The notes under the pieces: model-generated
Told to the model about the DNA's origin: nothing
What the model saw: only the letters and a program-made list of their open reading frames with translations
The model's database searches: none
Made by a program: the position numbers and the translations under genes
NCBI GenBank assembly: GCA_030698495.1
Contig: JAUYKA010000033.1
Location: 7,840 to 71,839, forward strand
Source of the DNA: a bacterium
Lineage (GTDB): Bacteria > Patescibacteriota > Andersenbacteria > UBA10190
DNA: 64,000 nucleotides
Direction: 5' to 3'
In this document: positions 1 to 64,000 of the stretch, one piece after another
How positions within the stretch are numbered: the stretch's first letter is position 1
How the letters are laid out: every line of letters starts with the position of its first letter

Positions 1-1005
1 AGAACCCGCTGCACCGCCGCAAGGATCATTCGAATCCGCCCCCAAATTACACGTATCAATATTCACCGAAGTCTCTACCGGATAACCGCAATTAGGTATC
101 CCATCCCCGAAATCACACCACGCACTACCGCAGCTCGGATCGGGATCACGCCCGATAACATGCGGCACGCAAAATTGAGGGTTGACTACATCAGGCAGCC
201 AGGCAATGACCTGACAGTTGTTGCGGGCAACGGATACCTGGCATATCTGACCCGCTCCACCACCCCCGCCACCGCCGGGCGGCTGGATATTAGGCACCGG
301 ATCCCCGAAGCCCGACCAGCCCGAATCGCACTCGCTGCTGCACGTCCAGCCGTCGGGCAGGTTCTCGTCCAGACAGGGCTCCACGCATTGTTCACTGCAA
401 CAAACATCCACCCCCGGACAATCACTGGAATCCGCGCAAGCCAGCGCGTCATCAGCCGAAATCCACCCCACTTGCACCGTTTGCTGCGTGGCCTTGGTGG
501 AAGGAATACTGACCGCCACTTCTCCCTGTTTATAGTCAGCCGTGGTTTCATCTAGCGTAGGCGTACTTTGAGCATGTGCTACCGACATCGGTAAGATTGG
601 CACGGTCTGCTTGGTCAGATAACCGTTCTCTTGATCATCCACCAGACTAATAATAGTGGTTACGGTATAAGTGACGTTATCACGAATAACATCCTCCGTA
701 CGCTGGATGATTCCGTCCGGCTCGCAGTAGTTATAGGTTATGCCGTTAGCTTCTTTATTCGCGCAATCGGCCGGCTCGGTATAGCCGACACTGTCATACG
801 GTAAAGCCCTGATGATTTCCGCTTTTTCGTTGGCAATGGCTTGCGCTTGCGCCAACAACTCATTATTAAACGCTGTTTTCGTACCTAGTGTAGCCAGACC
901 GACTACAGCCATAGTAAGAGTGGCCAGGACAAAAACGCCAATCAATAATTCTATTAAAGACATCCCCCTTTGCTCGAATAAAACCCGGCCAAGCTTGCTT
1001 GTCAT
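1..1005 (-). CDS. Type IV pilin/pseudopilin-like protein, 3' end runs off the window. N-terminus has a prepilin-type signal (leader MTSKLGRVLFEQRG | MSLIELLIGVFVLATL, Glu at +5). Cys-rich, Gly-rich C-terminal region.
   Basis: Own translation of the reverse strand from 1005 downward is open to position 1. The G/MxxxE prepilin cleavage motif and hydrophobic helix are classic class III signal features. An alternative internal ATG at 963 has a strong AAAGGGGG RBS. The C-terminus contains CCSEQC, CSSEC and a GGGGGGAG run. Confidence 0.6.
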   Translation of the reverse strand, partial: MTSKLGRVLFEQRGMSLIELLIGVFVLATLTMAVVGLATLGTKTAFNNELLAQAQAIANEKAEIIRALPYDSVGYTEPADCANKEANGITYNYCEPDGIIQRTEDVIRDNVTYTVTTIISLVDDQENGYLTKQTVPILPMSVAHAQSTPTLDETTADYKQGEVAVSIPSTKATQQTVQVGWISADDALACADSSDCPGVDVCCSEQCVEPCLDENLPDGWTCSSECDSGWSGFGDPVPNIQPPGGGGGGGAGQICQVSVARNNCQVIAWLPDVVNPQFCVPHVIGRDPDPSCGSAWCDFGDGIPNCGYPVETSVNIDTCNLGADSNDPCGGAAGS

Positions 1006-1048
1006 AGATTACGGCGGCATTAATATCGTTATTATACTGTATATCTTT

Positions 1049-1092
1049 ATATATATAAAAAAGTCCCAAGAGGTTTTTCTGCCTCTTGGGAC
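1049..1092 (-). terminator. Rho-independent terminator downstream of the 1100..2086 gene.
   Basis: Stem cccaagagg/cctcttggg followed on the minus strand by the run TTTTTTATATAT. Confidence 0.6.
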
Positions 1093-1099
1093 TAACATA

Positions 1100-2086
1100 C
1101 TACTCCTTAACAGCCACCTTCGGACTGCGACTCGCGGTTCTGGTAGTTTCCATCCTGACCGCAATGCAAGTTAGCGGATCTCCTTTCCAAACGAACAGCG
1201 GCACGAAGGTTCGTCTCTTCAGATCAACCAAGTGGAGATACGACCCTTCCTTGTGCTTGAAAGCCACGATGAAGTTTGTACCGCAAGGGGTAAGAAGACC
1301 ATCGTAAGACAGACGCTGACCTCGTCCGCAGTAGATGGTCATAACTTCTTTCGTGCCCTCAAACACATGTACGGCTTCCTTGCCGTCCTTCTGGTTTGGT
1401 CCGTACATATTCATGTGCTTTATCTGCGTGGCCGCCCAGCGATTCGTGCCGCGAATTGACGCCACGCTGCCGTCCCGCTCCAGCAACCTCTTGCGTTCAC
1501 GGGAAGCCGTGCCATCACCCAGCTTGACTGCATACACGCCGGGACGCGGGTACTCTGTCGCCACTAGCAGCAGTTCGTTGGTAATGGCAATGCTGATATG
1601 CTGATAAACTGTCCCGTCGCCACCCCGATTGGCAAAGTATTTGCGCGTCTTGCCATCGGCGGTCATCCCGGCCACGTAATCAGTCGTACCGTCCGCCATG
1701 AACACCTCGAAGGGATTTTCTCTGATCGCCATACTGCACGGGTCAGCCACGAAATTCCTGTCAAAGGAGAAAGTATACACCTCTCCTTCTTCGTTGATGC
1801 CGACCAACTGTCCTGTCTTGGGCAGCGAAGCCACCTTGCTGGTATTGGGAATGGCTACAAGCACCTCTCTGCCAGACACGCCAATAGCTGCCGGCACCCC
1901 CTCCAGCTTCACCTCTCGCAGCACGTTTCCTTTCCAGTCAGTGGTGTATAGCTTGCCGTAACCGATAACCGGATGCTTGATCCTCTCACCACACCCCAGA
2001 TACAGCAGCGTCTCCGAGTTGTCTTCGGCTCCCACCGCCACGGCGCAAGCCGCTAGTGTCAGCACCACCAAGATGAACCGTCTCAT
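1100..2086 (-). CDS. Secreted hypothetical protein with an N-terminal signal peptide.
   Basis: 328-aa ORF. N-terminus MRRFILVVLTLAACAVAVGA is signal-peptide-like. No motif recognised. Confidence 0.5.
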   Translation of the reverse strand: MRRFILVVLTLAACAVAVGAEDNSETLLYLGCGERIKHPVIGYGKLYTTDWKGNVLREVKLEGVPAAIGVSGREVLVAIPNTSKVASLPKTGQLVGINEEGEVYTFSFDRNFVADPCSMAIRENPFEVFMADGTTDYVAGMTADGKTRKYFANRGGDGTVYQHISIAITNELLLVATEYPRPGVYAVKLGDGTASRERKRLLERDGSVASIRGTNRWAATQIKHMNMYGPNQKDGKEAVHVFEGTKEVMTIYCGRGQRLSYDGLLTPCGTNFIVAFKHKEGSYLHLVDLKRRTFVPLFVWKGDPLTCIAVRMETTRTASRSPKVAVKE

Positions 2087-2213
2087 GGCTTTCTCCTCGT
2101 TCGTATTGTATTTGATTGTGGAAAAAACCGTCCTTGGAATCTACACCCCTACTATTTAGATAAAAATCAAATTTGTCAAGTGCCATTTTGTCAACTGTAA
2201 GTGTTAAATATTG

Positions 2214-2246
2214 ATCACGGGATTTTTGCTGGCGGTGCGGGGATAG
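2214..2246 (+). repeat. Short (33 bp) copy of the 68-bp repeat family (gatcacgggatttTgctggcggtgcgggg).
   Basis: Matches the 3' half of the elements at 16088-16163 and 22282-22355, with one extra T. Confidence 0.6.
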
Positions 2247-2257
2247 GGGCTATATAG

Positions 2258-2605
2258 TTATTTCCGTGAGTCAATTTGTTTGGCGGTAATATGGGCTTCT
2301 TTTTCTTGGTGAGTCATGTTTTTCACTTCATTTTCGTATTTTAGGTGAGTAATTTCGTGTTCAATTACCTGTTCCAGAAATTGCGGTGTTGCTTTTCGGG
2401 GACAAATATATATTTTATTGGGTAAGTAATAGCTACCCCATACTCCCCCGCTAATCCAGTAACAATCAATGTCTTCCGGAAACTGGTGTTTGATGGCAGG
2501 TTGTTTTAACACTAACCAGTTAAAAGCTATTTTTATTGTCTGCCAAGGATTAGGCCAAAATATCGCCAATTTTTGTTGTTTGTGCCAGCGTAAATGAAGC
2601 AACAA
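2258..2605 (-). CDS. Small HExxH zinc-metallopeptidase-like protein (HEITH motif; SprT/WLM/ImmA-like). The 5' end is embedded in repeat element B and has no ATG start (first in-frame start is TTG).
   Basis: 115-aa ORF containing ...ICPRKATPQFLEQVIEHEITHLK. The first 7 codons (LLLHLRW) lie inside the duplicated element. Confidence 0.4.
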   Translation of the reverse strand: MLLHLRWHKQQKLAIFWPNPWQTIKIAFNWLVLKQPAIKHQFPEDIDCYWISGGVWGSYYLPNKIYICPRKATPQFLEQVIEHEITHLKYENEVKNMTHQEKEAHITAKQIDSRK

Positions 2606-2830
2606 ATCCAGTTGTGTTTTTATATCTATGAAAAAATTGTAATGGTATTTAATCGTGCATTAAATGATAAAAGATTATTAAAGAAAAAACACGACATCCT
2701 TGTCGTGCTTGGGGGCGTTGGTGCACCGTGGCGCGTCCTTGCCGCGACATGGCGGAGGGGGACATTGGCACTTGCCGACGATCTTACCGTTCGTGATTCC
2801 TCTGGGTCGATTCGGTTTGTTTTAATTGAA
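2583..2830 (+). repeat. Repeat element B, copy 1 (about 250 bp, near-identical to 24420-24670). Contains an internal hairpin cacgaca-tcctt-tgtcgtg preceded by A6.
   Basis: Direct sequence comparison shows only 3 substitutions over about 250 bp. Confidence 0.8.
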
Positions 2831-2896
2831 TTTCAGTATACGTTCTTTTTAACTGCTGCTGGAGCCGTTATTGCGGGTGCTCTAGAAATAATTTTA

Positions 2897-3586
2897 TCAA
2901 TCAATGCTATTCAGATTCAAAGACTTAATGAAATCAGTTTCTGCTTTTGAAAGCTTAATCTTAAACACTTGTTGGAATGTTTTATCAAAATTTGGTGGGT
3001 AATAAATCCGATCGAGCTTCTTTAACAACGTTAAAAGCGTTTTGATGGAATAGCGTTTGATTAGGAAGTATACAAACAAACAGGCATACTTATAGGCTTC
3101 ATAATTCGCGTGCTTATCCCAGCCCTGTTGGGTGGAGATTTTCTCATAAAAACTCTTCTCAATATAGTAGTTAGCACTTGATGAGTAGTCTTGAACTTGG
3201 CCCGCTAAATACATAGCTAACCCCTCGTTAAGCCATAAAGGCACTGTCTTGCCTCTTGCCGGATGAGAAATGAAAATATGGGCGATCTCATGCTTTAATA
3301 TCGAAGTGAATTCAGCTCGGTTATGAGTACTATACTTTTCCATCGCATCTGGATGAAAAATATTTAATGTATTTTCTTGAGAAATGTTGCCCACTTCCCA
3401 TTCCTGGGTATGTCTCCCCAGTTGTTTATCAAAACTTTTTCGTGAAAAGTGTAGTCGAATAGTCATGGGTGCGTTGAGCTTAGTCTCAAATAGCTTTTGA
3501 AAATTTTTCGTAATAGAAAAAACTTCTTGCTCAAGAAGGTGCTTCTCTTCTCTGTTTCTAAATCCTAATATAGTTGTCTGTTGCAT
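2897..3586 (-). CDS. Peptidase MA-like (gluzincin) domain protein: HEIAH ... NEGLAMY.
   Basis: HExxH followed about 17 aa later by NExxAxY, the layout typical of the Peptidase_MA_2 family. Confidence 0.6.
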   Translation of the reverse strand: MQQTTILGFRNREEKHLLEQEVFSITKNFQKLFETKLNAPMTIRLHFSRKSFDKQLGRHTQEWEVGNISQENTLNIFHPDAMEKYSTHNRAEFTSILKHEIAHIFISHPARGKTVPLWLNEGLAMYLAGQVQDYSSSANYYIEKSFYEKISTQQGWDKHANYEAYKYACLFVYFLIKRYSIKTLLTLLKKLDRIYYPPNFDKTFQQVFKIKLSKAETDFIKSLNLNSID

Positions 3587-3766
3587 GAATTTGACTAAAT
3601 GAAAAGTGGTAAGGGCTACACACCTTTACCACTAAATCACACATCTGTCTGAAACACCAGTTACTTGTTGCAGCCAGTGTTTTGACATGATACGCACTGA
3701 CACGACTTGCAGCTTCGGCCTATCGCATCGTCCACGATCCTGGCAGGAGTGTTTGATTTACTCCTG

Positions 3767-4077
3767 TCATAGGCACGGTTCAATACCACGCTGGAATTCG
3801 TAAAGAACTCCTTCAGGGTTAACTTTGCCAAAGTTAGTAAAGACAATGACCGGAATTTTCTTGGTTTCTTCCTTATCTTCAATTCGCGCAGCACGTCTAA
3901 GCCGCTACGGTCTTATCAAGCAAGATAGCTTTAGGCTGTTTTTCGACTGTCTGCTTCACGCCTTCGTCGTCAGTTGAAACTGCCACTACCTCAAAACCCT
4001 TGCCTTGGAACTCCACCGTATACATTAGTATCTGGTCTGGATCGTCTTCGATGATAAGGATGAGGGGTTTATTGGGT
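3767..4077 (-). pseudogene. Frameshifted CheY-like response-regulator receiver domain.
   Basis: Three reading frames each carry a consecutive part of a receiver domain: KPLILIIEDDPDQILMYTVEFQGKGFEVVAVSTDDEGVKQTVEKQPKAILLD, then DVLRELK, then IEDKEETKKIPVIVFTNFGKVNPEGVLYEFQRGIEPCL. There are two frame changes within about 60 bp, and no in-frame ATG. Confidence 0.55.
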
Positions 4078-4177
4078 ATAGGTTCTTACCAATTTAGTGT
4101 AAACCGACTTGATTTTTACCGCAATTTACTTCAACTAACTTCATACAGCTCACAAAACACGATTATTAACTTATTAT

Positions 4178-4633
4178 CTAGATTTTACTTCTATAATCCT
4201 CGATTGCCGCTCTTAAAGCTTGATCGCCAAGCACACTGCAATGCACCTTTATTGCAGGCAACCCTCCCAAGCGAGACAAAATGCCCACAGGCCTTAACAT
4301 AAGAGCGTCGTCAATGTGCATACCTCCTTTTTCGGTCACAATAACACTCATCATGCTCGTACTAGCAATAGCCGATGCGCAACCAAATGTCTTCCACTTA
4401 CATTCGGCGATACGATTTTCCCTTACTACAATCCACACCTTCATAACGTCACCGCATTGCGGTGAACCGACTTGTCCTACACCTGAAGCCCGCCTAGCAA
4501 AATCATGCTCATCTTTGTCATTTGTAATGATATTCTGAGGATTGAAAAAATGAGATTTAACGGTATCCGTGTAAAACCAATCGAGACCATCTTCTGCGGC
4601 AGAGTTAACACTCATAAAACTTTTCTCTCTCAA
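4178..4633 (-). CDS. iscU: Fe-S cluster assembly scaffold, NifU/IscU-like.
   Basis: Conserved Cys-containing scaffold motifs (GSPQCGD, GCASAIAS, HCSVL). ATGA start/stop overlap with the upstream cysteine desulfurase. Confidence 0.8.
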   Translation of the reverse strand: MREKSFMSVNSAAEDGLDWFYTDTVKSHFFNPQNIITNDKDEHDFARRASGVGQVGSPQCGDVMKVWIVVRENRIAECKWKTFGCASAIASTSMMSVIVTEKGGMHIDDALMLRPVGILSRLGGLPAIKVHCSVLGDQALRAAIEDYRSKI

Positions 4634-5820
4634 ACATAAACATCCTTCAACTTAATATTTATAGGCGACATCTGACGCAACTTTTCTACGATACTCGGCA
4701 GTTTAGCTAGCAGGAAATCAAGGTGCTGTTGTTTGGTAAAACGACCTAGTGTAAATCGTATACTACCATGCACAGCGTCGCCGGAGACCCCTATGGCTGT
4801 TAAGACATGTGATGGTTTTAGTTTTTTGGAATTACACGCACTGCCTGTCGCAGCATATATTCCCAATTCATTCAGATGCAGTATAAGCGCTTCACCCTCA
4901 ATATCGAGAAAGGTAATATTCACGTTGTTAGGTAGCCTCTGTTTTACGTCTCCATTCAAAATAGTTTTTGGAATAGTCCGTATAACATCTTTAACAAGGT
5001 AATCTCTGAGAGTAGAGAGACGCTCATTTTCAGATGCACAATCAGCTTGCGCGATTTCAAGCGCTTTTGCTAATCCCACTATTCCGGCCACATTTTCCGT
5101 TCCACTACGAATCCCTCTTTCTTGGCCTCCCCCATGAAATATCGGCTGCAAAACAACTCCATTGCGAACATACAATAAACCAATACCCTTCGGTCCATAA
5201 ATCTTACTGCCATTAAGCGTCAGAAGATCAACCTGCAAGGTATTAACATTCAAATCGAGTACCCCGGCAGCTTGACAGGCATCGGTATGAAATAGAATTC
5301 TCCGTTTATGACATATCGCTCCAATTTCAGCGATGGGTTGGATTGTGCCAATCTCATTATTTGCATACATAACCGAAACTAGAATAGTGTCTGGTCGTAG
5401 GGCGGCCCTTATATCCTGCACATTAACTAAGCCACGCTGATCTGGTTTTATATACGTCACTTCAAAATTATTATGTTCCAAAAAACGGCATGTTTCTAAA
5501 ACAGAGACGTGCTCAATCGCTGTGGTAATGATGTGTCCGCTCATTTTTTGACGAGCTACCCCTTGCAAAGCCAAGTTAATACTTTCTGTGCCGCCGCTTG
5601 TAAACACTATTTCACTTAATTGGCACCGTAATATTGTAGCAATTGTTTCTCGTGCCTTCGTGATTGCTCGATAAGCTTCTAGCCCCTTAAAATGCAAGCT
5701 ACCCGGATTGCCATAAAAGACGTTTTCAAGAGGTCGTATAGCGTCTTGCACTTCAGGGTGCAACGGCGTAGCAGCGGCATAGTCTAGATATATATCTTCC
5801 ACATAACTACCATATACCAA
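4630..5820 (-). CDS. iscS: Cysteine desulfurase (IscS/NifS family, PLP-dependent).
   Basis: Aminotransferase class V motifs and the active-site region ATGSACNS. Operon partner of iscU. Confidence 0.85.
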   Translation of the reverse strand: MVYGSYVEDIYLDYAAATPLHPEVQDAIRPLENVFYGNPGSLHFKGLEAYRAITKARETIATILRCQLSEIVFTSGGTESINLALQGVARQKMSGHIITTAIEHVSVLETCRFLEHNNFEVTYIKPDQRGLVNVQDIRAALRPDTILVSVMYANNEIGTIQPIAEIGAICHKRRILFHTDACQAAGVLDLNVNTLQVDLLTLNGSKIYGPKGIGLLYVRNGVVLQPIFHGGGQERGIRSGTENVAGIVGLAKALEIAQADCASENERLSTLRDYLVKDVIRTIPKTILNGDVKQRLPNNVNITFLDIEGEALILHLNELGIYAATGSACNSKKLKPSHVLTAIGVSGDAVHGSIRFTLGRFTKQQHLDFLLAKLPSIVEKLRQMSPINIKLKDVYV

Positions 5821-5886
5821 GTTGCCAACAAGGCAAACGCTTGATTACGATGGTATTATATTTTGATTAATATCGTAGATATAAGG

Positions 5887-6624
5887 ATGTTTAAGCCACC
5901 ACGCCCCAAAATAGGCATCGCCAGCCAAATAACCTCAATTGAAAAGCACGGCAATCTTTTGTTCGTCGTTATAAAAAAGCCAGAAGGCTTTTCCTTTCTG
6001 GCCGGACAATACGTTACTCTTCGACTACCTTCGCTTGAGGGTAAAAGCGAGGGCGTTTGTGCTAGAGCTATGTCATTAGCATCTGCTCCGCACGAGAACG
6101 ACTTAGTCATTGCTATGCAATTAAGCGATTCATTATATAAACAAGAAATGCAAAAACTGTCTGATGGAGATTTAGTTGAAATAGATGGACCATTCGGCTA
6201 CTTCACGATGCATGAGACGCTCGAACCAGCTATATTTCTAGCCGGCGGAATAGGTATCGCCCCTTTTCGGTCTCTCCTGCTCGCAGAAAAAGCAAATGGC
6301 TGGCCGCATGACATTACTTTGTTTTACTCCGTCGGTCATCTTGAGAACGCCGCTTTTTTATCCGAACTCGCTTTATTACAGAATAACCGATTCCGGATAA
6401 TAGTTACCGTAACCCGTTCTCGAATAAATGAGAAATTCGGAGTCACTATGGAAAGCGGCCGAATTTGCACTGCCATGATACAAAAATACGTGTCAAATTT
6501 ACCGGATAATTTTTGTTATATTGTTGGGGCACCCTTGATGGTATCTGATATATATTGCCAATTGTGCGAATCAGACATTGATCCGCGTAAAATAATGACG
6601 GAGCTATTTACTGGATACGAATAA
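5887..6624 (+). CDS. Ferredoxin-NADP reductase-like FAD/NAD(P)-binding oxidoreductase.
   Basis: FAD-binding RxYS-like motif (RAMSLAS) and NAD-binding GGxGxxP (LAGGIGIAPF). Start assigned to the ATG with AAGGA RBS at 5887; the track ORF begins at a TTG at 5863. Confidence 0.6.
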   Translation: MFKPPRPKIGIASQITSIEKHGNLLFVVIKKPEGFSFLAGQYVTLRLPSLEGKSEGVCARAMSLASAPHENDLVIAMQLSDSLYKQEMQKLSDGDLVEIDGPFGYFTMHETLEPAIFLAGGIGIAPFRSLLLAEKANGWPHDITLFYSVGHLENAAFLSELALLQNNRFRIIVTVTRSRINEKFGVTMESGRICTAMIQKYVSNLPDNFCYIVGAPLMVSDIYCQLCESDIDPRKIMTELFTGYE

Positions 6625-6694
6625 TTAACTTAACAATTAGCAACATGCTTCACTAACCCAATACAACGCTATACTACGACACGCATGTAAGTCT

Positions 6695-8563
6695 CTACAT
6701 CTTCTCCGGAACGGCGATACTTAATAAAGCTAGTCCCTTTTTTATCACAAGAGCAACACCGTTGCTCAAAGCCAACCTTGATTCGCGCAACTGCTTGTCT
6801 TCGGTTTTTAGAATCGAAATCTCCCCATAAAAAGCGTTGAATAATTGAGATAATTCCTCTAGGTAAACACAAATTAGGTGAGGAGAGTTGGCTTGCTGAG
6901 CCCTAAGAACAGCCTCAGGAAATAACGCTAATTTTCTAGCCAGATCAAATTCGCTCCGATTTGTGAACGAGAATAATTGCTTAGCCAGGTTATTAAAATT
7001 GATTTGGCCATAGACCTCAACGAACTTCTTAAGCATCGAATTAATGCGGACGTAGGAGTATTGCAGGTAAACCGCACTTTTGCTCTCAAAGTCCAGCATC
7101 TTCTCCCAATCAAACGAGATGTTTTGCATCCTGGATTGATGCAGGTCGTTATAAACAATAGCCCCAATCCCGACTATCTCCGAAATCTTTTCTAACTCTC
7201 CTGGGTCTAAATCTGGATTTTTTTGCAGTAATATTTCCTTGGATTTTTGCACGGACTGGGACATCAGGTCTTCCAGCTCAATGACAGTACCCTGCCTAGT
7301 AGACATCTTTTTACCGTCACGCAACACCATGCCAAACCCAATATGTTTAGCTGTGACATTATCCGGCAAATATCCGGCGCGCCGACTTAACTCAAAAAGT
7401 TGCTGGAAGTTAAGACTTTGCTCATTACCAACCACATAGAGAATAACATCTGGTTGGAAGGTCTTAATCCTGAACCGGAGCGTGGCTAAATCGCGGGTTA
7501 AATAAAGACTAGATCCGTCTTGCTTTCTTAAAAGGAAAGATGGAATACCGCCCATCTGATCCACCACCACCGCAGCGGACGCCTCATCTTTTCTAGCCAA
7601 GCCTTTGGCCAGATATTCATCCACGATCCTATCTGCTTGCTCAACGAAGTAGCTTTCACCGATATTGGTGTCGAATTTGATGCCCAAACGGTGATAGATC
7701 CGCTCAAAATCTTTGATGCTCAAATCCCGAAACCGCTTCCATAGTGCGACTAGTTTAGGGTCTTTCTTCTCTAGTCTTGCGAATAACTCGCGAGCCTTGT
7801 CCTTCACTTCCGGATGTTCTTCGGCAAAATAGTGAAATTGAACATATAAATTTTTGAGCTCTTTGATGGGATTCTCTGCTACTTTTTTTTCGTCACCCCA
7901 CTGCTGGTAAGCGTAAATGAGGGAACCGAATTGCGTTCCCCAATCGCCCAAGTGGTTGTCTCTGATTACACTGTAACCGGTTGCGTGATAAATCTTGGCC
8001 AGGGCTTGCCCGATGATGGTGGATCGCAAGTGGCCAACCCCCAACGGTTTAGCTATATTGGGCGCAGAATAATCTATTAGAGCGACTAGACCAGCATTTA
8101 CATTGCTCTCTCCATAATGGTCGCCTAGTTCAAAAATATTGGCCAGAATGTTTTGATAAAAGATCTTCTGACGCACTTCAAGATTTACAAACGCTCCCAC
8201 AACTGAGGCTTTTTCAATAAAGATTGTCTGGTCTTCGCCAATACCCTTAGCAATTTTATTTGCCAGTACATTTGGATTCTCTCTGAGCTGCTTAGCTAGA
8301 CCAAATCCCCCTAATGCAAAGTCGCCAGGTATATGTGGCGGCGGTACTGATAGTTCTATTTCTGCCATCTCATGGATACCTGTTACTTCTTGCACGACCC
8401 TCCTTACTTCTTTTTTGAGTTGCTCAAGTGGATAGCTGGAAAAATCGATATATTTCCGATTTTCTTTTTCTGCCTGAAGATTTTTATCCACAACGTCAAC
8501 AGCTTGAGCCAATTCCAATCTGTATTGTTCAAACTCGTCCTGGTTGCTATCTTTTGTGTTCAT
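6695..8563 (-). CDS. argS: Arginyl-tRNA synthetase.
   Basis: Class I HIGH-region (SAPNIAKPLGVGHLRS), ArgRS-typical HLGDWGTQFG motif, 622 aa. Confidence 0.85.
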   Translation of the reverse strand: MNTKDSNQDEFEQYRLELAQAVDVVDKNLQAEKENRKYIDFSSYPLEQLKKEVRRVVQEVTGIHEMAEIELSVPPPHIPGDFALGGFGLAKQLRENPNVLANKIAKGIGEDQTIFIEKASVVGAFVNLEVRQKIFYQNILANIFELGDHYGESNVNAGLVALIDYSAPNIAKPLGVGHLRSTIIGQALAKIYHATGYSVIRDNHLGDWGTQFGSLIYAYQQWGDEKKVAENPIKELKNLYVQFHYFAEEHPEVKDKARELFARLEKKDPKLVALWKRFRDLSIKDFERIYHRLGIKFDTNIGESYFVEQADRIVDEYLAKGLARKDEASAAVVVDQMGGIPSFLLRKQDGSSLYLTRDLATLRFRIKTFQPDVILYVVGNEQSLNFQQLFELSRRAGYLPDNVTAKHIGFGMVLRDGKKMSTRQGTVIELEDLMSQSVQKSKEILLQKNPDLDPGELEKISEIVGIGAIVYNDLHQSRMQNISFDWEKMLDFESKSAVYLQYSYVRINSMLKKFVEVYGQINFNNLAKQLFSFTNRSEFDLARKLALFPEAVLRAQQANSPHLICVYLEELSQLFNAFYGEISILKTEDKQLRESRLALSNGVALVIKKGLALLSIAVPEKM

Positions 8564-8692
8564 GTCAACCTTTATATTACGACATTCTAAATGCTACCAC
8601 ATTATATACAACACCAATAAAGGTCAACGTGACGCAGTTCCTACCCGCCATTGCACCCGCCTTCTAGGAGATCCTCTATTAAAATATTCAGA

Positions 8693-9472
8693 TTACTTAT
8701 TGCTATATGTCCTTATCATATCTTGTGCGATTTTGATTTTTAAATTCTTATCTCTTTTATAGAATATGGAGCCTTTTGCTTGCTTTTCATCGCAATGCCT
8801 AACTTTTACCGCCCAGTTTTCGAAAAAAGCGATAGGAATGTTATTCTTAACAAATTCATTTGAAATAACATCCTCATAATTGCAATCATCTGTATACTTG
8901 GAAAAATTATAGATTCCATTGCTATGTGCAAAATCTAAAAACCTTTGATTGTGATAAACCAAAAAATGAGATGACACTCTATTAACGTCCCTAACATTTT
9001 TTTCTAGCGGACGACCAATATCTTCCAACTTCCACACCCAACAATCATAATCAATTACACTGGAAATTAAACATGTTTCTGGATGTCTATCAAAAAAAGC
9101 AGATATCTCCCCCAAGGCGTCATAATCATTTTTTTCCAAAACCGCAATAACATCACTTTCAATCTCTATCGTGTAGTCGCTTTTACCAGAAAGAGCATGA
9201 AAGTGAGCATTATTAGACGGATCTCCAGGACAAATAAAGTTCTTGTTCGCTTTATTTCGTATCCTTACTTCGTCAATATTGAGTTTGTCACGAAAGTGAA
9301 TAATTTGTTCTATAGAGCTGTCGGTTGCTCCGTCAACTTGCGCAATGACTTCGTATTTACAGCTTGAATTTTTAGTTAATGCATCTACGCTGATAGGCAA
9401 TGTTATATTCCAAAGATCAAGCTCATTTGCCACAATGGATATTATTTGAAATTTTGGTCGGTCATTCAACAT
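8693..9472 (-). CDS. GT2-like glycosyltransferase (GT-A fold), last gene of the AT-rich operon.
   Basis: N-terminal IISIV...EVIAQVDGATDSS resembles the DxD/DGSTD region of family-2 glycosyltransferases. Very low GC. Confidence 0.4.
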   Translation of the reverse strand: MLNDRPKFQIISIVANELDLWNITLPISVDALTKNSSCKYEVIAQVDGATDSSIEQIIHFRDKLNIDEVRIRNKANKNFICPGDPSNNAHFHALSGKSDYTIEIESDVIAVLEKNDYDALGEISAFFDRHPETCLISSVIDYDCWVWKLEDIGRPLEKNVRDVNRVSSHFLVYHNQRFLDFAHSNGIYNFSKYTDDCNYEDVISNEFVKNNIPIAFFENWAVKVRHCDEKQAKGSIFYKRDKNLKIKIAQDMIRTYSNK

Positions 9473-11400
9473 ACCGAAGAATCATAAACAGCATAATCTC
9501 CATCTTCGCTAAATAAGCTGGAGCTACTGTTTTTAATCCACAACGGAAAATATCTTTTATTTCTTTCACCAAAAACTACCGCTCGAGAAGGCATTGGATT
9601 GACTGTTGATTCTTCCCCATTTTTATTAAATGCAAGAATTCCAATAATCTCAGGCACAAGCAAACAAGATCTGTTTTTATCATTGATTGTTATATTAAAC
9701 CCGATTTCTTGCGTTCCTACTGGAATGGGGAATTCTAAGACATTTTCTTCTTTCACTATGCCAGTTGTATCGTGAGAAGCAGTGTCTTTAAATGGCACTT
9801 CTATAAAACCAGTATTTTGTTTGTGCTCATGAACAACTAAATCTCTTTTCTTTCTAAGCGTATATTTTTCATACTCAGCAACGTCTTTATAGAAACAAAT
9901 CTCATCCCACTGATATTTATGTTTGACACTCTTATCGATAAGAATATTTATTTCATCCAAATGATCACCCACAACTCTCACTCTCAACTTATGATTGCTA
10001 AAAGAAAGAAAGGTTGTATGTTCCTTCATCGTTACACAAACTTCTTCTTGTCCAATGCGGCCTATGATCCTTGGGGAAAACGCACCCCTCCCTTGGGGCG
10101 GGACTGCATTAATCGCACCGGAAAAATATGGATTTCCCAATTTTTCTAAAACACCTCTTCTTTTTTCTATTAGCTCAGATATAAAGTAAGACTGTAGTTT
10201 AATAAAATGTTTTATGAGTTGGCATTTTACACCGTCCGGTTTTTTAACAGTCTTATTCACAAGCCACCCCTGATAATAACAACCGCCGCCGCATAAATAT
10301 CTTGCCCAACATTTATTACATGGCTTCCTATTCTCAACGGTTTGGTTCATAAAGAGATCCTTTGCGGCCTCACTCACGCCTTCTTCTATACTGCCAATAT
10401 CTTGCCCTTTAGCCCCTACGAAATGAGCGCAAGGATACAATTTCCCATCCCAATCAACATATAATCCTGATTTTCCACAATTGCATCGATATCTCAATAT
10501 CGATCTATTTAATATTCTATAAAAATATCTGAAAAAATAATCCTCTGGGTTTATTGCTTTTAGATACTGCGCAAGCTCATCGTCAGAACTAGCGAGTAGA
10601 AAATCTATGAATTGGCTATATGCTTGTTTAAACTTCGGCAGATTTTCCTCATTCAAAGCAAAGCTTTCTTCGTGGCCGCTATTGACCGGCTTCATGTAAA
10701 TCGATGATTTTATGCCTAGATCAAAAATGTGTTTAAAATTTTTAGAGATATCCAATGTCTCCGCTGTTATAACAGAACAAGCGCCAATGTCGATTTTTTC
10801 CCTTATGGCAAATTGAATTAATTGAGCCAGATCATTATAAGTGCCCTTTTTATTCTTATATCTTCTAAATTTATCATGGTCTTCTTGCACTCCGTCGATA
10901 CTTATGTCCATTGGACTGCCTAAACGTTTTACCATTTTATCGGGAGTAAATATCAAACCGTTAGACATATTAGCTCCCACCCAAACAGTCTTATTGAATT
11001 TTTTACATAGCTTTTTAATGTGGTCTTTTAAGATTTTGTGATACCCCTCAGCGATAAAAGGTTCTCCGGCAACACCAAAATCAATTCTGGCAAACCTCTG
11101 ATCTTCCGATAAGCTCTTAAAAAACAAATCGATTGCCTCTATCGCGGTTCTCATGGTCATCATTTTCGTATTATTTTCCAGTTCTCGTTTCCGAAATACA
11201 CAATACCGACAATCCAAATTACATGACATTGATATACATAATTGAAGCTGTGGGCTTATTTCCTTGAATTCTTTTTTCCACTTAGAAGGCTTACTGTTGG
11301 GTAAATCTGGAATGCTTACACCAAAATCATCTATGCAAAAAACAGAGGATGTGTTTTCATCTATTGCGAATTTTTTATTCTTATGTGTAAATTTTTTCAT
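9466..11400 (-). CDS. Radical SAM enzyme with a SPASM domain and a roughly 230-aa C-terminal extension of unknown function (644 aa).
   Basis: CNLDCRYC (Cx3Cx2C) near the N-terminus. SPASM-type Cys clusters CNCGKSG...C and CNKCWARYLCGGGCYYQG. Confidence 0.8.
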   Translation of the reverse strand: MKKFTHKNKKFAIDENTSSVFCIDDFGVSIPDLPNSKPSKWKKEFKEISPQLQLCISMSCNLDCRYCVFRKRELENNTKMMTMRTAIEAIDLFFKSLSEDQRFARIDFGVAGEPFIAEGYHKILKDHIKKLCKKFNKTVWVGANMSNGLIFTPDKMVKRLGSPMDISIDGVQEDHDKFRRYKNKKGTYNDLAQLIQFAIREKIDIGACSVITAETLDISKNFKHIFDLGIKSSIYMKPVNSGHEESFALNEENLPKFKQAYSQFIDFLLASSDDELAQYLKAINPEDYFFRYFYRILNRSILRYRCNCGKSGLYVDWDGKLYPCAHFVGAKGQDIGSIEEGVSEAAKDLFMNQTVENRKPCNKCWARYLCGGGCYYQGWLVNKTVKKPDGVKCQLIKHFIKLQSYFISELIEKRRGVLEKLGNPYFSGAINAVPPQGRGAFSPRIIGRIGQEEVCVTMKEHTTFLSFSNHKLRVRVVGDHLDEINILIDKSVKHKYQWDEICFYKDVAEYEKYTLRKKRDLVVHEHKQNTGFIEVPFKDTASHDTTGIVKEENVLEFPIPVGTQEIGFNITINDKNRSCLLVPEIIGILAFNKNGEESTVNPMPSRAVVFGERNKRYFPLWIKNSSSSLFSEDGDYAVYDSSVC

Positions 11401-11407
11401 GTCTTAT

Positions 11408-13084
11408 TCAAATTACCTTATATCTAGTTTTTATATCCTGCAAAGCGCCGGCTAGTAATTCATATTTTCCTAATCCCTCAATCTTACTATTTCTAATACA
11501 AATTAAGTCATTTATAATACTCTTCAGTTCCAACCTCGCTTTGTCTGGACATATTTTTAGTTTCTCAAAAACCTCCGGAGAGGCAACCTCTTGGTTATTC
11601 ATAAGCGCTATCCTAGTAACTAGAAACCTCGCCTCTTCAAATAATGATTTAAAAGTTGATATTGTTCTTGTTTTCTCATATTCTGTTTGTTGCTTCCATA
11701 ACGCATCCTTGTAAACTATCCTTTTGTATCTCTCTAAATACTCAAGAAACAATTTGTTATTTCCAGAAACCAATCTTAACTCAAATACCTCAAAAAGATC
11801 CCTTGATTCACCATTTACTACTACGTCTTTTTCTACAGGCCTACCATGAGTCCCCTCGGATCTAACTCCGAGATACGCAAGTAATTCACATGTCAAATTT
11901 TCAATTGGAATAACTGGATAAGTTTTATTGCCTTTAAACATAACAATTTCAAAATCAAGATCGCTTTCCTTGGTTAAAACAAATTCTCCGTATGACCCCC
12001 TGGCTATAATATTTATCTCTGCATAATCTATGTCGACTAACCCACATACTGCTTTAACGATGCTTCTTAGAATGTCGTCATAAATTTCAGCGCTACAGTC
12101 TTTCTGTGCTTCTTTAATTGTATTGATCATTTTCTTATACCCCGCTTCATCGCCCAGAGCGACGATTAGGCTTGCTAAATGAAACTTTGCCTGGTTTCCT
12201 TTTTTAACAGCCATGATTTTTTTCGTTATGCCTAATAATACCCTGAGATCGTCAATACTATTTTGTCTTTTTTTGTACATCAGTAGCGTCCACGTGAAGG
12301 ATATTCTTGCGGAAACTAATTCATCTACAAAATGTCCAACCTCGAATGGTCTCGAATCTTTGTTGATTAATGGTTTTTCTGCATCAATAGTCAATTGGTC
12401 AAAATAATTGAAAAATTTATTTCTGTCTTGATATGCCATGGTTTTCCATCCAACCTTTTCAACTCTGTCCATCTTTCTAGCTTTATTGGAAAAACAATAC
12501 TTGCGTTCAAGAAGTTTGACATATTCCTCGACCAAATCTTCTTCAAAGGATTGAAATAAATTGATTTTCAAAAATAATAGATACCTTCGATCTATACCCG
12601 AATCTTCAACCTTAAATAATTTCTCAAAATCTATTAAGAAGTATGTTTTATTCAAGTAAAACATATTACGTAGCGCTAACCCCCTCCAAAGATAACCGTT
12701 TTGAAGAAAATGATTGTTTATACGAACCACATCTTCAAAAAGCAACTCCTTGTTCATCAAAGGATTCTGGTTCAATGGAAGCCCTAAATCCTCAAAAATA
12801 AAGAAACTATCTGCCCTGCTAATAGGCATTAAGACCTTAGCATCTGTTACATTATTCTTACGCAATAGCTGGTCTGCTAACTTTAGATTTTCTATTTCTT
12901 TCTGTTTGCATTTTTTAATGATATAACTTTTGTTTTTAATCCTAGAATATATTTTAATTACATCATTTTTAAATGGATTAACATTTTCTAGTTCAAGAAC
13001 TCGTAAATCATTTTCTCTTGTTATAATGCCTTTCCTTTTTAATAACTTGATAATTGCACTGTTCATAAAATTTAACTCCAGCAA
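11408..13084 (-). CDS. Two-domain protein: N-terminal aminoglycoside/choline-kinase-like fold (IDFE Brenner-type motif, non-canonical catalytic loop) followed by a Pol-beta-type nucleotidyltransferase domain (GS-x10-DLDFE).
   Basis: Motifs YLWRGLALRNMFY...FLIDFEKLF and ARGSYGEFVLTKESDLDFEIV read from the translation. Confidence 0.5.
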   Translation of the reverse strand: MLELNFMNSAIIKLLKRKGIITRENDLRVLELENVNPFKNDVIKIYSRIKNKSYIIKKCKQKEIENLKLADQLLRKNNVTDAKVLMPISRADSFFIFEDLGLPLNQNPLMNKELLFEDVVRINNHFLQNGYLWRGLALRNMFYLNKTYFLIDFEKLFKVEDSGIDRRYLLFLKINLFQSFEEDLVEEYVKLLERKYCFSNKARKMDRVEKVGWKTMAYQDRNKFFNYFDQLTIDAEKPLINKDSRPFEVGHFVDELVSARISFTWTLLMYKKRQNSIDDLRVLLGITKKIMAVKKGNQAKFHLASLIVALGDEAGYKKMINTIKEAQKDCSAEIYDDILRSIVKAVCGLVDIDYAEINIIARGSYGEFVLTKESDLDFEIVMFKGNKTYPVIPIENLTCELLAYLGVRSEGTHGRPVEKDVVVNGESRDLFEVFELRLVSGNNKLFLEYLERYKRIVYKDALWKQQTEYEKTRTISTFKSLFEEARFLVTRIALMNNQEVASPEVFEKLKICPDKARLELKSIINDLICIRNSKIEGLGKYELLAGALQDIKTRYKVI

Positions 13085-14733
13085 GCTGGACTATTACCCC
13101 CGGAAGTGCAAACTTCCGTTTCTTTGGCCCCACCTAAGTTTATCAGACTGTCTATCTCATTATTATACTTATTGATAGTCTCCTCTATGGCTATAGCCAA
13201 TAGTTCATTAGACTGCCACAGACTTTCCTTATCAGTTGAAGGATTACCAATAGTTGTACCAATCACTGTATATGTAATTTTTTCATCATTAGTAATTTTC
13301 CGATTAAAATCATTCAACTTAAACTCATCCATGCAGACATTACCTGCTTTATACAATCGGTCAGAAACCATACTTGTATACTTGCTCACCAAAGAACTGA
13401 TTGCGTTTTTGTCCTTAACGCGCTTAATATCATCTAGTCTTCTTTTGGGAAATACCACAAAAGAAATTCTATAAAAATCTAGATCGTTAAAAACTATAAC
13501 ATTTTCATTTTTCATTAAAATTTGATACCAATAATTTGCTAAATACTGCCTCCGTTCAATTAACTTACCGATAGCTCTCAATCCGATCCCCTTGATTGTT
13601 AACCAGAGCTTCAGAGACTCAAAGCCTCTTGACCCCATGAATGGCGTAGCTAAACCTAAATCCAAATACTCTTTAGCATTAACCTTATCGGGGTACCTAG
13701 AAAAAACATTTGTGGAATTAGGATTTTTAAACAAAACATAACTGCTAGAGTAGGGAATAAACAATGACTTGTGAGGATCTAACGACACTGAGTCTGCGTT
13801 CTCTATGCCTTTTAATAGGTGTTTGTATTTTTCTGAAAACAAAAAACTACCGCCATGGCATGCATCAACGTGCAACCAGACATTATACCGCTGACACATG
13901 CGAGAGATAGCTTCCAGATCATCTAAACCGCTAGTCCTACAATTTCCCGCGACCGCCACGACAAAAAATGGGATTTGATCTTTTGCAGAATTCTCAATAG
14001 CGTTTTTAATATTCAGCACCGAGGATGTGTAATTTTTTCCTGGCTCAGCCCAGATAATCGAATTAGATCCTAGTCCCAACCATGAGCAAGCGCTTTTATA
14101 GGAATAATGCTCAATACCCCTAGTCATTACGATGACTGGTTTTTGCTCAACAGAATGAATGCCCCGTTCCTTGATTGAAGGAAATCTATTATTTAACGCA
14201 GTCAGTAAGGCCACATAGTTAGAAAGATTGCCCCCCGTAGTCCACATACCACCAACCTTAGAAAGGGAATTAATCTCTGGCAGTGGTATAGTTTGATATC
14301 CTATTAATTCTCTTAACCAGTTTATAAGCTGGATTTCTATTATTGTTCCTATAGGAGCACTCCGATCAAAAGCTATCTGATTTTGATTTAAAAACTGAGA
14401 ATATATTGCTCCACCAATTGCATATTTCGAATTTCCGCCATCGGGAAAAGCAAGATATTTCTTATCAGCTTGAAGAATCGAGTATTCACCGATCATGTCT
14501 AATAATTTATCCAGATCATTGTCTGAAATTGAATTCTGCGGAATATGTTCGTCAAGTAAAAAGCGCAGCTCTTTGGGGCTCATATAATTAAACACTTTAT
14601 TTTTTCGTAATTTACCCGAATAGAAGTCCAGGCCTTTCCGAATAAACTTATGAAAAAAATCTTCCTCCAATAATGCTTTTTCGGAAGGATCTAGCAAGTA
14701 TTGTGAAACAAATTGGGAGTCTATTTTTCTCAT
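13072..14733 (-). CDS. Group II PLP-dependent amino-acid decarboxylase.
   Basis: MWTTGGNLSNYVAL, HVDACHGGSF and SLDPHKSLF (PLP-lysine) motifs. 553 aa. Confidence 0.75.
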   Translation of the reverse strand: MRKIDSQFVSQYLLDPSEKALLEEDFFHKFIRKGLDFYSGKLRKNKVFNYMSPKELRFLLDEHIPQNSISDNDLDKLLDMIGEYSILQADKKYLAFPDGGNSKYAIGGAIYSQFLNQNQIAFDRSAPIGTIIEIQLINWLRELIGYQTIPLPEINSLSKVGGMWTTGGNLSNYVALLTALNNRFPSIKERGIHSVEQKPVIVMTRGIEHYSYKSACSWLGLGSNSIIWAEPGKNYTSSVLNIKNAIENSAKDQIPFFVVAVAGNCRTSGLDDLEAISRMCQRYNVWLHVDACHGGSFLFSEKYKHLLKGIENADSVSLDPHKSLFIPYSSSYVLFKNPNSTNVFSRYPDKVNAKEYLDLGLATPFMGSRGFESLKLWLTIKGIGLRAIGKLIERRQYLANYWYQILMKNENVIVFNDLDFYRISFVVFPKRRLDDIKRVKDKNAISSLVSKYTSMVSDRLYKAGNVCMDEFKLNDFNRKITNDEKITYTVIGTTIGNPSTDKESLWQSNELLAIAIEETINKYNNEIDSLINLGGAKETEVCTSGGNSPACWS

Positions 14734-14815
14734 AATAATTCATCGAAACTGTATTGACGTTGGACTTACACAAAAAACAGTTTGCACGTAAACATAGCCA
14801 ATGATTCAATATATG

Positions 14816-15913
14816 TCAATAATATGTTTCGCCAAAAGAGATGTTATCCCCCTCTATCGATATTAAGGCTGCCCTTTGCGGATCAATAATTGGCGTTGTC
14901 ATATACATGTCTCGACCATTATATCGACCACTAGTTATCCTAGCAGCCATACGACAACCACCCTCGCATAACATCAAGGCGTTGCACGTTCGACATTCTT
15001 CTGGAAGCATTTTTGGCGATGCCCAAGATTTCATCCTCAGCCAAGTACTCAAAAATTTATCTGGTAAAACGTTGCCAAAGACAACGTCAGAATGGACGCA
15101 TGGTCTCATCGTTCCCGCTGATGAAACAACACAAGACGATACTGCGGCTGAGCAAATTCTGTTTCCGAAGAAACGAACAAACTCTGCTTCTTCGCGCTCA
15201 CCAAAAAGACACCTAGCGACCGGTTCAAGAACATCAACTTTGAGGGACAACTCCTTGTCTATGCGCATCAACTCTCTTAAGCAACGCTTACACTCTACCC
15301 CCGAAAGACAAAGGGGTATATTCGCTCTACATGACGGTAACATGGGGCCTGCACAGAAAGTGCTAACCCCGAGACGCTTTAAGGCCAGAGCTGTATCAAA
15401 TATGAAGTCTAGATTCATTTTTGATACGACCATATTAACGGCAACAGAAAGGTTAACCGCCAATAGACTTTCTATGCCCTTGATAGTTCGGCCGTAATTA
15501 CCACCAGCCCCGGCAATAGTGTTGTGTATGTCCTCTGGACCAAGCACTGAAACCAAGACATGCTTTAAGCCTTGCTCCTTTAGCGCTCGCGCATCTTTGC
15601 ATTGAATTAGAGCCGCATTTGTGTTAAGTCCCGTTTCAATTCCATATGACGTTGCAAGAGCAATGAGCTTAAGCAAGATTTCTTTTCGAAGCATCGGTTC
15701 GCCACCCGTAAACGTTACTAAGCCCACTTTAGCATCTCGCAACTGATCAATGACCATGCTATAGTCATTCATCCCTAATTCGTCTTGGTCTTTTACGAGA
15801 CTATGCCTCCAATAGTTGTAGCAGTGTCTGCATTCTTGATTGCACTGCGAAGTCAATTCTATTTGTACATCTAATGGCGCTGAGAGCCTTTCCATTGCTT
15901 GTCCTCCAAACAA
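14816..15913 (-). CDS. Radical SAM/SPASM-domain maturase-like enzyme (365 aa), first gene of the operon.
   Basis: CNQECRHC radical-SAM motif. C-terminal CSAAVSSC...C and CRTCNALMLCEGGCRMAA SPASM clusters. Confidence 0.8.
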   Translation of the reverse strand: MFGGQAMERLSAPLDVQIELTSQCNQECRHCYNYWRHSLVKDQDELGMNDYSMVIDQLRDAKVGLVTFTGGEPMLRKEILLKLIALATSYGIETGLNTNAALIQCKDARALKEQGLKHVLVSVLGPEDIHNTIAGAGGNYGRTIKGIESLLAVNLSVAVNMVVSKMNLDFIFDTALALKRLGVSTFCAGPMLPSCRANIPLCLSGVECKRCLRELMRIDKELSLKVDVLEPVARCLFGEREEAEFVRFFGNRICSAAVSSCVVSSAGTMRPCVHSDVVFGNVLPDKFLSTWLRMKSWASPKMLPEECRTCNALMLCEGGCRMAARITSGRYNGRDMYMTTPIIDPQRAALISIEGDNISFGETYY

Positions 15914-16087
15914 ATAAACAAGTTTTTAAAAGAACAGCAAGTAAGTGTACAACTATTTTTTACTAATGCAATCAGTAGAACCAACAATATGTCAATTTGC
16001 ATTGGCATACATAGTCATTCTGTTTCCTACCTGCAAACCTAACGATGTGACTAGCCATGCCATCTTAATTTGGTTTGTTATAGATCG

Positions 16088-16163
16088 TCTGAACAATGCC
16101 GACGAGTGGGAGTCGCAGGTGCTGGATTTTGATCACGGGATTTTGCTGGCGGTGCGGGGGTAA
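16088..16163 (+). repeat. 68-bp repeat (gccgacgagtgggagtcgcaggtgctggattttgatcacgggattttgctggcggtgcgggggtaa), copy 2.
   Basis: Direct repeat of 22282-22355, with 3 substitutions. Confidence 0.8.
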
Positions 16164-16309
16164 GGACTACTTTTAAAAACAAGATCGAACTCGAGCTGCT
16201 GCTGTTTGACTAAATGTGACTGTTTGCAGATAATGGAAAGTGCTGTAAACTCTAGTGTTTGGGGTTATTGTTGACTGTTCTTCACAACAACTGATAAAGG
16301 GGTACGGCA

Positions 16310-17380
16310 ATGAGCTGCACAGCTGAAGCGACCGAGGAGGTTGGCCATCACGAGACAAAACGAGACTATTTGCTGGTGATGGACCTGCCGGAGATGGTGC
16401 ACGGTCTGCGCCTGACCGGGCTGAACGTTCCGCCGCGAAACCATGACATCTTTGCCAAGATCAAGGAAGATCTGGCGAAGCTGTTCGGTGTAGTGATGCC
16501 CAAGTACGTCGGTGAAAGCGAGATCACCCTGAAGGTGATCGATATGCAAGAGCTGTCTGATCAGATACTGGCCAAGGCGGTGCAGATGGTCGACAGCATG
16601 AAGCAAGGCTACATTGTGAGCACTTGCATGGATATCGCAAGCATTGTGCTTCACGGCAAAGTCTTCGAAGCTAACCGGCTGATCGACAATACTGGCTCGG
16701 TATTGGGTATCGGACCTAGGCCGGGGCACTATAGCCTGCGGAAGCAGGTGGAAAGCGTGATCACGGACGCGGCTGGTCAACCCATTATCCTGGTGGAAGA
16801 CGGGTTGTTTACCGGGACGACGATGTACGAGGTGATCCGCGAGTTTCAGGCGCGCGGTGCGGAAGTCGAAGCGGTGGTGCTTGGCTTCGCGTTTCCGAAA
16901 GCGAAAGATAAGCTGGCGTCGCTTGCCATGGCACCGAGTGTTCATACGGTCGAGACGGTTCATAATCCGCTCGACTGGGTGCCCGATCACGACTTCTTCC
17001 CGTTCGTGCCCAATTGCGGCCGGGTACTGGGAACTCGTATCAATGGCCAGGTTCATCCGATTTACTCGCATCTGGGGTTCTCGTACAGCGTGCCCTATCT
17101 GTACGGATTCTGCCCCATGGGCGATTGGATCGGCCTGTCGTTGTCGGAGGCACAAGCGAGGGAGCTGACTTGGAACATCCTTCATCTGGACTGCGAGCTG
17201 TTCAGGGTCATCGATGCGATGAACGGTGGAAAAGGCTTCAAGCTCCATGAGTTGGGCAACGCCAGGCCACGCGTTTCCATCCCCTACCGCGTCAATCAGA
17301 AGCATCTGCCGGAGAACGAGAACGATATGACTATCGGCAGGCATCTGGCGGAAGAGACGATGCGCGCCAGTCCGCACTAG
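16310..17380 (+). CDS. Phosphoribosyltransferase-domain protein with a C-terminal extension.
   Basis: PRPP-binding motif ILVEDGLFTGTT. GC-rich. The antisense ORF 16265..17389 is judged an artefact. Confidence 0.55.
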   Translation: MSCTAEATEEVGHHETKRDYLLVMDLPEMVHGLRLTGLNVPPRNHDIFAKIKEDLAKLFGVVMPKYVGESEITLKVIDMQELSDQILAKAVQMVDSMKQGYIVSTCMDIASIVLHGKVFEANRLIDNTGSVLGIGPRPGHYSLRKQVESVITDAAGQPIILVEDGLFTGTTMYEVIREFQARGAEVEAVVLGFAFPKAKDKLASLAMAPSVHTVETVHNPLDWVPDHDFFPFVPNCGRVLGTRINGQVHPIYSHLGFSYSVPYLYGFCPMGDWIGLSLSEAQARELTWNILHLDCELFRVIDAMNGGKGFKLHELGNARPRVSIPYRVNQKHLPENENDMTIGRHLAEETMRASPH

Positions 17381-17389
17381 CGACAACAC

Positions 17390-17425
17390 AGCCGCTTTCT
17401 AACAAAAGAAAGCGGCTTTTCAATA
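17390..17425 (+). terminator. Rho-independent terminator after the PRTase gene.
   Basis: agccgctttct/agaaagcggct stem followed by a TTTT run. Confidence 0.6.
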
Positions 17426-17482
17426 TATGAAAAACCGAATTCATATGGGTGAATATGAATTCGGTTGATGGCTTGCATGGTG

Positions 17483-18130
17483 TCAGCCGGCAAGAACGGT
17501 TCTGTTGTTTGGGGTGACATGCTCAACGAAAGAGAGAACATCGGAGAAGCAGAGATCCGCGTCGGCGCAATCGCTTCCAATTATAATCGTGCGCATGCCG
17601 AGTGATTTGGCGGGCAGGAGGTCTGTGTTCCAGTTATCGCCTATACTGTAGGCGTTGGTCGGAGAGATTTTATACCGGCGCAGACATTCGAGAAAGACTC
17701 TGGAGGTGCACGTCCATTTTACGGGACATGTTTCCGGTTCTCGCCAACCAATGACATCGTCGAAGTCGGAAGAAAGATATCCCAGCTTGGCCAACATCGC
17801 ATGCGCCATATACGTTGGCGAGCCGGTGTAGACCACTTTTTTCCCGGATAGCGACCGGGTTGCGGCTACAATATCAGGCTGCGGAACGATAAGTTCCAGG
17901 GGAGCGGCACAGAGTCGTTTCGCCCAGGCGCTAAAAGGGATGTTCAGGGCGGACAGCGCCAGTTCTCCCCGTCCTTGGCAGGCTTGTCGAAAGTAGGCAA
18001 GCATAGTCATGCCCTCATCTCCGCTGAATTCTTTAATCAATTGTTCCAGCGTCCTTGAATAAACGGTGGTATAGAACTCTGGATTTCTATTGAGAGTACC
18101 GTCTAGGTCGAACACGAAAAGACGTTTCAT
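17483..18130 (-). CDS. HAD-superfamily hydrolase.
   Basis: Motif I FVFDLDGTL. Confidence 0.7.
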   Translation of the reverse strand: MKRLFVFDLDGTLNRNPEFYTTVYSRTLEQLIKEFSGDEGMTMLAYFRQACQGRGELALSALNIPFSAWAKRLCAAPLELIVPQPDIVAATRSLSGKKVVYTGSPTYMAHAMLAKLGYLSSDFDDVIGWREPETCPVKWTCTSRVFLECLRRYKISPTNAYSIGDNWNTDLLPAKSLGMRTIIIGSDCADADLCFSDVLSFVEHVTPNNRTVLAG

Positions 18131-18209
18131 CGTTTTCTCCACTCAAAGTTGTAAGGAACATCTTTTAGGCAACCAGAAGTATGATAACTGTCAAATGATG
18201 ATTATCGCG

Positions 18210-18923
18210 CTACTGATTGTCTAAAAATTCGGTGGTTTTAGTGGTGGCAAATCGCAGGCATTCTTCTGCCGGTTTTTGTCGCAGATAGTTGATTATGTAG
18301 TAAGCAAAAAAGGTGTCGCCGGCGCCGATGGAGTGGTTAAATTCAATTTTGGTATCAGGTGCGGAAATATATTTTTTACCTTTGGCAAAGAGGACGCTTC
18401 CTTTATCTCCATTGGTAACGATGAGCATCTTTTGTTTCAATGTGTCTACTGCCTCTGGCGGCAGATATTCAATTTCTTCCGCCGTTGCTTTCAAGCAGCT
18501 AATGGCATTAATTGTGTCTGAAGTAATATTCCATTGATGTTTTTTGCCATGGGTAATTCCTTCTCGCACATACCCCTGAATATCAATAAATACTAGACCC
18601 CGGTATTCAGATAAACCGGTAAGACTGATTTCGTTTAGAACGGAAGAAATAATTAGTGCCCGATTTTTGATGGCAGCAAAGTTTACCGACAATACGGGCG
18701 GCTCGTAGGTAATGCGGCCGAATTCTCCGTCTTTAGTAATTTTAACTTCTACCTCGGCTGTTGGGGGCGCCATGACATCAAAAGCGCAGTTTTCTTTTTT
18801 AAATATGTTAGACAGGAAAAAGGCAGGGCCGCCGGGCTGTTCTTTTAGCAATTTGCCGGTTTCGTCCACCAGGCGATCGTTAGCAAAGGTCGCCAGGAGA
18901 GCAATGTCTTTAGGCTTGTTCAT
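18210..18923 (-). CDS. PfkB-family (ribokinase-like) carbohydrate kinase.
   Basis: C-terminal NHSIGAGDTFFAYY signature (GAGD anion hole). Confidence 0.6.
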   Translation of the reverse strand: MNKPKDIALLATFANDRLVDETGKLLKEQPGGPAFFLSNIFKKENCAFDVMAPPTAEVEVKITKDGEFGRITYEPPVLSVNFAAIKNRALIISSVLNEISLTGLSEYRGLVFIDIQGYVREGITHGKKHQWNITSDTINAISCLKATAEEIEYLPPEAVDTLKQKMLIVTNGDKGSVLFAKGKKYISAPDTKIEFNHSIGAGDTFFAYYIINYLRQKPAEECLRFATTKTTEFLDNQ

Positions 18924-19461
18924 ACTGTTGACGGGCTGATTTAACGGCCATTTTGACTGCTTCCTCACTGTTAGTTGCTGATTGTACTTGAATGCGTTTT
19001 CTACTGTCTAAATACTCTCCAGCTAATTTGTCAGCCCAACCGCCTGTTCCAGTCAGGGCAATTATGGGTATACCGGCTTGATAGGCAATGGCTGCCTCCG
19101 TGAGTGTTCCGGATCCGCCGCTGATTAGAATTATAGCGTCGCAACTTAGAACTAGCGTTAGTTCTCTGCCGCCGCCACGCTCAAGACCAGTAGCAATAAC
19201 CACGTCGGTGTTTTTTTCACGAATGTTTAGTCCCTTTCCGTAAGTAACACCAATGGTTAACCCACCGGATTTTTTAGCACCGCGGGCGGCGGCAGTAGAC
19301 AAGGAATCAACATCTTTTTCCGCACCAAAGACCAATACGGCACCAGCTTTAGCTAGACGAGAGCCGATATCTTCCGCAATTTCAGCGATTTTCTGGGAAT
19401 ATTTTTGATCGGCAGCTGATCCCATAACGCCTATTTGTAGTTTTCGTTGATTGGTATTCAT
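18910..19461 (-). CDS. LOG-family (TIGR00725-type Rossmann) protein, cytokinin riboside 5'-monophosphate phosphoribohydrolase-like.
   Basis: PGGxGTxxE motif (ISGGSGTLTEAA). 183 aa. Confidence 0.7.
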   Translation of the reverse strand: MNTNQRKLQIGVMGSAADQKYSQKIAEIAEDIGSRLAKAGAVLVFGAEKDVDSLSTAAARGAKKSGGLTIGVTYGKGLNIREKNTDVVIATGLERGGGRELTLVLSCDAIILISGGSGTLTEAAIAYQAGIPIIALTGTGGWADKLAGEYLDSRKRIQVQSATNSEEAVKMAVKSARQQYEQA

Positions 19462-19757
19462 CCGATTTTAGTGGTTAAGAAATAAAAAATCCTTCGCGTA
19501 AGAAGGAAATAGTATATTGTTATAAAAATACTATTTCCTTAAGAAGGATGGTTATGATGATGTAAATTGTGGATGTTTTGAATCATTGCGAATACCGGTT
19601 TTGTAAAGTTGTTTTGTTTGTTAAAGTGTACTTTAAATAGGCTGTGTGTCAAGGAGAGTGATTGACGGCACATGTTTTGTATATTAGCTTTAAGTGTTAT
19701 GACAGTTTTTGTTCGAACGTTGACAACCACAATATCTTCTGGGAAAGGGGTGTCGTT

Positions 19758-21164
19758 ATGAGTACGCCATCACAAACCGTCAAGCCGGAACTGGTAGGAG
19801 GAACAAGAGACCTGCTGCCGGCGGAGGCGTTGGCACAGAACACCGTGATTGCCAGGGTACGGAAGGTCTACGAATCCTTCGGCTTCGTGCCCTTGGAAAC
19901 GCCATGCCTGGAGAGATGGGATGTGTTGACCGGCGGCGCGCCTGACTTCAACAAGAGCCTGTTCAGAACGACTATCGTCAGGGGCTCTGAAGATGCCGGC
20001 ATTGATGCGGAGGAGCTGGGCAGCAGTGATTCAACGCTGCGTTTTGACTTGACGGTGCCTTTGGCCAGAGTTGTGTCCGCTTATCCGACTCTGCCGCGGC
20101 CGTTTAAGCGCTACCAGATAGGCCGGGTGTTCCGCGGTGAACGGCCGCAGGCGGGTCGCTTTCGGGAGTTTACTCAGTTTGATTTTGATATCGTTGGTTC
20201 CCGCTCTATCCTGGCTGACGTGGAAGTCATCCAGGTAATGTACGCGGCCATGCGCGCGTTGGGAGTTGAGGATTTTGTGATTCGTTTCAATACGCGCAAA
20301 GTCCTAAACGGATTGGCCGACTTGGTTGGTTGCACGAACGCCAAAGAGCTTCTTCGCATCATTGATAAGTTGGACAAGAAAGGTTTTGATGGCGTAGCGG
20401 AGGCTTTGCGACGTCAACCGGTCAATGAGTTTGATGATGCCGCTCTGGCTTTTTCTGATGCGCAAGTGGACCGGGTTCTCGGTTTCCTGAAACTACAGGG
20501 TGCGGATACACAAACCACACTGGCGGGATTGAAAGACCTGTTTGTCGGCACGACCAGCGAAGCGGCGGTTGAGGGTATCAAAGAGCTGACTACTATCGTG
20601 GAAATGTTGAAAGCGCTCGGTATCCCCCAAGCAAACTGGTCAGTGGATCTGTCAGTCGCCCGCGGGTTGGATTACTACAACGGTCCCGTTTTCGAGACTA
20701 GTCTGACAGACATGCCGGAATTGGGCAGTGTTTTATCGGGCGGACGGTTCGACGGACTGATGGACCGCTTTGTGCCGGGAAGCAATATTGCCGGTGTTGG
20801 CGCTTCCGTAGGCATCGACCGCATGGTAATCGGTCTGCAGAAGCTAGGCTTGTTGCCAAGCGTGAACTCGGTTACGCAAGTCCTGGTGACGGTATTCGCC
20901 GAAGAGCTGCGTACGGTGTCGCTGGTACTGGCCAGCGAGCTGCGCGACAAAGGAGCCAAGACTGAAATCTACTTTGGCGAAGACCGCACTTTGCGAGCCC
21001 AGCTGGCATACGCGACCAAGCAGGGAATCCCTTATGTAGTGATTGCCGGCCCGGAAGAGATTGAGAAAGGAACGGTGCAGCTGAAGGACATGAGCGCAAG
21101 AAAGCAGGAGGTGTTGACAAGAGATGCTTGCGCGGATACGATAATGGCCAAGCTCAATTCTTGA
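19758..21164 (+). CDS. hisS: Histidyl-tRNA synthetase.
   Basis: Class II motifs including FREFTQFDFDIVG and LSGGRFDGL. Start at the ATG with GAAAGGGG RBS at 19758. Confidence 0.85.
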   Translation: MSTPSQTVKPELVGGTRDLLPAEALAQNTVIARVRKVYESFGFVPLETPCLERWDVLTGGAPDFNKSLFRTTIVRGSEDAGIDAEELGSSDSTLRFDLTVPLARVVSAYPTLPRPFKRYQIGRVFRGERPQAGRFREFTQFDFDIVGSRSILADVEVIQVMYAAMRALGVEDFVIRFNTRKVLNGLADLVGCTNAKELLRIIDKLDKKGFDGVAEALRRQPVNEFDDAALAFSDAQVDRVLGFLKLQGADTQTTLAGLKDLFVGTTSEAAVEGIKELTTIVEMLKALGIPQANWSVDLSVARGLDYYNGPVFETSLTDMPELGSVLSGGRFDGLMDRFVPGSNIAGVGASVGIDRMVIGLQKLGLLPSVNSVTQVLVTVFAEELRTVSLVLASELRDKGAKTEIYFGEDRTLRAQLAYATKQGIPYVVIAGPEEIEKGTVQLKDMSARKQEVLTRDACADTIMAKLNS

Positions 21165-21185
21165 ATTTGTTCTCTATATGAAGGT

Positions 21186-21259
21186 GGGTACGTGGCTCAA
21201 TTGGTTAGAGCGCGAGGTTGTGACCCTCGAGGTTACGGGTTCGAATCCCGTCGTACCCC
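21186..21259 (+). tRNA. tRNA-His (anticodon GTG), immediately downstream of hisS.
   Basis: Cloverleaf read manually. Acceptor GGGTACG/CGTACCC, D-arm GCTC-AATTGGTTA-GAGC, anticodon arm CGAGG-TTGTGAC-CCTCG, T-arm ACGGG-TTCGAAT-CCCGT. CCA is not encoded. Confidence 0.8.
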
Positions 21260-21269
21260 CTTCTCTTTC

Positions 21270-21295
21270 AACTCGCCTTGTGCGAGTTTTTTTGT
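21270..21295 (+). terminator. Terminator after tRNA-His.
   Basis: aactcgc-cttgt-gcgagtt followed by a T7 run. Confidence 0.7.
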
Positions 21296-21300
21296 TTATA

Positions 21301-21338
21301 TAAAAAGAAAAGCCGTAAGTAGGGTTTTACTTACGGCC
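21301..21338 (-). terminator. Terminator for the minus-strand amidohydrolase gene.
   Basis: gccgtaagta/acttacggc stem with a T-run on the minus strand. Confidence 0.6.
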
Positions 21339-21349
21339 ATGAAGGTCGG

Positions 21350-22189
21350 TTATCGGTCGAATAGCAAGGTTGCATTTTCCCAAAATACTAATTTCTGCTC
21401 TCGCTCGTTCATCGGCAGTGTTTTCACTGCTGCCAGATATTCCTTTTGGCTGTAGAGAGGCCAATCAGTGCCAAAAAGGCACTTGCTGAACCCTCCGGCA
21501 ATGTTGGCAAAAGTAGTCATAGCTCCTTGAAATTCTACGAGTTCCGTTGATAAGACTGTCTTGTATTCCGTAAAGAAACCAGACAAGTCAACATATAGAT
21601 TATTGTGTTTCGCAATAGCTTTAGCGGTTTCTTGTACCCACGGGTTACCAAAGTGCGCCATAATTATCTTAAGATCAGGATGTTGTTCGGCTAGTGCTTC
21701 AATGTTTCTTGGGTGTGTTTGCTCTTGGTTGCCAAGTGTTCCTTCTTGGAGAAATCCTGTGTGAAAAATGACAGGAACCCGCAATGTAGCGCAGAGCTTG
21801 TAGATTGTTTGCGGTCTTTGGTCGACAGGAAAGTAGTTTTCGTATCCAGGATAGAACTTTACGCCACAAATAGCTTTGGTTTCAATTTGCTGACATATCT
21901 CGTGCTCTTGTTGGGCCGCTTCGCGTCTTAGGGAAAAATTGCCTACAACTTTAAGACGAGGATTATTAGCGCATTGTTTGATGGCTTCGTCGGAAGATAC
22001 ACCTTGCCAGTCGTCCCCGCTGTCAAAATCGTCTGAAACTACAATAGAAATTGCAATTCCCGCATTATCCATTGAGTCTTGTAAGTCTTGTGCGGTTACT
22101 ATTTGATAATCCTTGCCAATTGCTCCTATATGCACATGAGAGTCAATAACGAGAGTGGGCGCTTTTTTCTCTTGGCTTGATAAATCCAT
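21350..22189 (-). CDS. Amidohydrolase-2 family metal-dependent hydrolase (TIM barrel).
   Basis: IDSHVHIG motif. Paralogue (about 55% identity by eye) of 35389..36201. Confidence 0.65.
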   Translation of the reverse strand: MDLSSQEKKAPTLVIDSHVHIGAIGKDYQIVTAQDLQDSMDNAGIAISIVVSDDFDSGDDWQGVSSDEAIKQCANNPRLKVVGNFSLRREAAQQEHEICQQIETKAICGVKFYPGYENYFPVDQRPQTIYKLCATLRVPVIFHTGFLQEGTLGNQEQTHPRNIEALAEQHPDLKIIMAHFGNPWVQETAKAIAKHNNLYVDLSGFFTEYKTVLSTELVEFQGAMTTFANIAGGFSKCLFGTDWPLYSQKEYLAAVKTLPMNEREQKLVFWENATLLFDR

Positions 22190-22281
22190 GGTATTTCTCC
22201 ATGTGTTTCGGTTTTTTGTTGTGAACGTACAGAAATAAATATTTACAGCCAGTTATGATAACAAGTTTTTAAAATAATACC

Positions 22282-22355
22282 AATGGCAATGCCGACGAAT
22301 GGGAATCGCAGGTGCTGGACTTTGATCACGGGATTTTGCTGGCGGTGCGGGGGTA
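22282..22355 (+). repeat. 68-bp repeat, copy 3.
   Basis: Direct repeat of 16088-16163. Confidence 0.8.
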
Positions 22356-22361
22356 AATCAA

Positions 22362-22883
22362 TTAGCGGTAAACGGCTATCAGTTGCTGGATTATCATGTC
22401 TTCCCATGTGGTGATTTGGTTTGTTTTGAAGTCAAACCAGACACGCAGGAAGTCGGCGCGGGTGATGGCGCGCATTTTGCCTATTTCCGGGTCCTGTAAA
22501 TAAATTTTCTGATCATCGAGACCGACAACGACCGAATAGTGGCCGTCGGGTACTTCGGAATCGCCGTAGTCGGAGCGGCCGCGAGTGAACCAATTAACGA
22601 TAACCGGCACTTTTTTGTCGAGCCAGTGTTGAATGTCGTCAAACGAAGCCTCGTTCTGAATGGTTACTGTGAAGCCGTAAGTCTCGGCGGTTTGTCTGAT
22701 AGCCGCGTCATCAATGCCTATCTCCGGATCGCGGCCGCAGAGCCGGGCTAATTCTTCTTCGCTTTTGGCTACGCCATAGTAGTCTAATACCATCTTTAAA
22801 CTGGCCGGACCGCAGTAACTACCATGCAGGGTTTCCTGAAAGGGTTTGACTGTAAGTAGTGGTGTTTTGAGACTCTTTGCCAT
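22362..22883 (-). CDS. Peptidase C39-like (papain-fold) domain protein.
   Basis: HGSYCGPASLKMVLDYYG active-site Cys region, and a downstream DGHYSVVVG His. Confidence 0.6.
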   Translation of the reverse strand: MAKSLKTPLLTVKPFQETLHGSYCGPASLKMVLDYYGVAKSEEELARLCGRDPEIGIDDAAIRQTAETYGFTVTIQNEASFDDIQHWLDKKVPVIVNWFTRGRSDYGDSEVPDGHYSVVVGLDDQKIYLQDPEIGKMRAITRADFLRVWFDFKTNQITTWEDMIIQQLIAVYR

Positions 22884-22919
22884 ACTTTAATATTAACTTA
22901 AGACTATTATAACAAAATT

Positions 22920-23240
22920 ATGGAATTCGCAGACATAATTGCCAAGGCCAAGGATATTCGGGCGGCATACGAAAAGTACGAGAAAAAGACATATGGTAAA
23001 ACATGGAGTGAGGCGAATATTGCCGAGGGCTTTGTCGGCGATGTCGGCGATTTGATGAAATTAGTGCTGGCTAAGCAGGGCGTGAGGCAGATAGAAAATG
23101 TTGATGAAAAGCTGGCGCATGAATTATCTGATTGCTTATGGTCTATTATTGTTTTGGCTGATTTGTACAGTGTTGATTTGGAAGAGTCTTTTTTAAAAAC
23201 TATGAACGAAGTGGAAGCGAGAATTGATGATAACGGCTAA
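22920..23240 (+). CDS. MazG-like nucleotide pyrophosphohydrolase (small all-alpha NTP-PPase).
   Basis: 106 aa with EGFVGDVGDLMK and AHELSDCLW acidic motifs. Confidence 0.55.
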   Translation: MEFADIIAKAKDIRAAYEKYEKKTYGKTWSEANIAEGFVGDVGDLMKLVLAKQGVRQIENVDEKLAHELSDCLWSIIVLADLYSVDLEESFLKTMNEVEARIDDNG

Positions 23241-23270
23241 TTTTTTTATTAAGCGTAAACATCTATACCT

Positions 23271-23855
23271 ATGAAACAAAGCGGAAGTTCCAAGAAAACA
23301 ATCAGACGCTGGCGGATTAAAAGCTCGAAATATATTTTAAGAGATCGTTGGTTGAAAGTTCGCGCCGATGAATGTATTACCGATGATGGTGTTGTTATTT
23401 CGCCATATTATGTTCTTGAATATCCGGATTGGATTCACTTGGTCGTGCTGAACGATAAAGATGAAATCATGATAGCCCGGCAATATCGGCACGCTCTCGG
23501 TAAAATTAATTATGAGTTGCCTTGCGGTACTATTGATGCGACTGATAAAACGCCAATAGCGGCCGCTAAAAGAGAGTTATTAGAGGAAACCGGTTTCGCC
23601 GGAAAGTTTATAAAGGTTGCTAAAATGTCCGCAAACCCCGCAACACACGCCAATTTTATTCATATTTTTCTAGTCACCGATCCGGTAAAGAAATCGCGTC
23701 CGCAAGAAGACCCAAAAGAAGTGCTTGATTTTGAGTTTATGAGTCTTAAACGGGTTCTTGATTTAATAGACCGGGGCAAATTTAGTCAGGCTTTGCATTT
23801 GAATAGTATCGTGCTAGCTATGCGCAAGGCAGGTAAAACTACTTTGAGTTTGTAA
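23271..23855 (+). CDS. NUDIX hydrolase.
   Basis: Nudix box GTIDATDKTPIAAAKRELLEETGF. Confidence 0.8.
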   Translation: MKQSGSSKKTIRRWRIKSSKYILRDRWLKVRADECITDDGVVISPYYVLEYPDWIHLVVLNDKDEIMIARQYRHALGKINYELPCGTIDATDKTPIAAAKRELLEETGFAGKFIKVAKMSANPATHANFIHIFLVTDPVKKSRPQEDPKEVLDFEFMSLKRVLDLIDRGKFSQALHLNSIVLAMRKAGKTTLSL

Positions 23856-23863
23856 TACAGACT

Positions 23864-24256
23864 ATGAAAAAGAGCGTAAATACAATTATGCAAAATGGCG
23901 AGGGGAAGTATTTGCTGCAGATGCGGGACGGGGTAGAGGGTATTTGTAATCCACTGAAGTGGAATTTCTTTGGCGGCGGTGTTGTTGGTGGAGAGAAGCC
24001 GGTTGCGGCCGCGGCGCGGGAGACGCAGGAGGAGTTGGGAATTGAGGTAAAACAGAATGATTTTGAATTATTGGGTGAGCTGCGGCCGCGGGATGATCGG
24101 TTGGTGTATGTGGTTCGATATAAGCCGAAATTGGAGTGGAGTGACTTTACGGTAAAAGAAGGCGCGGGAGCCGGGTTTTTTGCCCAAAACGAGCTGCTGC
24201 GAATCGATATTACCGACGTTACGCGAAGGCTGGCGGAGAAGTTTTTGCGAAATTAG
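23864..24256 (+). CDS. NUDIX hydrolase.
   Basis: Nudix box GGGVVGGEKPVAAAARETQEELGI. Confidence 0.8.
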   Translation: MKKSVNTIMQNGEGKYLLQMRDGVEGICNPLKWNFFGGGVVGGEKPVAAAARETQEELGIEVKQNDFELLGELRPRDDRLVYVVRYKPKLEWSDFTVKEGAGAGFFAQNELLRIDITDVTRRLAEKFLRN

Positions 24257-24311
24257 CAAAGAATAAGCACTGCAAGCTAGGTTTAACCTATGTTGCAGTT
24301 CTTCTTTTGAG

Positions 24312-24670
24312 AGTTGGATAATTTCTGTTTCGCCGGATGCCGGCTCTTCGGACCGGAATGACATAATGCGTTTGGCAACAAGTTTGGCTTGGTATAGACT
24401 AAAATTGCATTTTTGTTTCTGGTGCCAGCGTAAATGAAGCAACAAATCCAGTTGTGTTTTTATATCTATGAAAAAATTGTAATGGTATTTAATCATGCAT
24501 TAAATGATAAAAGATTATTAAAGAAAAAACACGACATCCTTGTCGTGCTTGGGGGCGTTGGTTCACCGTGGCGTGTCCTTGCCGCGACATGGCGGAGGGG
24601 GACATTGGCACTTGCCGACGATCTTACCGTTCGTGATTCCTCTGGGTCGATGTTTGGGCACAATCTTTGT
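24312..24670 (+). repeat. Composite repeat: element A (24312-24420) joined to element B (24420-24670).
   Basis: The A part recurs at 27107-27215 and the B part at 2583-2830. Confidence 0.8.
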
Positions 24671-24814
24671 GCTCATTCTGGTGGTTAGTACCCTCCTTTC
24701 AACGAGGGTTGTTTTGTTAAGACTTAAAGTACGCTTCGGCCGGCGTCCGGTAATTAAGGGATTGGTGCAGCCGCTCGTGGTTGTAGAAGCGGCTACACTA
24801 TACGGGAGTCTCAT

Positions 24815-25585
24815 ATGTATCTGAACTTAGGCGCCCCACTAGCTTTCTTTCGTGTAAAGGCTAGAATGTTAGTGGGTTTTATTGCTATGAAATATCCGAT
24901 TATTAACTTTAAATTTGATCAATCGCTAGACCAAGACGTTGCTTGGATGTTTTACAATAATCAAGAATTCGGAGGCACCCATTTTTGGAGCGAAAGAGCC
25001 CTGGTATATCATCCGGTTCTTCAAAACATGGATAGGGTTAAGGGCCCCAAAAAATTTCTTAATCAATATATTGCTGATTTTTACAGTTCTCACGCTAATG
25101 AGCTTAAGCTATTAGGCGATGATATTGTCGAGGGTTTTCAGCAAGTACAAGATAGCTACTTTTCATTAGTTGATAAAATTTTTAAGGGTTATCCTTGGCC
25201 AAGAAAAGAATTTACCGGCTGTTTTTCCATATTTGATTTTTGCCCTCGCTTTCTTGATTGGGGTGGGTTTCAAGTCAGTCTTTTTGATAAAAAAGAACAT
25301 CAGTTATATGTGATTTTTCACGAGATGGTGCACTTTATTTTTTATGATTACGCGCAAATAAATTTCCCTGACACGCTAGGACAGATGGATACAGACGAAG
25401 GTAAGTTTTGGGATTTGGCAGAAGTATTTAATGTGGTAGTACAAAGCTTGGATGATTTTAAGCGATTGCAGGGCAAAGTTGACTCTATGGGATACCCTGA
25501 CCATAAATCATTGATACTGAAAGGCAAAAATTTATGGGCAAAGAATCCAGATGTGCGTCAATGGATTTTGGATATGATGGCATAG
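24815..25585 (+). CDS. Hypothetical protein with an HExxH motif (IFHEMVHFIF).
   Basis: 256-aa ORF with GGGAG RBS. No family recognised beyond the putative zinc-binding motif. Confidence 0.45.
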   Translation: MYLNLGAPLAFFRVKARMLVGFIAMKYPIINFKFDQSLDQDVAWMFYNNQEFGGTHFWSERALVYHPVLQNMDRVKGPKKFLNQYIADFYSSHANELKLLGDDIVEGFQQVQDSYFSLVDKIFKGYPWPRKEFTGCFSIFDFCPRFLDWGGFQVSLFDKKEHQLYVIFHEMVHFIFYDYAQINFPDTLGQMDTDEGKFWDLAEVFNVVVQSLDDFKRLQGKVDSMGYPDHKSLILKGKNLWAKNPDVRQWILDMMA

Positions 25586-25639
25586 CATTACACTCGCCGA
25601 TAACGCGGTGGATTACGGCCCCCTGATGCAAGACTTTAT

Positions 25640-25730
25640 CGACCGGCTTTACTAAAGAAGAGTTGCTAAAGCTGGATATTACGGACGCTACGCGGATGCT
25701 GGTGAAGAAATATTTGTAGGATTTGCGGCA
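25640..25730 (+). pseudogene. Remnant of a NUDIX-hydrolase C-terminus.
   Basis: Translates to TGFTKEELLKLDITDATRMLVKKYL*, homologous to the C-terminus (AGFFAQNELLRIDITDVTRRLAEKFL) of the NUDIX gene at 23864..24256. No upstream body. Confidence 0.55.
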
Positions 25731-25812
25731 TAAAGCACTCCTTTACTTTTTTGTGGCAATATGATAATATTAGAACTGTAATCTAGGTTTAAACTATACT
25801 ACAGTTCTAATT

Positions 25813-26397
25813 ATGAATAAAGGAGACTATATTTCAGCAATATTACGGGCCAAGGGGACGGTTTTTACGGCTAGTGAGATAATGCTGATATGGAACGAGA
25901 CAGGAAGTGCCGCGGCCAGAGCAAGGATAAATTATTATGCTAGGAACGGCGATATTTACCGAATTCGACGCGGTATTTATGCAAAAGATAAGGATTATAA
26001 CCGCCGCGAGCTGGCTACTAAAGTTTATATTCCCTCTTATGTTAGTTTCGAGACGGTGCTGGCAGAAGCGGGTATAATTTCTCAATTTTACAAGCAGATT
26101 TTTGTTGCTTCATATTTGTCGCGTGAATTGGAAATTGGTGGACAAAAATATGCATACAAGCATATTAAAGACGAAATTCTTACTAATCCGTCCGGTATTG
26201 TTAATGACAGCACTTTTTCGACAGCTTCCGCAGAACGGGCTTTTTTGGATGTACTTTATTTAAATGTGGATTATCATTTTGATAACCTGCGCCCGTTGAA
26301 TTGGGAAAGGGTGTTTGAATTGTTGCCTATTTATGGCGGCATACGCCGCATGGAAGAAGTAGTGAGAAAAATTTACAAATCGTATCAGACGGAATAA
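25813..26397 (+). CDS. AbiEi-like antitoxin/transcriptional regulator (type IV TA / abortive infection).
   Basis: N-terminal wHTH-like region. Immediately upstream, same strand, of a DUF1814/AbiEii nucleotidyltransferase. Confidence 0.5.
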   Translation: MNKGDYISAILRAKGTVFTASEIMLIWNETGSAAARARINYYARNGDIYRIRRGIYAKDKDYNRRELATKVYIPSYVSFETVLAEAGIISQFYKQIFVASYLSRELEIGGQKYAYKHIKDEILTNPSGIVNDSTFSTASAERAFLDVLYLNVDYHFDNLRPLNWERVFELLPIYGGIRRMEEVVRKIYKSYQTE

Positions 26398-26401
26398 AAA
26401 T

Positions 26402-27103
26402 ATGTCTCTTGATATTGCCATTCATAGAAGCGTGTTAATAAAGATACTGAAGGATATTTATACGGATTCCTCTTTGGGCCCCAGTTTGGGTTTTAAGGGG
26501 GGTACGGCGGTATATTTGTTTTATAATCTAAATCGCTTTTCGGTTGATTTGGATTTTGATTTGCTGACTGTTGATGAAGAAGGTTATGTTTTTGAGCGTG
26601 TGAAGAAAATTCTAAAAAAGTACGGGTTGGTAAAAGATGCGGTGAAAAAAAGATATAACTTGTTTTTTATGATGGCTTACGATGATAAAGTCCCCGGAGC
26701 ACAGAATATAAAAGTGGAGATTAACCGACGGGATTTCGGCTCAAAGTATGAGTCAAAAAGTTATTTGGGGATTCCGGTAAAGGTAATGGTGCGGGAAGAT
26801 ATGGCGGCACACAAGTTGGTGGCGATGCTGGAGCGCATTGGCCGGACTAATCGTGATATTTATGATGTTTTTTTCTTTTTGCAAAACGATTGGCCGATAA
26901 ATAAATCAATAGTGGAGGCTCGCACCGGGCTTGGATGGAATGAATATCTGAAAAAGGTGATTGATAAATTAGAGAAGTTGGCGAATCGCAACATTTTGGC
27001 CGGCATGGGCGAATTACTGGACGAAAAGCAAAAAGCATGGGTTAAGGAGAATTTAAAAAGAGAGGTCGTTTTTCTATTGAAGTTGAAGCTGGAGAAGGAG
27101 TAA
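26402..27103 (+). CDS. AbiEii/AbiGii-family nucleotidyltransferase toxin (DUF1814).
   Basis: GFKGGTAVYLFYNLNRFSVDLDFD motif. Confidence 0.65.
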   Translation: MSLDIAIHRSVLIKILKDIYTDSSLGPSLGFKGGTAVYLFYNLNRFSVDLDFDLLTVDEEGYVFERVKKILKKYGLVKDAVKKRYNLFFMMAYDDKVPGAQNIKVEINRRDFGSKYESKSYLGIPVKVMVREDMAAHKLVAMLERIGRTNRDIYDVFFFLQNDWPINKSIVEARTGLGWNEYLKKVIDKLEKLANRNILAGMGELLDEKQKAWVKENLKREVVFLLKLKLEKE

Positions 27104-27106
27104 AAT

Positions 27107-27215
27107 TTTCTGTTTCGCCGGATGCCGGCTCTTCTGACCGGAATGACATAATGAGTTTGGCTAAACGTTTGGCTTGTTATAGACTTTAATTGCATTTTTG
27201 TTTCTTTGACAATTT
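27107..27215 (+). repeat. Repeat element A, second copy, ending in TTGACA just upstream of the lectin gene.
   Basis: About 90% identical to 24312-24420. Confidence 0.75.
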
Positions 27216-27229
27216 GCGGAGGAAGAGCG

Positions 27230-29086
27230 ATGAAACGCTTCTTGGCGATTGTGGTTTTGGGTGTTTTGCTTTCCGTTGACGTCGCGCAGGCACAATACAT
27301 CGGACGAATCGCGGAGAATCCCGTTACCGGGCATACCTATTACAGCATCAGAGATGCCGACGGGTGGAGTGGCGTGTATTGGCCGGTGGCCGATTACTAC
27401 GCTCGGAACTTGGGCGGACACTTGGCAACCATCAACGACGCGGCCGAAAACGCTTGGATTACGCGTGCTTTCCCGGGTGAGCCATATTTGTGGATTGGGT
27501 TGAACGATGTGGAGCAAGAAGGTCGTTTTGCGTGGTCGAGCGGTCAATCAGTGACGTATACAAACTGGGCGCCGGGAGAGCCGAATAACTATGGGGGTAA
27601 CGAGGATTATGTCCGGATGCGCAATTACACAGGCGCGCAGTCGAAGTGGAACGACTTGGGTTTGACCACACAAGATGATCCGAATTGGCCGATTTGGGGG
27701 CTGGTGGAGGTGCCAACGCAACCGTCAAACACACGAGTAATCATGACGGCGTTGAATCCGGCCAATTGGCACACTTATAAGCTGATTGGATCCGACGGCG
27801 GTTCGGGCGGTGTGAGTTGGTACAAAGCAGAAATGGCGGCGAAGCAGTTAGGCGGACATTTGGTGACGATTAACAACCAGAAAGAGAATGATTGGGTTGT
27901 GTCTAAGTTCGGCTCGCACAGTAATTTGTGGATAGGTTTAAGCGACCCGGACCATGACGGACAATTTACGTGGTCGAGCGGTGCGCCGGTGACATACACC
28001 AACTGGGAGCCGGGGGAGCCGAATAACTATTTCGACAACGAGGGATTCGCGCATGTGGATGCCAGAGTTACCGGCGGCGTTTGGAACGACACCAGTGGCG
28101 ACTTGTCGTACATGCTGGATCATAACGCGTTCGGCGTGGTGGAAGTGGCTTATGACGCGCCGCAGTTTCTGTTTCGGGATTCGGGAGATGATATGCCGTG
28201 GATCGATCATGTCGGGTTCTACCCTGGCGGAAATCAGAAGGTGTGGGAGGCGCATTTATGGGGTTATGCTACTGGTGTATATGTTGATCCCGATACTGAT
28301 CAGGGTGTTTCTGTTGATCGCGCATCTGGTGTGCAACAGCAGCATACATTGGCTTCGTTCTATGAAAATCGACTGACTTCGTCTGGCGGAAGTAGTCCTA
28401 CGGTCGCTGAACATTCGACGAGCGTTGCTATTTCACAAAGTGATGCGGATCAGATCAATGACTGGATCATTGAAAATGCACAGGGGGCGGGATATATTAT
28501 TGGTTCCGCTAATTTACAGAAGGGCTATTATCTCAACAGATATTCGTGCGTTGGTCTACTGGAGCGAGCTGCAGAAGAAGTTGGTGTCCACAGTGGCCAA
28601 GGTTATATACCCAACAGTATGGAAGGGCTTTCTATAAGAGACAAGAACGTCTTCAGCCCCAGTCTGCTGTATTACTGCCTTGTGTATCCGGAAGTGTGGG
28701 ATGAAAACTATCTTGTCGGGCAAGTTGACCCTGTGGATTTTATTCTGACAGATCCGCTAGGACGACGCCTCGGTCATGTTCAGGGAACTGTTTTTGATGA
28801 GATTCCTAATGCTGATTTGGTGGTAGAGGATGAGGATTACGAGTGGTTTCTGATTCCGGAACGTGTGCCGGGGGTTTACAGGGTGGATTTTTTCGGACTT
28901 GGCGAGGAGTACGCAGCACAGTTTGACTTGATGGATCCGGTACACGGTCTGACGACATGGCAGTACTCCGGGTACCTGGCCGAAGGTGAGTTGTTCAGTG
29001 TGTCGCTCGTGCCGGAGCCGACAACATTTGTTCTCTTCGTGCTTGGTGCTTTGAGCTTGTTGGCTTGGCGTCGAAGAAGGCGCTGA
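27230..29086 (+). CDS. Secreted protein with two tandem C-type lectin-like domains and a C-terminal PEP-CTERM sorting signal.
   Basis: Signal peptide MKRFLAIVVLGVLLSVDVAQA. Two WIGL...EPN...WND-containing CTLDs (GEPNNYGGNEDYV and GEPNNYFDNEGFAHV). C-terminus VPEPTTFVLFVLGALSLLAWRRRRR. Confidence 0.75.
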   Translation: MKRFLAIVVLGVLLSVDVAQAQYIGRIAENPVTGHTYYSIRDADGWSGVYWPVADYYARNLGGHLATINDAAENAWITRAFPGEPYLWIGLNDVEQEGRFAWSSGQSVTYTNWAPGEPNNYGGNEDYVRMRNYTGAQSKWNDLGLTTQDDPNWPIWGLVEVPTQPSNTRVIMTALNPANWHTYKLIGSDGGSGGVSWYKAEMAAKQLGGHLVTINNQKENDWVVSKFGSHSNLWIGLSDPDHDGQFTWSSGAPVTYTNWEPGEPNNYFDNEGFAHVDARVTGGVWNDTSGDLSYMLDHNAFGVVEVAYDAPQFLFRDSGDDMPWIDHVGFYPGGNQKVWEAHLWGYATGVYVDPDTDQGVSVDRASGVQQQHTLASFYENRLTSSGGSSPTVAEHSTSVAISQSDADQINDWIIENAQGAGYIIGSANLQKGYYLNRYSCVGLLERAAEEVGVHSGQGYIPNSMEGLSIRDKNVFSPSLLYYCLVYPEVWDENYLVGQVDPVDFILTDPLGRRLGHVQGTVFDEIPNADLVVEDEDYEWFLIPERVPGVYRVDFFGLGEEYAAQFDLMDPVHGLTTWQYSGYLAEGELFSVSLVPEPTTFVLFVLGALSLLAWRRRRR

Positions 29087-29107
29087 TGTTAGCTTTGCGT
29101 GTTCGTT

Positions 29108-29141
29108 CCCCTAGGTAGTTATGCCTAGGGGATTTTTTTGT
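29108..29141 (+). terminator. Terminator after the lectin gene.
   Basis: cccctagg-tagttatg-cctagggg followed by a T7 run. Confidence 0.75.
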
Positions 29142-29764
29142 TTGCTGGTATTATTAAGGCATTAGCGCAATTTAATATAGTTATGAAGTACTATCTGGGT
29201 TTGTTTCTTTCTTTTTTGTTGATGCTTGGTTTTCCTAGCTTGGCATTTGCTGATGTTGGTATCCCAATGATTGTTTATACGTGGCCGGCAATGATTCTAG
29301 CTTTAATTCCTGTTGTTCTGATAGAAGCTTATGTTATATCTGATTTATTACGTGTTGGCTTTAAAAAAACGGTTATTCCTTCGAGTGTTGCCAATATAGT
29401 TACAACAGTTGTGGGTATTCCTCTGTCTTGGGGCTTGCTGTTTGTTTTTGGATTGTTAATAATGCTTTTTGGCTCCTCGTTTGATATTTCAAGTATTAGG
29501 CAGGGTATTGTATCGGTCTTAGTGATAGCATCTTGGGTTGCGCCAATGGGCGGGCAAACTTTTTGGTTTACTTTCTATTCTTTAGTCACTTCTTTTGTCG
29601 TTGCCTTCTTGGTTTCCGTGCTAATGGAATATTGGATCTTGAGGTTGTTTTTCAGGGGGGCTGATAAAAAACTAGTTAAGAAGACTGTTTGGATAGCAAA
29701 TGCTGCGTCGTACGCCTTGTTGATTGTTTCAAGCTTGATACTCTTTTACTTTTTTCTGGATTAA
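29138..29764 (+). CDS. Polytopic membrane protein of unknown function.
   Basis: About 6 hydrophobic segments; no motif recognised. Confidence 0.45.
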   Translation: MFAGIIKALAQFNIVMKYYLGLFLSFLLMLGFPSLAFADVGIPMIVYTWPAMILALIPVVLIEAYVISDLLRVGFKKTVIPSSVANIVTTVVGIPLSWGLLFVFGLLIMLFGSSFDISSIRQGIVSVLVIASWVAPMGGQTFWFTFYSLVTSFVVAFLVSVLMEYWILRLFFRGADKKLVKKTVWIANAASYALLIVSSLILFYFFLD

Positions 29765-29828
29765 GGAGTAGTTTTACCAGGTTAGCACAGCTGTACAAAA
29801 GCTGTTTTTTTGACGTATCTTTACATTT

Positions 29829-30944
29829 ATGAGCAGTGAGTCCCCTACTATACGAACGTTGGCCGCGGAGGCGGTGGCGCGGGGCGCGGTAGATTTGTCG
29901 CAGGGCGTGGTGCACGCGACGCCGCCGAAGGTGCTGTTTGATTTGTTCGGCAAATTAAGCGATGACCAGCTGGTAAACGGGTACGGACCGTCGCAGGGCG
30001 ATCCCCTGTTTTTGCGGGCGGTACTGGAAATAGTTCAAGGGGAGAATAAGGCGGTTGAACAGGAAAACTTGTTGGCAACTATCGGGGTTATCGGCGGAAT
30101 TTTTTCGGCGCTGGAGTCGTATTGCGAGCCGGGTGATGCCGTGTTAATGCTGGAGCCATGTTTTCCTGGTTATCCGTGGGTGGTGGAAGCGGCGGGTTTG
30201 AAACCGGTGTACGTGCCGCATCAAAAAGATGGCTGGGGTGTTGATTGGGTCGATTTTGAGAACAAGGCCAAGACTGCTAAGGCGGTTTTAGTGGCCAGTC
30301 CGGGAAATCCGTCGGGGTATTTGTGGAAAAAAGATGAGCTGGAGAAATTATTGGTTGTGGCGGCGAAATATAATCTGTTAGTTATTGCCGACGAGATTTA
30401 TGATCGGTTTATCTGGGAAGGCGAGTTTGTTTCTCTGATGGATGAAGCGATAGAAGATAGCCGGATTGTGGTTCTGCGCGGTTTTTCCAAGAGTCTGGCC
30501 ATGGCCGGCTGGCGAGTTGGCTGGGCGGTGGCGACGCCCGATAGAATTGCGGCGATGCAAAAGGTGCATGACAAGGTTTGTCCCGGCGGGGTGTCTCCTC
30601 TGCAACGCGTGGTGGGTATGGGTTGGCTGGAAAAAGCATCGGAATTAAGGGCTTTTACAGCTAAATTAACGGCTCAAGCACGGATGAGCCGTTTAGCGCT
30701 GGCGGATATTTTTAAGAAGCTTGGCATGGAGCCGATAATGCCCGATGGGGCGATTTACATGATGGTGCGGCACAATAGAAATGACGATATGGCCGCGATG
30801 CGGGAATTACTTGATAAAGGCGTGGCGGTAACGCCGGGCCGGATATTCTACGGGGACGGTAAAAAGGGAACGGATTTTATCCGGGCGCATTTTGCGCTGA
30901 CTGACGAGGACTTGCGGAAGGTGAAGGAAAGGCTTTTGGGGTAG
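29829..30944 (+). CDS. Class I/II PLP-dependent aminotransferase.
   Basis: RGFSKSLAMAGWRVGW (PLP-lysine) region. Confidence 0.7.
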   Translation: MSSESPTIRTLAAEAVARGAVDLSQGVVHATPPKVLFDLFGKLSDDQLVNGYGPSQGDPLFLRAVLEIVQGENKAVEQENLLATIGVIGGIFSALESYCEPGDAVLMLEPCFPGYPWVVEAAGLKPVYVPHQKDGWGVDWVDFENKAKTAKAVLVASPGNPSGYLWKKDELEKLLVVAAKYNLLVIADEIYDRFIWEGEFVSLMDEAIEDSRIVVLRGFSKSLAMAGWRVGWAVATPDRIAAMQKVHDKVCPGGVSPLQRVVGMGWLEKASELRAFTAKLTAQARMSRLALADIFKKLGMEPIMPDGAIYMMVRHNRNDDMAAMRELLDKGVAVTPGRIFYGDGKKGTDFIRAHFALTDEDLRKVKERLLG

Positions 30945-30979
30945 GTTAAGAATGCCTTTTACCCCACCCCGTCCTCCCC

Positions 30980-32236
30980 TTATGAAGGGGAGGAGGCGTT
31001 TCCCCAGCCAATCATTTTCAAGAACGCTTCGATGTTGGCGTTGTATTGTTTGGTGAATTCTTTAGTGTCTTTGGCTCGCTTCTTTACATCAGCAGGACTG
31101 TCGTAATCGGGAATGAGCCAGGAAGAAACAGACGCTACGGCACGATTGTCTATGAGCGGCTGGCCGGTGAGGATTTTGCGGACTGCGGCTGATACAATGA
31201 CACCGTTAAGCAGGGCGGCGCCGCCCAATTGCGGCCAAGTGGGAATAGTTTTGCCTATTTCCAGCAGGGATTCTTGTAAACGCGGTTCGGTGACGTCATA
31301 GCCGATCAGTTTTTCGCCGATCATTTGGCCGATGAGCGGCAAAGGCAAGTTTTTATCAAGCACTTGTTCGGCGATATCCTCCCCCGCCCGGCCGTGGAAG
31401 TAGGGAATGTTATCGTCGAGGTCGTGGCGTTCGATATCCAGAATGCCGCTGTCGCCGTTATCGGCGGCCATGACGACAGGGATTTTTCTTTTTTTGGCTT
31501 CCTGACGAATACGAATTTTCATACCGAGCTGGTCGATTTCGTCGATGACAACATCGAGCCCGTCAAAAAAATCGTTGATATTGTCTTCGGTGAGGCCGTC
31601 GGGATAAAAAGTAATGTCGGCGTAAGGGTCGAGTTCATATATTTGGCGGGCGGCCATGTAGGTTTTAGGTTCGGTTAATTCGGATATACTGCCGCGGATG
31701 CGATTTAGGTTGGTTAGTTCTAATGTGTCCGGATCAGCTAATTTTAGATGTTTGCCGCCGCCGGTTAAGACAATGGATAGGGCAACGCTGTTGCCCACCG
31801 ACAGGCCGGCAATGCCGATGGTGCTGTGGTAATATTTGGTTTGCTCGTCGGCGGGAATGATGTTGCGGTTGCGTCCGGTTCTGACTTGCTGGTAGCCGTC
31901 GTCGTCTAAAATATGCAGTAAGATATGGCGCCAGGATAAGTAAACCCACTTGCCGGCTTGCCATGGTTCTTGCTGGCCGTAGTGTTCTTTGGCGTGTTGC
32001 TCAAATTGCTTGTCGCGCTCTGGCGGATTTACGTGCAGGGCTGGATTGTTTAAGACAAAAAGCTCTTTGAGTTGGGTAGCATAAGTATCAATGATTTTTG
32101 TGTGGGGTTTTTGGTCGAGCAGATCTTTGATTTTCTGCTGATCGGCTTCCTGTTTTAAATCAAAGAATACTGGTTTTGGTGCCACGACCGCAGTGGATTT
32201 AGTTGGCTGTAAACGATTAGACAGGTCGTCTAACAT
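30980..32236 (-). CDS. ThiF/MoeB/HesA-family E1-like protein with a roughly 120-aa N-terminal extension.
   Basis: Rossmann motif IGIAGLSVGNSVAL, and LADPDTLELTNLNRI. Confidence 0.6.
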   Translation of the reverse strand: MLDDLSNRLQPTKSTAVVAPKPVFFDLKQEADQQKIKDLLDQKPHTKIIDTYATQLKELFVLNNPALHVNPPERDKQFEQHAKEHYGQQEPWQAGKWVYLSWRHILLHILDDDGYQQVRTGRNRNIIPADEQTKYYHSTIGIAGLSVGNSVALSIVLTGGGKHLKLADPDTLELTNLNRIRGSISELTEPKTYMAARQIYELDPYADITFYPDGLTEDNINDFFDGLDVVIDEIDQLGMKIRIRQEAKKRKIPVVMAADNGDSGILDIERHDLDDNIPYFHGRAGEDIAEQVLDKNLPLPLIGQMIGEKLIGYDVTEPRLQESLLEIGKTIPTWPQLGGAALLNGVIVSAAVRKILTGQPLIDNRAVASVSSWLIPDYDSPADVKKRAKDTKEFTKQYNANIEAFLKMIGWGNASSPS

Positions 32237-32608
32237 AGTTTTTTTGAGGTGGATTATTAATTTAATGTATCAATTGATGGGGGTCAGATCAAATTGCCAT
32301 TGTTTCTCGGCTGCCGAGATTGCCACGCCCGTCAATATTTTGCTGAAGCAAAACATAGGCGGGTTCCAGCCGTCGCACAAGGCTATGGCCGGCACGGCGC
32401 AATGACGGCGACTTTCACGTCAGTGAGAAATTACATGTATTTGACGAAAATGGGTTATTGGTGCTATATATAGATTATATGGAACAACTATATATGCAGC
32501 CGAAGAGTTTGTTTATCACAGTCACTAATCGTGACGCGAATTTCGGTTGGTCTAACCAGGGCTGCTTAAGTGTAAATATAGTGTAAAAATATCTAATTAC
32601 TTTTACTT

Positions 32609-32648
32609 GAACGCCTTGGTGAGATGAACCAAGGCGTTCTTTGTTTAT
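32609..32648 (+). terminator. Orphan rho-independent terminator with no annotated gene upstream.
   Basis: gaacgccttgg-tgagatga-ccaaggcgttc followed by TTTGTTTAT. Confidence 0.6.
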
Positions 32649-32759
32649 CTCAAAAGTTCTTTGTTAATTCATGGATTACCCGACTGGATCAGGCAATAAC
32701 AAGTGGTGTGGATCCCGGGTCAAGCCCGGGATGACCCAAAGACACGAAAGGAGAAAATC

Positions 32760-33989
32760 ATGGCCACAGAAATCTTACAACTGAAAAGCGAGGGGATTAG
32801 GAAAGCTGTTGGCGGCGTGCGCGGCAACATCTGGAAAATGTACGCGATTGCGGCGGTAAATGATGCGATGTTTCTAATTCCTGTCATTGTCCCCTTCTTC
32901 CGGGAAAACGGACTGACTATAGGGGATGTTTTCTGGTTGCAGGGAATTTTTGCTCTGGCAATAGTGGTGCTGGAAATACCGTCAGGATATCTGTCGGACA
33001 GATGGGGGCGGAAAAAAACCATGCTGGTCGGCTCGGTAATGGGCGTGACGGGCATGTTGTGGTATGGATTGTCGTTTAGTTTCTGGGGCTTTGTGGTTGG
33101 CGAAATTATGCTGGCCGTGGGAAACAGCTGCTTTTCCGGAACTCAAGAAGCAATGATTGGCGATACTCTGTTGGAACTGAATGAAGGAGACGATTACCGA
33201 CGAGTAGCCGGACAGCAAAGGTTTTACGGTTTTTCGGCAGAAGCGGTTGCCAGTGTTGCCGGCGGTTTAATCGCGCTGGTTTCTTTGCGGGCAACAGTAT
33301 GGGCAACAATAATTCCTTTCGCGATTAGCCTAGTGCTGGTTACCCTCCTGCAAGAGCCGAAACGCCATAAGCTGCAGGAAACGCGTCACTTTCGGGCAAT
33401 GTGGGATATAACCACGCATACGTTGGTGCGGAATATCCCCCTGCGAAGCGTTGTTGTGATAAACGCGGTGATATCCTGTTTAACGCTAACCCTGGTGTGG
33501 TTTACCCAGCCGTATCAGACGCTGGTCGGTTTGCCCCTGGTGCTTTTCGGTGTAACGCACGCGGTGATAATGATCTGTGCCGGATTGGCGTCGAAGTGGA
33601 CGCATAAATTCCAGGGAAGAGTAGACGATCGGATAATACTGATGTTAATAGCGGGTGTAGTGGTCGGCAGTTACGTTGCTCTGGGAGCAGTGACATCGCT
33701 TTGGGGTCTGGCCTGGCTGTTCACGGGTCGGGTGATGTGGGGGTTTTTAACGCCCATAACCAGCGACATGGTGAATCGCATGACCGTGTCCAGCGTTAGA
33801 GCCACTGTTCACTCGGCCAGCTCGTTCGCTAGAAGCTTGCTATTCGCGGCGGTGTCGCCTATGGTCGGGTACATTGCCGATGTGCTGACACTGAATCAGG
33901 CATTGATGCTGACAGGCGTGGTAAGCGGGGTGGTTGTAACGATTGTTTTCTTGCTGACGGCTCCCGTGTGGCGTTTGATGCCGAAGTAG
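32760..33989 (+). CDS. Major facilitator superfamily transporter.
   Basis: MFS motif A GYLSDRWGRKKTML, about 12 TM segments, AAAGGAG RBS. Confidence 0.75.
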   Translation: MATEILQLKSEGIRKAVGGVRGNIWKMYAIAAVNDAMFLIPVIVPFFRENGLTIGDVFWLQGIFALAIVVLEIPSGYLSDRWGRKKTMLVGSVMGVTGMLWYGLSFSFWGFVVGEIMLAVGNSCFSGTQEAMIGDTLLELNEGDDYRRVAGQQRFYGFSAEAVASVAGGLIALVSLRATVWATIIPFAISLVLVTLLQEPKRHKLQETRHFRAMWDITTHTLVRNIPLRSVVVINAVISCLTLTLVWFTQPYQTLVGLPLVLFGVTHAVIMICAGLASKWTHKFQGRVDDRIILMLIAGVVVGSYVALGAVTSLWGLAWLFTGRVMWGFLTPITSDMVNRMTVSSVRATVHSASSFARSLLFAAVSPMVGYIADVLTLNQALMLTGVVSGVVVTIVFLLTAPVWRLMPK

Positions 33990-34189
33990 TGGGTTATAAG
34001 CGGTGCGAGTATCTTGCGCCGCTTTTTCTTTTTTTTGACATCTTTGCCGTATGTCTGCTATGGTTTTGATATGAGTTTAGTAAAAAGCAACCGCATATTG
34101 GCGAATTTAAACTATTGGCACAGCATGGTTGGTTTTTGCTATAACCTGCATGTTGTCTGATACCGGAGATAAATAGGATTTAGATTGGC

Positions 34190-34228
34190 AAAAACCGACC
34201 CGCGAAAAACGGGTCGGTTTTTTATTTG
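34190..34228 (+). terminator. Terminator downstream of the MFS gene.
   Basis: aaaccgacccg/cgggtcggttt stem followed by a T-run. Confidence 0.65.
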
Positions 34229-34316
34229 TCTTCAGGCACAAGGAAACCCCTTCTGCGTGGAGATAATAAAAACTCCATTTTGTTCTTTACAAACAAGTCG
34301 TTTAAGGAGAGTCGCT

Positions 34317-35306
34317 ATGTACGTGAACAGCAGGGCGCGGTTGGCGGAGTTGCTGGAGGAGCGCAAGGGAAATCGCGAGCGGATTCGGCAGAGGATCAAT
34401 GAGTTCGCGGCCGGTTTGTACGGCATAGAAGATTTTATGTCGTTGGTGCAAAAGCATTTCGGAAGTTTTCGCGCGGAAGATATTTGCTACGGAACTTTGT
34501 GCCGGCAGGTGGTATCTATTATGGCGGAAGATGTCGCTACCTACCTCGCTTGTCCCCTGTTGGGACTGCGCCCGCTGGCGATGCAGTTTGTCCGTGATGT
34601 TTTTATTAAGGACAATCCGGATAAATTGCGGCGGATTAAACTGCCGTGGGTGTCGTGGTCGAAGAAAGGCAATATGGTAATGCGGCACGAGCGGGTTGTG
34701 TCGGAGACGAACGAGGAGTTGCAGAGCAAAGCGTTTACGCACATAACCACGACGGGAGGCGAGACGCTGCTTGATTATCACGGCCGGCTGCGGCGTCGGG
34801 TTTTCGGCGACAGTTATGATACGGGCGATGTTTCCGCTTTTTGGCGCGATTGTATGTTTTCGGCCGCCCGTAAGCCGTCTGGCGTATATCGTCTTTTGCC
34901 GGACGGCCGCGAGGAGAAGGTTGGCTGGGATAGAGCGGATCCGGTTCGGGACGATTTGCGTCCGGCGGCCAGTTGGTATTACCCCTTGTTTTGCTGTCTG
35001 TTTCTGGACGGCGATTGGGTGCTGCTGGAGACGTATGAAGATCTCGGCAACAGTGCAAAAGGCAGAGAGATTAAACAGGGGTTCGAGCGGTGGGCGTCAA
35101 TTCTGGAACAGACGGTGGGTTATTCGCCGTTGGTACTGCAGTTGCCATGCGATACCAAGACGATGTACTATAACCGGCACTTGTTGGATGACGGGATGTC
35201 GCTTCCCCGGTGCGCGAAAGAGTTGGCCGGAGAGGATAATATTCCGGAAAGCTTTAAGAAGGCTACGGATCTTGTTCTCAACATTGGCCGGACCAAACTC
35301 CTTTAA
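34317..35306 (+). CDS. Hypothetical protein (330 aa).
   Basis: AAGGAG RBS 8 nt upstream of the ATG. No motif recognised. The upstream part of the track ORF overlaps a terminator and was trimmed. Confidence 0.5.
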   Translation: MYVNSRARLAELLEERKGNRERIRQRINEFAAGLYGIEDFMSLVQKHFGSFRAEDICYGTLCRQVVSIMAEDVATYLACPLLGLRPLAMQFVRDVFIKDNPDKLRRIKLPWVSWSKKGNMVMRHERVVSETNEELQSKAFTHITTTGGETLLDYHGRLRRRVFGDSYDTGDVSAFWRDCMFSAARKPSGVYRLLPDGREEKVGWDRADPVRDDLRPAASWYYPLFCCLFLDGDWVLLETYEDLGNSAKGREIKQGFERWASILEQTVGYSPLVLQLPCDTKTMYYNRHLLDDGMSLPRCAKELAGEDNIPESFKKATDLVLNIGRTKLL

Positions 35307-35318
35307 TTGACCATCGCA

Positions 35319-35355
35319 GCAGGGTGAGAATTTTCACTCTCACCCTGCTATTCTT
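35319..35355 (+). terminator. Terminator.
   Basis: gcagggtgaga/tctcaccctgc stem followed by a T-rich tail. Confidence 0.6.
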
Positions 35356-35388
35356 AATTTATAAGATATTAATAAGTAAGAGATTATT

Positions 35389-36201
35389 ATGATAATTGAC
35401 GCTCACACACATATAGGCAATATCAGCCAAAGATCGGGTCAGTCAGTCTCAATGACTGATCTGTTACGCTCCATGGATGAAGCGGGCATTGATATGTCTT
35501 TGATTATCGCGGATGCTATGGATTTGGGAGACGGGCGACAGGGTCTGTCGGCGAATGATTTGGTTAAACAGCGCGGGGAGAATAAGCGGCTAAGAGTAAT
35601 CGGAAATGTTTCGATCAACCGAAATCTTAAGAAGCAATTACGGGAACTGGGTAGAATGGCAGAAGCGGGTGAAATTGTAGGTATTAAGCTTTATCCGGGT
35701 TATGAAGATTACTATCCGATTGATAAGCGATTGTGGCCGGTGTATGAATTCTGTCAATTAAATAATCTGGCGGCGGTTTTTCATACCGGTGTATTAATGG
35801 AAGGCACTAATGGGGTATTACAGCAGGTTCATCCTTTAAAAATAGACGAGGTGGCGGTTAAGTTTCCGGGGCTGTGCATAGTGATGGCGCATTTGGGCAA
35901 CCCGTGGCTATTGGATGCCGCCGCGGTTATATTAAAAAACAAGAATGTTTACGCCGATTTGTCCGGGTTTTTTGCCGAATTTGAGACGATAAAGGAGGAG
36001 GACGTGGACAGATTCAAGCAGCGCGTGAAAAAGGAGTTTACCGATTTTGCCGGCAATTTGAAGAAGTGCATGTTTGGGACGGATTGGCCGCTTTACAGCC
36101 AGCCAGAATATTTGGATGCGGTGAAAGCTTTGCCGATGAGCGATGAGGAGCGAGAATTGGTGCTGGGCGGAAACGCGATGAAGGTTTACGGGCTGGAGTA
36201 G
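35389..36201 (+). CDS. Amidohydrolase-2 family metal-dependent hydrolase, paralogue of 21350..22189.
   Basis: IDAHTHIG, and shared blocks KLYPGYEDYYP, MAHLGNPW, YADLSGFF, FGTDWPLYSQPEYL. Confidence 0.65.
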   Translation: MIIDAHTHIGNISQRSGQSVSMTDLLRSMDEAGIDMSLIIADAMDLGDGRQGLSANDLVKQRGENKRLRVIGNVSINRNLKKQLRELGRMAEAGEIVGIKLYPGYEDYYPIDKRLWPVYEFCQLNNLAAVFHTGVLMEGTNGVLQQVHPLKIDEVAVKFPGLCIVMAHLGNPWLLDAAAVILKNKNVYADLSGFFAEFETIKEEDVDRFKQRVKKEFTDFAGNLKKCMFGTDWPLYSQPEYLDAVKALPMSDEERELVLGGNAMKVYGLE

Positions 36202-36273
36202 GGTGCAAAATAGATACCCCGATCCCAACTTCGCATAAAGCTACGCTGGGCATGGCAAGTCGTGGTATGACGT

Positions 36274-37218
36274 TTACGCTTTGGTAAATTGTATCGGTTC
36301 ACCCCAGAATTTGGCGGCTTGAGCTGAAACTTTTTGCGGGTCACCGGAAGTAACAAAACGGCGTTGACCTGTTTTGTCCAGGCTTGTGGCTATGGCTGAA
36401 TGACGGTTAAGATAGTCAGCCAGTTTGGCGGCGACTATTTTGGGTTGTTCATATAGAGTGACGCTTTCGGGTAAGAGAGAGTGAATCTGGTCGGCAACTA
36501 GTTCGTAATGAGTACAGCCGAGGAGTAAAGATATTTTTTCTGATGTAGAGATTGCCGCGCCCGACTTTTTAGGAAAAAGTTGGCCTCGCAATGACGTTAT
36601 GCAGTTCTGAAGTATCTTGTTGATGTTTTGTTGAGAACTGTTGTCTTCAATAGCTTTAACTAACCCCGGGCAGGCTTGTTGGTAAACTTTGATATTGGAA
36701 TTACGCTTGTGGATTTCGTGCTCATACGCTTTTGAGGCAACGGTTTGCGGAGTGGCAAGTACACCTAGCACCAGCGCAGAAGTCTGCGCTGGTGAATTTT
36801 CAATTTTCAATTTCCAATTTTCAGAGTTTCGCCACGAGACTCCAGTGATCTGTTCGATTGTTGGCACAATTATGCCTAAAACTTTTTTGTCGGGATGAAG
36901 GCGTGGCAGCCATTCCTGCTGTAAGCGACGAAGGGCCACAGCTGAAGCAGTGTTGCAGGCTAAAATTACTAGCTGGGCGCCTTGTGAGAACAGATATTCT
37001 ACGCCCGTAATAGTGTGCTGGTATATTTCTTCCGGTTGACGGGAGCCATAAGGAGCGCGAGCGTTGTCGCCAAAGTAAATGTATGAATATTGAGGCAGTT
37101 GATGGCTGATTTCTTTGAAGATTGTCAGGCCGCCATAGCCGGAGTCAAAGAGGCCGATCCAGCCGGCGGCATCGCTGTTGGGTTTTTTGTCAGAGTCTGA
37201 CATTATTTGCGCAAGCAA
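36274..37218 (-). CDS. murI: Glutamate racemase carrying an in-frame insertion encoded by a heptamer tandem repeat.
   Basis: GLFDSGYGGLT, ILACNTAS and GCTHY motifs. Insert WRNSENWKLKIENSPAQ corresponds to (gaaaatt)n at 36794-36824. Confidence 0.75.
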   Translation of the reverse strand: MLAQIMSDSDKKPNSDAAGWIGLFDSGYGGLTIFKEISHQLPQYSYIYFGDNARAPYGSRQPEEIYQHTITGVEYLFSQGAQLVILACNTASAVALRRLQQEWLPRLHPDKKVLGIIVPTIEQITGVSWRNSENWKLKIENSPAQTSALVLGVLATPQTVASKAYEHEIHKRNSNIKVYQQACPGLVKAIEDNSSQQNINKILQNCITSLRGQLFPKKSGAAISTSEKISLLLGCTHYELVADQIHSLLPESVTLYEQPKIVAAKLADYLNRHSAIATSLDKTGQRRFVTSGDPQKVSAQAAKFWGEPIQFTKA

Positions 37219-38174
37219 TCCCGGGCAGTGCGACGCGGCGTGGCTTTGAGGTTGTGGCGCAGGCTGTGTCCAATACGTAAAATAGCGTGGGGCAGTAAAT
37301 TGGTGCCCAGGATCTGTTGGGTTTGGTGGCGGTATTTATCCCCCGCTTCGATGGCGGCGGCCATAGGGGCGGCAGCCAGACCGGCTTTGGTGGCTTCCAG
37401 CCAGAGGGTTTCCATGTCTATACCAACGCGCAGCCAGTCTTGAGGTGAGTCGGCCGAAGTGGCAAAGACGGCAATAGTAGAGGCGCTGGCTATTTGTTTG
37501 GCAGTGTTGGTTTGTTCCTGTTTGTGAATAGGCAGAATTAAGACCGCCCAGGGTAAGACGGGAGTAAGCGGCGCGGGAATAAGCATGGCGTAACCGGGCA
37601 TGCCGTCGGGCTGTCTGGTCCAGTTGCTGCGCACCCAATGAGAGAGTTCACGGCGAAAATCTTTGCGGGCCAGGGTGGCGTATGAACCGGCTCCGGTTAT
37701 GGCAGCCAGTTTATCAATTTGCTCGTGTGTTTCTACGGGAATGACTGCGAGAGACTGAAGGGACGGTAAATGATTTTTTTCGTCAGCGGTTAGCGGTTCT
37801 TTATTGTATTCGGAACGATCGGTTCGTCGTTGATTTATGACCGGGAAGAGTGAAGCAAGGTGAGAATCGGTGCCGGAATTGTTGAGGCGCAGACGGGCTA
37901 TTAGCATATTTTCTCCTTCACCATCAGGGAAAAAATCTATATCGGTATGGTGGTTATGGTGGGCGGCGGCAATTAGACAGTTGGCGATAAGACAACCAAG
38001 ACTGGTGTAAAGCTGGCGATGGGTGGGGTCTGATACCATTAAATGCCGGCGGTGATCAATGTATATATCGATAGTGTTGTCGCTGATATTAAAGAGCCAG
38101 GGTTGGGTGTTGTGCGCGGAGGGAGCCAAGACTGCCGCCGGGAGAATTTGTTCGATTATTTGATGGCTAGTCAT
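37203..38174 (-). CDS. Nitroreductase-family protein.
   Basis: APSAHNTQPW motif. Confidence 0.6.
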   Translation of the reverse strand: MTSHQIIEQILPAAVLAPSAHNTQPWLFNISDNTIDIYIDHRRHLMVSDPTHRQLYTSLGCLIANCLIAAAHHNHHTDIDFFPDGEGENMLIARLRLNNSGTDSHLASLFPVINQRRTDRSEYNKEPLTADEKNHLPSLQSLAVIPVETHEQIDKLAAITGAGSYATLARKDFRRELSHWVRSNWTRQPDGMPGYAMLIPAPLTPVLPWAVLILPIHKQEQTNTAKQIASASTIAVFATSADSPQDWLRVGIDMETLWLEATKAGLAAAPMAAAIEAGDKYRHQTQQILGTNLLPHAILRIGHSLRHNLKATPRRTARDCLRK

Positions 38175-38202
38175 GTTTTTGTATTTAGTATCTTGTATTT
38201 CG

Positions 38203-38634
38203 TTACGAGGCGTTGACGATGAGGTTAAATAGGCTGGGGTGGGAAGGCTGATACTGACCGGTCATGTATTCCTGCTTGTTAATCCAGACATATTCTTCGA
38301 TGCGTTCGTTGGTAGGATTGGCCGTAAGATCGATATTCATATGCAAAGGATGACAACGGAAAAGGGTGGAGATTATTTGATTGCTGTCTTTTACCCGGTA
38401 AAAATACCACATGCCTAAAGGCGCTTGAATTTCGACATCAAGATTGGTTTCTTCTTTTACTTCCCGATGCAGAGCGTCATAAGGCGATTCGCTGTGCTGG
38501 ACCTTGCCGCCGGGAACATCCCAGAAGATGAGCTCGCCTTCGTCCATGTTAATGATCTGCTTGATAAGTAAAAATTTGTCGTCGTCAAAAATGAGGGCGT
38601 GGACGGCAGGCAGAATCTTTTTTTCTTCAGCCAT
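38203..38634 (-). CDS. NUDIX hydrolase.
   Basis: GGKVQHSESPYDALHREVKEETNL. Confidence 0.8.
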   Translation of the reverse strand: MAEEKKILPAVHALIFDDDKFLLIKQIINMDEGELIFWDVPGGKVQHSESPYDALHREVKEETNLDVEIQAPLGMWYFYRVKDSNQIISTLFRCHPLHMNIDLTANPTNERIEEYVWINKQEYMTGQYQPSHPSLFNLIVNAS

Positions 38635-38677
38635 AAGTTTAAAAGTGTTTAGTATTTAGTATCTTGTATTTAGTATG

Positions 38678-39682
38678 TTACTGGCCACTTTGTTTGTACA
38701 TTTTTTCGCTTTCTGCCTTCAAAGGACGCCACCAGGATTCGTTGGCTCGATACCAATCTACAGTTTTTTGCAGCCACTGGGCAAATGTATGTTGCGGTTC
38801 CCAGTCAAGGTTTTTATTTATTTTACGCCAATCAACGGCGTAGCGGCGGTCGTGACCGGGACGGTCTTTAACATATTCAATTTTATCTTCGCCGAGATTC
38901 ATGTATTCAAGCAGTATTTGAGCCACGGCAAGGTTGTTGACATCATCGGTCATGCCGCCGATTAGATATGTCTCCCCTATTTTCCCTTTTTGCAGTACGG
39001 CATCAATGGCGCGACAGTGGTCGGTGACATAAAGCCAGTCGCGGACGTATTTGCCATCACCGTAGATTTTAACCTTATCGCCGTCGATAAGGTTGGTGAT
39101 CATGCGGGGAATAAACTTTTCCGGATGTTGATATGGGCCGAAATTGTTGGAACAGTTGGTGATGGTAATCGGCAGATCGAAAGTTGTGTGATAAGCGCGG
39201 ACAAGATGGTCTGATCCGGCTTTGGAAGCGGAATAGGGGCTGTGGGGCTCATATAAAGTTTTTTCGGTAAATTTTTCTTCGGAATCAAGTGGCAGGGCGC
39301 CAAATACTTCATCCGTAGAAACGTGGTGAAACCGCTTATTGTGTTTTCTGGCAGCTTCAAGCAAAACAAAGGTGCCTTTAACATTAGTCTCAACAAAAGC
39401 TTCGGGACCCAGAATTGAACGGTCAACATGAGATTCGGCGGCAAAATGAACGATTATGTCGGCTGCCTCCACCAGTTCGTCCACTATTTCCGGATTACAA
39501 ATGTCGCCTTTGACGAAGGTGTAGTTGGAGTTGGCGGCTATTTCTTTTAAATTATCAAGATTACCGGCATAGGTTAGGGCATCCAAGTTGGTGATTTGAT
39601 CGTCGGGATGCTCTTTGAACCAGTAATGAATGAAGTTACTGCCGATGAATCCCGCCCCGCCGGTGACTAGTAGTTTGCTCAT
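38678..39682 (-). CDS. rfbB: dTDP-glucose 4,6-dehydratase.
   Basis: GGAGFIGS, YSASKAGSDHLVRAY and ITNCSNNFGPYQHPEKFIP motifs. Confidence 0.85.
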   Translation of the reverse strand: MSKLLVTGGAGFIGSNFIHYWFKEHPDDQITNLDALTYAGNLDNLKEIAANSNYTFVKGDICNPEIVDELVEAADIIVHFAAESHVDRSILGPEAFVETNVKGTFVLLEAARKHNKRFHHVSTDEVFGALPLDSEEKFTEKTLYEPHSPYSASKAGSDHLVRAYHTTFDLPITITNCSNNFGPYQHPEKFIPRMITNLIDGDKVKIYGDGKYVRDWLYVTDHCRAIDAVLQKGKIGETYLIGGMTDDVNNLAVAQILLEYMNLGEDKIEYVKDRPGHDRRYAVDWRKINKNLDWEPQHTFAQWLQKTVDWYRANESWWRPLKAESEKMYKQSGQ

Positions 39683-39763
39683 GAGGTAAGTATTTAGTAT
39701 TTATCTATTAGGGGCAAGTATGGCGCGGTGGTATTTCCAATTGTATAAGGGTACAGTGTATTT

Positions 39764-40174
39764 ATGACTAAAGTGATAAAATTATCTGCGGATGCGGATG
39801 ACAAAACCGCTTTGCGCGGGGCAGGAGTAAGTTTGATGGTTATGTTTGGTTCCCACGTGACGGGCAACCGACATCCAGGCAGTGATATTGATATTGGCGT
39901 GCTGTTTAAGGATTTGAAGCAAAAAGAAGCGGATCCGGTGGATGTTTACGGCACTTTATCTGATGTCTTGGCGCGGATTTTCCCGGGTAAGCGACTGGAT
40001 ATAGTGTATTTACATGAGGCGCCTTTGAGCTTGCGGTTTCGAGCAGCAATGGAAGGAGAGCTTTTATACGCCGAGTCGCCAACTTTGGCGGCTGATTTTA
40101 AAGAATACGCCATGAAAATGTATTTTGATTTTAAGCCTGTGGAGGAAGAATTTAAGCAAGTAATATTCGGATAA
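39764..40174 (+). CDS. MntA-like minimal nucleotidyltransferase (type VII TA antitoxin).
   Basis: GS...GSDIDIGV motif. Followed by a HEPN/DUF86 gene. Confidence 0.65.
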   Translation: MTKVIKLSADADDKTALRGAGVSLMVMFGSHVTGNRHPGSDIDIGVLFKDLKQKEADPVDVYGTLSDVLARIFPGKRLDIVYLHEAPLSLRFRAAMEGELLYAESPTLAADFKEYAMKMYFDFKPVEEEFKQVIFG

Positions 40175-40203
40175 TTGATAATCGGTAACAATGTTTCAAC
40201 TAT

Positions 40204-40659
40204 ATGATGGTAGTGAACGCTCCTCTTGATGAAGAGAAACTAAAGAATCTCCTGGCGGAAGTACGAGAGAATGTGGAATCTTTGCGGCCGTTTGCTGATA
40301 TGACGGAAGCAGATTTTCGAAAGGAAGGAAATAATTACGCTATTACCGAGCATCATTTCCGCCGGGCTTTGGAAGGAGTTTTAACCATAGGAACACACTT
40401 ACTGTCGCGTTTGCCTGCTAAAACAAACGACTATCAAGAGGTGATTGTGTCGCTGGGGAAGCACGGCGTTGTGCCGGAAGAATTCGCGGCACAAAATCGC
40501 AAATTGGCCGGCTATCGTAACCGCTTGGTGCATTTATATTGGGAAATATCCGATAAAGAATTGCATGATGTTATTAAGCGGCACTTGGGCGACTTAGAGC
40601 AGTTTTGTGCGTATTTTGTGAAATATATTGGCGAGAAGAGGAATCTTGGAGAAAAATAG
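40204..40659 (+). CDS. HepT-like HEPN (DUF86) toxin.
   Basis: Rx4HxY motif YRNRLVHLYW. Confidence 0.65.
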   Translation: MMVVNAPLDEEKLKNLLAEVRENVESLRPFADMTEADFRKEGNNYAITEHHFRRALEGVLTIGTHLLSRLPAKTNDYQEVIVSLGKHGVVPEEFAAQNRKLAGYRNRLVHLYWEISDKELHDVIKRHLGDLEQFCAYFVKYIGEKRNLGEK

Positions 40660-40668
40660 ATAGGTAAG

Positions 40669-41079
40669 CTATGAAGTCAGGAGCAAATCTTTGAGTGGTT
40701 TTATGGCTTTGGTAAATTTTATGTTGTCCAGATCCGGCGCGGAGAAAAAATCGTAGCCAACACATTCATCGGAATCTATAAAGTTGAAGCTTGGTAGTTC
40801 AATTTTAAAACAGACATAAACTAAATGTGTATCGGTTTTTTCCCAATAGGCGGTCCAGGCGAAGCGCGGGTTTTTGTCGATAACATTGCAATCGACTCCC
40901 ATTTCTTCCTGACATTCCCTTTTTAGCGCTTCGGAAAATGTTTCGCCGTGCTCCAGCCTGCCTCCGGGTAGGTCCCATTTTCCGTTCGGTTCTTCAAGAA
41001 GCATTACTTGGCCTTTTTTATTAAAAACAAGGCCCTTTACGTCAACATGAAATTGCTTGCTATTTTGTTTTGTTGTCAT
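40669..41079 (-). CDS. NUDIX hydrolase.
   Basis: LPGGRLEHGETFSEALKRECQEEMGV. ATGA overlap with metG. Confidence 0.8.
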   Translation of the reverse strand: MTTKQNSKQFHVDVKGLVFNKKGQVMLLEEPNGKWDLPGGRLEHGETFSEALKRECQEEMGVDCNVIDKNPRFAWTAYWEKTDTHLVYVCFKIELPSFNFIDSDECVGYDFFSAPDLDNIKFTKAIKPLKDLLLTS

Positions 41080-42521
41080 GATTTGCGGGCGAATAGCGGC
41101 TCTTGGGGTTTTTTGATAGGACGGGCTTCCAGGAGCTTGGTTAGTTTGGCGTGAGTTTCAGGGAGAAAGGGGGCGATTTGATTATTAACTGCAACCAATA
41201 TAGAGAAAATTCCTGCAAGCGTTCCTTCTATTTCTTTTGTTTTATTCTGTTTTGCCAATTCCCAAGGCTTGTTGTCTTCAATCCATTTGTCTGCAACTCC
41301 AAGTGCCTGCCATATGTTTTCTAATGCAGAACTAAAATCAAGATTTTCAGTTAATATCCCGGCTTCGTAGAGTAATTTCTGAACTAATGTTGAAGATGCT
41401 ACTGGCAGATCCGGATCAAGCTCTGGTGTAAACCTCTCAATCATATTAAGAGTGCGGGAAACAAGGTTGCCGAGGCCGTTAGCCAAATCGGCGTTGTAGC
41501 GTTCCTTTAAGCGTTCGGGGGAGAAATCACCGTCTTTGCCGAAGGGAATGTCGCGCAAGAGAAAGTAGCGAATGGCGTCGCTGCCGTATTCTTGGGACAA
41601 CTCAACCGGATCAATGGCGTTGCCCAAGGATTTACTGATTTTTTGGCCGTCGATGGTAAAAAAGCCATGGGCGAAAACCTTTTTAGGTAATTTTTCACCG
41701 ATAGCCTCCAGCAGCGCCGGCCAGATAACGCAGTGAAATTTAATAATGTCTTTGCCGACAATGTGAACGTCGGCCGGCCACCATTTGTTAAATTTGGCTT
41801 CATCTTTACCGTAGCCAATGGCGGAGCAGTAGTTAAAAAGCTCATCCAGCCAGACATAGATGGTTTGGCTGGCATCCCAAGGCAAGGGCAGAGCGAATTT
41901 GGCGGTGCGCCGGGAGATGGCGATGTCTTCTAGACCTTGTTCTATAAAAGACAGGACTTCGTTTTTGCGCTCAACCGGTTCTATTTGTAGTTGGCCGCTG
42001 GTGATTTTTTCTTGGAGAAAATCACCGTATTCGGAAAGCTTAAAAAACCAGTTTTTCTCTTTTGTTTTTTCCGGCGGTTGGCCGTGATCGGGGCAGTTGC
42101 CATGTTCGTCCAGCTCCGATTCTTTAATAAACGCTTCGTGACCAACACAGTAAAGACCGGCATATTCGGCTTCGTATAGCTGGCCGGATTCTTTTAGTTT
42201 TTTAAAAAAATTGGTGACAGCGGCGGCGTGGCGCGACTCGGTGGTGCGAATAAAGTCATCGTATTGAATGCCCAGGGTCTCCCAGGCGGTCTTGAAATAT
42301 TCAGAGTTGGTATCGACAAAAGATTGGGGAGCTTGTCCGGTGGCTTCAGCGCTGTTGGCAATTTTGGTGCCATGTTCGGCAACGCCGGTAAGAAAGAAGG
42401 TGTCGTCCCCTTTTATTTTATGCCAGCGCGCCAGAACATCGGCGGCGATAGTAGGATAGGCCGAGCCGATGTGCGGTTTGGCGTTGACGTAGTATATGGG
42501 GGTGGTGACGTAATACTTCAC
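41076..42521 (-). CDS. metG: Methionyl-tRNA synthetase (short form), GTG start.
   Basis: HIGH region PHIGSAY, KMSKS as KISKSLGN. Confidence 0.85.
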   Translation of the reverse strand: MKYYVTTPIYYVNAKPHIGSAYPTIAADVLARWHKIKGDDTFFLTGVAEHGTKIANSAEATGQAPQSFVDTNSEYFKTAWETLGIQYDDFIRTTESRHAAAVTNFFKKLKESGQLYEAEYAGLYCVGHEAFIKESELDEHGNCPDHGQPPEKTKEKNWFFKLSEYGDFLQEKITSGQLQIEPVERKNEVLSFIEQGLEDIAISRRTAKFALPLPWDASQTIYVWLDELFNYCSAIGYGKDEAKFNKWWPADVHIVGKDIIKFHCVIWPALLEAIGEKLPKKVFAHGFFTIDGQKISKSLGNAIDPVELSQEYGSDAIRYFLLRDIPFGKDGDFSPERLKERYNADLANGLGNLVSRTLNMIERFTPELDPDLPVASSTLVQKLLYEAGILTENLDFSSALENIWQALGVADKWIEDNKPWELAKQNKTKEIEGTLAGIFSILVAVNNQIAPFLPETHAKLTKLLEARPIKKPQEPLFARKS

Positions 42522-42633
42522 AAATTTTTAATTAATAATTTTTAATTTTTAATCAATTTATAAATGACTCAATTATTAATTACTCTACATTTTTTCTGTT
42601 TCGGAGGTTACTAAGACTATAGCAGGATTTTCT

Positions 42634-42708
42634 TTAGTAGTAAGTAGTCAGTAGTAAGGGGACGGTGACGAGCAGTTCTTACTGCTAGCTACTTACTGCT
42701 AGCTACTA
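42634..42708 (+). repeat. Imperfect long palindrome containing a TAGTAGTAAGTAGTCAGTAGTAAGGGGACG-type motif (family with 43954-43990).
   Basis: ttagtagtaagtagtcagtagtaagggg...cttactgctagctacttactgctagctacta. Confidence 0.55.
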
Positions 42709-43231
42709 AATCTTTCAAATCGTAGATGTATACGGCGCCGGATTTGGGAGTACGCACGATTTGTTCCGGGGCAACATCTTTAAAGGGGAAAACATAAGAG
42801 AGAAGGTATTTGGCGCGGGGAAGGTTTTGTTTGGCCAGGTAGGTTTTTAAGCGCGGCATATTGTCCGGCATGAGGAAAGCGAAGACTACTGTGGTTTCGG
42901 GGGGAAGTTTTTGCTTGTAGAAATTGCGGAGGCGGATTTTAATTGTTTCATTGTTTTTCACTACGCGCAGCCAAGAGACAAACCACATAATAGGAGAAAG
43001 TTCATAACCGACAGCTTTGGCGCCGACAGAGTTGGCTGATAATAAGACTTTGCCGTCGCCGGCGCCCAGGTCAATTACAAAGTCGTCTTGTCCGAGGCCG
43101 ATTAGTTTGAATGCTTTATTAATGGCCGGCTGGCGCGTGGGAGCGTAGGGCGCGCCGATAAAACCAGCATAAGCGGTGGGAATAAGCAGGGCGACGCCGA
43201 AGAGAATTAAAAGGAGAAGAAACAAGGGCAT
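42689..43231 (-). CDS. Class I SAM-dependent methyltransferase with an N-terminal hydrophobic segment.
   Basis: Motif I VIDLGAGDGKVL. Confidence 0.6.
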   Translation of the reverse strand: MPLFLLLLILFGVALLIPTAYAGFIGAPYAPTRQPAINKAFKLIGLGQDDFVIDLGAGDGKVLLSANSVGAKAVGYELSPIMWFVSWLRVVKNNETIKIRLRNFYKQKLPPETTVVFAFLMPDNMPRLKTYLAKQNLPRAKYLLSYVFPFKDVAPEQIVRTPKSGAVYIYDLKDLVASSK

Positions 43232-43325
43232 GTTTTAGTCATTAGGGCATTAGTTATTAGGCATTAGTACAATGTAGCTTTCGCCTGCGGGCGAAAGCTA
43301 CTATTTACTAAGACTAATAGTTTAA

Positions 43326-43872
43326 CTACGTCGCCTTAACTTTTAGTTTGCGCGTGACAGCGGCGTTGGCCTTGGGTATGCGAATAGTTAAGACGCCATT
43401 TTTAATTTTGGCTTCGGCGCGGTCCGCGTCTATTTCCACCGGTAAAATAATCGAGCGGGAGAAAGTTCCCCAGTAACATTCCTGATAGAAGTAATCTTCC
43501 GGATCAATGTCATATTGCTGGCGACGCTCACCGCGAATAGTGACCATGTCGTTGGTGATAGAAACATCAAGGTCGTCGGGAGAAACACCGGCGATAGTGC
43601 TTTGCACGACAATGTTTTGGTCGTCTTGAAACACGTCAACAGTCAACTGGCCTTCCTGCTCTTCTTCATTACCGGCGTTTTCGTCGGAGTATGTTTCTTC
43701 CGGCTCGGCTTCAGTTTCTTCCATTGTTTCCGCCAGCTCCTCATCAGGTTCCGGTTGAACGGCAACGGTTTGGTCGCCGTTGTCTTCATATTGCACTTCT
43801 TCCTGACCGGAGCTACCTAATAAACGGGCGCCGGTAATGCGTTCAAAAAAGCTGCGTGGTTCTTGTGGCATA
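43326..43872 (-). CDS. Small heat-shock protein (Hsp20/alpha-crystallin).
   Basis: Alpha-crystallin domain ...GVLTIRIPK. AAGGAGG RBS upstream of the ATG at 43872. Confidence 0.75.
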
Positions 43873-43953
43873 TGTTTTATCCTCCTTTGAATTAGTGTAG
43901 CAGATATTACTGGAAATAGTATAGCAATATTTTTTACATGTGCACATACCGAA

Positions 43954-43990
43954 TTAGTAGTAGGTAGTAGGCAGCAAGGGACGAGACGCA
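43954..43990 (+). repeat. Second copy of the TAGTAGTAGGTAGTAGGCAGCAAGGGACGAGACG motif, upstream of hsp20.
   Basis: Aligns with 42634-42672. Confidence 0.5.
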
Positions 43991-44016
43991 TTACAGACCG
44001 ATAATGTATTTTTTTG

Positions 44017-46578
44017 CTATTGCAGAAGTGCTTTGCTGACAATCATCTCTTTCAGCTTGGCTTGACTGTCCGCAATGAGGCGCTTTTTGGCAGTAACAAT
44101 TTCCTTCGGCGCCTTGCCTTTCATTTGCGTCAGGGATTCAGACTGGCGTTTTACAAATTGTTCCAGTTTAGTTGTTTCTTGGAGCAGTTTTTGGCGCGCT
44201 TGACGGATAACGTCGTCAGTTAGTTCGTCAGAGGCGATGGCGATGGTTTCTCCACCGGCAAGAGGCAGTTTGGTCATGTTTTCCCGCGCCTTTTTAAGCA
44301 GGGACACTTTTGCCAGTGATGATAGAATCTCGGGCATGATGGCGTCAGAAACATAGAGATCAATGGTAACACTGGGTGAGATACCAAACAGCGCTCGGGC
44401 GCTGCGCACGGCCGCGACTATATTTTGAAAACGGGTTATTTTTTTGTCCGCCTTTTGGTCCGGTTTGGTTTTGGCTTCAGGCCAAGGAGAAGTAATAAGC
44501 ATGTCTTTGTTGCCAAACTGCTGCCAGAGAACTTCGGTGATGTGCGGCACGAAGGGATGGAGCAGAGAAAGAATTTTGGTGAAAACAGACCGGGCGTTGG
44601 CCGTTGATCCTTTTATTTTAAGAACTTCCACGTACCAGTCGGCGTAATCTTTCCAGATAAAGTCGTAAATCAGGCGGGCGGCTTCGCCGAAGCGATACTG
44701 ATCGATAAGTTCTCCGGTCTGTTTGATAACGGCGTCACAGCGACGGTTAATCCATTGGTCAAAGATGGTGGCTTCGTCGCGAGAAGGTAAGTTTTGTAAA
44801 AAACGCGCCAGATTCCAGATTTTGTTGGCAAAGTTGCGCGCGGAGACGATAGCGTTCTCATCGAACTTAATGGCCTGGTTGTCGTAACTCATCTGATACA
44901 TGAGACCGAAACGGGTGGCATCAGAGCCGTATTTGTTAATTAATTTCAGAGGGTCAACGCCGGTGCCTAAGCTCTTGCTCATGCGCCGTCCGTTTTTGTC
45001 CAGAACGGTGGGGTGGATGAATACATCCTTAAAAGGAATACGCTGTTCGATTTGGGGTCGTTGATATTCCTCCCCTTTTAACAGCTCCAGGCCGGAGAAA
45101 ATCATGCGCGCCACCCACAGATATAAAATGTCGCGGGCGGTAACCAAAACAGAAGTAGGGTAGAATCGATGCAAATCGTCAGCGGCGTCCGGCCAACCTA
45201 GTGTAGCAAATGGCCACAGGGCGGCGGAAAACCAGGTATCAAGAACATCAGGATCTTGTTCATAGTCCCCCGCCGGCTTATCTTCCGCCACAATAAAGTT
45301 ACCTTCTTCATGATCGGTGCCGTGGGTGTCTTTTTTCCACCAAACCGGCAAACGATGTCCCAGCCAGATTTGACGATTAATATTCCAGTCACGGATATTA
45401 TGCATCCAATCCAGAAAATGTTTTTTCCAGCGCGGTCCGTAAAAGCGGATGAGGTCGTCTTCGACGACGGCGATCGTTTCGTCTTTTAGTTTCTGCATAT
45501 TCAGAAACCACTGACGGGATATTTGCGGTTCGATTAAGCCTTTACCGCGGTCGTTGCGAGCGACATTGTGGACGTAATTGGCGTTTACATGCACCAAAAG
45601 ACCTTTTTTCGCCAGTTTGGCGACAATTTTAGGCCGAGCTTCTTCGATGTCCATGCCGGCAAATTCAGCGGCAATAGGCATTAGTTTGCCGTTGAAGTCG
45701 ATAATTTGTTCCCGGTCCAGGTTATGCCGTTCGGCAATATCAAAATCAGTCGCATCGTGCCAGGGCGTGATAGTCATAACGCCGGTACCGAAGGAGGGGT
45801 CGATTGATTCATCTTTTATAACGGTGGCGTTGACGGGTCCGTTTATCCATTCGCAAGTGAATGTATCGCCGTGTTTGTATTGAGCATAGCGTTTATCGTC
45901 CGGGTGCATGACGACGTATTTGTCGCCGAATTTTGTTTCCGGACGAGCAGTGCTTATTTGGAAATGACCATATTGAAAGGTGTAATAAGGAGCGGTTTCT
46001 TCGTGCCAATCTATTTCTATGTCAGAAACGGTGGTTTGGGATTTGGGATCCCAATTAACCAGGCGCCGGCCGCGATAAATTAATCCTTTGGCGTAATAAT
46101 GGATGAAAGCTTTATTAACGGCTTGAACATATTTTGTGTCCATAGTGAAGCGCTCGCGGCTCCAATCGCAGGAGGCACCGAGACGTTTCATTTGATTAAT
46201 AATGGCTTTGCCGGTTTTGTCATACCACTCATCGGCGCGTTTCATAAATTCTTCCCGGCCAATGTCGTAGCGGGTTTTGCCTTCTTGGTGCAGTTGCTCT
46301 TCCAGCACTTTGTTGGTGGCAATAGCGGCATGGTCCGTACCGGGTAACCAAAGCGCGGGGCGGCCCAGCATGCGGTTATAGCGCATAAGAATGTCCATAA
46401 TGGTGTCCTGCAGGGCGTGCCCCATATGGAGCGTGCCGGTGATGTTGGGCGGCGGAAGCATGATTACATAGGGATTATTCCCGTTTTTTGGCGGCGTGAA
46501 GGCGCCGGATTCCTCCCATTTCCGGTATACTTCTGCTTCATACTCGGCGGGATTGTATTGTTTGGGTAGAGATAGCAT
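44017..46578 (-). CDS. valS: Valyl-tRNA synthetase.
   Basis: HIGH (PPNITGTLHMGHAL), KMSKS (RMSKSLGTG), 853 aa. Confidence 0.9.
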   Translation of the reverse strand: MLSLPKQYNPAEYEAEVYRKWEESGAFTPPKNGNNPYVIMLPPPNITGTLHMGHALQDTIMDILMRYNRMLGRPALWLPGTDHAAIATNKVLEEQLHQEGKTRYDIGREEFMKRADEWYDKTGKAIINQMKRLGASCDWSRERFTMDTKYVQAVNKAFIHYYAKGLIYRGRRLVNWDPKSQTTVSDIEIDWHEETAPYYTFQYGHFQISTARPETKFGDKYVVMHPDDKRYAQYKHGDTFTCEWINGPVNATVIKDESIDPSFGTGVMTITPWHDATDFDIAERHNLDREQIIDFNGKLMPIAAEFAGMDIEEARPKIVAKLAKKGLLVHVNANYVHNVARNDRGKGLIEPQISRQWFLNMQKLKDETIAVVEDDLIRFYGPRWKKHFLDWMHNIRDWNINRQIWLGHRLPVWWKKDTHGTDHEEGNFIVAEDKPAGDYEQDPDVLDTWFSAALWPFATLGWPDAADDLHRFYPTSVLVTARDILYLWVARMIFSGLELLKGEEYQRPQIEQRIPFKDVFIHPTVLDKNGRRMSKSLGTGVDPLKLINKYGSDATRFGLMYQMSYDNQAIKFDENAIVSARNFANKIWNLARFLQNLPSRDEATIFDQWINRRCDAVIKQTGELIDQYRFGEAARLIYDFIWKDYADWYVEVLKIKGSTANARSVFTKILSLLHPFVPHITEVLWQQFGNKDMLITSPWPEAKTKPDQKADKKITRFQNIVAAVRSARALFGISPSVTIDLYVSDAIMPEILSSLAKVSLLKKARENMTKLPLAGGETIAIASDELTDDVIRQARQKLLQETTKLEQFVKRQSESLTQMKGKAPKEIVTAKKRLIADSQAKLKEMIVSKALLQ

Positions 46579-46624
46579 ATATAATAACTTTGTTTATATT
46601 GGCATAAATTTGCGGGGATATAAA

Positions 46625-46768
46625 GGGCTGTAAGCAATTTTCAATTCTCAATTTTCAATTTCCATAGAATACTCAATTATTCAATGATCAAATGCACGAA
46701 ATAATGTGTGTTTGGTGCTTTTTAATATTGTTTATTGAAAATTGAATGGAAATTGGTAATTGGAAATT
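46625..46768 (+). repeat. Inverted pair of caattttcaattctcaattttcaatttcc heptamer-repeat blocks upstream of valS.
   Basis: 46625-46653, and its reverse complement at 46748-46768. The same heptamer occurs inside murI. Confidence 0.6.
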
Positions 46769-46902
46769 ATAATTTAACTAAATAGTTACTATGATTCCCT
46801 GCGGATATTCGTGCCTACTAACATAATATCTGGCTAACAATGCATATCCGACAACGTTTCTCGAGAAAATCAATATGGCGCTAGGGGGTAGGATGCGGTA
46901 GA

Positions 46903-47352
46903 GTGATAAAAGTTATGTCTTACGTGCTTACTGTCGGCTCGCTTCACTTTTTGCCCGGTGAGGCTTTGCGCGTACAAGAAGAATGCTCCTGTGAGGAGGC
47001 ACGACAAGGGTGTTTGCCTAGTTTTGTTTTTAGCCTGGAAGGACAAATAAGGTTTCGGACAGCTCTGCGGCACTTGGCTGTTTGTGAGAAAAGCCAGTGC
47101 CGGAAGCTGCGGCGTTATGTATTGGGCGGTATGCGGGACAAGTTGAGTTGGTTAATGGACGAGGAGTGTTTATTGGGGTGTGTGTTAGTTCAGCCGTCTT
47201 TGTACGGCGCCAAGCGGGTTATTCTGCAAAATAAGGATTTTGTTTCCGTCGCTCATCATTTAGCCAAGTGTCCCAAGGAAAGCTGCGCGCAGCTGCGCCG
47301 GGCACTGCTTTTGACAGTCAGAGACGAAGTGCGGGTGACGACGATAGAGTAA
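46903..47352 (+). CDS. Cys-rich hypothetical protein with an internal duplication.
   Basis: Two repeats of HLAxCxKxxCxxLRR. The 3' end overlaps the tsaD 3' end. Confidence 0.35.
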   Translation: MIKVMSYVLTVGSLHFLPGEALRVQEECSCEEARQGCLPSFVFSLEGQIRFRTALRHLAVCEKSQCRKLRRYVLGGMRDKLSWLMDEECLLGCVLVQPSLYGAKRVILQNKDFVSVAHHLAKCPKESCAQLRRALLLTVRDEVRVTTIE

Positions 47353-48556
47353 AATCTTCAATGCTTATACGAGCGGTTGCGTCTATTGCACGCCAAGTGG
47401 CGGTGCGTTTTTTGGTATAGGCATAACAAGCAACTTGGCCGATCATAATGGCATTGTCGCCGCATAGTTCTGTCGGGGCAATATGGAGGGGTGTTTGGTG
47501 TTCATCCGCCATACTTTGCATCTGACAACGCAAGATTTTATTGGCAGCCACTCCGCCGGCTAAAAGAAGCGTGCGGGGTTGGAATTGGTCAATAGCCTGT
47601 TTTGTTTTACCAATGAGTACATCAATAACTGTTTGCTGAAAACCGGCGGCGATGTCAGTTTTTACCGCTTGGGATAAGGACTCTTTTTTCTCCAGATCGC
47701 GAACTTTGTAGAGCACTTCGGTTTTAAGCCCGGAAAAACTGAAATCCAGATCACCAGAGTTGAGCATGGGGCGGGTGAATTTAAAGATGTTCGGATCGCC
47801 TGTTTTGGCCAGTTCGCTTATAGCCGGACCGCCCGGATAAGGCAGCCCGAGCAAACGCGCTACCTTGTCAAAAGCTTCTCCCGCAGCGTCGTCTCTCGTT
47901 GAACCCAAAACTTGGTATTGCAGGTGGTCTTTAACTAAAACCAATAAGGTGTGCCCCCCGGAAACGATGAGCGCAAGAGCGGGAAAGGGTTTGAAATTTG
48001 GGTTTTGGGTTTTGTTTGGGATTTGGGATTTGGGATTTGGGATTTTCGAGGCATGCGAGAGCAATGCCGAGTAGATGTGTCCTTCAATATGATGAACGGG
48101 AACAAGCAGCTTGCCCCACGCGTAGGCTAGTGTACGGGCGGCGTTAACACCAATAACGAGGGCGGGCATGAGCCCGGGGCCGACGGTGACGGCGATGGCG
48201 TCTATGCCAATTTTTGACCTTTGCCTGCCCCGCGCCGTGCCGGCCATAGCTCGGAGGGAGCGACGGCTGGTAGCCTTCCTCGGACCCTGGGCTCGCAAGT
48301 TCAGGGTGGCGAAGTGGGGACATTTGACCTTTGACTTACGAATAACATCAAAAATCATCGGGGAGATAATAGAAGCATGTTCTCTGGCGGCTACTTCGGG
48401 CACTACACCGCCGGTAAGGGTATGAATATCAACTTGCGAGGACACGGCGGAGGCCAGCACTTCCGGGGGTTTACCGGCCTGTTGTTGCACGACGGCAACG
48501 CCCGTTTCGTCGCAGGATGTTTCGATGGCTAAAATAGTGATTGGTTCTTTTGGCAT
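47318..48556 (-). CDS. tsaD: tRNA N6-adenosine threonylcarbamoyltransferase TsaD (Kae1/YgjD family) with two in-frame insertions.
   Basis: ILAIETSCDETGVAVV, HIEGH, LIVSGGHT and GGVAANKILR motifs. 412 aa against about 340 typical. Confidence 0.8.
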   Translation of the reverse strand: MPKEPITILAIETSCDETGVAVVQQQAGKPPEVLASAVSSQVDIHTLTGGVVPEVAAREHASIISPMIFDVIRKSKVKCPHFATLNLRAQGPRKATSRRSLRAMAGTARGRQRSKIGIDAIAVTVGPGLMPALVIGVNAARTLAYAWGKLLVPVHHIEGHIYSALLSHASKIPNPKSQIPNKTQNPNFKPFPALALIVSGGHTLLVLVKDHLQYQVLGSTRDDAAGEAFDKVARLLGLPYPGGPAISELAKTGDPNIFKFTRPMLNSGDLDFSFSGLKTEVLYKVRDLEKKESLSQAVKTDIAAGFQQTVIDVLIGKTKQAIDQFQPRTLLLAGGVAANKILRCQMQSMADEHQTPLHIAPTELCGDNAIMIGQVACYAYTKKRTATWRAIDATARISIEDFTLSSSPALRL

Positions 48557-48700
48557 ACCAAGAGCTTGTCATATTGCAACGGTTTTGTCATGATTTGTTT
48601 TCATTATGTTGCTTTAGGTTGGAATTTTATGTATAAATGATGCGCAGCAGCGCATACCATTATTTTGAGTTTTGCGTTTTGCATTTTACATTTAATTTAT

Positions 48701-48772
48701 GGCTCCATCGTCTAACGGCTAGGACGGTGCCCTTTCAAGGCGCAAATAGGGGTTCGATTCCCCTTGGAGCTA
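48701..48772 (+). tRNA. tRNA-Glu (anticodon TTC).
   Basis: Manual fold: anticodon loop CTTTCAA, T-arm GGGGT-TCGATTC-CCCCT, 3-bp D-stem, G1-U72 wobble. Confidence 0.65.
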
Positions 48773-48832
48773 CTAATCAAAACTTTATAATACTTGCATA
48801 ACTTTATAAAGTTTGGTAAAATAAGCTTATCT

Positions 48833-49756
48833 ATGAACTACGTAGATAAGTTGGTAATATTGCAGAAAGTAACAGAGAAGACCCAGACCGAACTGGCGGA
48901 TTTTTTAGGTGTATCATTTCCCACGCTTAACAGCTGGTTGAACGGGAAAAGCATACCGCGCAATAAAGCGCAGGAAAGAATTGACTTGCTATATCAGGAA
49001 TATACCGGCGTAGATCGTGTTGATGAATCGTCGCTATCAGCAAAAAAGCAAAAAATTGCAGCTTTACAAAAAAAGTATCCGGATCCGCTTAACACAATAA
49101 TCAGACGCAAAGACCTATACGACACTTTCGTCCTGGAACTTACCTATCACACCAACAGCATTGAAGGCAGTACTCTTAACGAGCCGGAAGTAAAAGCAGT
49201 CATTTTCGATAATGCCGTTATTCCCGATAAAACCGTAATAGAACATCAGGAAGCAAAAAATCATCAGGCTGCCTTAGCTAGCCTGTTCAAACAGTTAAAT
49301 GACAATCGCGAAACCAGGATTTCTGAAGATGAAATCAAAAAAATGCACGCCATCTTGATGAACGGTATTTACCCCAATGCCGGACAATACCGCACGCATC
49401 CTGTCAGAATAGTCAGTTCCCGAGTCGTCACGGCTAATTATATAAAAATTGAGGAGCTGATGAGAAAGCACGTAACAGAGTTAAAGAAAAAACCCGCCGA
49501 TGTTTTTACTCACCTGGTCCAAACTCACGCGCACTTTGAACAAATCCATCCGTTTTCCGACGGCAATGGCCGCGTCGGCCGCTTGCTCCTGCATGCTCTT
49601 GCTGCGCGCTACAGCCTGCCTCCCGTCTTAATTAAACGCGAGAAGAAACAGGCATACTATACTTATCTTGAACGGGCTCAGATTAAAGATGAGTATATGT
49701 TTCTAGAATCATTCATCTGCGACGCAATTCTTGAGGCGTACAAACTGCTGAAGTAA
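48833..49756 (+). CDS. Fic-family protein with an N-terminal HTH.
   Basis: Fic motif HPFSDGNGRVGR. XRE-like HTH QTELADFLGVSFPTLNSWL. Confidence 0.8.
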   Translation: MNYVDKLVILQKVTEKTQTELADFLGVSFPTLNSWLNGKSIPRNKAQERIDLLYQEYTGVDRVDESSLSAKKQKIAALQKKYPDPLNTIIRRKDLYDTFVLELTYHTNSIEGSTLNEPEVKAVIFDNAVIPDKTVIEHQEAKNHQAALASLFKQLNDNRETRISEDEIKKMHAILMNGIYPNAGQYRTHPVRIVSSRVVTANYIKIEELMRKHVTELKKKPADVFTHLVQTHAHFEQIHPFSDGNGRVGRLLLHALAARYSLPPVLIKREKKQAYYTYLERAQIKDEYMFLESFICDAILEAYKLLK

Positions 49757-50011
49757 ATTAAAGGCAATAAAAAGAGGAGTTTTTGATTTAGCTTCTCAAA
49801 GATAGTTCTAATCTCCTGTACTACGGGTCTGCCATGAAGTGTCCCCCAAAAGGTGGCCACACAAAGATGAAGCGACTGTTGTATGAAGGAAAACTACAGT
49901 AGCCACTTTTTGGTAGTGGTGGATTATGAAGACTACGTAGGCGATAAACACACGACAACATTTCATCTCGATTCTTGATACAACGACGGTTTCAGGATTG
50001 GTTGATTTGCG

Positions 50012-50059
50012 ATAAAAAAATCCCCGCCATAGACTCACTTAGTGTGAATCTTGCGGGGA
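50012..50059 (-). terminator. Terminator (ccccgc...gcgggg with T8 on the minus strand) after the fusion gene.
   Basis: One of three similar AAAAAATCCCCGC-type terminators, at 50012, 51654 and 53131. Confidence 0.65.
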
Positions 50060-50068
50060 GAACTGGCG

Positions 50069-51577
50069 CTAAGCAGCTGTAAGCGCTGCCAGCAACAAGG
50101 ATACAAGAGAGACATCAATGCCCCACTTGGCCAGCCAGTGTCGTTCTGGGTGCATTAGAAGCAACGCAAACGTGGCTTGCGTAACGCCTAAACTGTACCC
50201 GGCTGATTGAAGTGCTTGCACCGGGATCATGGCCAGAGGAACAACTACCAAGGGGCACAGCCCGATCAGCACAAATACGCTCATCGCGTGTCCATATCTC
50301 ACAACAATTGTTTCCTTGTAACCACGATCATGTTCAACGTCTGCCATGTCCTTAACGATTTCTCGCATGAATACAATCAGTGTTAGCGCTACAAAAAGTA
50401 GCAACGGTGCCATCGACAATTTCATTTGATACACCGCCCCACACAGTACGGGAGCAGCAGAGCAAAGAGCAACGATAACAGCCTGTCCAATGTACCAACG
50501 CCGAACTGGGGGTAATGAGTAACAGATACCTGTGACCCACACCAATACAACGAACAACGCTAGCCAGACTTTTGAGAGGGCGAGAGAAACCAGTAGTAAT
50601 ATGAACGTGAACACACCAAAGGCCAGGCAGAGTTGCATCACACTCCATGTGTGGGTAATGGCCACAGCACCCGGTTTCCACGTGTCGTGCTGCCTATCCA
50701 TAATGTCGTTGAACAACATTATGCAGGCTGCAACACAAGAAAAAGCGCTTGCAGTCACAAAAGCCAGAGCTGGTACGCTTCCGGACAACTTGAAACCCGC
50801 AATCACAACCGCAAAAGCGTACAGCGCCGTTAACAAACGAGGCGCTTTCACAAACTGACCTAAGGTAAGTACAGTCCCCTGCAATTTGTTACACGTATGT
50901 TGGCACCACCAACCAATGAGACTGTAAATTGGCGCGCGAACAACAAGGTCTCGGAAGAACTTACTGTTTATGAACTCCTGCACTTCTTTTACATATTGCT
51001 CATGGTCGGCGGTAAGAAAACAGTTTTTCTCACCACGTTGCCGATCCCTAGACAGATCAAGCAGGTCGTCCACCATTTGCAGTTTGCGACCGAATAAGGT
51101 GAGTTGGTCATCTGGATATTCGGCAAGCCAAACGCTGCCTATGACGATGCGGTAGAACTTAAAGGCAATAACGCCTCGCTCAAGTCCATCTTTTGACAGG
51201 TTGCCACTCAGATCGGTCGCGAAGAGGCTATACGCCTGTTCACGTGCTTCCGCACTTTCTACATAGCGATTAAGGAGAGTAGCAAAGAGCGACTGTTTCG
51301 CGTCTTTAGCGTGACACCAGTCTGTTTCGTAATCATAAATTGCCGAGAGAAAGGCGGCGACCATAGCCAAACGCAACTGACTTGCAGGCTTGCCAACGTC
51401 CGCAAACCCCAACAGACAACTGTAGAGGTTCACAGACTTAACCCACAAACGCAGACGATCTAGCGCCTTTATGGTTTTGAGAGACCACAAGACGGACAGA
51501 CAAAAGCAGCACATCCGGATATGTTGGAACATGTGATTACCCTTTGAATTGGGAAGTAACAATCGTTTAAGCCGCAA
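50069..51577 (-). CDS. Fusion protein: N-terminal squalene/phytoene-synthase-like domain plus C-terminal UbiA-family prenyltransferase domain.
   Basis: N-terminal DYETD and DLLDLSRDRQRGEKNCFL (DxxxDxxxGRxY-like) Asp-rich motifs. C-terminal NDIMDRQHD and KDMADVEHD UbiA motifs, with multiple TM helices. Confidence 0.6.
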   Translation of the reverse strand: MRLKRLLLPNSKGNHMFQHIRMCCFCLSVLWSLKTIKALDRLRLWVKSVNLYSCLLGFADVGKPASQLRLAMVAAFLSAIYDYETDWCHAKDAKQSLFATLLNRYVESAEAREQAYSLFATDLSGNLSKDGLERGVIAFKFYRIVIGSVWLAEYPDDQLTLFGRKLQMVDDLLDLSRDRQRGEKNCFLTADHEQYVKEVQEFINSKFFRDLVVRAPIYSLIGWWCQHTCNKLQGTVLTLGQFVKAPRLLTALYAFAVVIAGFKLSGSVPALAFVTASAFSCVAACIMLFNDIMDRQHDTWKPGAVAITHTWSVMQLCLAFGVFTFILLLVSLALSKVWLALFVVLVWVTGICYSLPPVRRWYIGQAVIVALCSAAPVLCGAVYQMKLSMAPLLLFVALTLIVFMREIVKDMADVEHDRGYKETIVVRYGHAMSVFVLIGLCPLVVVPLAMIPVQALQSAGYSLGVTQATFALLLMHPERHWLAKWGIDVSLVSLLLAALTAA

Positions 51578-51653
51578 TGCTTATGTTAGGATAGTTGTTC
51601 GCTTATGACTAGAAGCGCTGAAATCTTACGCGGTCCGCAGAAATAACTGTCTT

Positions 51654-51702
51654 AAATAAAAAATCCCCGCAGAGACTCACAAGTTGTGAATTTCTACGGG
51701 GT
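51654..51702 (-). terminator. Terminator after the 51734..52711 gene.
   Basis: ccccgc...cgggg stem with an A-run on the plus strand (T-run on the minus strand). Confidence 0.6.
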
Positions 51703-51733
51703 TTGTGATCGATGGAGCACGAGTTTACTCGAG

Positions 51734-52711
51734 CTACATGACCGAGACTTTTTCGTCTGACTTGAATGCGTCGCGCAATTCCGGCTGTTCATTCCACAGC
51801 TTCACGACCGTGTTGGTGAGATTGCGAAGCTGAGGCAGTGTGCCTCCCATTCCGAGCACATACATACTCTTTGAGTCAGGACGCAACTGGAAAGAGATCC
51901 AGCTACTAGCGTCTTGGAGCATCACGCGCTCATATCCGCACATTTCGACGCACAGGACTTTGACTGGACCGAACTGTCCAGACGCGCCACGATATTCACC
52001 CTTAACTCGGATGTCCATCATGCCGTTGAAGTAGACCTGCTCCTGAAAACGTTGGCATAGCTCGGCGAGACGACCGTCGATAGAGAGCAGGTCAGTATTC
52101 CCGTCGAGCGCACCATGCATCAGGATGTCGCTGCTGAGAAAGAGGTTGTCGTAAACACTGGACTCCTCCTCTAACTTGTAAAAACCGACATCAGGCTTCC
52201 CGTAAACCGTCACGCAGACAGAGCGGTCACAGAACTCACCGAAAACGTTGTGACTGTCCCCTGAGCTCTTGTGATAAGCCTCGACCGTAACCCAAACTAG
52301 ACACTTGACCTGATCGTGCATGGCGCCCGAGAGAGAATCGCCATCTTCTTGTGCCCAAAGAGCACAGTGAGCGTAACGTGGCTTATATCCACGTTGTTGC
52401 TTGGTCGGCCACTCGACCGACTTGGCAATAGTATCATCTTCGTTGATTGCGAAGAGGTACTCGCCTTGGCGCATTACTTGGTCCTTGCGCGGGCCTTTGG
52501 TAAAGCCGACCCAAGAGGAATCGTTGGCAAGACCGACGTTATCGGCGAGGCGGTACATCAGGTCTCCGTCTGCCTTTTGCACTTTGATCGTGAGGTCGTT
52601 GATGGTGGCACCACCCTTGCCGTCCAAAGGTTCTAGTTTCAGTGCGAGAAGCTTTCCTAGGCAAGGAAACTGCTTTAGTAGCTTCTGATTCTTTCTGGCG
52701 TTAGGTCTCAT
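51734..52711 (-). CDS. Hypothetical protein (325 aa).
   Basis: Long ORF with typical coding composition. No motif recognised. Confidence 0.45.
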   Translation of the reverse strand: MRPNARKNQKLLKQFPCLGKLLALKLEPLDGKGGATINDLTIKVQKADGDLMYRLADNVGLANDSSWVGFTKGPRKDQVMRQGEYLFAINEDDTIAKSVEWPTKQQRGYKPRYAHCALWAQEDGDSLSGAMHDQVKCLVWVTVEAYHKSSGDSHNVFGEFCDRSVCVTVYGKPDVGFYKLEEESSVYDNLFLSSDILMHGALDGNTDLLSIDGRLAELCQRFQEQVYFNGMMDIRVKGEYRGASGQFGPVKVLCVEMCGYERVMLQDASSWISFQLRPDSKSMYVLGMGGTLPQLRNLTNTVVKLWNEQPELRDAFKSDEKVSVM

Positions 52712-53130
52712 TCTAGGGCTCCCTACGTTCTGTAGATTGGCAAAGAACTAGCGTTCCGCTAGTTTTGTGAGCGGAATTGCTCACGGCTTATATCTAGCAT
52801 GTAAACATCAATATGTCAATGGTTAGCGATTCGAGGGGTTCGACACTGGTCGCAGCAATAGCCATATTGGGCTTTTGGGCTATATAGCAACTGCTGCCGC
52901 ACGTGTCTCTAGCTGCGCCATTCGGCGTATTGCGGCTGTTATAGGGTTCCACTGGTTTAACAGCTGGGCTACTCGAGAATCGGTTACCGAAGGTAACCTT
53001 ATATAATAATATCTTCCTTGAATTCGAGAACTCCGAGAGAAGCGCCAACCAGGCGCTGGTTCGAGGAGCTACCTTAATATAGGCCGTGTAAGCGACTATT
53101 AGCCGCTTCGTCAACGGATATATTTGATTC

Positions 53131-53163
53131 ATAAAAAATCCCCGCCGATCATAACGGCGAGAG
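53131..53163 (-). terminator. Terminator after the toxin gene.
   Basis: cccgccg-atcataa-cggcgag stem with a T-run on the minus strand. Confidence 0.55.
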
Positions 53164-53172
53164 GAAAATATA

Positions 53173-53346
53173 ATTATTGTAGCTACAGGCGTTTCGGGGC
53201 CACGTCGTAAACACGAGAGCAGTGTTGGATTATGAGAATTTTTACAGCATGACCGGCAATCCGAAAGATAACGCGATAATCTCCTACGTGTAGTTTCCGG
53301 TATCCTTTTAAAGACCGCCGGAGCGGTTTGCCATATAGATAAACGA
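53173..53346 (-). CDS. RelE/ParE-family toxin, short (57 aa, possibly N-terminally truncated).
   Basis: Own translation MFRVVYLYGKPLRRSLKGYRKLHVGDYRVIFRIAGHAVKILIIQHCSRVYDVAPKRL. The (K)LxVGDYRVIFRI...ILxIxHCxxVY signature is characteristic. Absent from the ORF track because under 60 aa. Confidence 0.55.
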
Positions 53347-53348
53347 CA

Positions 53349-53545
53349 CGAAACATCACTACCAGGCTTTATCGTGGGAAAGATAGCGGGCGTTATTAGT
53401 ATCCCGCTTGCGGGCAATGGCATTCCACGCCTGGTCCTCTTCCAGCTCAAGGGCAATTTCAAGCAGACGAGTTGCTTGCGTGGCTTGGGGTACCCTATCG
53501 CGACGGGCCAGCTTATCTAAGGCGATGCTGACGTCGGGGGGGGCA
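53349..53545 (-). CDS. Ribbon-helix-helix antitoxin-like ORF directly upstream of the toxin. The start is unclear and a G8 homopolymer lies at its 5' end.
   Basis: Translation ...PPDVSIALDKLARRDRVPQATQATRLLEIALELEEDQAWNAIARKRD. A 4-bp gap separates it from the toxin start. No in-frame ATG; a TTG start would come into frame with a 9-G tract. Confidence 0.4.
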
Positions 53546-53641
53546 AACTTATGTTCAAACGTTTTTTGGATGTAGGTATGTTATACGTGTATCACTTGTG
53601 TCAAGGCGTGAATCGGCATAAAAAAACAAAGCCGGCTAGTT

Positions 53642-54223
53642 TTACCTAGACCGGCTTATCGGCAGATATCCTGCCAGCGTGGCATGCAGTGCCGCGGTAA
53701 GGGTGGACGGTTCGGTGATTTGGCCAGTGCGTACAAGATCCCAGAACTCTTGAGGTTCGGCTTCCAGCACCTCGATGGTTTCATCGGCATCCAGGCGGCG
53801 TTTGCCGGTGAAGGAACAGTCTAGCGCCAGAAATACCCGGAAGAAGCTTGGCGACTTTCTCGTGCTGATATGGTGCCGGTGAAGTTTTAACATACGACCG
53901 GCACGGAAACCGGTTTCTTCCTCAAGCTCTCGAGTAGCTGTTAACTCAAGGTTTTCTCCCTCTTCCGCCGTGCCAGCCGAAAACTCGATCACTATGTCAT
54001 GGACACCTTGTTTGTACTGACGCACAAGTATGAGTTTCCCTTCGGTGGTGATAGCACACACGATAGCGAAATTTCTCCCGCCGAAGAGCGAAAAATCATG
54101 TTCTTGGCCGTCCGGGTCTCGAAAGACTTGTTTCTGAAGATAGGCACCAAAGAGTTTCGCGAGTTGTTCAGGAACACCTACCTTACTCCAGGGCTTAATA
54201 TTGGCGGCAATAATTGTTTTCAA
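53642..54223 (-). CDS. NUDIX hydrolase.
   Basis: GTAEEGENLELTATRELEEETGF. Confidence 0.8.
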   Translation of the reverse strand: MKTIIAANIKPWSKVGVPEQLAKLFGAYLQKQVFRDPDGQEHDFSLFGGRNFAIVCAITTEGKLILVRQYKQGVHDIVIEFSAGTAEEGENLELTATRELEEETGFRAGRMLKLHRHHISTRKSPSFFRVFLALDCSFTGKRRLDADETIEVLEAEPQEFWDLVRTGQITEPSTLTAALHATLAGYLPISRSR

Positions 54224-54326
54224 AGGACATCTCCTTCTAGCTTTAGGACAGAAGGGTACATAGCTACGCTAATGGCAGCTATATACAATAGGGTATTTTT
54301 TAAAAAATATCAAGGCAAGATGTTTT

Positions 54327-55805
54327 CTAGTTGTTTTTAGCGTCAAGCGCGTAGTGCGGTCCCAGTTGGGCTAATTCTTCTTTGATTACTTCGTGACCAT
54401 TGTTGTTGGGATGATAACCATCAAAGCTTATTAGGTTTTGTTGGTCGGGGTCGATAGCGCCGCTTGAGCCGTTAAACGCCCGGTGAACTTGAGCAACGAG
54501 GATTCTTCCGGGATTGCTAGTGTTTATATGGTGGTTCACAAAGTTTAAATATTGATTAAGAATAATAAAATCATTACCAGCGTCATTGGGCCAGGTATCG
54601 ATGCGGCTATCTGCGGCGACAAAAGGATTGTAGATATCCATAGTAAATGAGATGGCGTCTAAGCCCCTTAGTTGTGATATGGTGGCGACAATTTTGTCCC
54701 AGTTATTATTAAAAGTGGTGACCGTTTCGCGCAAGCATTGCTGGTTGTCTTCTCCTCCGCATTTTTTATTTTTATAGAGTTCGCGGGCTTTTCTTAAATC
54801 GTTACCCCCAATGTTCCAGGTGATGACATAAGCAGATGCTACTTTATCCCTTAAGGAAGTGTTGTTTTGCAGGGTATGGAGTAGGTCGGCGCTATCTGAT
54901 CCACTTCTACTTTGGTTGTCTAATCTAATATTTGTATCAAAGAAGGTAGCCAGGTGGCTGCGGTAGCGAATCGGATAACCACGCAGGGCTATGTATCCGG
55001 CGGCAACGGAATCACCCAAGGCGAGATAGGTTTTATCAGGCGCTGGACACCAAAATCCCAAGAAACAGTCGGGCGGGAGATAGGGCGGTAATGTCGGGGA
55101 CGGCGCGGGCTGTTTTTTGACGATTACAGTTACGGAGTTACTTGGTTGACCGGAGATATTGATAATGTGGAGAGAATAGTTTCCCGGCGGTAAAATACCG
55201 GGTACCGGCGTTTTAATTTCATTATCGGAGGCAGTGTAATATTGTTTATAAGCTTCCTGTTGGTTATTGGAAAAAATAACGCGGCCATAACCGGTAAAGC
55301 CGGAACCGGTAATGGTTAAGGTGTCGTTTATATCAACTTCAGGGGGCGAGACATTCGAAATAACTGATGGTGCAGTTGGAGAAGGTGTAGGGGTGAGGGT
55401 GGGAGCGGGAGGGGAAGAAGGATTAGCGGGAGGCAAAGGTGTGGCAGGAGGTAAAGATTGTGATTGTAATGGTTCGATGCGCAAAGACAGGCTGTTACTG
55501 ATATTGTCGCTCCCTTCGACAACGGAAATTTGGTAATTTCCCGGCGCTATGAAATTGGGTACGGGGACAGCAGAATTGCGACCGTCAGGGGAAGTAAAAT
55601 ATTTGTTGGCGGCGGTAGTATTTGATTGGAACTGTAAGGAGCCATAGTAGGGTAGGTTAGAACCGGTGATATTGATTTCTTGTCCAACGATAGCTATAGG
55701 GGGAGATACTGTTTGTAGAACAGGGTTGGCTTGAGCACGAACAAATACTGGGGGCACAATGAGCGCCAATAAACACAAAAAAATTGTGAGCTTTCGTAAT
55801 AACAT
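54327..55805 (-). CDS. Secreted SGNH/GDSL-family hydrolase with two N-terminal Ig-like (IPT/TIG-like) repeats and Pro/Ser/Thr-rich linkers.
   Basis: Signal peptide. GDSVAAGY (block I), WNIGGNDL (block III) and DGYHPNNNGHEVI (block V). Confidence 0.65.
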   Translation of the reverse strand: MLLRKLTIFLCLLALIVPPVFVRAQANPVLQTVSPPIAIVGQEINITGSNLPYYGSLQFQSNTTAANKYFTSPDGRNSAVPVPNFIAPGNYQISVVEGSDNISNSLSLRIEPLQSQSLPPATPLPPANPSSPPAPTLTPTPSPTAPSVISNVSPPEVDINDTLTITGSGFTGYGRVIFSNNQQEAYKQYYTASDNEIKTPVPGILPPGNYSLHIINISGQPSNSVTVIVKKQPAPSPTLPPYLPPDCFLGFWCPAPDKTYLALGDSVAAGYIALRGYPIRYRSHLATFFDTNIRLDNQSRSGSDSADLLHTLQNNTSLRDKVASAYVITWNIGGNDLRKARELYKNKKCGGEDNQQCLRETVTTFNNNWDKIVATISQLRGLDAISFTMDIYNPFVAADSRIDTWPNDAGNDFIILNQYLNFVNHHINTSNPGRILVAQVHRAFNGSSGAIDPDQQNLISFDGYHPNNNGHEVIKEELAQLGPHYALDAKNN

Positions 55806-55858
55806 GATTTTAGGTAACTGGATACCCTACATTGCCAGCGGGATAATAGCAAGTATCG

Positions 55859-57025
55859 TTATGTCAAAAATTCCAGAAAATTGTTTTGGTGGATGGTTTG
55901 GGGGGCGGTGCGGTAGAGATTATAAAAGGCGCGGGAGGGTTTGGCATCGAGTTCCTCGAAATGCGTATCGAAGGCATGAAGCGTATTCCCCTGCTTGACG
56001 ACTAGATCTACGGTACTGCCGGCGCGCGATTGCCAGAAGTATAAGTCTTCCTGGCGATTGTAGGTGCGGCTTTGTTTAAAAATTTCCGCCATAACCCAAT
56101 TTTGCCACAACGCCTTAATGTCACTGCGATTGGTCGAGACAACCCATTCGCGCTGGAGGGCGTTTTTAACACCGTTATCCCAGAAGTAATATTTGCGGCC
56201 TTTGTTTATTTCTTTGTCGCCATTGGTGGAATAGGCTGGCACGCTAAAGATGACATAAATGCCTGCCAATAAATCCAGGTAGCGATTAACGGTCTGGCGG
56301 CTTAGTTTAAGCCGCGCGGCCAGTTGATTGATTGATATCGTTTGGCCGATGGCTTGGGCTAATTCCACCAAGAGGCGGCGGACATCTTCAGGTGAACGTA
56401 CCAGCGAAGCAGTAAAGATGTCTTTGAGCAGATAGTCGCTGATTAGGTTGGTTAAGTATTGCCGGGGATCTTCGGCCAAGTAGCTTTCCGGATAGCTGCC
56501 GAAGATAAGGCGGTTGAGCAGAAGCGCGTTAATTTGGTCGCCGAAATCTTGGTGCATACTGGCGGGTTCGAGGGAGTCGCTGTACCATTTTTGGTCGGCC
56601 AGAATTTCAGAGAATAAGAGCGGCGTCAGCCATAGCTTTTCGTTGCGGCCGGTAAGGTCGGCGGCGGCAGTTTCCAGCAAGGTATGACTGGATGACCCCA
56701 GGAGAATTATTTTGGGCTCGACTTTAGCATCGTACCAGCCTTTGCAAATGCGGCCGATGTCTGATTCGCGCTGGGCTTCGTCTATTATGAGGAGATGAGC
56801 AGCGCCCAGGCTGCGCATGGCGTCGGGCGGAGAAAGTTTGGCGGCGGCTTTGACGCGGGCGCGGTCAATATCAATGTCCATATTGAGCAGGATCCCTTGG
56901 CTATCAGAGATAATGTGCTCAATAAGAGTGGTTTTGCCGACCTGGCGGGCGCCGAGTAAAAAGAGGACTTTCTTGTTCTTGAGGGCAAGTTCGACTTGCG
57001 ACTGGATGATGCGATTAATATACAT
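55859..57025 (-). CDS. AAA-superfamily ATPase (DUF4143-type).
   Basis: Walker A LGARQVGKTT. The 388-aa architecture is typical of PF13173/PF13635 proteins. Confidence 0.6.
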   Translation of the reverse strand: MYINRIIQSQVELALKNKKVLFLLGARQVGKTTLIEHIISDSQGILLNMDIDIDRARVKAAAKLSPPDAMRSLGAAHLLIIDEAQRESDIGRICKGWYDAKVEPKIILLGSSSHTLLETAAADLTGRNEKLWLTPLLFSEILADQKWYSDSLEPASMHQDFGDQINALLLNRLIFGSYPESYLAEDPRQYLTNLISDYLLKDIFTASLVRSPEDVRRLLVELAQAIGQTISINQLAARLKLSRQTVNRYLDLLAGIYVIFSVPAYSTNGDKEINKGRKYYFWDNGVKNALQREWVVSTNRSDIKALWQNWVMAEIFKQSRTYNRQEDLYFWQSRAGSTVDLVVKQGNTLHAFDTHFEELDAKPSRAFYNLYRTAPQTIHQNNFLEFLT

Positions 57026-57135
57026 ATTGATATGTATAGTTTACAAAATATGTAGGTAAATTGTAAAGCTGGTTAATTAAATTATGTATTCCTAGCTCTT
57101 TTGGCTTTACGGTTGATACAAGCTAAACTGGGATT

Positions 57136-58170
57136 ATGTCCGGTAATAATTTTAGGGTTGAGATTGAACGGGGCGGCGTGCTTTTGTGGGTTAATCAAGA
57201 CGACCGATATGAAGCTGACGGTATTTTTAATCCGGCCGTGGCGGGTGATTATTTACTGTATCGTGCCGCCGGATCTGGTAATTATTCTCGGATAATGGCG
57301 GCGCGTTTGTCTTATGATAAGCGGCGGGGAGACGTGAACGCCGACCGTTTGCAGCGGATAATATTGGAACCCATGACGGCATATGAAAAAATGAGTGAGG
57401 AGAACGGAGGTGTGGAGGATCCGCGAGTGACCCGATTGGCTGACGGAAAATACGTAATGCTGTATGTTGGCTATGGGTATCAAAAAGAAACCGATGCTCA
57501 AGAATCAATGATAGCGGCAGCAATTTCAGAAAATGGATTAATATGGGAACGCTTGGGGCGGATTATGTTTGAGCCGCTGCACTGGCAGGGACACATGATT
57601 GATTTGAATAGAGTACCCAACAAAGACGCGGTGCTATTCAGTGAAAAAATTGGCGGCCGTTATGCTCTTTACCACCGCCCGATGTTTTCCGCGGAGAAGG
57701 CGAAAGTAACCGGTGTGCCAAGACGCGCCATCTGGTATGCAGAGGCAGAGCAATTAACCGGACCCTGGAGTAACCATAGGATGGTGGCCATACCGAAGTA
57801 TGACTGGGAGATTAGCGGCATTGGCAGCGGTGTTCCGCCGATTCGCATGGGTAACACTTGGCTGAATATTTATCACGGGTTCATCTATCAAAGAAAACAT
57901 AAGCACTACTGTGCCGGCGCCTTTGTTACTTCAGCTGATAAACCATACCAGATCACCTGGAGGCAGGCAGAGCCAGTTCTTGAACCAATTGTGTATGACG
58001 AGAAGAAGCACAGAAGCAAACACATTGTGTTTCCTACAGCTGTTTGGTCCGGCGCGGGAGAGAGACCGGTGATTATATGGGGCTGCGAAGATAGCAGTAT
58101 TATGTGGGGCTGGTTGAATCTGCGATCGGCACAGGCAGGACCGTCTGCATCTTTGCGGCTGCCTGCTTGA
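57136..58170 (+). CDS. GH130-like glycosidase/phosphorylase (DUF377 beta-propeller).
   Basis: GVEDPRV motif and overall length. Confidence 0.55.
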   Translation: MSGNNFRVEIERGGVLLWVNQDDRYEADGIFNPAVAGDYLLYRAAGSGNYSRIMAARLSYDKRRGDVNADRLQRIILEPMTAYEKMSEENGGVEDPRVTRLADGKYVMLYVGYGYQKETDAQESMIAAAISENGLIWERLGRIMFEPLHWQGHMIDLNRVPNKDAVLFSEKIGGRYALYHRPMFSAEKAKVTGVPRRAIWYAEAEQLTGPWSNHRMVAIPKYDWEISGIGSGVPPIRMGNTWLNIYHGFIYQRKHKHYCAGAFVTSADKPYQITWRQAEPVLEPIVYDEKKHRSKHIVFPTAVWSGAGERPVIIWGCEDSSIMWGWLNLRSAQAGPSASLRLPA

Positions 58171-59200
58171 TAGCGGCAGGTGCGGTGCGCATAAGCAGGT
58201 CAGCGTGCAAATAAGCCAGCATTGACTCCGCCCCGCAATTTGGGTTGATTTGAGTATGATTTAAACCGTCCCGGCACCAGCCTTTCTCGGGATTAACCAG
58301 AGGTTGTTTAAGAGAATTGTGACCAAAAAACCATAAATATGGCGCGGCAACCGTGGCTGGTGAGACGCGATCCGGAAATTCAGCGTGATATTCCAGTAAG
58401 AATTCAAACATGGTTCCGGCTTCGATGGGTTGTTGGTCATACCGCGCCGCCGGCCGGCCGGACTGATACCAGCCTTTATTACCGATGGGATGAAACATGT
58501 CGCCGGTAATAGTTGCTTCACACAAGAAAGACGCGCTGGCGTGGAGAGCGACAAGGTAGTGCGAGCTACGGTTAGACGATCGCACATAACTCAACAAAGC
58601 GTGGGGCAGGAGGGCGTTGGCGTAAGTCAGGCGGTTTTCAAACCAGGGCCAGTCGGTGCGGCGATTAGATGCAAACAACTTAAGAAGCCGGCCGGCCAGT
58701 TCGTTTTGCGCAGACGTTAGAGACGCGGGTATTTTTTTCACCGGCGGCAAAGACAGGGCGATAATGCTTTCCGCTATAGCGCGTTGATGGTGAAGCTGTT
58801 GTAAATGCGGCGTCAGCGCTATCAACCAGTCGCGGGCTTGCCGGCGGCGGACGGATGTTTTGGTTTTAAGTAGTACGGTGGCCAGACTGCGCGCCGTATG
58901 AGCCAGGGTATCTTCAGTGCCGATTTGGTCGAGCCACTTACCATCCGCCTGACGAAAATTACGGAAAACGCCGTTTGGCCGGCGCGCTTGCGTCAAAAAT
59001 TGCCAGCAGGAGTTTAGGAGGGTGTTAGCTTCAGCTGAAGGCTGGTACTGTTCCAGTGATACTAAAAACCGTATCGCCCGGCTATTGTCGTCGGTGCAGT
59101 AGCCTTCCGCTAGAAGCGGTTTTATGCCTTGGGCGTGTTGATACAGTCCGTAGGGACCCATCATGGTGCTAAAATGTCGCAATGAGATTGTGGCTTGCAT
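58100..59200 (-). CDS. Hypothetical protein, possibly (alpha/alpha)6-barrel glycosidase-like.
   Basis: Long ORF convergent with, and overlapping, the GH130 gene. Weak resemblance only. Confidence 0.3.
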   Translation of the reverse strand: MQATISLRHFSTMMGPYGLYQHAQGIKPLLAEGYCTDDNSRAIRFLVSLEQYQPSAEANTLLNSCWQFLTQARRPNGVFRNFRQADGKWLDQIGTEDTLAHTARSLATVLLKTKTSVRRRQARDWLIALTPHLQQLHHQRAIAESIIALSLPPVKKIPASLTSAQNELAGRLLKLFASNRRTDWPWFENRLTYANALLPHALLSYVRSSNRSSHYLVALHASASFLCEATITGDMFHPIGNKGWYQSGRPAARYDQQPIEAGTMFEFLLEYHAEFPDRVSPATVAAPYLWFFGHNSLKQPLVNPEKGWCRDGLNHTQINPNCGAESMLAYLHADLLMRTAPAAIKQAAAKMQTVLPVPIADSTSPT

Positions 59201-59318
59201 GAATGTGTATTGTTGTAGTATTATTTCGGATATCTGTCAAGAAAGTTTTTTTCTTGGGATTAAATTAACTCACGGTTCCGATTGGGGGTAGGATACAAGT
59301 TCTTGGAGAATAGTCTAT

Positions 59319-60422
59319 ATGAACATTGTTCTTATTGTAGCAGAGCACGGATATAGTTTCGTTAATCAGGCTGAAGCCTTAATGAAGGGTTTAAAGCAGA
59401 TTGGCGTTAATTCTAGCCTGGTAAAAGTCAGCGGCGGCCATGTTGATGCCAGTCAGCTTCAGGAAGCCCGGCCTGATATTGTAATAAGCGTCGGCGATTG
59501 GCATGATTATGCTCCTTTAGTAGAAGCACCAATGGTAGCAGGATTTGTGGTAGTGCCTTGGGTAGTTGCCGATGAAGCAAGTGATTTATGGATCGAACAG
59601 TACAATAAATTGCCTCTTATTTTAGTACCCAGCCAGCACGTTAAAGAACAATTAACCAGCAATAAAGTTACGGATAAACTTATCGAGGTTTTGCCCGAGG
59701 CGGTGGACGATGATTTATGGAAGCCATGGGAGGAAAAGCGCCTGGTATCTTTTTTGGAATTGCTTTCCGTGCAAAATGAGATGATAAGGGCTGATTTGCC
59801 CAAGCGGTTTGATTTAATGCAGGCACGGCAAGAAGGCGTGCCGATTATTTTTACGACCGGCGGTTACGCTACGGCTAAAGGCGCACAAGAGGTTATGCGC
59901 GCGCTGGCTACATTGGAAGAAGATTTGCCGTGGATTTATGTTATTAAGACGTGGCCGGCAATAGAAAGTTTGAAGTATACCCAAGAGGAGTTAACTCTGG
60001 CGGAAGAGCTTGGTCTGGCTGACCGGATGCGATATATTATCGGAGAATTTTCCCGGGATTTCATGGTGGGATTGATGAACGCATGTGATATGTACGCTTC
60101 GCCATCGCGGCACGAAGGATTTGGCTTGCCCTTAGTGGAGGCTCAAATGTGCGGCAAGCCGGTAGTAACGGTAGCCGGTACGGCTACTCAAGAGACGGTG
60201 CGCGACGGAGTGACCGGATTCCTGGCGACGAGAGATACCAGTGCAAAAGATATGCGCGCCGATGTGTCCAGTTTGGCGGGCCACCTGCGAGAACTTTTGA
60301 CTAATACCGACCGACGCGCGGAACTGGGGCGCCAGGCATTGAAACTGGCGCGCGCTACCTATCGGCCGGCGGCCATTACGCGACGTCTTTTGAATACGCT
60401 GGCTAAGCACAAACTGCCATGA
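59319..60422 (+). CDS. GT4 (group 1) glycosyltransferase.
   Basis: SPSRHEGFGLPLVEAQMCGKPVV motif. Confidence 0.7.
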   Translation: MNIVLIVAEHGYSFVNQAEALMKGLKQIGVNSSLVKVSGGHVDASQLQEARPDIVISVGDWHDYAPLVEAPMVAGFVVVPWVVADEASDLWIEQYNKLPLILVPSQHVKEQLTSNKVTDKLIEVLPEAVDDDLWKPWEEKRLVSFLELLSVQNEMIRADLPKRFDLMQARQEGVPIIFTTGGYATAKGAQEVMRALATLEEDLPWIYVIKTWPAIESLKYTQEELTLAEELGLADRMRYIIGEFSRDFMVGLMNACDMYASPSRHEGFGLPLVEAQMCGKPVVTVAGTATQETVRDGVTGFLATRDTSAKDMRADVSSLAGHLRELLTNTDRRAELGRQALKLARATYRPAAITRRLLNTLAKHKLP

Positions 60423-61660
60423 AAAATTCATACGCTGAAATACTGGAGTACCAGCAGGAACCATTAAATGTTATTTATATTGCTTCTTATATACCGCGCA
60501 AGTGCGGTATTGCTACTTATACCAAAGACTTAACGAACGCCATTAATTTGCTGAATTCGAGGTCAATGGCGGAAATTCTGGTGATGCATCGCGCCGATAG
60601 TAAGACCGATTATCCCTGGGAGGCCAAATATAAGGTTGATGATACTAACTTGGCTTCTTTTTTAGGAGCGGCAGACTATATCAACAAATCGCACGCCAAC
60701 CTGGTTTCGTTGCAGCATGAATTTGGCCTGTATGGCGGCAATGGCGGCGAATATATTGTACCTTTGGTTGAGTCTCTAAAAGTACCGCTGGTGACGACTT
60801 TTCACACGGTTGTGGCTGATCCGGACAGTAACTACGGCATGGTGCTGCGCCGGATTGCCGCAAGGTCGGAGGCTATTGTCGTAATGATGAATCAACCGGC
60901 TGACCGTCTGGTTAAATACTACGGCGTGCCGCGGAAAAAAATAGTAGTTATCCCCCATGGAGTACCCGATCTGCCTTTTAACAATTCAAGGGCCAGCAAG
61001 AGCAAGAGACGGCTGACCGACCGGTTGGTGTTGGGTAATATTAATCTTTTGTCGCCGGGAAAAGGGATTGAGTACGCGCTGGAAGCGGTGGCGGAAATAT
61101 CCCGACAGTATCCGGAAGTGCTTTATTTGGTTATCGGCCAGACACACCCCGATCTGCTAAAAGCGGAGGGAGAAAAATACCGAAATTATCTTAAAAGGCG
61201 AGTACGGGAATTGGATATTCGTAATAACGTGCGGTTTATTAATGAGTATTTGTCACTTAACGATCTCATAGACTGGCTGAAGACTATTGATATATACGTT
61301 ACACCGTATTTAGATCCGCAGCAGGTTACTTCCGGAGCTTTGGCATATGCCATTGGCGCCGGTAAAGCATGCGTGTCCACATCATATATATATGCCACTG
61401 AAGTTTTAGCCGACGGCCGCGGTGTGTTAGTGCCATTTCGTGATCCGGGCACGATTGCCAAAGCAGTGATTGGGTTACAGAAAAATAATACGCGCCGCAA
61501 AGATATGCAAAAGAAGGCTTATGAGTACGGTCGATTAATGACATGGCCAAACGTGGCCCAGAGCCATTTGCAGTTATTCAGGAGTGTTTTGCACCGGCAT
61601 GCTTGTCAACAACCTGCTGATATACACGAAGATAATTTTGTGCCATCCGTGCAGCCGTAA
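60419..61660 (+). CDS. GT4 (group 1) glycosyltransferase.
   Basis: GT-B C-terminal domain features. ATGA overlap with the upstream GT. Confidence 0.6.
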   Translation: MKNSYAEILEYQQEPLNVIYIASYIPRKCGIATYTKDLTNAINLLNSRSMAEILVMHRADSKTDYPWEAKYKVDDTNLASFLGAADYINKSHANLVSLQHEFGLYGGNGGEYIVPLVESLKVPLVTTFHTVVADPDSNYGMVLRRIAARSEAIVVMMNQPADRLVKYYGVPRKKIVVIPHGVPDLPFNNSRASKSKRRLTDRLVLGNINLLSPGKGIEYALEAVAEISRQYPEVLYLVIGQTHPDLLKAEGEKYRNYLKRRVRELDIRNNVRFINEYLSLNDLIDWLKTIDIYVTPYLDPQQVTSGALAYAIGAGKACVSTSYIYATEVLADGRGVLVPFRDPGTIAKAVIGLQKNNTRRKDMQKKAYEYGRLMTWPNVAQSHLQLFRSVLHRHACQQPADIHEDNFVPSVQP

Positions 61661-62630
61661 ATTTTTCTTCCACATGCTGGCGGCAGCGGGCGCGGTCAAT
61701 GGACGGTAAATGAGATACGGCTTCAATCGCCTCGGCAACATTGGTTACGAGAAAACCGGTTTGGCCGGAGATAATAATTTCCGGCATACTGCCGTGGTTC
61801 ATTGCGATAACGGGTGTGCCGCAAGCCATGGCTTCCACTACCGATAATCCAAACGGTTCGTTAAAGTTGATGGGGTGCAATAAAGCAGCGGCACCGCCGA
61901 GTAAGCGGTTACGTTCGGTCGGACCGACGTTGCCCACATATTTCACCTGATTATTATCAACGTGCGGGGCTATTTTTGAATCGAAGTATTTATCATCATA
62001 AACGCGTCCGGCCATAATAAGCCGGCGTTTGGCCGATCGGGCGATATTAATAGCTTCCGCCGCACCTTTGTCGTTATCAATTCTGGCAAAGAAAAGAAGA
62101 TAATCATCCGGCTGGTCCTGAAAGGTAAACTGCGCGAGGTCAATGCCGTGATGGACGGTGGCAATGTAATCAAGGTCGGGACGGCGGTCGGCTTGGCTGA
62201 TAGCCGCGTAGTACACCCGTTGGTTGTATTTCCTATACACCGGGAGAATGTCGGGTGAAGATATGCCGTGAATGGTGGTTAATACCGGCGTGTTAATTAA
62301 TCGGGAATAGGTTAGCGGCAGGAAATCAAAGTTATTGTGAATCACGTCAAATTCAGCCGCGTGTTCAAAGGCTTCCGAGATGTGCAGGCATTCCCATACC
62401 TTGGCGTTCATTTTGGCGTCTTCGCCATAGCCGTGCGGCGCTACCGCCTGCAAGCGGGCGGAGGTGAGCGAGTCACCGGTAGCAAAAAGGGTGACATCGG
62501 CGCCTTGGCGCACCAATTCTTCGGTTAATACGGAGACAACTTGTTCCCACGGCCCATAGTTGCGGGGCGGGGTACGCCAGGCAATGGGTGAGAGCATGGC
62601 GATGCGCAAGGGTGAAGGGGAATTAGACAT
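61578..62630 (-). CDS. GT4 (group 1) glycosyltransferase.
   Basis: NEPFGLSVVEAMACGTPVIA...GQTGFLV (E-x7-E). Confidence 0.7.
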   Translation of the reverse strand: MSNSPSPLRIAMLSPIAWRTPPRNYGPWEQVVSVLTEELVRQGADVTLFATGDSLTSARLQAVAPHGYGEDAKMNAKVWECLHISEAFEHAAEFDVIHNNFDFLPLTYSRLINTPVLTTIHGISSPDILPVYRKYNQRVYYAAISQADRRPDLDYIATVHHGIDLAQFTFQDQPDDYLLFFARIDNDKGAAEAINIARSAKRRLIMAGRVYDDKYFDSKIAPHVDNNQVKYVGNVGPTERNRLLGGAAALLHPINFNEPFGLSVVEAMACGTPVIAMNHGSMPEIIISGQTGFLVTNVAEAIEAVSHLPSIDRARCRQHVEEKFTAARMAQNYLRVYQQVVDKHAGAKHS

Positions 62631-62653
62631 GGGTTACAAGTACGAAGTTAATT

Positions 62654-63607
62654 TTAAGAACGCAGACTATCAAGGGGGAAAACCGCTCGCCCGATAACGC
62701 GGTCGGCTGCGCCGTAATAAATCCAAAGTTCATTGCCGCGGATAATGGCGCCGCAGGAATAGACAACGTTGGGAATAAAACCTTCTTTTTCGTAAACTTC
62801 TTCCGGCTCCAAAATAGGGCTGGAGTACCAAAGAATGCGGGATGGGTCGCGGCGGTCAAACATCATGAGTCCCAAGCGATAAACTCCATTGTTATCTACA
62901 GCGTGATATACCATAAGGTAGCCGATGTCGGTTAAAATAGGCGGCGATCCGGTGCCGAACTTATTGGCCTGCCACAATTTAGCCGGGGGCCGGGAAACAG
63001 TTTTTGTGTCTTGCCAGCGGTGTAAGTCCGAAGAAAAAGATAGGTTGAGCACGTCTCTTTCCCGATAGTAAACGGCAAACCGGCCGTTAATCTTTTCCGG
63101 CAGAAGCGCGCCGTTTTTGGCCGGTACGTCGGGGAGAAATACGCCATACCTTTGAAAAGTCCGAAAGTTTTGTGTAGTTTGCAGGCCAAGTCGAACACGC
63201 CAGGGAATAGCAGATAGTTCCTTGGGGCTGCTGACATCGGCCCTATGTCCTATCGGATGATAGGAGGAAGATGTGTGTACTATGTAGTATGTTTCGTCGA
63301 TTTTAGTAATTCGGGCGTCTTCGATCCCGAGGCGCTCATAAGGATCGTCCGGGTCGGTGTCGATGGCAGGTAAATTTTGCCTGGTAAAATTCATACCGTC
63401 TTCGCTGGTGGCAATACCCAGGCGGGAGATGCGAAATTCGTCATAAGCCCGGTATAACAGGACAACTTGTCCGTTATATTCAGCCACGCCCGGATTAAAG
63501 GTGCCTTTTTTCTCCCACCAGTAGGCATCACCGGTTCGCGGAGTAATTATTGGCTGGTCGGGCAGGCGCTTGGCGTGTGGTAGTTCTTTATAGACGGGTT
63601 GCGGCAT
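62654..63607 (-). CDS. GH130-like glycosidase/phosphorylase (DUF377).
   Basis: GIEDARI motif. Paralogue of 57136..58170. Confidence 0.55.
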   Translation of the reverse strand: MPQPVYKELPHAKRLPDQPIITPRTGDAYWWEKKGTFNPGVAEYNGQVVLLYRAYDEFRISRLGIATSEDGMNFTRQNLPAIDTDPDDPYERLGIEDARITKIDETYYIVHTSSSYHPIGHRADVSSPKELSAIPWRVRLGLQTTQNFRTFQRYGVFLPDVPAKNGALLPEKINGRFAVYYRERDVLNLSFSSDLHRWQDTKTVSRPPAKLWQANKFGTGSPPILTDIGYLMVYHAVDNNGVYRLGLMMFDRRDPSRILWYSSPILEPEEVYEKEGFIPNVVYSCGAIIRGNELWIYYGAADRVIGRAVFPLDSLRS

Positions 63608-63659
63608 AGAGATGCTTTATATCTTAAGTTAGCTCAAAATTGCGGATAATCAAAAATGA

Positions 63660-64000
63660 TTACCGAAAAAGAAGCAGTAAAGCCGGCCAATGGGAGATCA
63701 GAAGTAATATAAAGCTGATAATTACAGCGCCGCGCACCAGAAGGGTTTCCACGATGCTGTCGGTGGTGACGCGCAGTTCTTCCGGGCCGGGCGGTATTTT
63801 TATATTGATGTGTAGTGGCCAAAACCAGGGGACGCCGCGGTCGGTAATGGTGTCGGCGATAGGGTGGCTAATGTAGCCAATCATGAAAGCGCGCCATAGC
63901 ACTAGCATTGACGGAACAAAGGCCGGATTAATAAATGTGGTTATTCCCTGGTGCAGTAGATAACCGATGAGAATAATGCCGATTAGAGAGTGGGTGACGT
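63660..64000 (-). CDS. Membrane-bound metal-dependent hydrolase-like (DUF457/YdjM-like) protein; the 5' end runs off the window.
   Basis: The frame is open to the window edge (…VTHSLIGIILIGYLLHQG…GYISHPIADTITDRGVPWFWPL…). Confidence 0.4.
   Translation of the reverse strand, partial: VTHSLIGIILIGYLLHQGITTFINPAFVPSMLVLWRAFMIGYISHPIADTITDRGVPWFWPLHINIKIPPGPEELRVTTDSIVETLLVRGAVIISFILLLISHWPALLLLFR

Follow-up and report, generated by a model that had tools for sequence, protein, structure and literature searches.

Introduction

When a genomic island inserts into a protein-coding gene, it brings a substitute for the gene end and leaves a remnant of the original end together with imperfect attL/attR repeats, as described for dusA-specific islands (PMC4482086). 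The 13-kb RiPP island of microcin H47 in E. coli, which carries imperfect direct repeats and encodes no recombinase, is able both to excise and to integrate, and recombination takes place within tracts of identity between its repeats (PMC3191183, PMC5426353). Here we describe a 64,000-nt window of Andersenbacteria DNA, in which three copies of a gene-end repeat (c1, c2 and c3) form an array that is best, if tentatively, read as recombination-junction repeats of this kind.

Similarly to the dusA-specific islands (PMC4482086), the DNA at this locus, in part putatively heterologous, is bracketed by imperfect direct repeats that stem from a gene end, a displaced gene-end remnant persists as a stray fragment, and the differences between repeats preserve the meaning of the reading frame. 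Unlike those islands, this locus lacks both an integrase gene beside the repeat and an intact target gene at an end of the array; its tandem copies number three, the repeat is 70 nt long rather than about 21 nt, and the array is known as a static arrangement of sequence. The H47 island (PMC3191183, PMC5426353) resembles it in combining a RiPP cluster of about 13 kb with extensive imperfect direct repeats and no recombinase. The mobility of the H47 island has been shown experimentally, however, and the attachment sequences it uses occur widely in E. coli, whereas the present locus is known as a static arrangement and its repeat is a clearly dead coding fragment confined to one Andersenbacteria population. 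The third comparison is with MITEs and internally deleted IS elements, which may be matched here by a short unit (257 bp) with terminal inverted repeats, a possible 4-bp target duplication and an ORF tail ending just within the right terminus. In contrast to such elements, both termini occur in one copy only, neither similarity to a transposase nor a family of full copies is present, and the pattern of inverted repeats plus flank is no more than chance would give in the window.

Results and discussion

Repeat copies and the seams on which they lie

The most complete copy, c1 (positions 16094 to 16163, forward strand), comprises the last 22 codons and the TAA of a lost ORF and reads NADEWESQVLDFDHGILLAVRG followed by the stop. 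c2 (22287 to 22356, forward strand) has the same orientation with a start-to-start spacing of 6193 nt, matches c1 at 67 of 70 bases and is perfectly identical to it over the last 36 nt; the 29-nt core common to the two has two exact matches, against 0.00 expected in shuffles. c3 (about 2201 to 2252, forward strand) is again in the orientation of c1 and c2, and is left-truncated, frameshifted by an inserted T and closed by TAG. An earlier note, made from the letters of the window, had recognised two long copies in the same orientation and a partial third, each lying intergenically. This picture stands, all three copies being flanked by called genes, with the corrections that the coordinates were off by up to 6 nt, that the third copy is longer than the 33 bp assigned to it, and that TAA does not end every copy.

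The limits of homology differ between the copies. Between c1 and c2 it begins 2 nt ahead of an ATG in both and ends exactly at the TAA, which in c2 is separated by 5 nt from the stop codon of a convergent C39-peptidase gene. Homology of c3 to c1 extends 6 nt beyond the stop codon, with agreement at five of these six nt, and the right flank of c2 does not share it. To the left, c1 and c2 have in common a 15-mer, AACAAGTTTTTAAAA (E=7e-5), found on the forward strand at 15917 to 15931, 162 nt left of c1, and at 22260 to 22274, 12 nt left of c2. Both c1 and c2 are crossed, flanks included, by independent NCBI MAG contigs (L005 and L002, respectively) in which the repeat sequence is identical, and the breaks in the Logan contigs of SRR13727534 fall precisely within the repeat. 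The layout of c1 and c2 is not an assembly artefact. The locus is carried by near-identical assemblies only, and on database evidence the repeat appears unique to one population of Andersenbacteria, a lineage of the candidate phyla radiation.

The copies sit at seams between DNA segments. Segment A (2253 to 16093, 13.8 kb), between c3 and c1, is an AT-rich, mostly minus-strand cluster encoding rSAM/SPASM maturase-like proteins, a PLP decarboxylase, ArgRS, NifS and NifU; its GC content is 0.37-0.42, its tetranucleotide usage is atypical (r=0.55-0.73, compared with 0.90 right of c2) and its GC skew is negative, of opposite sign. Segment B (16164 to 22286, 6.1 kb), between c1 and c2, encodes PRTase-like, HAD hydrolase, PfkB kinase, LOG-like, HisRS and amidohydrolase products and has a composition near that of native DNA (r=0.82). 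It does contain hisS and tRNA-His as had been noted, namely a class-II HisRS gene and a tRNA-His(GTG) at 21186 to 21260. GC content jumps and GC skew changes sign at c1, which was rightly placed at the edge of the AT-rich operon (GC content 36% in 15945-16091 and 59% in c1), and in c2, too, the composition breaks where the repeat begins on the left. c3 starts no more than 6 nt from the end of homology to a paralogous pilin-like locus (L011), whose breakpoint at 2194/2195 is immediately to its left. Because the repeat marks the places where DNA segments have been patched together, we consider a recombination scar its most likely nature, rather than a working RNA or regulatory element.

Coding origin and dead state of the repeat

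The repeat originates from a protein-coding gene, of which it forms the 3' end, as shown by its substitution pattern, its codon usage and the end of homology at the stop codon. The copies differ by nine substitutions, of which seven (including CTG>TTA, GGG>GGA and TAA>TAG) are silent when read in the stop-terminated frame; by simulation, P is 0.014 for this frame, or 0.027 when any frame is allowed, a statistic that rests on just these nine changes. The codon-usage log-odds of the stop-terminated frame were +7.0 bits for c1 and +9.0 bits for c2, compared with 5.5 +/- 3.6 bits for real in-frame windows of 23 codons and -12 to -14 bits for off-frame windows, which never reached 7; a best-of-six-frames value of at least 7 occurred in 0.28% of shuffles. 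This frame thus reads as coding sequence, contrary to the doubt earlier cast on its coding identity.

The lost gene, here called X, would have encoded a protein with the C-terminus ...DFDHGILLAVRG. No intact parent protein was found in 5.8 billion protein clusters or 1.84 billion HMMER representatives, and there were no DNA matches to the repeat in GTDB genomes, JGI metagenomes or IMG/VR. Among 15 billion sequences, the sole protein with this C-terminus was a 65-aa ORF at c1 itself. The Logan assembly of the same sample likewise has no intact copy, and intact X was not found within the window, the left end of the array included. It had been anticipated that the element might prove to be the conserved 3' end of a multi-copy gene family with intact paralogues elsewhere; a gene end it is, but no such paralogues were found. 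None of the three copies belongs to an intact gene. An in-frame stop lies six codons upstream in c2, so no translation is possible in its coding frame, and c3 has both an upstream stop and the frameshift. The element is best read as a non-functional scar of X, which is intact in no available assembly.

The 65-aa ORF (15966 to 16163, forward strand; PGAP Q8P73_04740, hypothetical protein) is ATG-led and ends in c1 in the stop-terminated frame. It is probably a chance fusion of the AT-rich flank to c1, since it has no Shine-Dalgarno sequence by eye, no homologues and a composition jump at the c1 boundary. Both long copies also contain an out-of-frame ATG-led ORF (26 and 43 aa), and with c1 closing the 65-aa ORF as well, an ATG-led frame is not, as had been supposed, peculiar to the second copy. 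It is quite improbable that the repeat holds a live small gene, which could take two alternative forms. The 65-aa ORF could encode a genuine small protein, of membrane or immunity-like type, in which case c2 and c3 would be fragments of paralogous pseudogenes; it was called by PGAP, and its frame is open across AT-rich DNA, but its third-position GC, counted from the sequence, rises from about 36% to 77% within the ORF. Alternatively the ATG-led, Cys-rich frame (MPTSGSRRCWILITGFCWRCGG...) could encode a RiPP-type peptide served by the rSAM/SPASM and C39 genes nearby. The onset of homology 2 nt before the ATG would suit such a peptide, as would its three Cys and GG and its position beside the SPASM maturase gene at c1 and the double-glycine-type C39 peptidase gene at c2. 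However, the ATG frame scored -8.4 and -7.2 bits, resembling off-frame sequence, and all three c1/c2 differences in it change an amino acid. Neither ORF is preceded by the Shine-Dalgarno sequence that neighbouring genes possess, no family or homologue was found for either, and both lie on the strand opposite the maturase operon.

We regard as very unlikely a cis element in current use, whether an upstream activator or operator for the minus-strand genes that begin 100-250 nt left of each copy or a small RNA or terminator. Each copy does lie upstream of the start of a minus-strand gene (1100-2086, 14816-15895 and 21350-22189), and a predicted -35 hexamer adjoins c2; such a position in three of three cases arises one time in eight by chance, and the distances to the gene starts vary (about 100 to 180 nt). 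The promoter of gene 1100-2086 is kept almost base for base in the paralogous locus L011, which has no element, and this speaks against the shared regulatory element that the earlier note had proposed. Its suggestion of a small RNA or terminator module fares no better. Rfam gave no match to the repeat even at E<=5, the RNA of either strand folds no more stably than shuffles (z of +0.5 to +1.7), neither c1 nor c2 has a terminator-like site, and dyad symmetry is absent. A cis element would also leave the coding-type substitution and codon signals unexplained.

Insertion, transposition or duplication

With somewhat less than even confidence, we favour a reading in which the three copies are att-type junction repeats that remain after insertion of DNA into the 3' end of X. 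Here both the site-specific insertion as a process and the order of events are what we infer. The same-orientation copies would represent attL, an internal att and attR, and two DNA segments would have been inserted successively into the 3' end of X, A being the AT-rich RiPP-like cluster (2.2-16.1 kb) and B the 6.1-kb hisS/tRNA-His segment. Every incoming segment would have brought its own gene-end copy, so that the previous end would be displaced to the far side at each insertion. c2, next to the convergent C39 gene, would then be the original chromosomal gene end, and c1 and c3 the gene ends borne by the elements. A later rearrangement may have joined a duplicated segment of the pilin operon to c3 at 2194/2195, removing X and the left third of c3.

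This insertion scheme agrees with the direct repeats that bracket the candidate insertions, c3/c1 over 13.8 kb and c1/c2 over 6.1 kb, and tandem related elements would give the flank pattern seen in the 15-mer left of c1 and c2, the right flanks of c1 and c3 and the shared break at the left edge. Against it, X is placed by the model at the left end of the array and is not intact there. Pfam and NCBIfam scans of the ORFs tested and the precomputed Pfam assignments of called genes returned no integrase, recombinase or transposase family; with no recombinase encoded in or near the segments, past mobility would have needed a trans-acting or since-lost enzyme. Segment B may not be an acquired element, given its near-native composition and given that its hisS and tRNA-His may be the only copies. 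The att-like site was one of four options raised in the earlier note, and it fits best, even with the integrase and an intact target gene missing.

A decayed small transposable element, either an internally deleted IS or MITE-like, is an unlikely explanation. X would be the transposase, its stop codon just within the right end; c1 would be the most complete copy and c2 and c3 nested deletion derivatives, and the direct-orientation copies would once have flanked cargo or acted as recombination substrates. c1 does lie within a 257-bp unit (15923 to 16179) that has perfect 10-bp inverted termini, TTTTTAAAAG and CTTTTAAAAA, with CAAG on both outer sides, and the exact terminal 10-mer occurs at just those two sites in 64 kb. 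The 65-aa ORF spans this unit from 34 nt after its left end to 6 nt before its right end and is open across 49 AT-rich codons, and the unit contains everything in c2 and c3 that is homologous. IS copies are frequently absent from MAGs, which could explain the absent parent, although the Logan contigs from this sample also lack an intact copy. The 257-bp unit could be a MITE-like signature or could be chance, as an inverted repeat with a 4-nt flank arises in about 20% of shuffled windows. The right terminus is missing from c2 and c3, and no part of the 65-aa ORF has transposase homology. The 6 nt just outside the left terminus, AACAAG, are also found at c2, which is not expected from independent insertions lacking target specificity. 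It is precisely where c1/c2 homology starts on the left that the composition changes, and there a junction of two DNAs fits better than an intragenic deletion.

Plain segmental duplication or ectopic gene conversion is equally unlikely. The end of X and adjacent intergenic DNA would have been copied to intergenic sites by illegitimate or homologous recombination and then eroded, with no site-specific process. Non-site-specific duplication is clearly active in the region, since other dispersed direct repeats are present (D1, D3 and a 1.8-kb paralogous segment). Within the same 30 kb, repeats of 243 nt (98% identity) and 99 nt (92% identity) occur together with the 1.8-kb segment, which has near-identical patches; all of these have direct orientation and lie between genes or at the ends of genes. 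The absence of a recombinase also suits such copying. What it does not predict is that homology should end exactly at a stop codon, that differences should be mostly silent, that c1 and c2 should have an identical left boundary with a composition break, or that copies should coincide with seams in composition and skew.

Two other classes of element were considered and rejected. Integron attC sites are not matched, as the repeat has no self-complementarity (z>0) and no RYYYAAC/GTTRRRY boxes, and there is no integrase. For the TR/VR pair of a diversity-generating retroelement, no reverse transcriptase family was found in the scanned ORFs and no YxDD-type motif was seen by eye in the 373-aa ORF at 34185-35306, which NCBIfam leaves unnamed; both copies lie outside intact genes, and one of the three mismatches is T/C.

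There is a slim chance that crossover takes place at the repeat in a module-exchange system of candidate-phyla-radiation bacteria, recombinase-less or mobilised in trans. If this were so, whole functional cassettes, such as a RiPP-like rSAM cluster with its own ArgRS and a block of HisRS with tRNA-His, would have been moved into one hotspot, and 'parasitic' mobility like that of the H47 island would operate in ultra-small genomes. The only activity plausible at present is that the 36-bp perfect tract of c1 and c2 acts as a substrate for homologous recombination.

Layout of the repeated element

Repeat searches and direct reading of the sequence confirmed the repeat described in the earlier note, with two long copies and one partial copy. 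The long copies, c1 (16094-16163, plus strand) and c2 (22287-22356, plus strand), are identical at 67 of 70 bases, share the same orientation and are spaced 6193 bp apart; their 29-nt core occurs exactly twice in the window, against 0.00 occurrences expected from shuffles. The partial copy, c3 (~2201-2252), carries an extra T within a T-run and terminates with TAG, so it is not the case, as had been stated, that every copy ends with TAA. ATG-led ORFs, previously reported for the second copy only, are present at both c1 and c2. No further copies of the element were found within the 64-kb window.

The placement of hisS and tRNA-His between the long copies holds, as the c1-c2 interval encodes a PRTase-like protein, a HAD hydrolase, a PfkB kinase, a LOG-like protein, HisRS, tRNA-His(GTG) and an Amidohydro_2 protein. 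Similarly, c1 lies at the exact end of the AT-rich operon, where the first long copy had been located. The TAA of c2 is 5 nt from the stop of a convergent C39-peptidase gene, and a minus-strand ORF ends 11 nt from the TAG of c3. The host genome is a MAG of Candidatus Andersenbacteria (Patescibacteria/CPR), and the layout was recovered, both flanks included, in independently assembled NCBI MAG contigs across c1 (L005) and c2 (L002). Logan contigs of SRR13727534 begin or end within the perfect core of the repeat, the behaviour expected of a de Bruijn graph at a two-copy repeat; the repeats account for short-read assembly breaks of this organism at these points.

Coding origin and present state of the copies

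Read in the frame that its stop codon closes, the element translates as NADEWESQVLDFDHGILLAVRG followed by the stop, and it formed the end of a lost protein gene (gene X), whose product would end in ...DFDHGILLAVRG. All three differences between c1 and c2 are silent and fall at third codon positions. Relative to c3, CTG>TTA, GGG>GGA and TAA>TAG are likewise silent, D>N and F>I being the only replacements; altogether 7 of the 9 substitutions among the copies are silent. With the number and type of substitutions held constant, simulation gave this bias P=0.014 in the stop-closed frame and 0.027 when the best of all six frames was taken. With 28 window genes as its training set, a codon model scored the stop-closed frame at +7.0 bits in c1 and +9.0 bits in c2, compared to 5.5 +/- 3.6 for genuine in-frame 23-codon windows and a mean of -12 to -14 for off-frame windows, none of which reached 7; 0.28% of element shuffles scored >=7 in any frame. 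The ATG-led frame scored -8.4 and -7.2, resembling off-frame sequence. The similarity of c1 and c2 ends on the right at the stop codon, exact to the base. By three independent signals, namely substitutions, codon usage and boundary, the element is a former genuine coding sequence.

None of the three copies is a gene now. An in-frame stop lies six codons upstream in c2, which lacks a start codon, and c3 has an upstream stop as well as a frameshift. Copy c1 forms the 3' end of a 65-72-codon ORF annotated by PGAP (Q8P73_04740). GC content in this ORF is 36% over the upstream 49 codons versus 59% in c1, and third-position GC rises from ~36% to 77% at c1 by our own count. No Shine-Dalgarno sequence is visible ahead of it, and HMMER, Pfam and PDB searches found no homologues. 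Its openness is mildly unexpected, in that 49 AT-rich codons would lack a stop in ~3% of cases by chance (a rough estimate). We interpret the ORF as a fortuitous in-frame fusion, and consider a live small gene very unlikely.

Searches for an intact parent gene

A concatenated peptide query in four frames gave no match among 5.8e9 protein clusters, and a HMMER search of 1.84e9 representatives with the 72-aa form of the c1-ending ORF returned only the ORF itself (as the 65-aa form) and spurious eukaryotic repeat proteins. Exact look-up of the 65-aa ORF found nothing on record. Degenerate DNA patterns for both peptide halves gave nothing real in 185,579 GTDB species genomes (one chance match, L001) and were empty in JGI metagenomes and IMG/VR, as were tblastn searches of phage and plasmid records and peptide queries of Pfam and PDB. 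Look-ups of the flanking proteins revealed no alternative junction and returned only near-identical assemblies; homologues of the C39 peptidase in other Parcubacteria (70-77% identity) lacked synteny and a comparable convergent gene. A likeness of the peptide to an amidohydrolase C-terminus (WENATLLFD) was at chance level (E ~3-5) and was discarded. The earlier note held that its reading would be refuted by the conserved 3' end of a multi-copy gene family with intact paralogues elsewhere; of this, the gene 3' end is borne out, whereas these searches found no intact paralogues.

Functional readings and flanking sequence

Several present functions had been suggested for the element. As a small RNA, it matched no Rfam family even at E<=5, and the predicted folds of both strands of c1 and c2 were less stable than those of shuffles (z +0.5 to +1.7). 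A terminator module finds no terminator-like site in c1 or c2. A regulatory element shared by several operons fares no better: gene 1100-2086 has a near-identical promoter and 5' end in L011, a paralogous pilin-like locus (JAXMKP010000009.1) that is free of the element, and a shared operator is unlikely. Overall, a live cis-element or RNA is highly improbable; the element shows no sign of present function and is probably a scar. An integron attC site and a DGR TR/VR pair were also considered, and both failed on defining features. A repeat of the tRNA-His 3' end serving as an att site was rejected as the sequence is present in a single copy.

The only significant similarity between flanks is AACAAGTTTTTAAAA (E=7e-5), which precedes c1 by 162 nt and c2 by 12 nt on the left side and has no other exact copy in the window. 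Just past the stop, 5 of 6 nt are common to c1 and c3 and not to c2. Perfect 10-bp inverted repeats surround c1 (15923-15932 and 16170-16179), with CAAG outside each. Such termini might suggest a decayed IS or MITE; when windows were shuffled locally, ~20% contained a comparable configuration by chance, and no recombinase or transposase family was detected among window ORFs that were scanned or carry precomputed Pfam matches. We regard a decayed IS or MITE as unlikely.

The position of c1 coincides with a jump in GC content and a sign change in GC skew (~16000-16150); skew is negative over 1-16 kb and positive over 16-64 kb irrespective of gene strand. Tetranucleotide correlation to a 29-64 kb reference was 0.55 and 0.73 for the halves of the AT-rich segment between c3 and c1 (2253-16093), 0.82 for the segment between c1 and c2 (16164-22286) and 0.90 right of c2. 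To the left of c3, L011 is collinear with window positions 355-2194, and homology ends at 2194/2195; past this breakpoint, L011 carries pilin-like genes missing from the window. The homology break lies just left of the start of c3 (~2201), and c3 is therefore truncated at the junction with the duplicated segment. For the 328-aa protein on the left side of c3, the one homologue is P0126 (66% identity), which its accession places on a different contig of the same MAG.

Separately, the skew switch at ~16000-16150 could mark either an origin that escapes recognition or the border of a block that was translocated or inserted; a replication origin was rejected there, as no DnaA-box cluster is present. 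The 355-2194 stretch and L011 are same-MAG paralogues of one pilin-like operon segment. The 328-aa secreted protein has a promoter and signal peptide near-identical to those in L011 and a mature part at just 66%, and the neighbouring pilin-like gene is 94% identical to its counterpart, the kind of mosaic that gene conversion or diversifying selection typically leaves.

Origin of the repeats

The element is probably a dead coding fragment serving as some kind of recombination scar. A model of tandem att-type junction repeats covers most of the features together and is a real possibility, short of probable. It covers the direct orientation of the copies, the shared left edge of c1 and c2 with the composition break there, the right edge at the exact stop codon, the mostly silent differences, the kinship of c1 with c2 in the left flank and with c3 in the right flank, the native-looking context of c2, and the seams at c1 and c3. 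In this scenario, DNA segments would have been inserted one after another into the 3' end of gene X, every incoming segment bringing a replacement gene end, and X and the left part of c3 would have been lost afterwards in the 2194/2195 rearrangement. Similarly, islands inserted at dusA supply a replacement gene end per insertion (PMC4482086). A precedent for the lack of an island-borne recombinase is the microcin H47 island, a RiPP cluster of 13 kb that lies between imperfect direct repeats and depends on host functions (PMC3191183, PMC5426353).

Segmental duplication that is not site-specific would have parallel cases in the same region, where other direct repeats occur: D1 (2569-2811 and 24409-24651; 243 nt, 98% identity) and D3 (24322-24420 and 27107-27205; 99 nt, 92% identity). 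We consider this origin improbable. The only plausible present-day activity is homologous recombination over the 36 bp in which c1 and c2 match perfectly. If the segment between them were deleted, hisS and tRNA-His would go with it, and these may be the genome's sole copies; if so, duplication alone would be tolerated.

The feature is real but ordinary, a repeated gene-end remnant at the seams of a mosaic CPR region; direct-repeat junction scars are a known kind of structure, of which this is a new instance. Its value is as a marker delimiting two gene blocks in an Andersenbacteria genome, the AT-rich RiPP-like cluster with ArgRS and the HisRS/tRNA-His block, and the bracketed DNA holds more interesting biology than the element itself. 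Descriptions of mobile DNA and genome plasticity in Andersenbacteria are poor. If the repeats are recombination sites, they would show that islands can accrete in a CPR bacterium without carrying an integrase.

Other features of the region

The AT-rich operon (4178-15895, minus strand) encodes two radical SAM/SPASM proteins (9466-11400 and 14816-15895), the former nearest to PapB/SCIFF-type peptide maturases (NCBIfam E=5e-50, under curated cut-offs), together with a PLP-dependent decarboxylase, two large proteins without a family, arginyl-tRNA synthetase, NifS and NifU. The operon resembles a RiPP-type cluster with an aminoacyl-tRNA synthetase of its own. ArgRS (6695-8563) lies within this cluster and HisRS with tRNA-His (19662-21260) within the 6.1-kb bracketed block; MetRS and ValRS are encoded elsewhere in the window.

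Within D1, a terminator-like hairpin lies on the minus strand (2710-2687); D1 matches no Rfam family and is not unusual in fold stability, and Logan contigs break there too. One copy of D3 adjoins the second copy of D1, and the other is directly upstream of a PEP-CTERM C-type-lectin gene (27206-29086). D3 probably represents duplication of a promoter or 5' module, and a weaker stretch resembling it is found to the left of the first D1 copy. An AbiEi-like antitoxin and AbiEii toxin (25813-27103; precomputed Pfam PF08843) are located between the second copies of D1 and D3. Amidohydro_2 paralogues are found at 21350-22189, adjoining c2 on the left, and at 35389-36201. From reading of the translation alone, a 412-aa ORF at 47318-48556 is a candidate TsaD-like gene with basic low-complexity stretches (e.g., ...RAQGPRKATSRRSLRAMAGTARGRQRSK...) resembling insertions, which would be unusual; TsaD is a universally conserved protein.

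Follow-up and report, generated by a model that had tools for sequence, protein, structure and literature searches.

A predicted membrane-anchored surface protein with tandem cysteine-free C-type lectin domains and a PEP-CTERM tail in a Candidatus Andersenbacteria genome

The canonical C-type lectin domain (CTLD) is characterized by two conserved disulfides (four Cys), to which the long form adds a third, N-terminal pair. In characterized CTLDs the EPN...E...WND residues coordinate Ca2+ and bind sugars with equatorial 3- and 4-hydroxyl groups, such as mannose, GlcNAc, glucose and fucose. For bacteria of the CPR, a life in attachment to other cells is assumed. Mainly type IV pili have so far been described as their means of attachment (PMC13293708). 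The PEP-CTERM sorting signal has been described solely in bacteria that possess an outer membrane together with genes for EPS, a genome usually coding for several substrates, and exosortase has a conserved Cys/Arg/His triad (PMC1569441); Patescibacteria are described as monoderm (PMC11665869). A literature search for C-type lectins combined with PEP-CTERM yielded nothing relevant. The gene analysed here lies in a 64-kb window, which is the whole stretch of DNA under study, and codes for a protein carrying both elements. Among the explanations weighed below we favour, with moderate confidence, that of a horizontally acquired, membrane-anchored surface protein which would bind glycans.

The open reading frame 27230–29086 (plus strand) encodes 618 amino acids, and its ATG start is placed six bases past a Shine-Dalgarno-like GGAGGA (27218–27223, plus strand) recognized by direct reading of the sequence. 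By inspection, residues 1–21 (27230–27292, plus strand) form a putative signal peptide, MKRFLAIVVLGVLLSVDVAQA, as expected for the PEP-CTERM system, with a hydrophobic segment beginning at residue 8 and a cleavage-type site between AQA and the following Q. An identical protein is present in NCBI as "lectin-like protein" of a Candidatus Andersenbacteria MAG. A Pfam scan of the protein at E ≤ 1 gave Lectin_C and PEP-CTERM and no other family. Its sole cysteines, C440 and C483, are both located outside the lectin domains, and residues 1–439 contain none.

PF00059 (Lectin_C) matches the protein twice, with a whole-protein E-value of 5.4e-29 and a score of 101.5 bits (cut-off 22.6), in agreement with the tandem C-type lectin domains reported in a preliminary description of this DNA. 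Domain 1 (residues ~26–159; 27305–27706, plus strand), delineated by PF00059, CTLD matches in the PDB and motifs, carries WIGL at residue 88, EPN at 117–119, E125 and WND at 140–142. Domain 2 (residues ~171–305; 27740–28144, plus strand), for which the best PF00059 stretch is 195–289 and PDB matches were likewise obtained, carries WIGL at 234, EPN at 263–265, E271 and WND at 285–287. Each of the three motifs earlier ascribed to both domains is found twice, a Glu follows eight residues past EPN in either case, and the domains are 47% identical to each other (64/137). The set of residues for Ca2+ site 2 and the sugar site is complete in domain 1 (E117/N119/E125/N141/D142) as well as in domain 2 (E263/N265/E271/N286/D287), and we take EPN, E(+8) and WND of both to align with EPN/E193/WND of rat MBP-A. 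A PDB sequence search retrieved the CTLDs of DEC-205, PLA2R and the mannose receptor at E-values of 3e-38 and below, the matches of domain 1 including SP-D, the mannose receptor (CRD4) and MBP. An assignment to the FGE-sulfatase (PF03781) or DGR-type CLec fold found no support, as no such family appeared in Pfam at E ≤ 1. Based on these residues, Ca2+-dependent sugar binding is predicted for both domains. The paired cysteines and animal-type long-form hallmarks of the preliminary description did not hold, since neither domain contains a Cys and the conserved CTLD disulfides are lacking in both.

A search for homologues, in which 8000 candidates were scored, yielded 952 proteins at E ≤ 0.001, and the top 120 are nearly all bacterial or metagenomic, so the view that such CTLDs are uncommon in bacteria was overstated. 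Among the 273 CTLDs in 118 top homologues, 180 are devoid of cysteine, 201 carry EPN and 204 carry WND. Judged from these counts, the bacterial relatives as a rule have EPN/WND domains without cysteine, and the lectin domains described here fall, by their sequences, within a large clade of bacterial CTLDs lacking disulfides.

Between the lectin domains and the anchor lie ~290 conserved residues (~305–592) that were absent from the earlier description of lectins plus anchor. They belong to a cassette which consists, in this order, of a ~190-residue unclassified domain, a β-sandwich and the PEP-CTERM tail. The unclassified domain (residues ~311–495; 28160–28714, plus strand) was delineated on the basis of conservation, family size and an AF2 model with a pLDDT of 91.4 and a pTM of 0.89. 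In 120 divergent homologues E340, K431, G442, E445, E449 and E465 are invariant, H327 is conserved in 94%, Q369 in 96% and C440 in 78%; in the other 22% a G, N, A, D or S stands in place of C440 while the glutamates are unchanged. The domain has no sequence match in Pfam, NCBIfam or the PDB, Foldseek found no significant fold for its model in the PDB (best E 1.8), and all BFVD matches had E > 0.05 and TM < 0.5, the best of them including a PPPDE-domain protein and hypovirus polyproteins (TM 0.30–0.43). The β-sandwich (residues ~496–590; 28715–28999, plus strand), defined by invariant alignment columns and an all-β AF2 segment, contains the invariant motif DFILTDPxGRRLG (DFILTDPLGRRLG) and gave only weak Ig-like matches in Foldseek. 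The cassette family comprises 176 representatives at E ≤ 1e-30, i.e. at least 176 protein clusters at 50% identity; PEP-CTERM is found in 10 of 16 close members, and dockerin, T9SS, SLH, RTX and CBM-like modules occur as fusion partners in the family. A sizeable extracellular family is thereby marked out, whose confidently modelled domain lacks a Pfam entry and, in fold searches of the PDB and BFVD, a significant counterpart.

The invariant acidic and basic residues suggest an active or ligand site rather than a passive stalk, so that the term adhesin might be incomplete. It is conceivable, albeit unlikely, that the ~190-residue domain is a hydrolase, e.g. a permuted papain-like Cys/His amidase or a Glu-dependent glycosidase, which the CTLDs would deliver to a glycan-coated target such as the cell wall of a host. 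The pattern of invariant glutamates and lysine with the nearly invariant H327 and Q369 is compatible with such an enzyme, and C440 is positioned at a helix N-terminus, while H327 belongs to an HVG motif of a preceding strand; this order of His-strand before Cys-helix matches permuted papain-like folds. The sub-threshold PPPDE match and the modules fused to family members point in the same direction, secreted enzymes being often fused to modules of this kind. However, no peptidase or glycosidase profile was detected in the 86 family members scanned, and the model found no PDB counterpart although permuted papain-like structures have already been solved. Moreover, C440 is lost in part of the homologues in which the glutamates persist. 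Testing residues 311–495 for a permuted papain-like identity (PPPDE/YiiX/LRAT-type) yielded a well conserved His, a less conserved Cys and BFVD matches below threshold; a permuted NlpC/P60- or PPPDE-like assignment, for which neither a sequence profile nor a PDB fold was found, stays a lead from the HVG...C-helix order.

The PEP-CTERM sorting signal (residues 594–618; 29009–29086 including the stop codon, plus strand) is composed of VPEP, a hydrophobic helix and RRRRR, the protein ending in VPEPTTFVLFVLGALSLLAWRRRRR. With 25.0 bits for PF07589 (cut-off 20.7) and 23.4 for TIGR02595 (cut-off 16), the tail proposed earlier passes its two curated thresholds. A gene elsewhere in the genome might code for an exosortase that cleaves this intact tail, with covalent attachment of the protein to a surface polymer or EPS, and the glycosyltransferase and dTDP/GDP-sugar dehydratase-type genes in the window make some surface polysaccharide synthesis plausible. 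Yet we regard covalent attachment as quite unlikely. As already stated in the preliminary description, the window contains no exosortase, and none was found in the 5.6 kb past its right end; exosortase is not among the Pfam matches of thirty window ORFs, and multi-TM proteins number just three in the window: an MFS transporter, a UbiA protein and a 208-residue ORF. The lectin protein is the single PEP-CTERM candidate among the 61 ORFs, several substrates being usual for a genome, and its host belongs to a lineage described as monoderm, the signal having been described with an outer membrane and EPS genes. Finally, a full-text literature search returned no report of an exosortase in CPR bacteria, the sole work containing both terms being a hot-spring virus study, and the word is absent from the CPR papers retrieved.

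The 208-residue ORF downstream (29138–29764, plus strand) begins with TTG at 29138, but the real start is likely the ATG at 29183, in accordance with the 193-residue protein called by NCBI. It encodes a membrane protein of about five TM segments which, as noted before, is unassigned (no Pfam or NCBIfam match). It was ruled out as a hidden exosortase because it contains neither Cys nor His and matches no profile. A terminator-like hairpin with an 11-bp stem, including 6 G-C pairs, followed by TTTTTTTGTT, is located just 3' of the lectin gene (29107–29142, plus strand); as hairpin-like sites are no more numerous in the region than in shuffled sequence, the argument relies on its position and stem strength. 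The GC content of the downstream gene is 0.375 versus 0.519 for the lectin gene, and ten relatives of its product were found; no lectin or PEP-CTERM gene lies in their neighbourhoods in two other genomes. The intervening hairpin, the differing GC and these neighbourhoods also ruled it out as a partner of the lectin, and we judge it to be outside the lectin system.

Because PEP-CTERM has been described with an outer membrane and EPS, Patescibacteria are described as monoderm and the relatives of the anchor half are cyanobacterial or planctomycetal, the tail may be an inherited signal acting here as a plain transmembrane anchor. Its occurrence in a monoderm lineage would offer a small test case of whether, after horizontal transfer, such sorting signals persist as simple membrane anchors. 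A bolder proposal, which we consider very unlikely, is that either a monoderm CPR bacterium processes PEP-CTERM by an unrecognized exosortase-like enzyme, or the ~190-residue domain is an enzyme of a new fold delivered by the lectins to the glycans coating a host cell. If true, this would imply exosortase-like sorting outside diderm bacteria, or an episymbiont protein guided by its lectins in attack or feeding.

The favoured scenario, a horizontally acquired and membrane-anchored glycan-binding protein, may be envisaged as follows. After Sec export the protein would be displayed at the cell surface, its outer part consisting of the two tandem disulfide-free CTLDs and sitting on the three-piece cassette, namely the ~190-residue domain rich in invariant Glu/Lys/His, the β-sandwich as a spacer and the PEP-CTERM tail. 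The hydrophobic helix and RRRRR would hold it in the cytoplasmic membrane with the lectins outside, with or without an exosortase cut. The gene would have been gained horizontally and the CTLD duplicated afterwards, as suggested by the named cassette relatives (Pirellulales, Sedimentisphaerales, Trichormus, Spirulina, Okeania and ESFC-1), which all belong to Cyanobacteria or Planctomycetota, and by the order CTLD-cassette-PEP-CTERM with a single CTLD in other organisms. One relative, P0136, is collinear with the Andersenbacteria lectin all the way from the signal peptide through PEP-CTERM, with 32% identity over 463 residues (E 3e-52). The GC content of the lectin gene is inside the range of the neighbouring genes (0.37–0.56), and neither GC nor GC3 is an outlier, so that composition is neutral on horizontal transfer; since, in addition, the identity to homologues never exceeds 47%, it is the taxonomic distribution that argues for a horizontal origin.

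The gene order AbiEii, lectin, TM protein, aminotransferase and ThiF was recovered in three independent assemblies, two of them from Logan SRA and one an NCBI MAG, and also on a 79.6-kb contig; the proteins of the neighbouring genes are MDP3997792, MDP3997794 and MDP3997795. Mis-binning or a chimeric assembly, by which a gene of a diderm bacterium was artefactually placed on a CPR contig, could account for cassette relatives solely from diderm phyla and for a window GC ranging from 0.35 to 0.53, but is highly improbable given the identical protein and neighbours in these assemblies, the NCBI label Candidatus Andersenbacteria of the neighbours and a uniform GC skew over 16–64 kb. The anchored glycan-binding protein could plausibly serve as an episymbiotic adhesin, and the intact mannose-type sugar site would make such a surface lectin a concrete candidate for host-glycan recognition.

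Compared with known systems, the protein combines features of three groups. With PEP-CTERM/exosortase substrates (TIGR02595; PMC1569441) it shares the tail, and Trichormus variabilis WP_127052317 contains the same cassette of unclassified domain, sandwich and PEP-CTERM; unlike typical substrates, it resides in a presumably monoderm CPR host, with no exosortase seen in the window and one PEP-CTERM candidate in 64 kb. The animal mannose-type CRDs (MBP-A, SP-D, mannose receptor CRD4) have PF00059, WIGL, EPN, Glu(+8) and WND in common with it, whereas the Andersenbacteria lectin, from a bacterial host, lacks the four conserved Cys and the long-form N-terminal pair and has a loop from E(+8) to WND which is 3–4 residues longer. 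Tyr, Phe and Lys presumably occupy the Cys positions of MBP-A. The third group, similar in the lectin part, is the bacterial and metagenomic "lectin-like protein" clade (Dolichospermum, Synechococcales, Pyrinomonadaceae, Planctomycetes; P0002–P0120), none of whose named members is from Patescibacteria. Its CTLDs are 35–47% identical to those described here, and it shares the tandem arrays, the mostly Cys-free EPN and WND domains and the NCBI name. The partners of its CTLDs are, in contrast to the Andersenbacteria lectin, mostly RTX, dockerin, DUF4347 or others; a few clade proteins (P0047, P0093) join CTLD and PEP-CTERM, and P0135 and P0136 combine CTLD with the unclassified cassette.

The lectin gene (27230–29086, + strand) encodes 618 residues and starts with an ATG six bases 3′ of a GGAGGA sequence. 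Pfam assigned two Lectin_C domains (PF00059; whole-protein E 5.4e-29, 101.5 bits, cut-off 22.6), and the motifs WIGL (residues 88 and 234), EPN (117 and 263) and WND (140 and 285) each occur twice, which bears out the tandem C-type lectin domains (CTLDs) of the preliminary description. A PDB sequence search returned C-type lectin domains exclusively (best E 3e-38), including those of DEC-205, PLA2R, mannose receptors, CD23, SP-D and MBP. An FGE-sulfatase/CLec-type fold in place of the CTLD had been named as the assignment that would overturn this reading; no FGE-sulfatase or other CLec-type family matched the protein in Pfam at E<=1, and the objection therefore does not arise. The two CTLDs share 47% identity, a value compatible with an internal duplication. 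The protein is real but mostly ordinary in that it belongs to a known, already annotated bacterial lectin-like class, and an identical protein from a Candidatus Andersenbacteria MAG has already been deposited under the name “lectin-like protein”. It is raised above the routine by its presence in a CPR genome, by a PEP-CTERM signal out of context and by a sizeable uncharacterised domain family without a structural match.

The proposed PEP-CTERM tail (residues 594–616) was recovered by Pfam (25.0 bits, cut-off 20.7) and by TIGR02595 of NCBIfam (23.4 bits, cut-off 16). As originally defined, PEP-CTERM is restricted to bacteria with an outer membrane and EPS genes; it usually marks several proteins per genome, and an EpsH-family exosortase bearing a conserved Cys/Arg/His triad always accompanies it (PMC1569441). 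A monoderm envelope is described for Patescibacteria (PMC11665869). Of the 61 ORFs in the window, only one carries a PEP-CTERM-like tail. As noted before, no exosortase is encoded there: none was detected in the 30 Pfam-scanned ORFs, among the genes in the 5.6 kb past the right end, or among the proteins with more than two predicted transmembrane segments. The latter comprise only an MFS transporter, a UbiA prenyltransferase and the 208-aa product of the downstream ORF (29138–29764, +), a count leaving out a 94-aa mechanical ORF that overlaps other ORFs.

The 208-aa protein cannot be an exosortase because it contains neither Cys nor His and matches no profile. A strong terminator-like hairpin (29107–29142, +; 11-bp stem with six G-C pairs, then T7) stands between its ORF and the lectin gene. 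Since the TTG at 29138 opening the ORF falls within the T tract of this hairpin, the true start is probably the ATG at 29183, from which NCBI calls a gene of 193 aa. The GC content of the ORF (0.375) is far below that of the lectin gene (0.52), and it has ten relatives, some in Actinomycetota MAGs, whose neighbourhoods in two other genomes contain no lectin or PEP-CTERM genes.

Half of the lectin protein, the conserved residues ~305–592, was passed over in the preliminary description. This cassette has no Pfam or NCBIfam match, and a profile built from it found no PDB sequence. A word-based search gave 15 relatives; when 1.84 billion cluster representatives were searched with an HMM, the number rose to 176 at E<=1e-30, or 288 at E<=1e-10. 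Its first part (~311–495) is a mixed alpha/beta domain, and its second (~496–590) is a beta-sandwich in which the motif DFILTDPxGRRLG is invariant. The cassette is joined with dockerin in 21 of 70 family members and elsewhere with T9SS tails, SLH, RTX, DUF11, Ig-like or FG-GAP modules, now and then with Lectin_C; Pfam detects PEP-CTERM in 10 of the 16 nearest members, and a motif scan in 44 of 155. The cassette is thus a widespread extracellular module. In four cyanobacterial loci (L007 2460–6050, L009 7492–12735, L010 7362–12644 and L011 7147–10575) the first gene downstream of one for a cassette-bearing PEP-CTERM protein, in the same orientation, encodes a very large protein (1142–1760 aa). 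The large proteins have similar N-termini in L007 (MFISLFKQLFF...) and L011 (MFISLLKKLFS...) and in L009 (MWKPLSLQNF...) and L010 (MIIRAIQFNL...), their C-termini are also alike within each pair (...EDAW[IV]A[RK]LG in L009/L010), and they may represent a conserved partner.

The alpha/beta domain alone was modelled confidently by AlphaFold2 (pLDDT 91.4, pTM 0.89). Foldseek found no match to this model in the PDB (best E 1.8) and only sub-threshold matches among predicted viral structures (E 0.065 and TM <=0.43 for the best), among them a PPPDE-domain protein and hypovirus polyproteins. Residues E340, K431, G442, E445, E449 and E465 are invariant across 120 trimmed copies of the domain; H327 (94%) and Q369 (96%) are well conserved, C440, at a helix start, in only 78%. 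This invariant Glu, Lys and His pattern suggests a specific role in catalysis or ligand/metal binding, so that an enzyme targeted by its lectin domains must be taken seriously, as an alternative or an addition to a plain adhesin. A permuted papain-like fold is only a lead, from the modelled order of a His on a strand and a Cys at a helix start, unsupported by any profile or solved structure and with a Cys (C440) that a fifth of the family does without.

In the most likely mechanism, the signal peptide would route the protein through Sec, and the C-terminal hydrophobic helix, with its five arginines in the cytoplasm, would retain it in the membrane. The sandwich and the unclassified domain would lie nearer the membrane and the two CTLDs point outward for Ca2+-dependent binding of sugars with equatorial 3- and 4-OH groups. 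Given an exosortase, cleavage of the tail and transfer of the protein to a surface polymer would follow; without one, the tail would serve as a plain membrane anchor, in our view the likelier case for a gene transferred into a monoderm host.

All cassette relatives with an organism name are Cyanobacteria (Trichormus, Spirulina, Okeania, ESFC-1, two MAGs) or Planctomycetota (Pirellulales, Sedimentisphaerales), with no Patescibacteria among them. The homologue P0136 is collinear with the lectin protein (signal peptide, one CTLD, unclassified domain, sandwich, PEP-CTERM tail; 32% identity across 463 residues, E 3e-52), and another homologue, P0135, is organised likewise; identities to homologues reach 47% at most. 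From the distribution of the relatives we infer, as the most economical reading, that the complete architecture arrived by horizontal transfer and that the CTLD was duplicated afterwards. Three assemblies obtained independently show the identical gene order, evidence against a chimeric contig, and the GC content of the gene lies inside the range of its neighbours. Directly upstream, and adjacent in all three assemblies, are an AbiEi-like antitoxin (194 aa) and an AbiEii nucleotidyltransferase toxin (233 aa; together 25813–27103, +).

Elsewhere in the window, a block on the − strand (8693–15913) has a GC content of 0.35–0.37 against a window median near 0.47. It encodes two radical SAM/SPASM enzymes (9466–11400, 14816–15913), a PLP-dependent decarboxylase (13072–14733) and two ORFs without Pfam match (8693–9472, 11408–13084), and could be a gene cluster for peptide modification or for a small molecule. 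A C39-like peptidase is encoded at 22362–22883. At 16265–17389 two long ORFs of 374 aa (−) and 356 aa (+) overlap almost completely with 53–56% GC throughout; the latter has a weak phosphoribosyltransferase match slightly under cut-off. Two GH130 proteins (57136–58170, 62654–63607), a family including mannoside phosphorylases, flank three GT4 glycosyltransferases (59319–62630); this mannoside-related chemistry lies ~28 kb from the lectin with its mannose-type EPN motif.

The paired Cys and animal long-form hallmarks first ascribed to the CTLDs proved wrong: C440 and C483 are the sole cysteines of the protein, and neither lies within a lectin domain. A homologue search gave 952 matches at E<=0.001 from 8000 candidates scored, the top 120 nearly all bacterial or metagenomic. 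Of 273 CTLDs from the 118 top-ranking homologues, 180 lack Cys, 73 have one and only 7 at least four, while EPN is found in 201 and WND in 204; the sole named animal match of these 118, the Acropora mannose-receptor-like P0016, has 3–5 Cys per domain. The CTLDs of the lectin protein are therefore of the disulfide-free bacterial type with a complete predicted mannose-type Ca2+/sugar site. This is a known, fairly common kind of CTLD, and the absence of Cys is normal in its clade. When aligned to rat MBP-A, both CTLDs match in EPN, Glu(+8) and WND, whereas the disulfide Cys positions of MBP-A are occupied by Tyr, Phe or Lys.

Follow-up and report, generated by a model that had tools for sequence, protein, structure and literature searches.

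Genes and repeats in the window

The window analysed here, a 64-kb stretch of a metagenome contig from an uncultivated, Saccharibacteria-like bacterium (Patescibacteria), carries short repeats that reach into two essential genes, murI and tsaD (Table 1). Both genes contain heptamer arrays, and tsaD additionally contains a GC-rich segment enclosed by direct repeats, within which lies a hairpin module that has a second copy elsewhere in the window. The closest relative of the TsaD protein is 59% identical to it.

Table 1. Genes, heptamer arrays and elements considered in this study, by position in the window
Feature	Position	Strand	Description	Basis
Second module copy	32365-32402	minus	intergenic	cmsearch 53.7 bits; blastn exact 19-nt + 11-nt
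murI	36274-37203	minus	glutamate racemase	homologues 45-58% identical
Array AATTTTC x4.1	36795-36823		in murI; gene sense GAAAATT	TRF
Array AGTATTT x4.7	38644-38676		intergenic; fills spacer from epimerase stop codon to NUDIX start codon	TRF
Array AATTTTT x4.4	42523-42553		intergenic, immediately 5' of MetRS start codon	TRF
Array AGTAGTA x3.3	42636-42658		intergenic	TRF
Array TTAGTCA x4.7	43235-43268		intergenic, immediately 5' of start of ORF 42689-43231	TRF
Array CAATTTT x3.9	46635-46661		5' of valS; inverted pair, left arm	TRF
Array TGGAAAT x3.1	46747-46768		5' of valS; inverted pair, right arm	TRF
tsaD	47318-48556	minus	412 aa	same sequence as NCBI MAG protein MDP3997812.1
Array ATTTGGG x7.6	47996-48045		in tsaD; gene sense (AAATCCC)n	TRF
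Direct repeat, copy 1	48213-48223		TTTGACCTTTG (tttgacctttg); heptamer-like, (GTCAAAG)x2 in gene sense	
GC-rich element	48224-48322	plus	99 nt, 70.7% GC	sequence + orthologue alignment
Hairpin module	48230-48271	plus	antisense to tsaD; GCCGTGCCGGCCATAGC - variable stem-loop - GCGACGGCTGG	cmsearch model R1, 54.5 bits
Direct repeat, copy 2	48323-48333		TTTGACCTTTG	
Array TTTTGCG x3.6	48663-48687		intergenic, tsaD start to tRNA-Glu	TRF

Heptamer arrays occur in excess, chiefly between genes

The window contains 10 period-7 arrays with three or more copies, compared with 0-1 in each of 30 second-order Markov simulations. Their density was 0.16 per kb, against 0.04 per kb for unrelated loci totalling 1.35 Mb. 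Eight of the 10 lie in short intergenic spacers, most of them just 5' of start codons, and the other two are those in murI and tsaD; an earlier note on this DNA had described the latter two, which TRF recovers, and the peptides that it quoted for them agree exactly with the translations. The note had also described an inverted pair of arrays upstream of valS, and this pair was found as well, within an inverted repeat whose 42-nt arms (46636-46677 and 46734-46775) are 74% complementary, with the first coordinate of the pair displaced by ~10 nt from that given originally. Inspection of the sequences showed perfect units adjoining decayed ones in the arrays, with four perfect AAATCCC units in tsaD. 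Slippage in replication most likely both makes and re-homogenises the arrays. Where it is translated, a 7-nt unit would pass through three frames and yield a hydrophilic peptide with a 7-residue period (e.g., KSQIPNP), and in murI and tsaD only copy-number steps of three units, or compensated changes, would be survivable.

An excess of heptamer repeats in bacteria and the proposal that they arise by polymerase slippage have been published (Mrazek, 2007, as related in PMC4692102), and heptanucleotide STRR-type repeats are described there for Nostoc, GGGGA(T/C)T, and Xanthomonas, GGGAATC (PMC4692102). Like these, the window arrays are over-represented, mostly intergenic, found in inverted pairs and proposed to originate by slippage, and one window unit, GGGATTT, contains a G tract, as the published heptamers do. 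In contrast to the Nostoc and Xanthomonas repeats, the window arrays come from another phylum and their units are mostly A/T-rich; furthermore, two are translated within essential genes, and one of these has kept its place in a protein loop through deep divergence.

The arrays in MurI and TsaD occupy native loops

The murI array codes for ~10 aa, SENWKLKIEN, within a loop that is present in relatives, varies across its clade, and exceeds that of a Saccharibacteria relative (L001) by only ~5 aa. The tsaD array is translated as SKIPNPKSQIPNKTQNPNFK in the loop following the HxxxH motif. This loop ranges in length from 11 to 53 aa among 120 homologues, at least 16 of which have loop peptides that fit translated (AATTTCC)n or (AAATCCC)n. 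Additionally, a locus with shared gene order and a 57% identical TsaD carries a decayed (AAATCCC)n in the same loop (L081:6110-6172). Judged from these homologue comparisons, the loop of MurI is variable but native to its clade rather than a recent array-made insertion, and the tsaD array is old and common to distant relatives, not a recent insertion. The earlier proposal that the heptamers had generated insertions is therefore not supported, as far as recent insertions are concerned, for either gene, since the periodic TsaD loop is shared with distant relatives and the MurI loop is native; the roughly 17 extra residues claimed for MurI are mostly clade-native loop, and the array covers only ~10 residues of it. 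Heptamer periodicity can also sit on conserved coding sequence, because in ValS an exact two-copy AAATCCC codes for the conserved motif DPKSQ without any insertion.

The AlphaFold models of MurI and TsaD had mean pLDDT values of 91.8 and 86.9, respectively. Confidence fell to 58-77 over MurI residues 121-143, where the array segment forms a peripheral, low-confidence helix, to 45-57 over the array loop of TsaD (residues 166-192) and to 52-69 over the GC-rich insert (residues 80-119), which is predicted to be disordered. All three segments are peripheral and of low confidence in otherwise confident models, consistent with floppy surface segments, and the reading frame and conserved flanks are intact on either side of the repeat DNA translated in both genes.

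A GC-rich insert lies between direct repeats in tsaD

The 99-nt segment and its 11-nt flanking repeats were confirmed, with a GC content slightly above the 68% reported at the time (Table 1) and compared with 50% in the remainder of tsaD. Four of its six frames are open, and in tsaD it is translated as CPHFATLNLRAQGPRKATSRRSLRAMAGTARGRQ..., a strongly basic, arginine-rich peptide. The flanking repeats are exact over 11 nt, a length for which ~3 direct repeats with a spacing of 60-200 nt are expected by chance per 64 kb, and retain 13/14 identity on extension; they coincide exactly with the indel boundaries obtained from the orthologue alignment. A short loop, with the insert absent, was found in 85 of 114 TsaD homologues, and the loop of the window protein, at +36 aa, is the longest. 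The net insert is 36 aa against the modal loop length, or 36-37 aa according to the ancestral loop assumed. The direct repeats lie 110 nt apart, a distance not divisible by 3, and the insertion must therefore have been offset by a further indel, one that was not itself observed.

In the fold predicted for the element, its ends, CCTGCCCCGCGCC and GGCGAAGTGGGGACA, are imperfectly paired, and any terminal inverted repeats seem weak. Over its full length the element had a folding energy no better than that of shuffled sequences, whether as RNA of the mRNA strand (z = -0.23) or in DNA form (z = -0.02), and the plus-strand RNA folded only modestly better than shuffled sequences (z = -1.73). Rfam gave no match for the insert or for the second module copy, even at E<=10, and scans of the window and of 14 related loci gave nothing that reached the gathering threshold. 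Other lineages carry different small GC-rich modules at this TsaD site: one homologue (P0020) has a GC-rich insert at the same site as the window element, another (P0034) has a different GC-rich hairpin insert at TsaD site 1 in independent assemblies from two samples. Two further homologues, P0007 and P0075, share the peptide ASPDKGRLGGV but carry it at different sites of TsaD.

A hairpin module recurs in and between genes

The module within the element spans ~40 nt and has the layout TCCT-GCCGTGCCGGCCATAGC-variable stem-GCGACGGCTGGA. Its second copy in the window lies ~130 nt 5' of a ThiF-family gene (30980-32236, minus strand); blastn and cmsearch found only this 40-nt module, and no second full-length 99-nt element, in the 64-kb window. 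Nineteen metagenome contigs contained the exact 25-base core. The module lies there in intergenic spacers and also in-frame within genes for GluRS (L090) and TlyA (L100), where it falls inside inserts as judged against solved structures. The apical stems vary among the 19 contigs with compensatory changes, their covariation score being reached by 0 of 500 shuffles. The invariant columns of the core were set by the search pattern, which makes its conservation circular in part. The hairpin shows a strand-specific G-U pair, and the module occurs singly or in tandem, with a 36-nt period in four loci (L089, L096, L097 and L099). TsaD reads the module in a frame (TSRRSLRAMAGTA) different from that of GluRS and TlyA (TPAVA..LWPARQD), and there is consequently no conserved peptide; peptide searches for more in-ORF copies returned none. 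A DDE transposase fragment was seen ~450 nt from the hairpins in one locus (L102) only.

Absence from most orthologues, the flanking direct repeats and the recurrence of the core elsewhere all support the proposal that the GC-rich segment is an inserted element, which on its sequence features is best read as MITE-, REP- or RPE-like. It is unlikely that all three segments are instead lineage-specific loops that evolved in place, with the repeats being merely low-complexity coding sequence. This account draws on the ValS pair and on the homology to loops of relatives that is seen for the loop in MurI and the second loop in TsaD, but it leaves unexplained the four perfect units and a 10-fold, mostly non-coding period-7 excess, as well as a GC-rich segment missing in 85 of 114 homologues that has exact 11-mer flanks and a 19+11-nt core at unrelated loci.

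Still less probable is recruitment of the insert for a function, either as an arginine-rich arm for tRNA or a partner in a reduced t6A machinery or as a regulatory RNA or DNA hairpin. The basic peptide, a hairpin core conserved across contigs with its strand-specific G-U pair and one modestly better folding orientation, and the copy in the 5' region of the ThiF-family gene are all compatible with such a role; however, the frame in TsaD differs from that in GluRS and TlyA with no conserved peptide, the insert is predicted disordered, most homologues do without it and it has no Rfam match.

An assembly or binning artefact, in which the segments of the MAG contig stem from a chimeric join or from low-complexity reads that were collapsed or expanded, is very improbable. 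The metagenome contig has been seen only once, and assemblies typically go wrong at low-complexity arrays and at patches of discordant GC content, but the reading frame and conserved flanks continue through all three segments, independent assemblies have a similar array at the same loop (L081) or GC-rich inserts at the same site (P0020, and P0034 in two samples), and the hairpin core occurs in 19 unrelated contigs.

Two probable processes rather than one

The earlier note took the insertions in murI and tsaD to point to one repeat family. Contigs with the hairpin core were not rich in heptamers and the heptamer arrays lacked the core, and this argues for two mechanisms and against a single family. 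The reading that we favor, with a probability of roughly 0.6, is that two unrelated processes met in this Saccharibacteria-like genome, namely heptamer slippage arrays, plentiful between genes and in two cases within native, hypervariable and disordered loops, and a small non-autonomous GC-rich element in tsaD. The element would have inserted into the TsaD loop between helix alpha-1 and the next strand, where a heptamer-like target was probably duplicated over 11 nt, and the resulting 110-nt addition would have been a frameshift until the frame was regained through a +1 or -2 indel or by one 7-nt step of slippage. The ribosome would now read through the element, producing an extra, arginine-rich disordered loop of 36-37 residues. 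Removal or skipping of the element instead, as a small intron, by 'byp'-like translational bypass or through precise excision between the direct repeats, would suit a GC-rich, hairpin-capable segment with matching 11-mers as possible take-off and landing sites but is scarcely credible, since loss of one repeat plus the element (110 nt) throws the conserved block IDAIAVTVGPG downstream of it out of frame whereas read-through keeps it, no ribozyme or intron family matched, and 99 nt is far below the size of group I/II introns. Under the two-process reading, selection would retain only those insertions that are open, in frame and placed in permissive loops, which would explain why repeat insertions are seen in essential genes at all.

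Relation to known elements and implications

Palindromic elements inserted in-frame, the RPEs, have been described previously (Ogata et al., 2000, 2002; reviewed in PMC10969869). Like RPEs, the elements considered here are short (about 100-150 nt) and hairpin-forming, occur both intergenically and in-frame in unrelated housekeeping genes, in this case tsaD in the window and the genes for GluRS and TlyA in L090 and L100, and are translated into fold-compatible surface segments. They differ in that the host is Patescibacteria-like and not Rickettsia, and sequence kinship is not expected; in that each RPE family codes for a conserved peptide whereas two or more frames are used to translate the module described here; and in that recurrence is limited to the 40-nt core and does not extend to the whole element. 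The earlier note had called frame-preserving expansions by mini-repeats in core enzymes unusual, but heptamer excess (PMC4692102) and in-frame palindromic elements (PMC10969869) have both been published. The repeat DNA translated in tsaD and murI resembles known cases such as the RPEs and is not a new principle.

The tsaD element is also like MITEs and REP-type repeats (REP/BIME, SMAG, Correia, ERIC) in being small, without coding capacity of its own and built around a conserved hairpin core, in occurring as single or tandem copies, and in having a flanking direct repeat that may be the target-site duplication expected of a MITE. Unlike MITEs, it has seemingly weak terminal inverted repeats, and within the window neither dispersed copies of the whole element nor, in Pfam scans covering 40 of its 58 ORFs with a length of 120 aa or more, a transposase, a RAYT gene or a cognate autonomous IS element was found. 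REPs are extragenic by definition, in contrast to the intragenic module copy in tsaD, and the REP/RAYT system pairs an extragenic palindrome bearing a GTAG head with a RAYT transposase encoded in the same genome. The hairpin has a conserved stem and occurs in tandem clusters, with no GTAG head recognised in it, and its GTGCCGGCC core may resemble the REPs of Stenotrophomonas and Xanthomonas. Mitochondrial GC clusters, double-hairpin elements and 'byp' elements are GC-rich hairpin modules that lie within protein-coding genes of AT-richer genomes; these elements are organellar, and some are bypassed in translation. The tsaD element is likewise a GC-rich hairpin module within a protein-coding gene, but differs from 'byp' elements because read-through is its only frame-consistent reading.

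More tentatively, and with the balance of likelihood still against it, the ~40-nt hairpin may form the recognition core of a family of modular mini-elements, so far undescribed and widely dispersed in uncultivated bacteria, that a trans-acting enzyme would mobilise. If this were so, the module would nest with other small GC-rich hairpin modules, the permissive loops of essential TsaD, GluRS, TlyA and MurI would have been colonised repeatedly, and such elements would constitute a general source of new protein segments in reduced genomes, a counterpart of the Rickettsia RPEs in another phylum.

Heptamer arrays and the relatives of the window

Analysis with Tandem Repeats Finder located heptamer arrays in murI, in tsaD and upstream of valS (see table). 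The arrays, the GC-rich segment and the direct repeats described in the earlier note are all present, with the quoted peptides exact. The two arrays near valS (CAATTTT and TGGAAAT) form an inverted pair with arms of 42 nt. Ten period-7 arrays of at least three copies occur in the window, as against 0-1 per simulation in 30 second-order Markov simulations, and no other period is enriched there. Short intergenic spacers are filled by 8 of the 10 arrays, with several stopping a few bases 5' of a start codon (e.g., MetRS, a 180-aa ORF and NUDIX). Heptamer arrays are a property of this genome. That heptameric repeats can be in excess in certain bacteria, with an intergenic bias and occasional inverted pairs, is already known, and polymerase slippage has been proposed as their cause, according to the statements in PMC4692102 that cite Mrazek 2007. 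The heptamer features are heptanucleotide simple-sequence repeats (SSRs) of this known kind. Additionally, valS itself carries two exact copies of the unit found in the tsaD array, which encode the conserved motif NWDPKSQTT without insertion, and the MetRS upstream spacer holds two further repeats besides its two heptamer arrays.

A cyanobacterial STRR/SDR origin, our initial guess from the heptamers, was ruled out because the nearest relatives of ValS, TsaD and MurI are Saccharibacteria/Patescibacteria MAGs. Among 185,579 species-representative genomes, no match to the window ValS exceeds 61% identity; the best two come from MAGs of Candidatus Saccharibacteria (L001) and Patescibacteria (L002), and the relatives of TsaD and MurI have the same affiliation. 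TsaD is identical to the NCBI MAG protein MDP3997812.1, which is encoded on a contig of 79.6 kb, with the next relative in 5.8 billion protein clusters showing just 59% identity. As to other features of the window, GC skew is negative to ~16 kb and then positive to the window end, with a cumulative minimum at ~14-16 kb, and GC content falls to 35-37% at 8-14 kb, a stretch coding for radical-SAM proteins and a PLP-dependent decarboxylase; this region (1-16000) may mark an origin or terminus of replication, or represent a foreign island. One window gene encodes a 626-aa protein with a pair of C-type lectin domains, unusual for a Patescibacteria-like genome.

Positions of repeats, hairpin modules and other features (window coordinates unless a contig is named; TRF, Tandem Repeats Finder)
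Feature	Position	Detail
AATTTTC x4.1	36795-36823	within murI; TRF
ATTTGGG x7.6	47996-48045	within tsaD; TRF
CAATTTT x3.9	46635-46661	valS upstream region; TRF
TGGAAAT x3.1	46747-46768	valS upstream region; TRF
AAATCCC x2, exact (gene sense)	46035-46049	within valS
15-nt repeat x2.4; perfect 14-nt repeat CTTACTGCTAGCTA x2.1	42549-42707	MetRS upstream spacer
CTTGGTG x4.7, weak, 70% matches	29035-29068	near 3' end of C-type lectin gene
C-type lectin gene	27206-29086	
GC-rich segment, 99 nt	48224-48322	within tsaD
Direct repeats TTTGACCTTTG	48213-48223; 48323-48333	flanks of GC-rich segment
Hairpin module	48230-48271 (+)	within GC-rich segment
Second module copy	32366-32400 (-)	intergenic, upstream of ThiF-family gene
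Tandem modules, 2-3 identical units, 36-nt period	L097:1112-1217; L099:4118-4187; L089:1980-2049; L096:6576-6645	metagenome contigs
In-ORF elements	L090:1328-1426; L100:1359-1472	GluRS; TlyA
DDE transposase fragment (DDE_Tnp_1_3)	L102:3-584	~450 nt from two module copies
MNT/Polbeta nucleotidyltransferase + HepT-like RNase toxin-antitoxin pair	39764-40659	epimerase on one side, MetRS on the other
tRNA-Glu	48701-48773	
HTH + Fic/DOC domain protein	48794-49756	directly after tRNA-Glu, adjoining tsaD

Coding arrays in the loops of MurI and TsaD

The murI array had been credited with ~17 extra residues; it does lie in a loop, of which it encodes ~10 residues, but in MurI relatives the same position also has a loop, of the form "GxxW + 10-25 aa", that of L001 (Saccharibacteria) being ~5 residues shorter than the window's. 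Across 120 TsaD homologues, the loop separating HxxxH from SGGHT has 11 to 53 residues, and in at least 16 of them it contains peptides that read directly as translated (AATTTCC)n or (AAATCCC)n (e.g., NFQFPIS, KSQIPNP). The syntenic contig L081 (TsaD identity 57%) shows a decayed (AAATCCC)n array in precisely this loop. These heptamer-like loops and the decayed array indicate that the TsaD array is ancient or continually regenerated in place and no recent insertion in this genome, and both coding arrays occupy native variable loops. The structural models called for by the earlier note are confident overall (AlphaFold 86.9 for TsaD and 91.8 for MurI), but pLDDT drops to 45-77 at the array loops.

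Comparison of ValS, HSP20, MetRS, the epimerase, the nitroreductase-like protein and two small ORFs with L081 revealed no repeat-associated insert, an apparent 73-aa extension of HSP20 being an ORF-start artefact. The toxin-antitoxin pair is missing in this otherwise syntenic relative.

A GC-rich, insertion-like element in tsaD

The GC-rich segment of tsaD has a GC content of 70.7%, compared with 50% in the remainder of the gene; the ~68% and the limits 48223-48321 first reported for it were slightly off. A short loop of equal length is found at this site in 85 of 114 TsaD homologues, with the window loop the longest of all (+36 aa), and the indel boundaries in the orthologue alignment coincide with the 11-mer direct repeats. 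Just ~3 comparable repeats are expected by chance per 64 kb; seven others in the window were considered as similar insertions, none of which brackets a GC-rich segment, consistent with chance. The segment behaves as an insertion. The spacing of the direct repeats, 110 nt, is not divisible by three, which argues against bypass or excision between them, and taking out the element plus one repeat shifts the conserved IDAIAVTVGPG block into the wrong frame. Because of this we infer a frame-restoring event, which may have been either an indel (+1 or -2) or slippage by 7 nt within a heptamer-like target, (GTCAAAG)x2.

A three-way junction formed by the whole element was rejected, since folding was no better than shuffled for the mRNA strand or for DNA, the plus strand as RNA being the only case modestly better; structure is therefore claimed for the 40-nt hairpin only. 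No second copy of the complete 99-nt element was found in the sequence searched, the repeat being limited to the 40-nt core, and Pfam scans of 40 of the 58 window ORFs of at least 120 aa revealed no transposase. A link between the heptamer arrays and the hairpin element was ruled out: contigs with the hairpin are not rich in heptamers, so the two phenomena are independent and the single repeat family once proposed behind all segments falls away.

The hairpin module and its copies

The second copy of the module in the window shares exact matches of 19 nt and 11 nt with the insert. Scanning of metagenome contigs with the pattern GCCGTGCCGGCCATAGC-N(3-12)-GCGACGGC identified 19 contigs carrying it. 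Among the copies the apical stem varies while retaining pairing, with both variable pairs altered on both sides, and its covariation score was reached by 0 of 500 shuffles; pairing in the lower stem is ambiguous because the search pattern fixed those columns. Modules stand singly in AT-rich spacers, as 2-3 tandem units and beside assorted housekeeping genes, and the four tandem sets adjoin another GC-rich hairpin (cctctccttcggagaggg).

On two contigs the module lies within in-frame inserts of a GluRS (~28 aa) and a TlyA methyltransferase (~40 aa), both sized relative to solved structures. It is antisense to the host gene in all three in-ORF cases, with a reading frame in TsaD different from that in GluRS and TlyA. 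Both the GluRS and the TlyA element have an outer inverted repeat (TCCTTCGATAC / GTATCGAGGGA) in common and, surrounding the conserved module, another hairpin, which is of the "CGTAGC...GCGNAGG" type; this suggests that they may be nested or modular. The DDE fragment on contig L102 is the sole transposase found near any module copy.

No Rfam family matched either hairpin copy or the related loci (the window yields just two tRNAs), viral contigs gave 0 matches to the core, and no matching paper turned up when the literature was searched with the core sequence. Searches of predicted proteins with six-frame concatenated insert peptides and with a GluRS/TlyA insert-peptide profile gave no scoring match (a single candidate for the profile) and no further in-ORF copies, and inform on one point only, that insert peptides are uncommon among predicted proteins.

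Other small GC-rich modules occupy the same TsaD site in other lineages. Two homologues (P0020 and P0034, the latter from two samples) have a hairpin of 85 nt there, which shows compensatory changes; identity with the window element was rejected, the common part being just a 16-nt motif in opposite orientation, and we treat these inserts as a probable different module. Short GC-rich modules are also found at this or other TsaD loops in P0007, P0075, P0084, P0048 and P0008. Peptides of these other inserts include SPDKGRLGGV, KSPDRGRPGG, LDKGRLGG and SSQAPRNDS (also given as APRNDS), with an identical ASPDKGRLGGV found in two organisms, at a different TsaD site in each, and similar inserts occur in MurI homologues. 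This pattern is the behavior reported for Rickettsia palindromic elements (RPEs; PMC10969869).

Significance

Taken together, the observations of the earlier note hold and its interpretation is supported in part; the tsaD insert is best classed as an RPE/MITE-like in-frame element whose conserved hairpin core had not previously been catalogued. With the core come a 25-base pattern that can be searched for and a covariance model, both usable to seek the mobilizing enzyme. The inserts mark permissive loops of TsaD and MurI; they also lengthen and distort alignments of orthologues and give rise to spurious "hypothetical" peptides when metagenomes are annotated, and if those in tsaD are translated, the predicted read-through peptides include ATSRRSLRAMAGTAR and KSQIPNK. 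If this reading holds, selfish or slippage-derived DNA would regularly supply new surface segments to essential enzymes of genome-reduced uncultivated bacteria, a phenomenon so far documented chiefly in Rickettsia.
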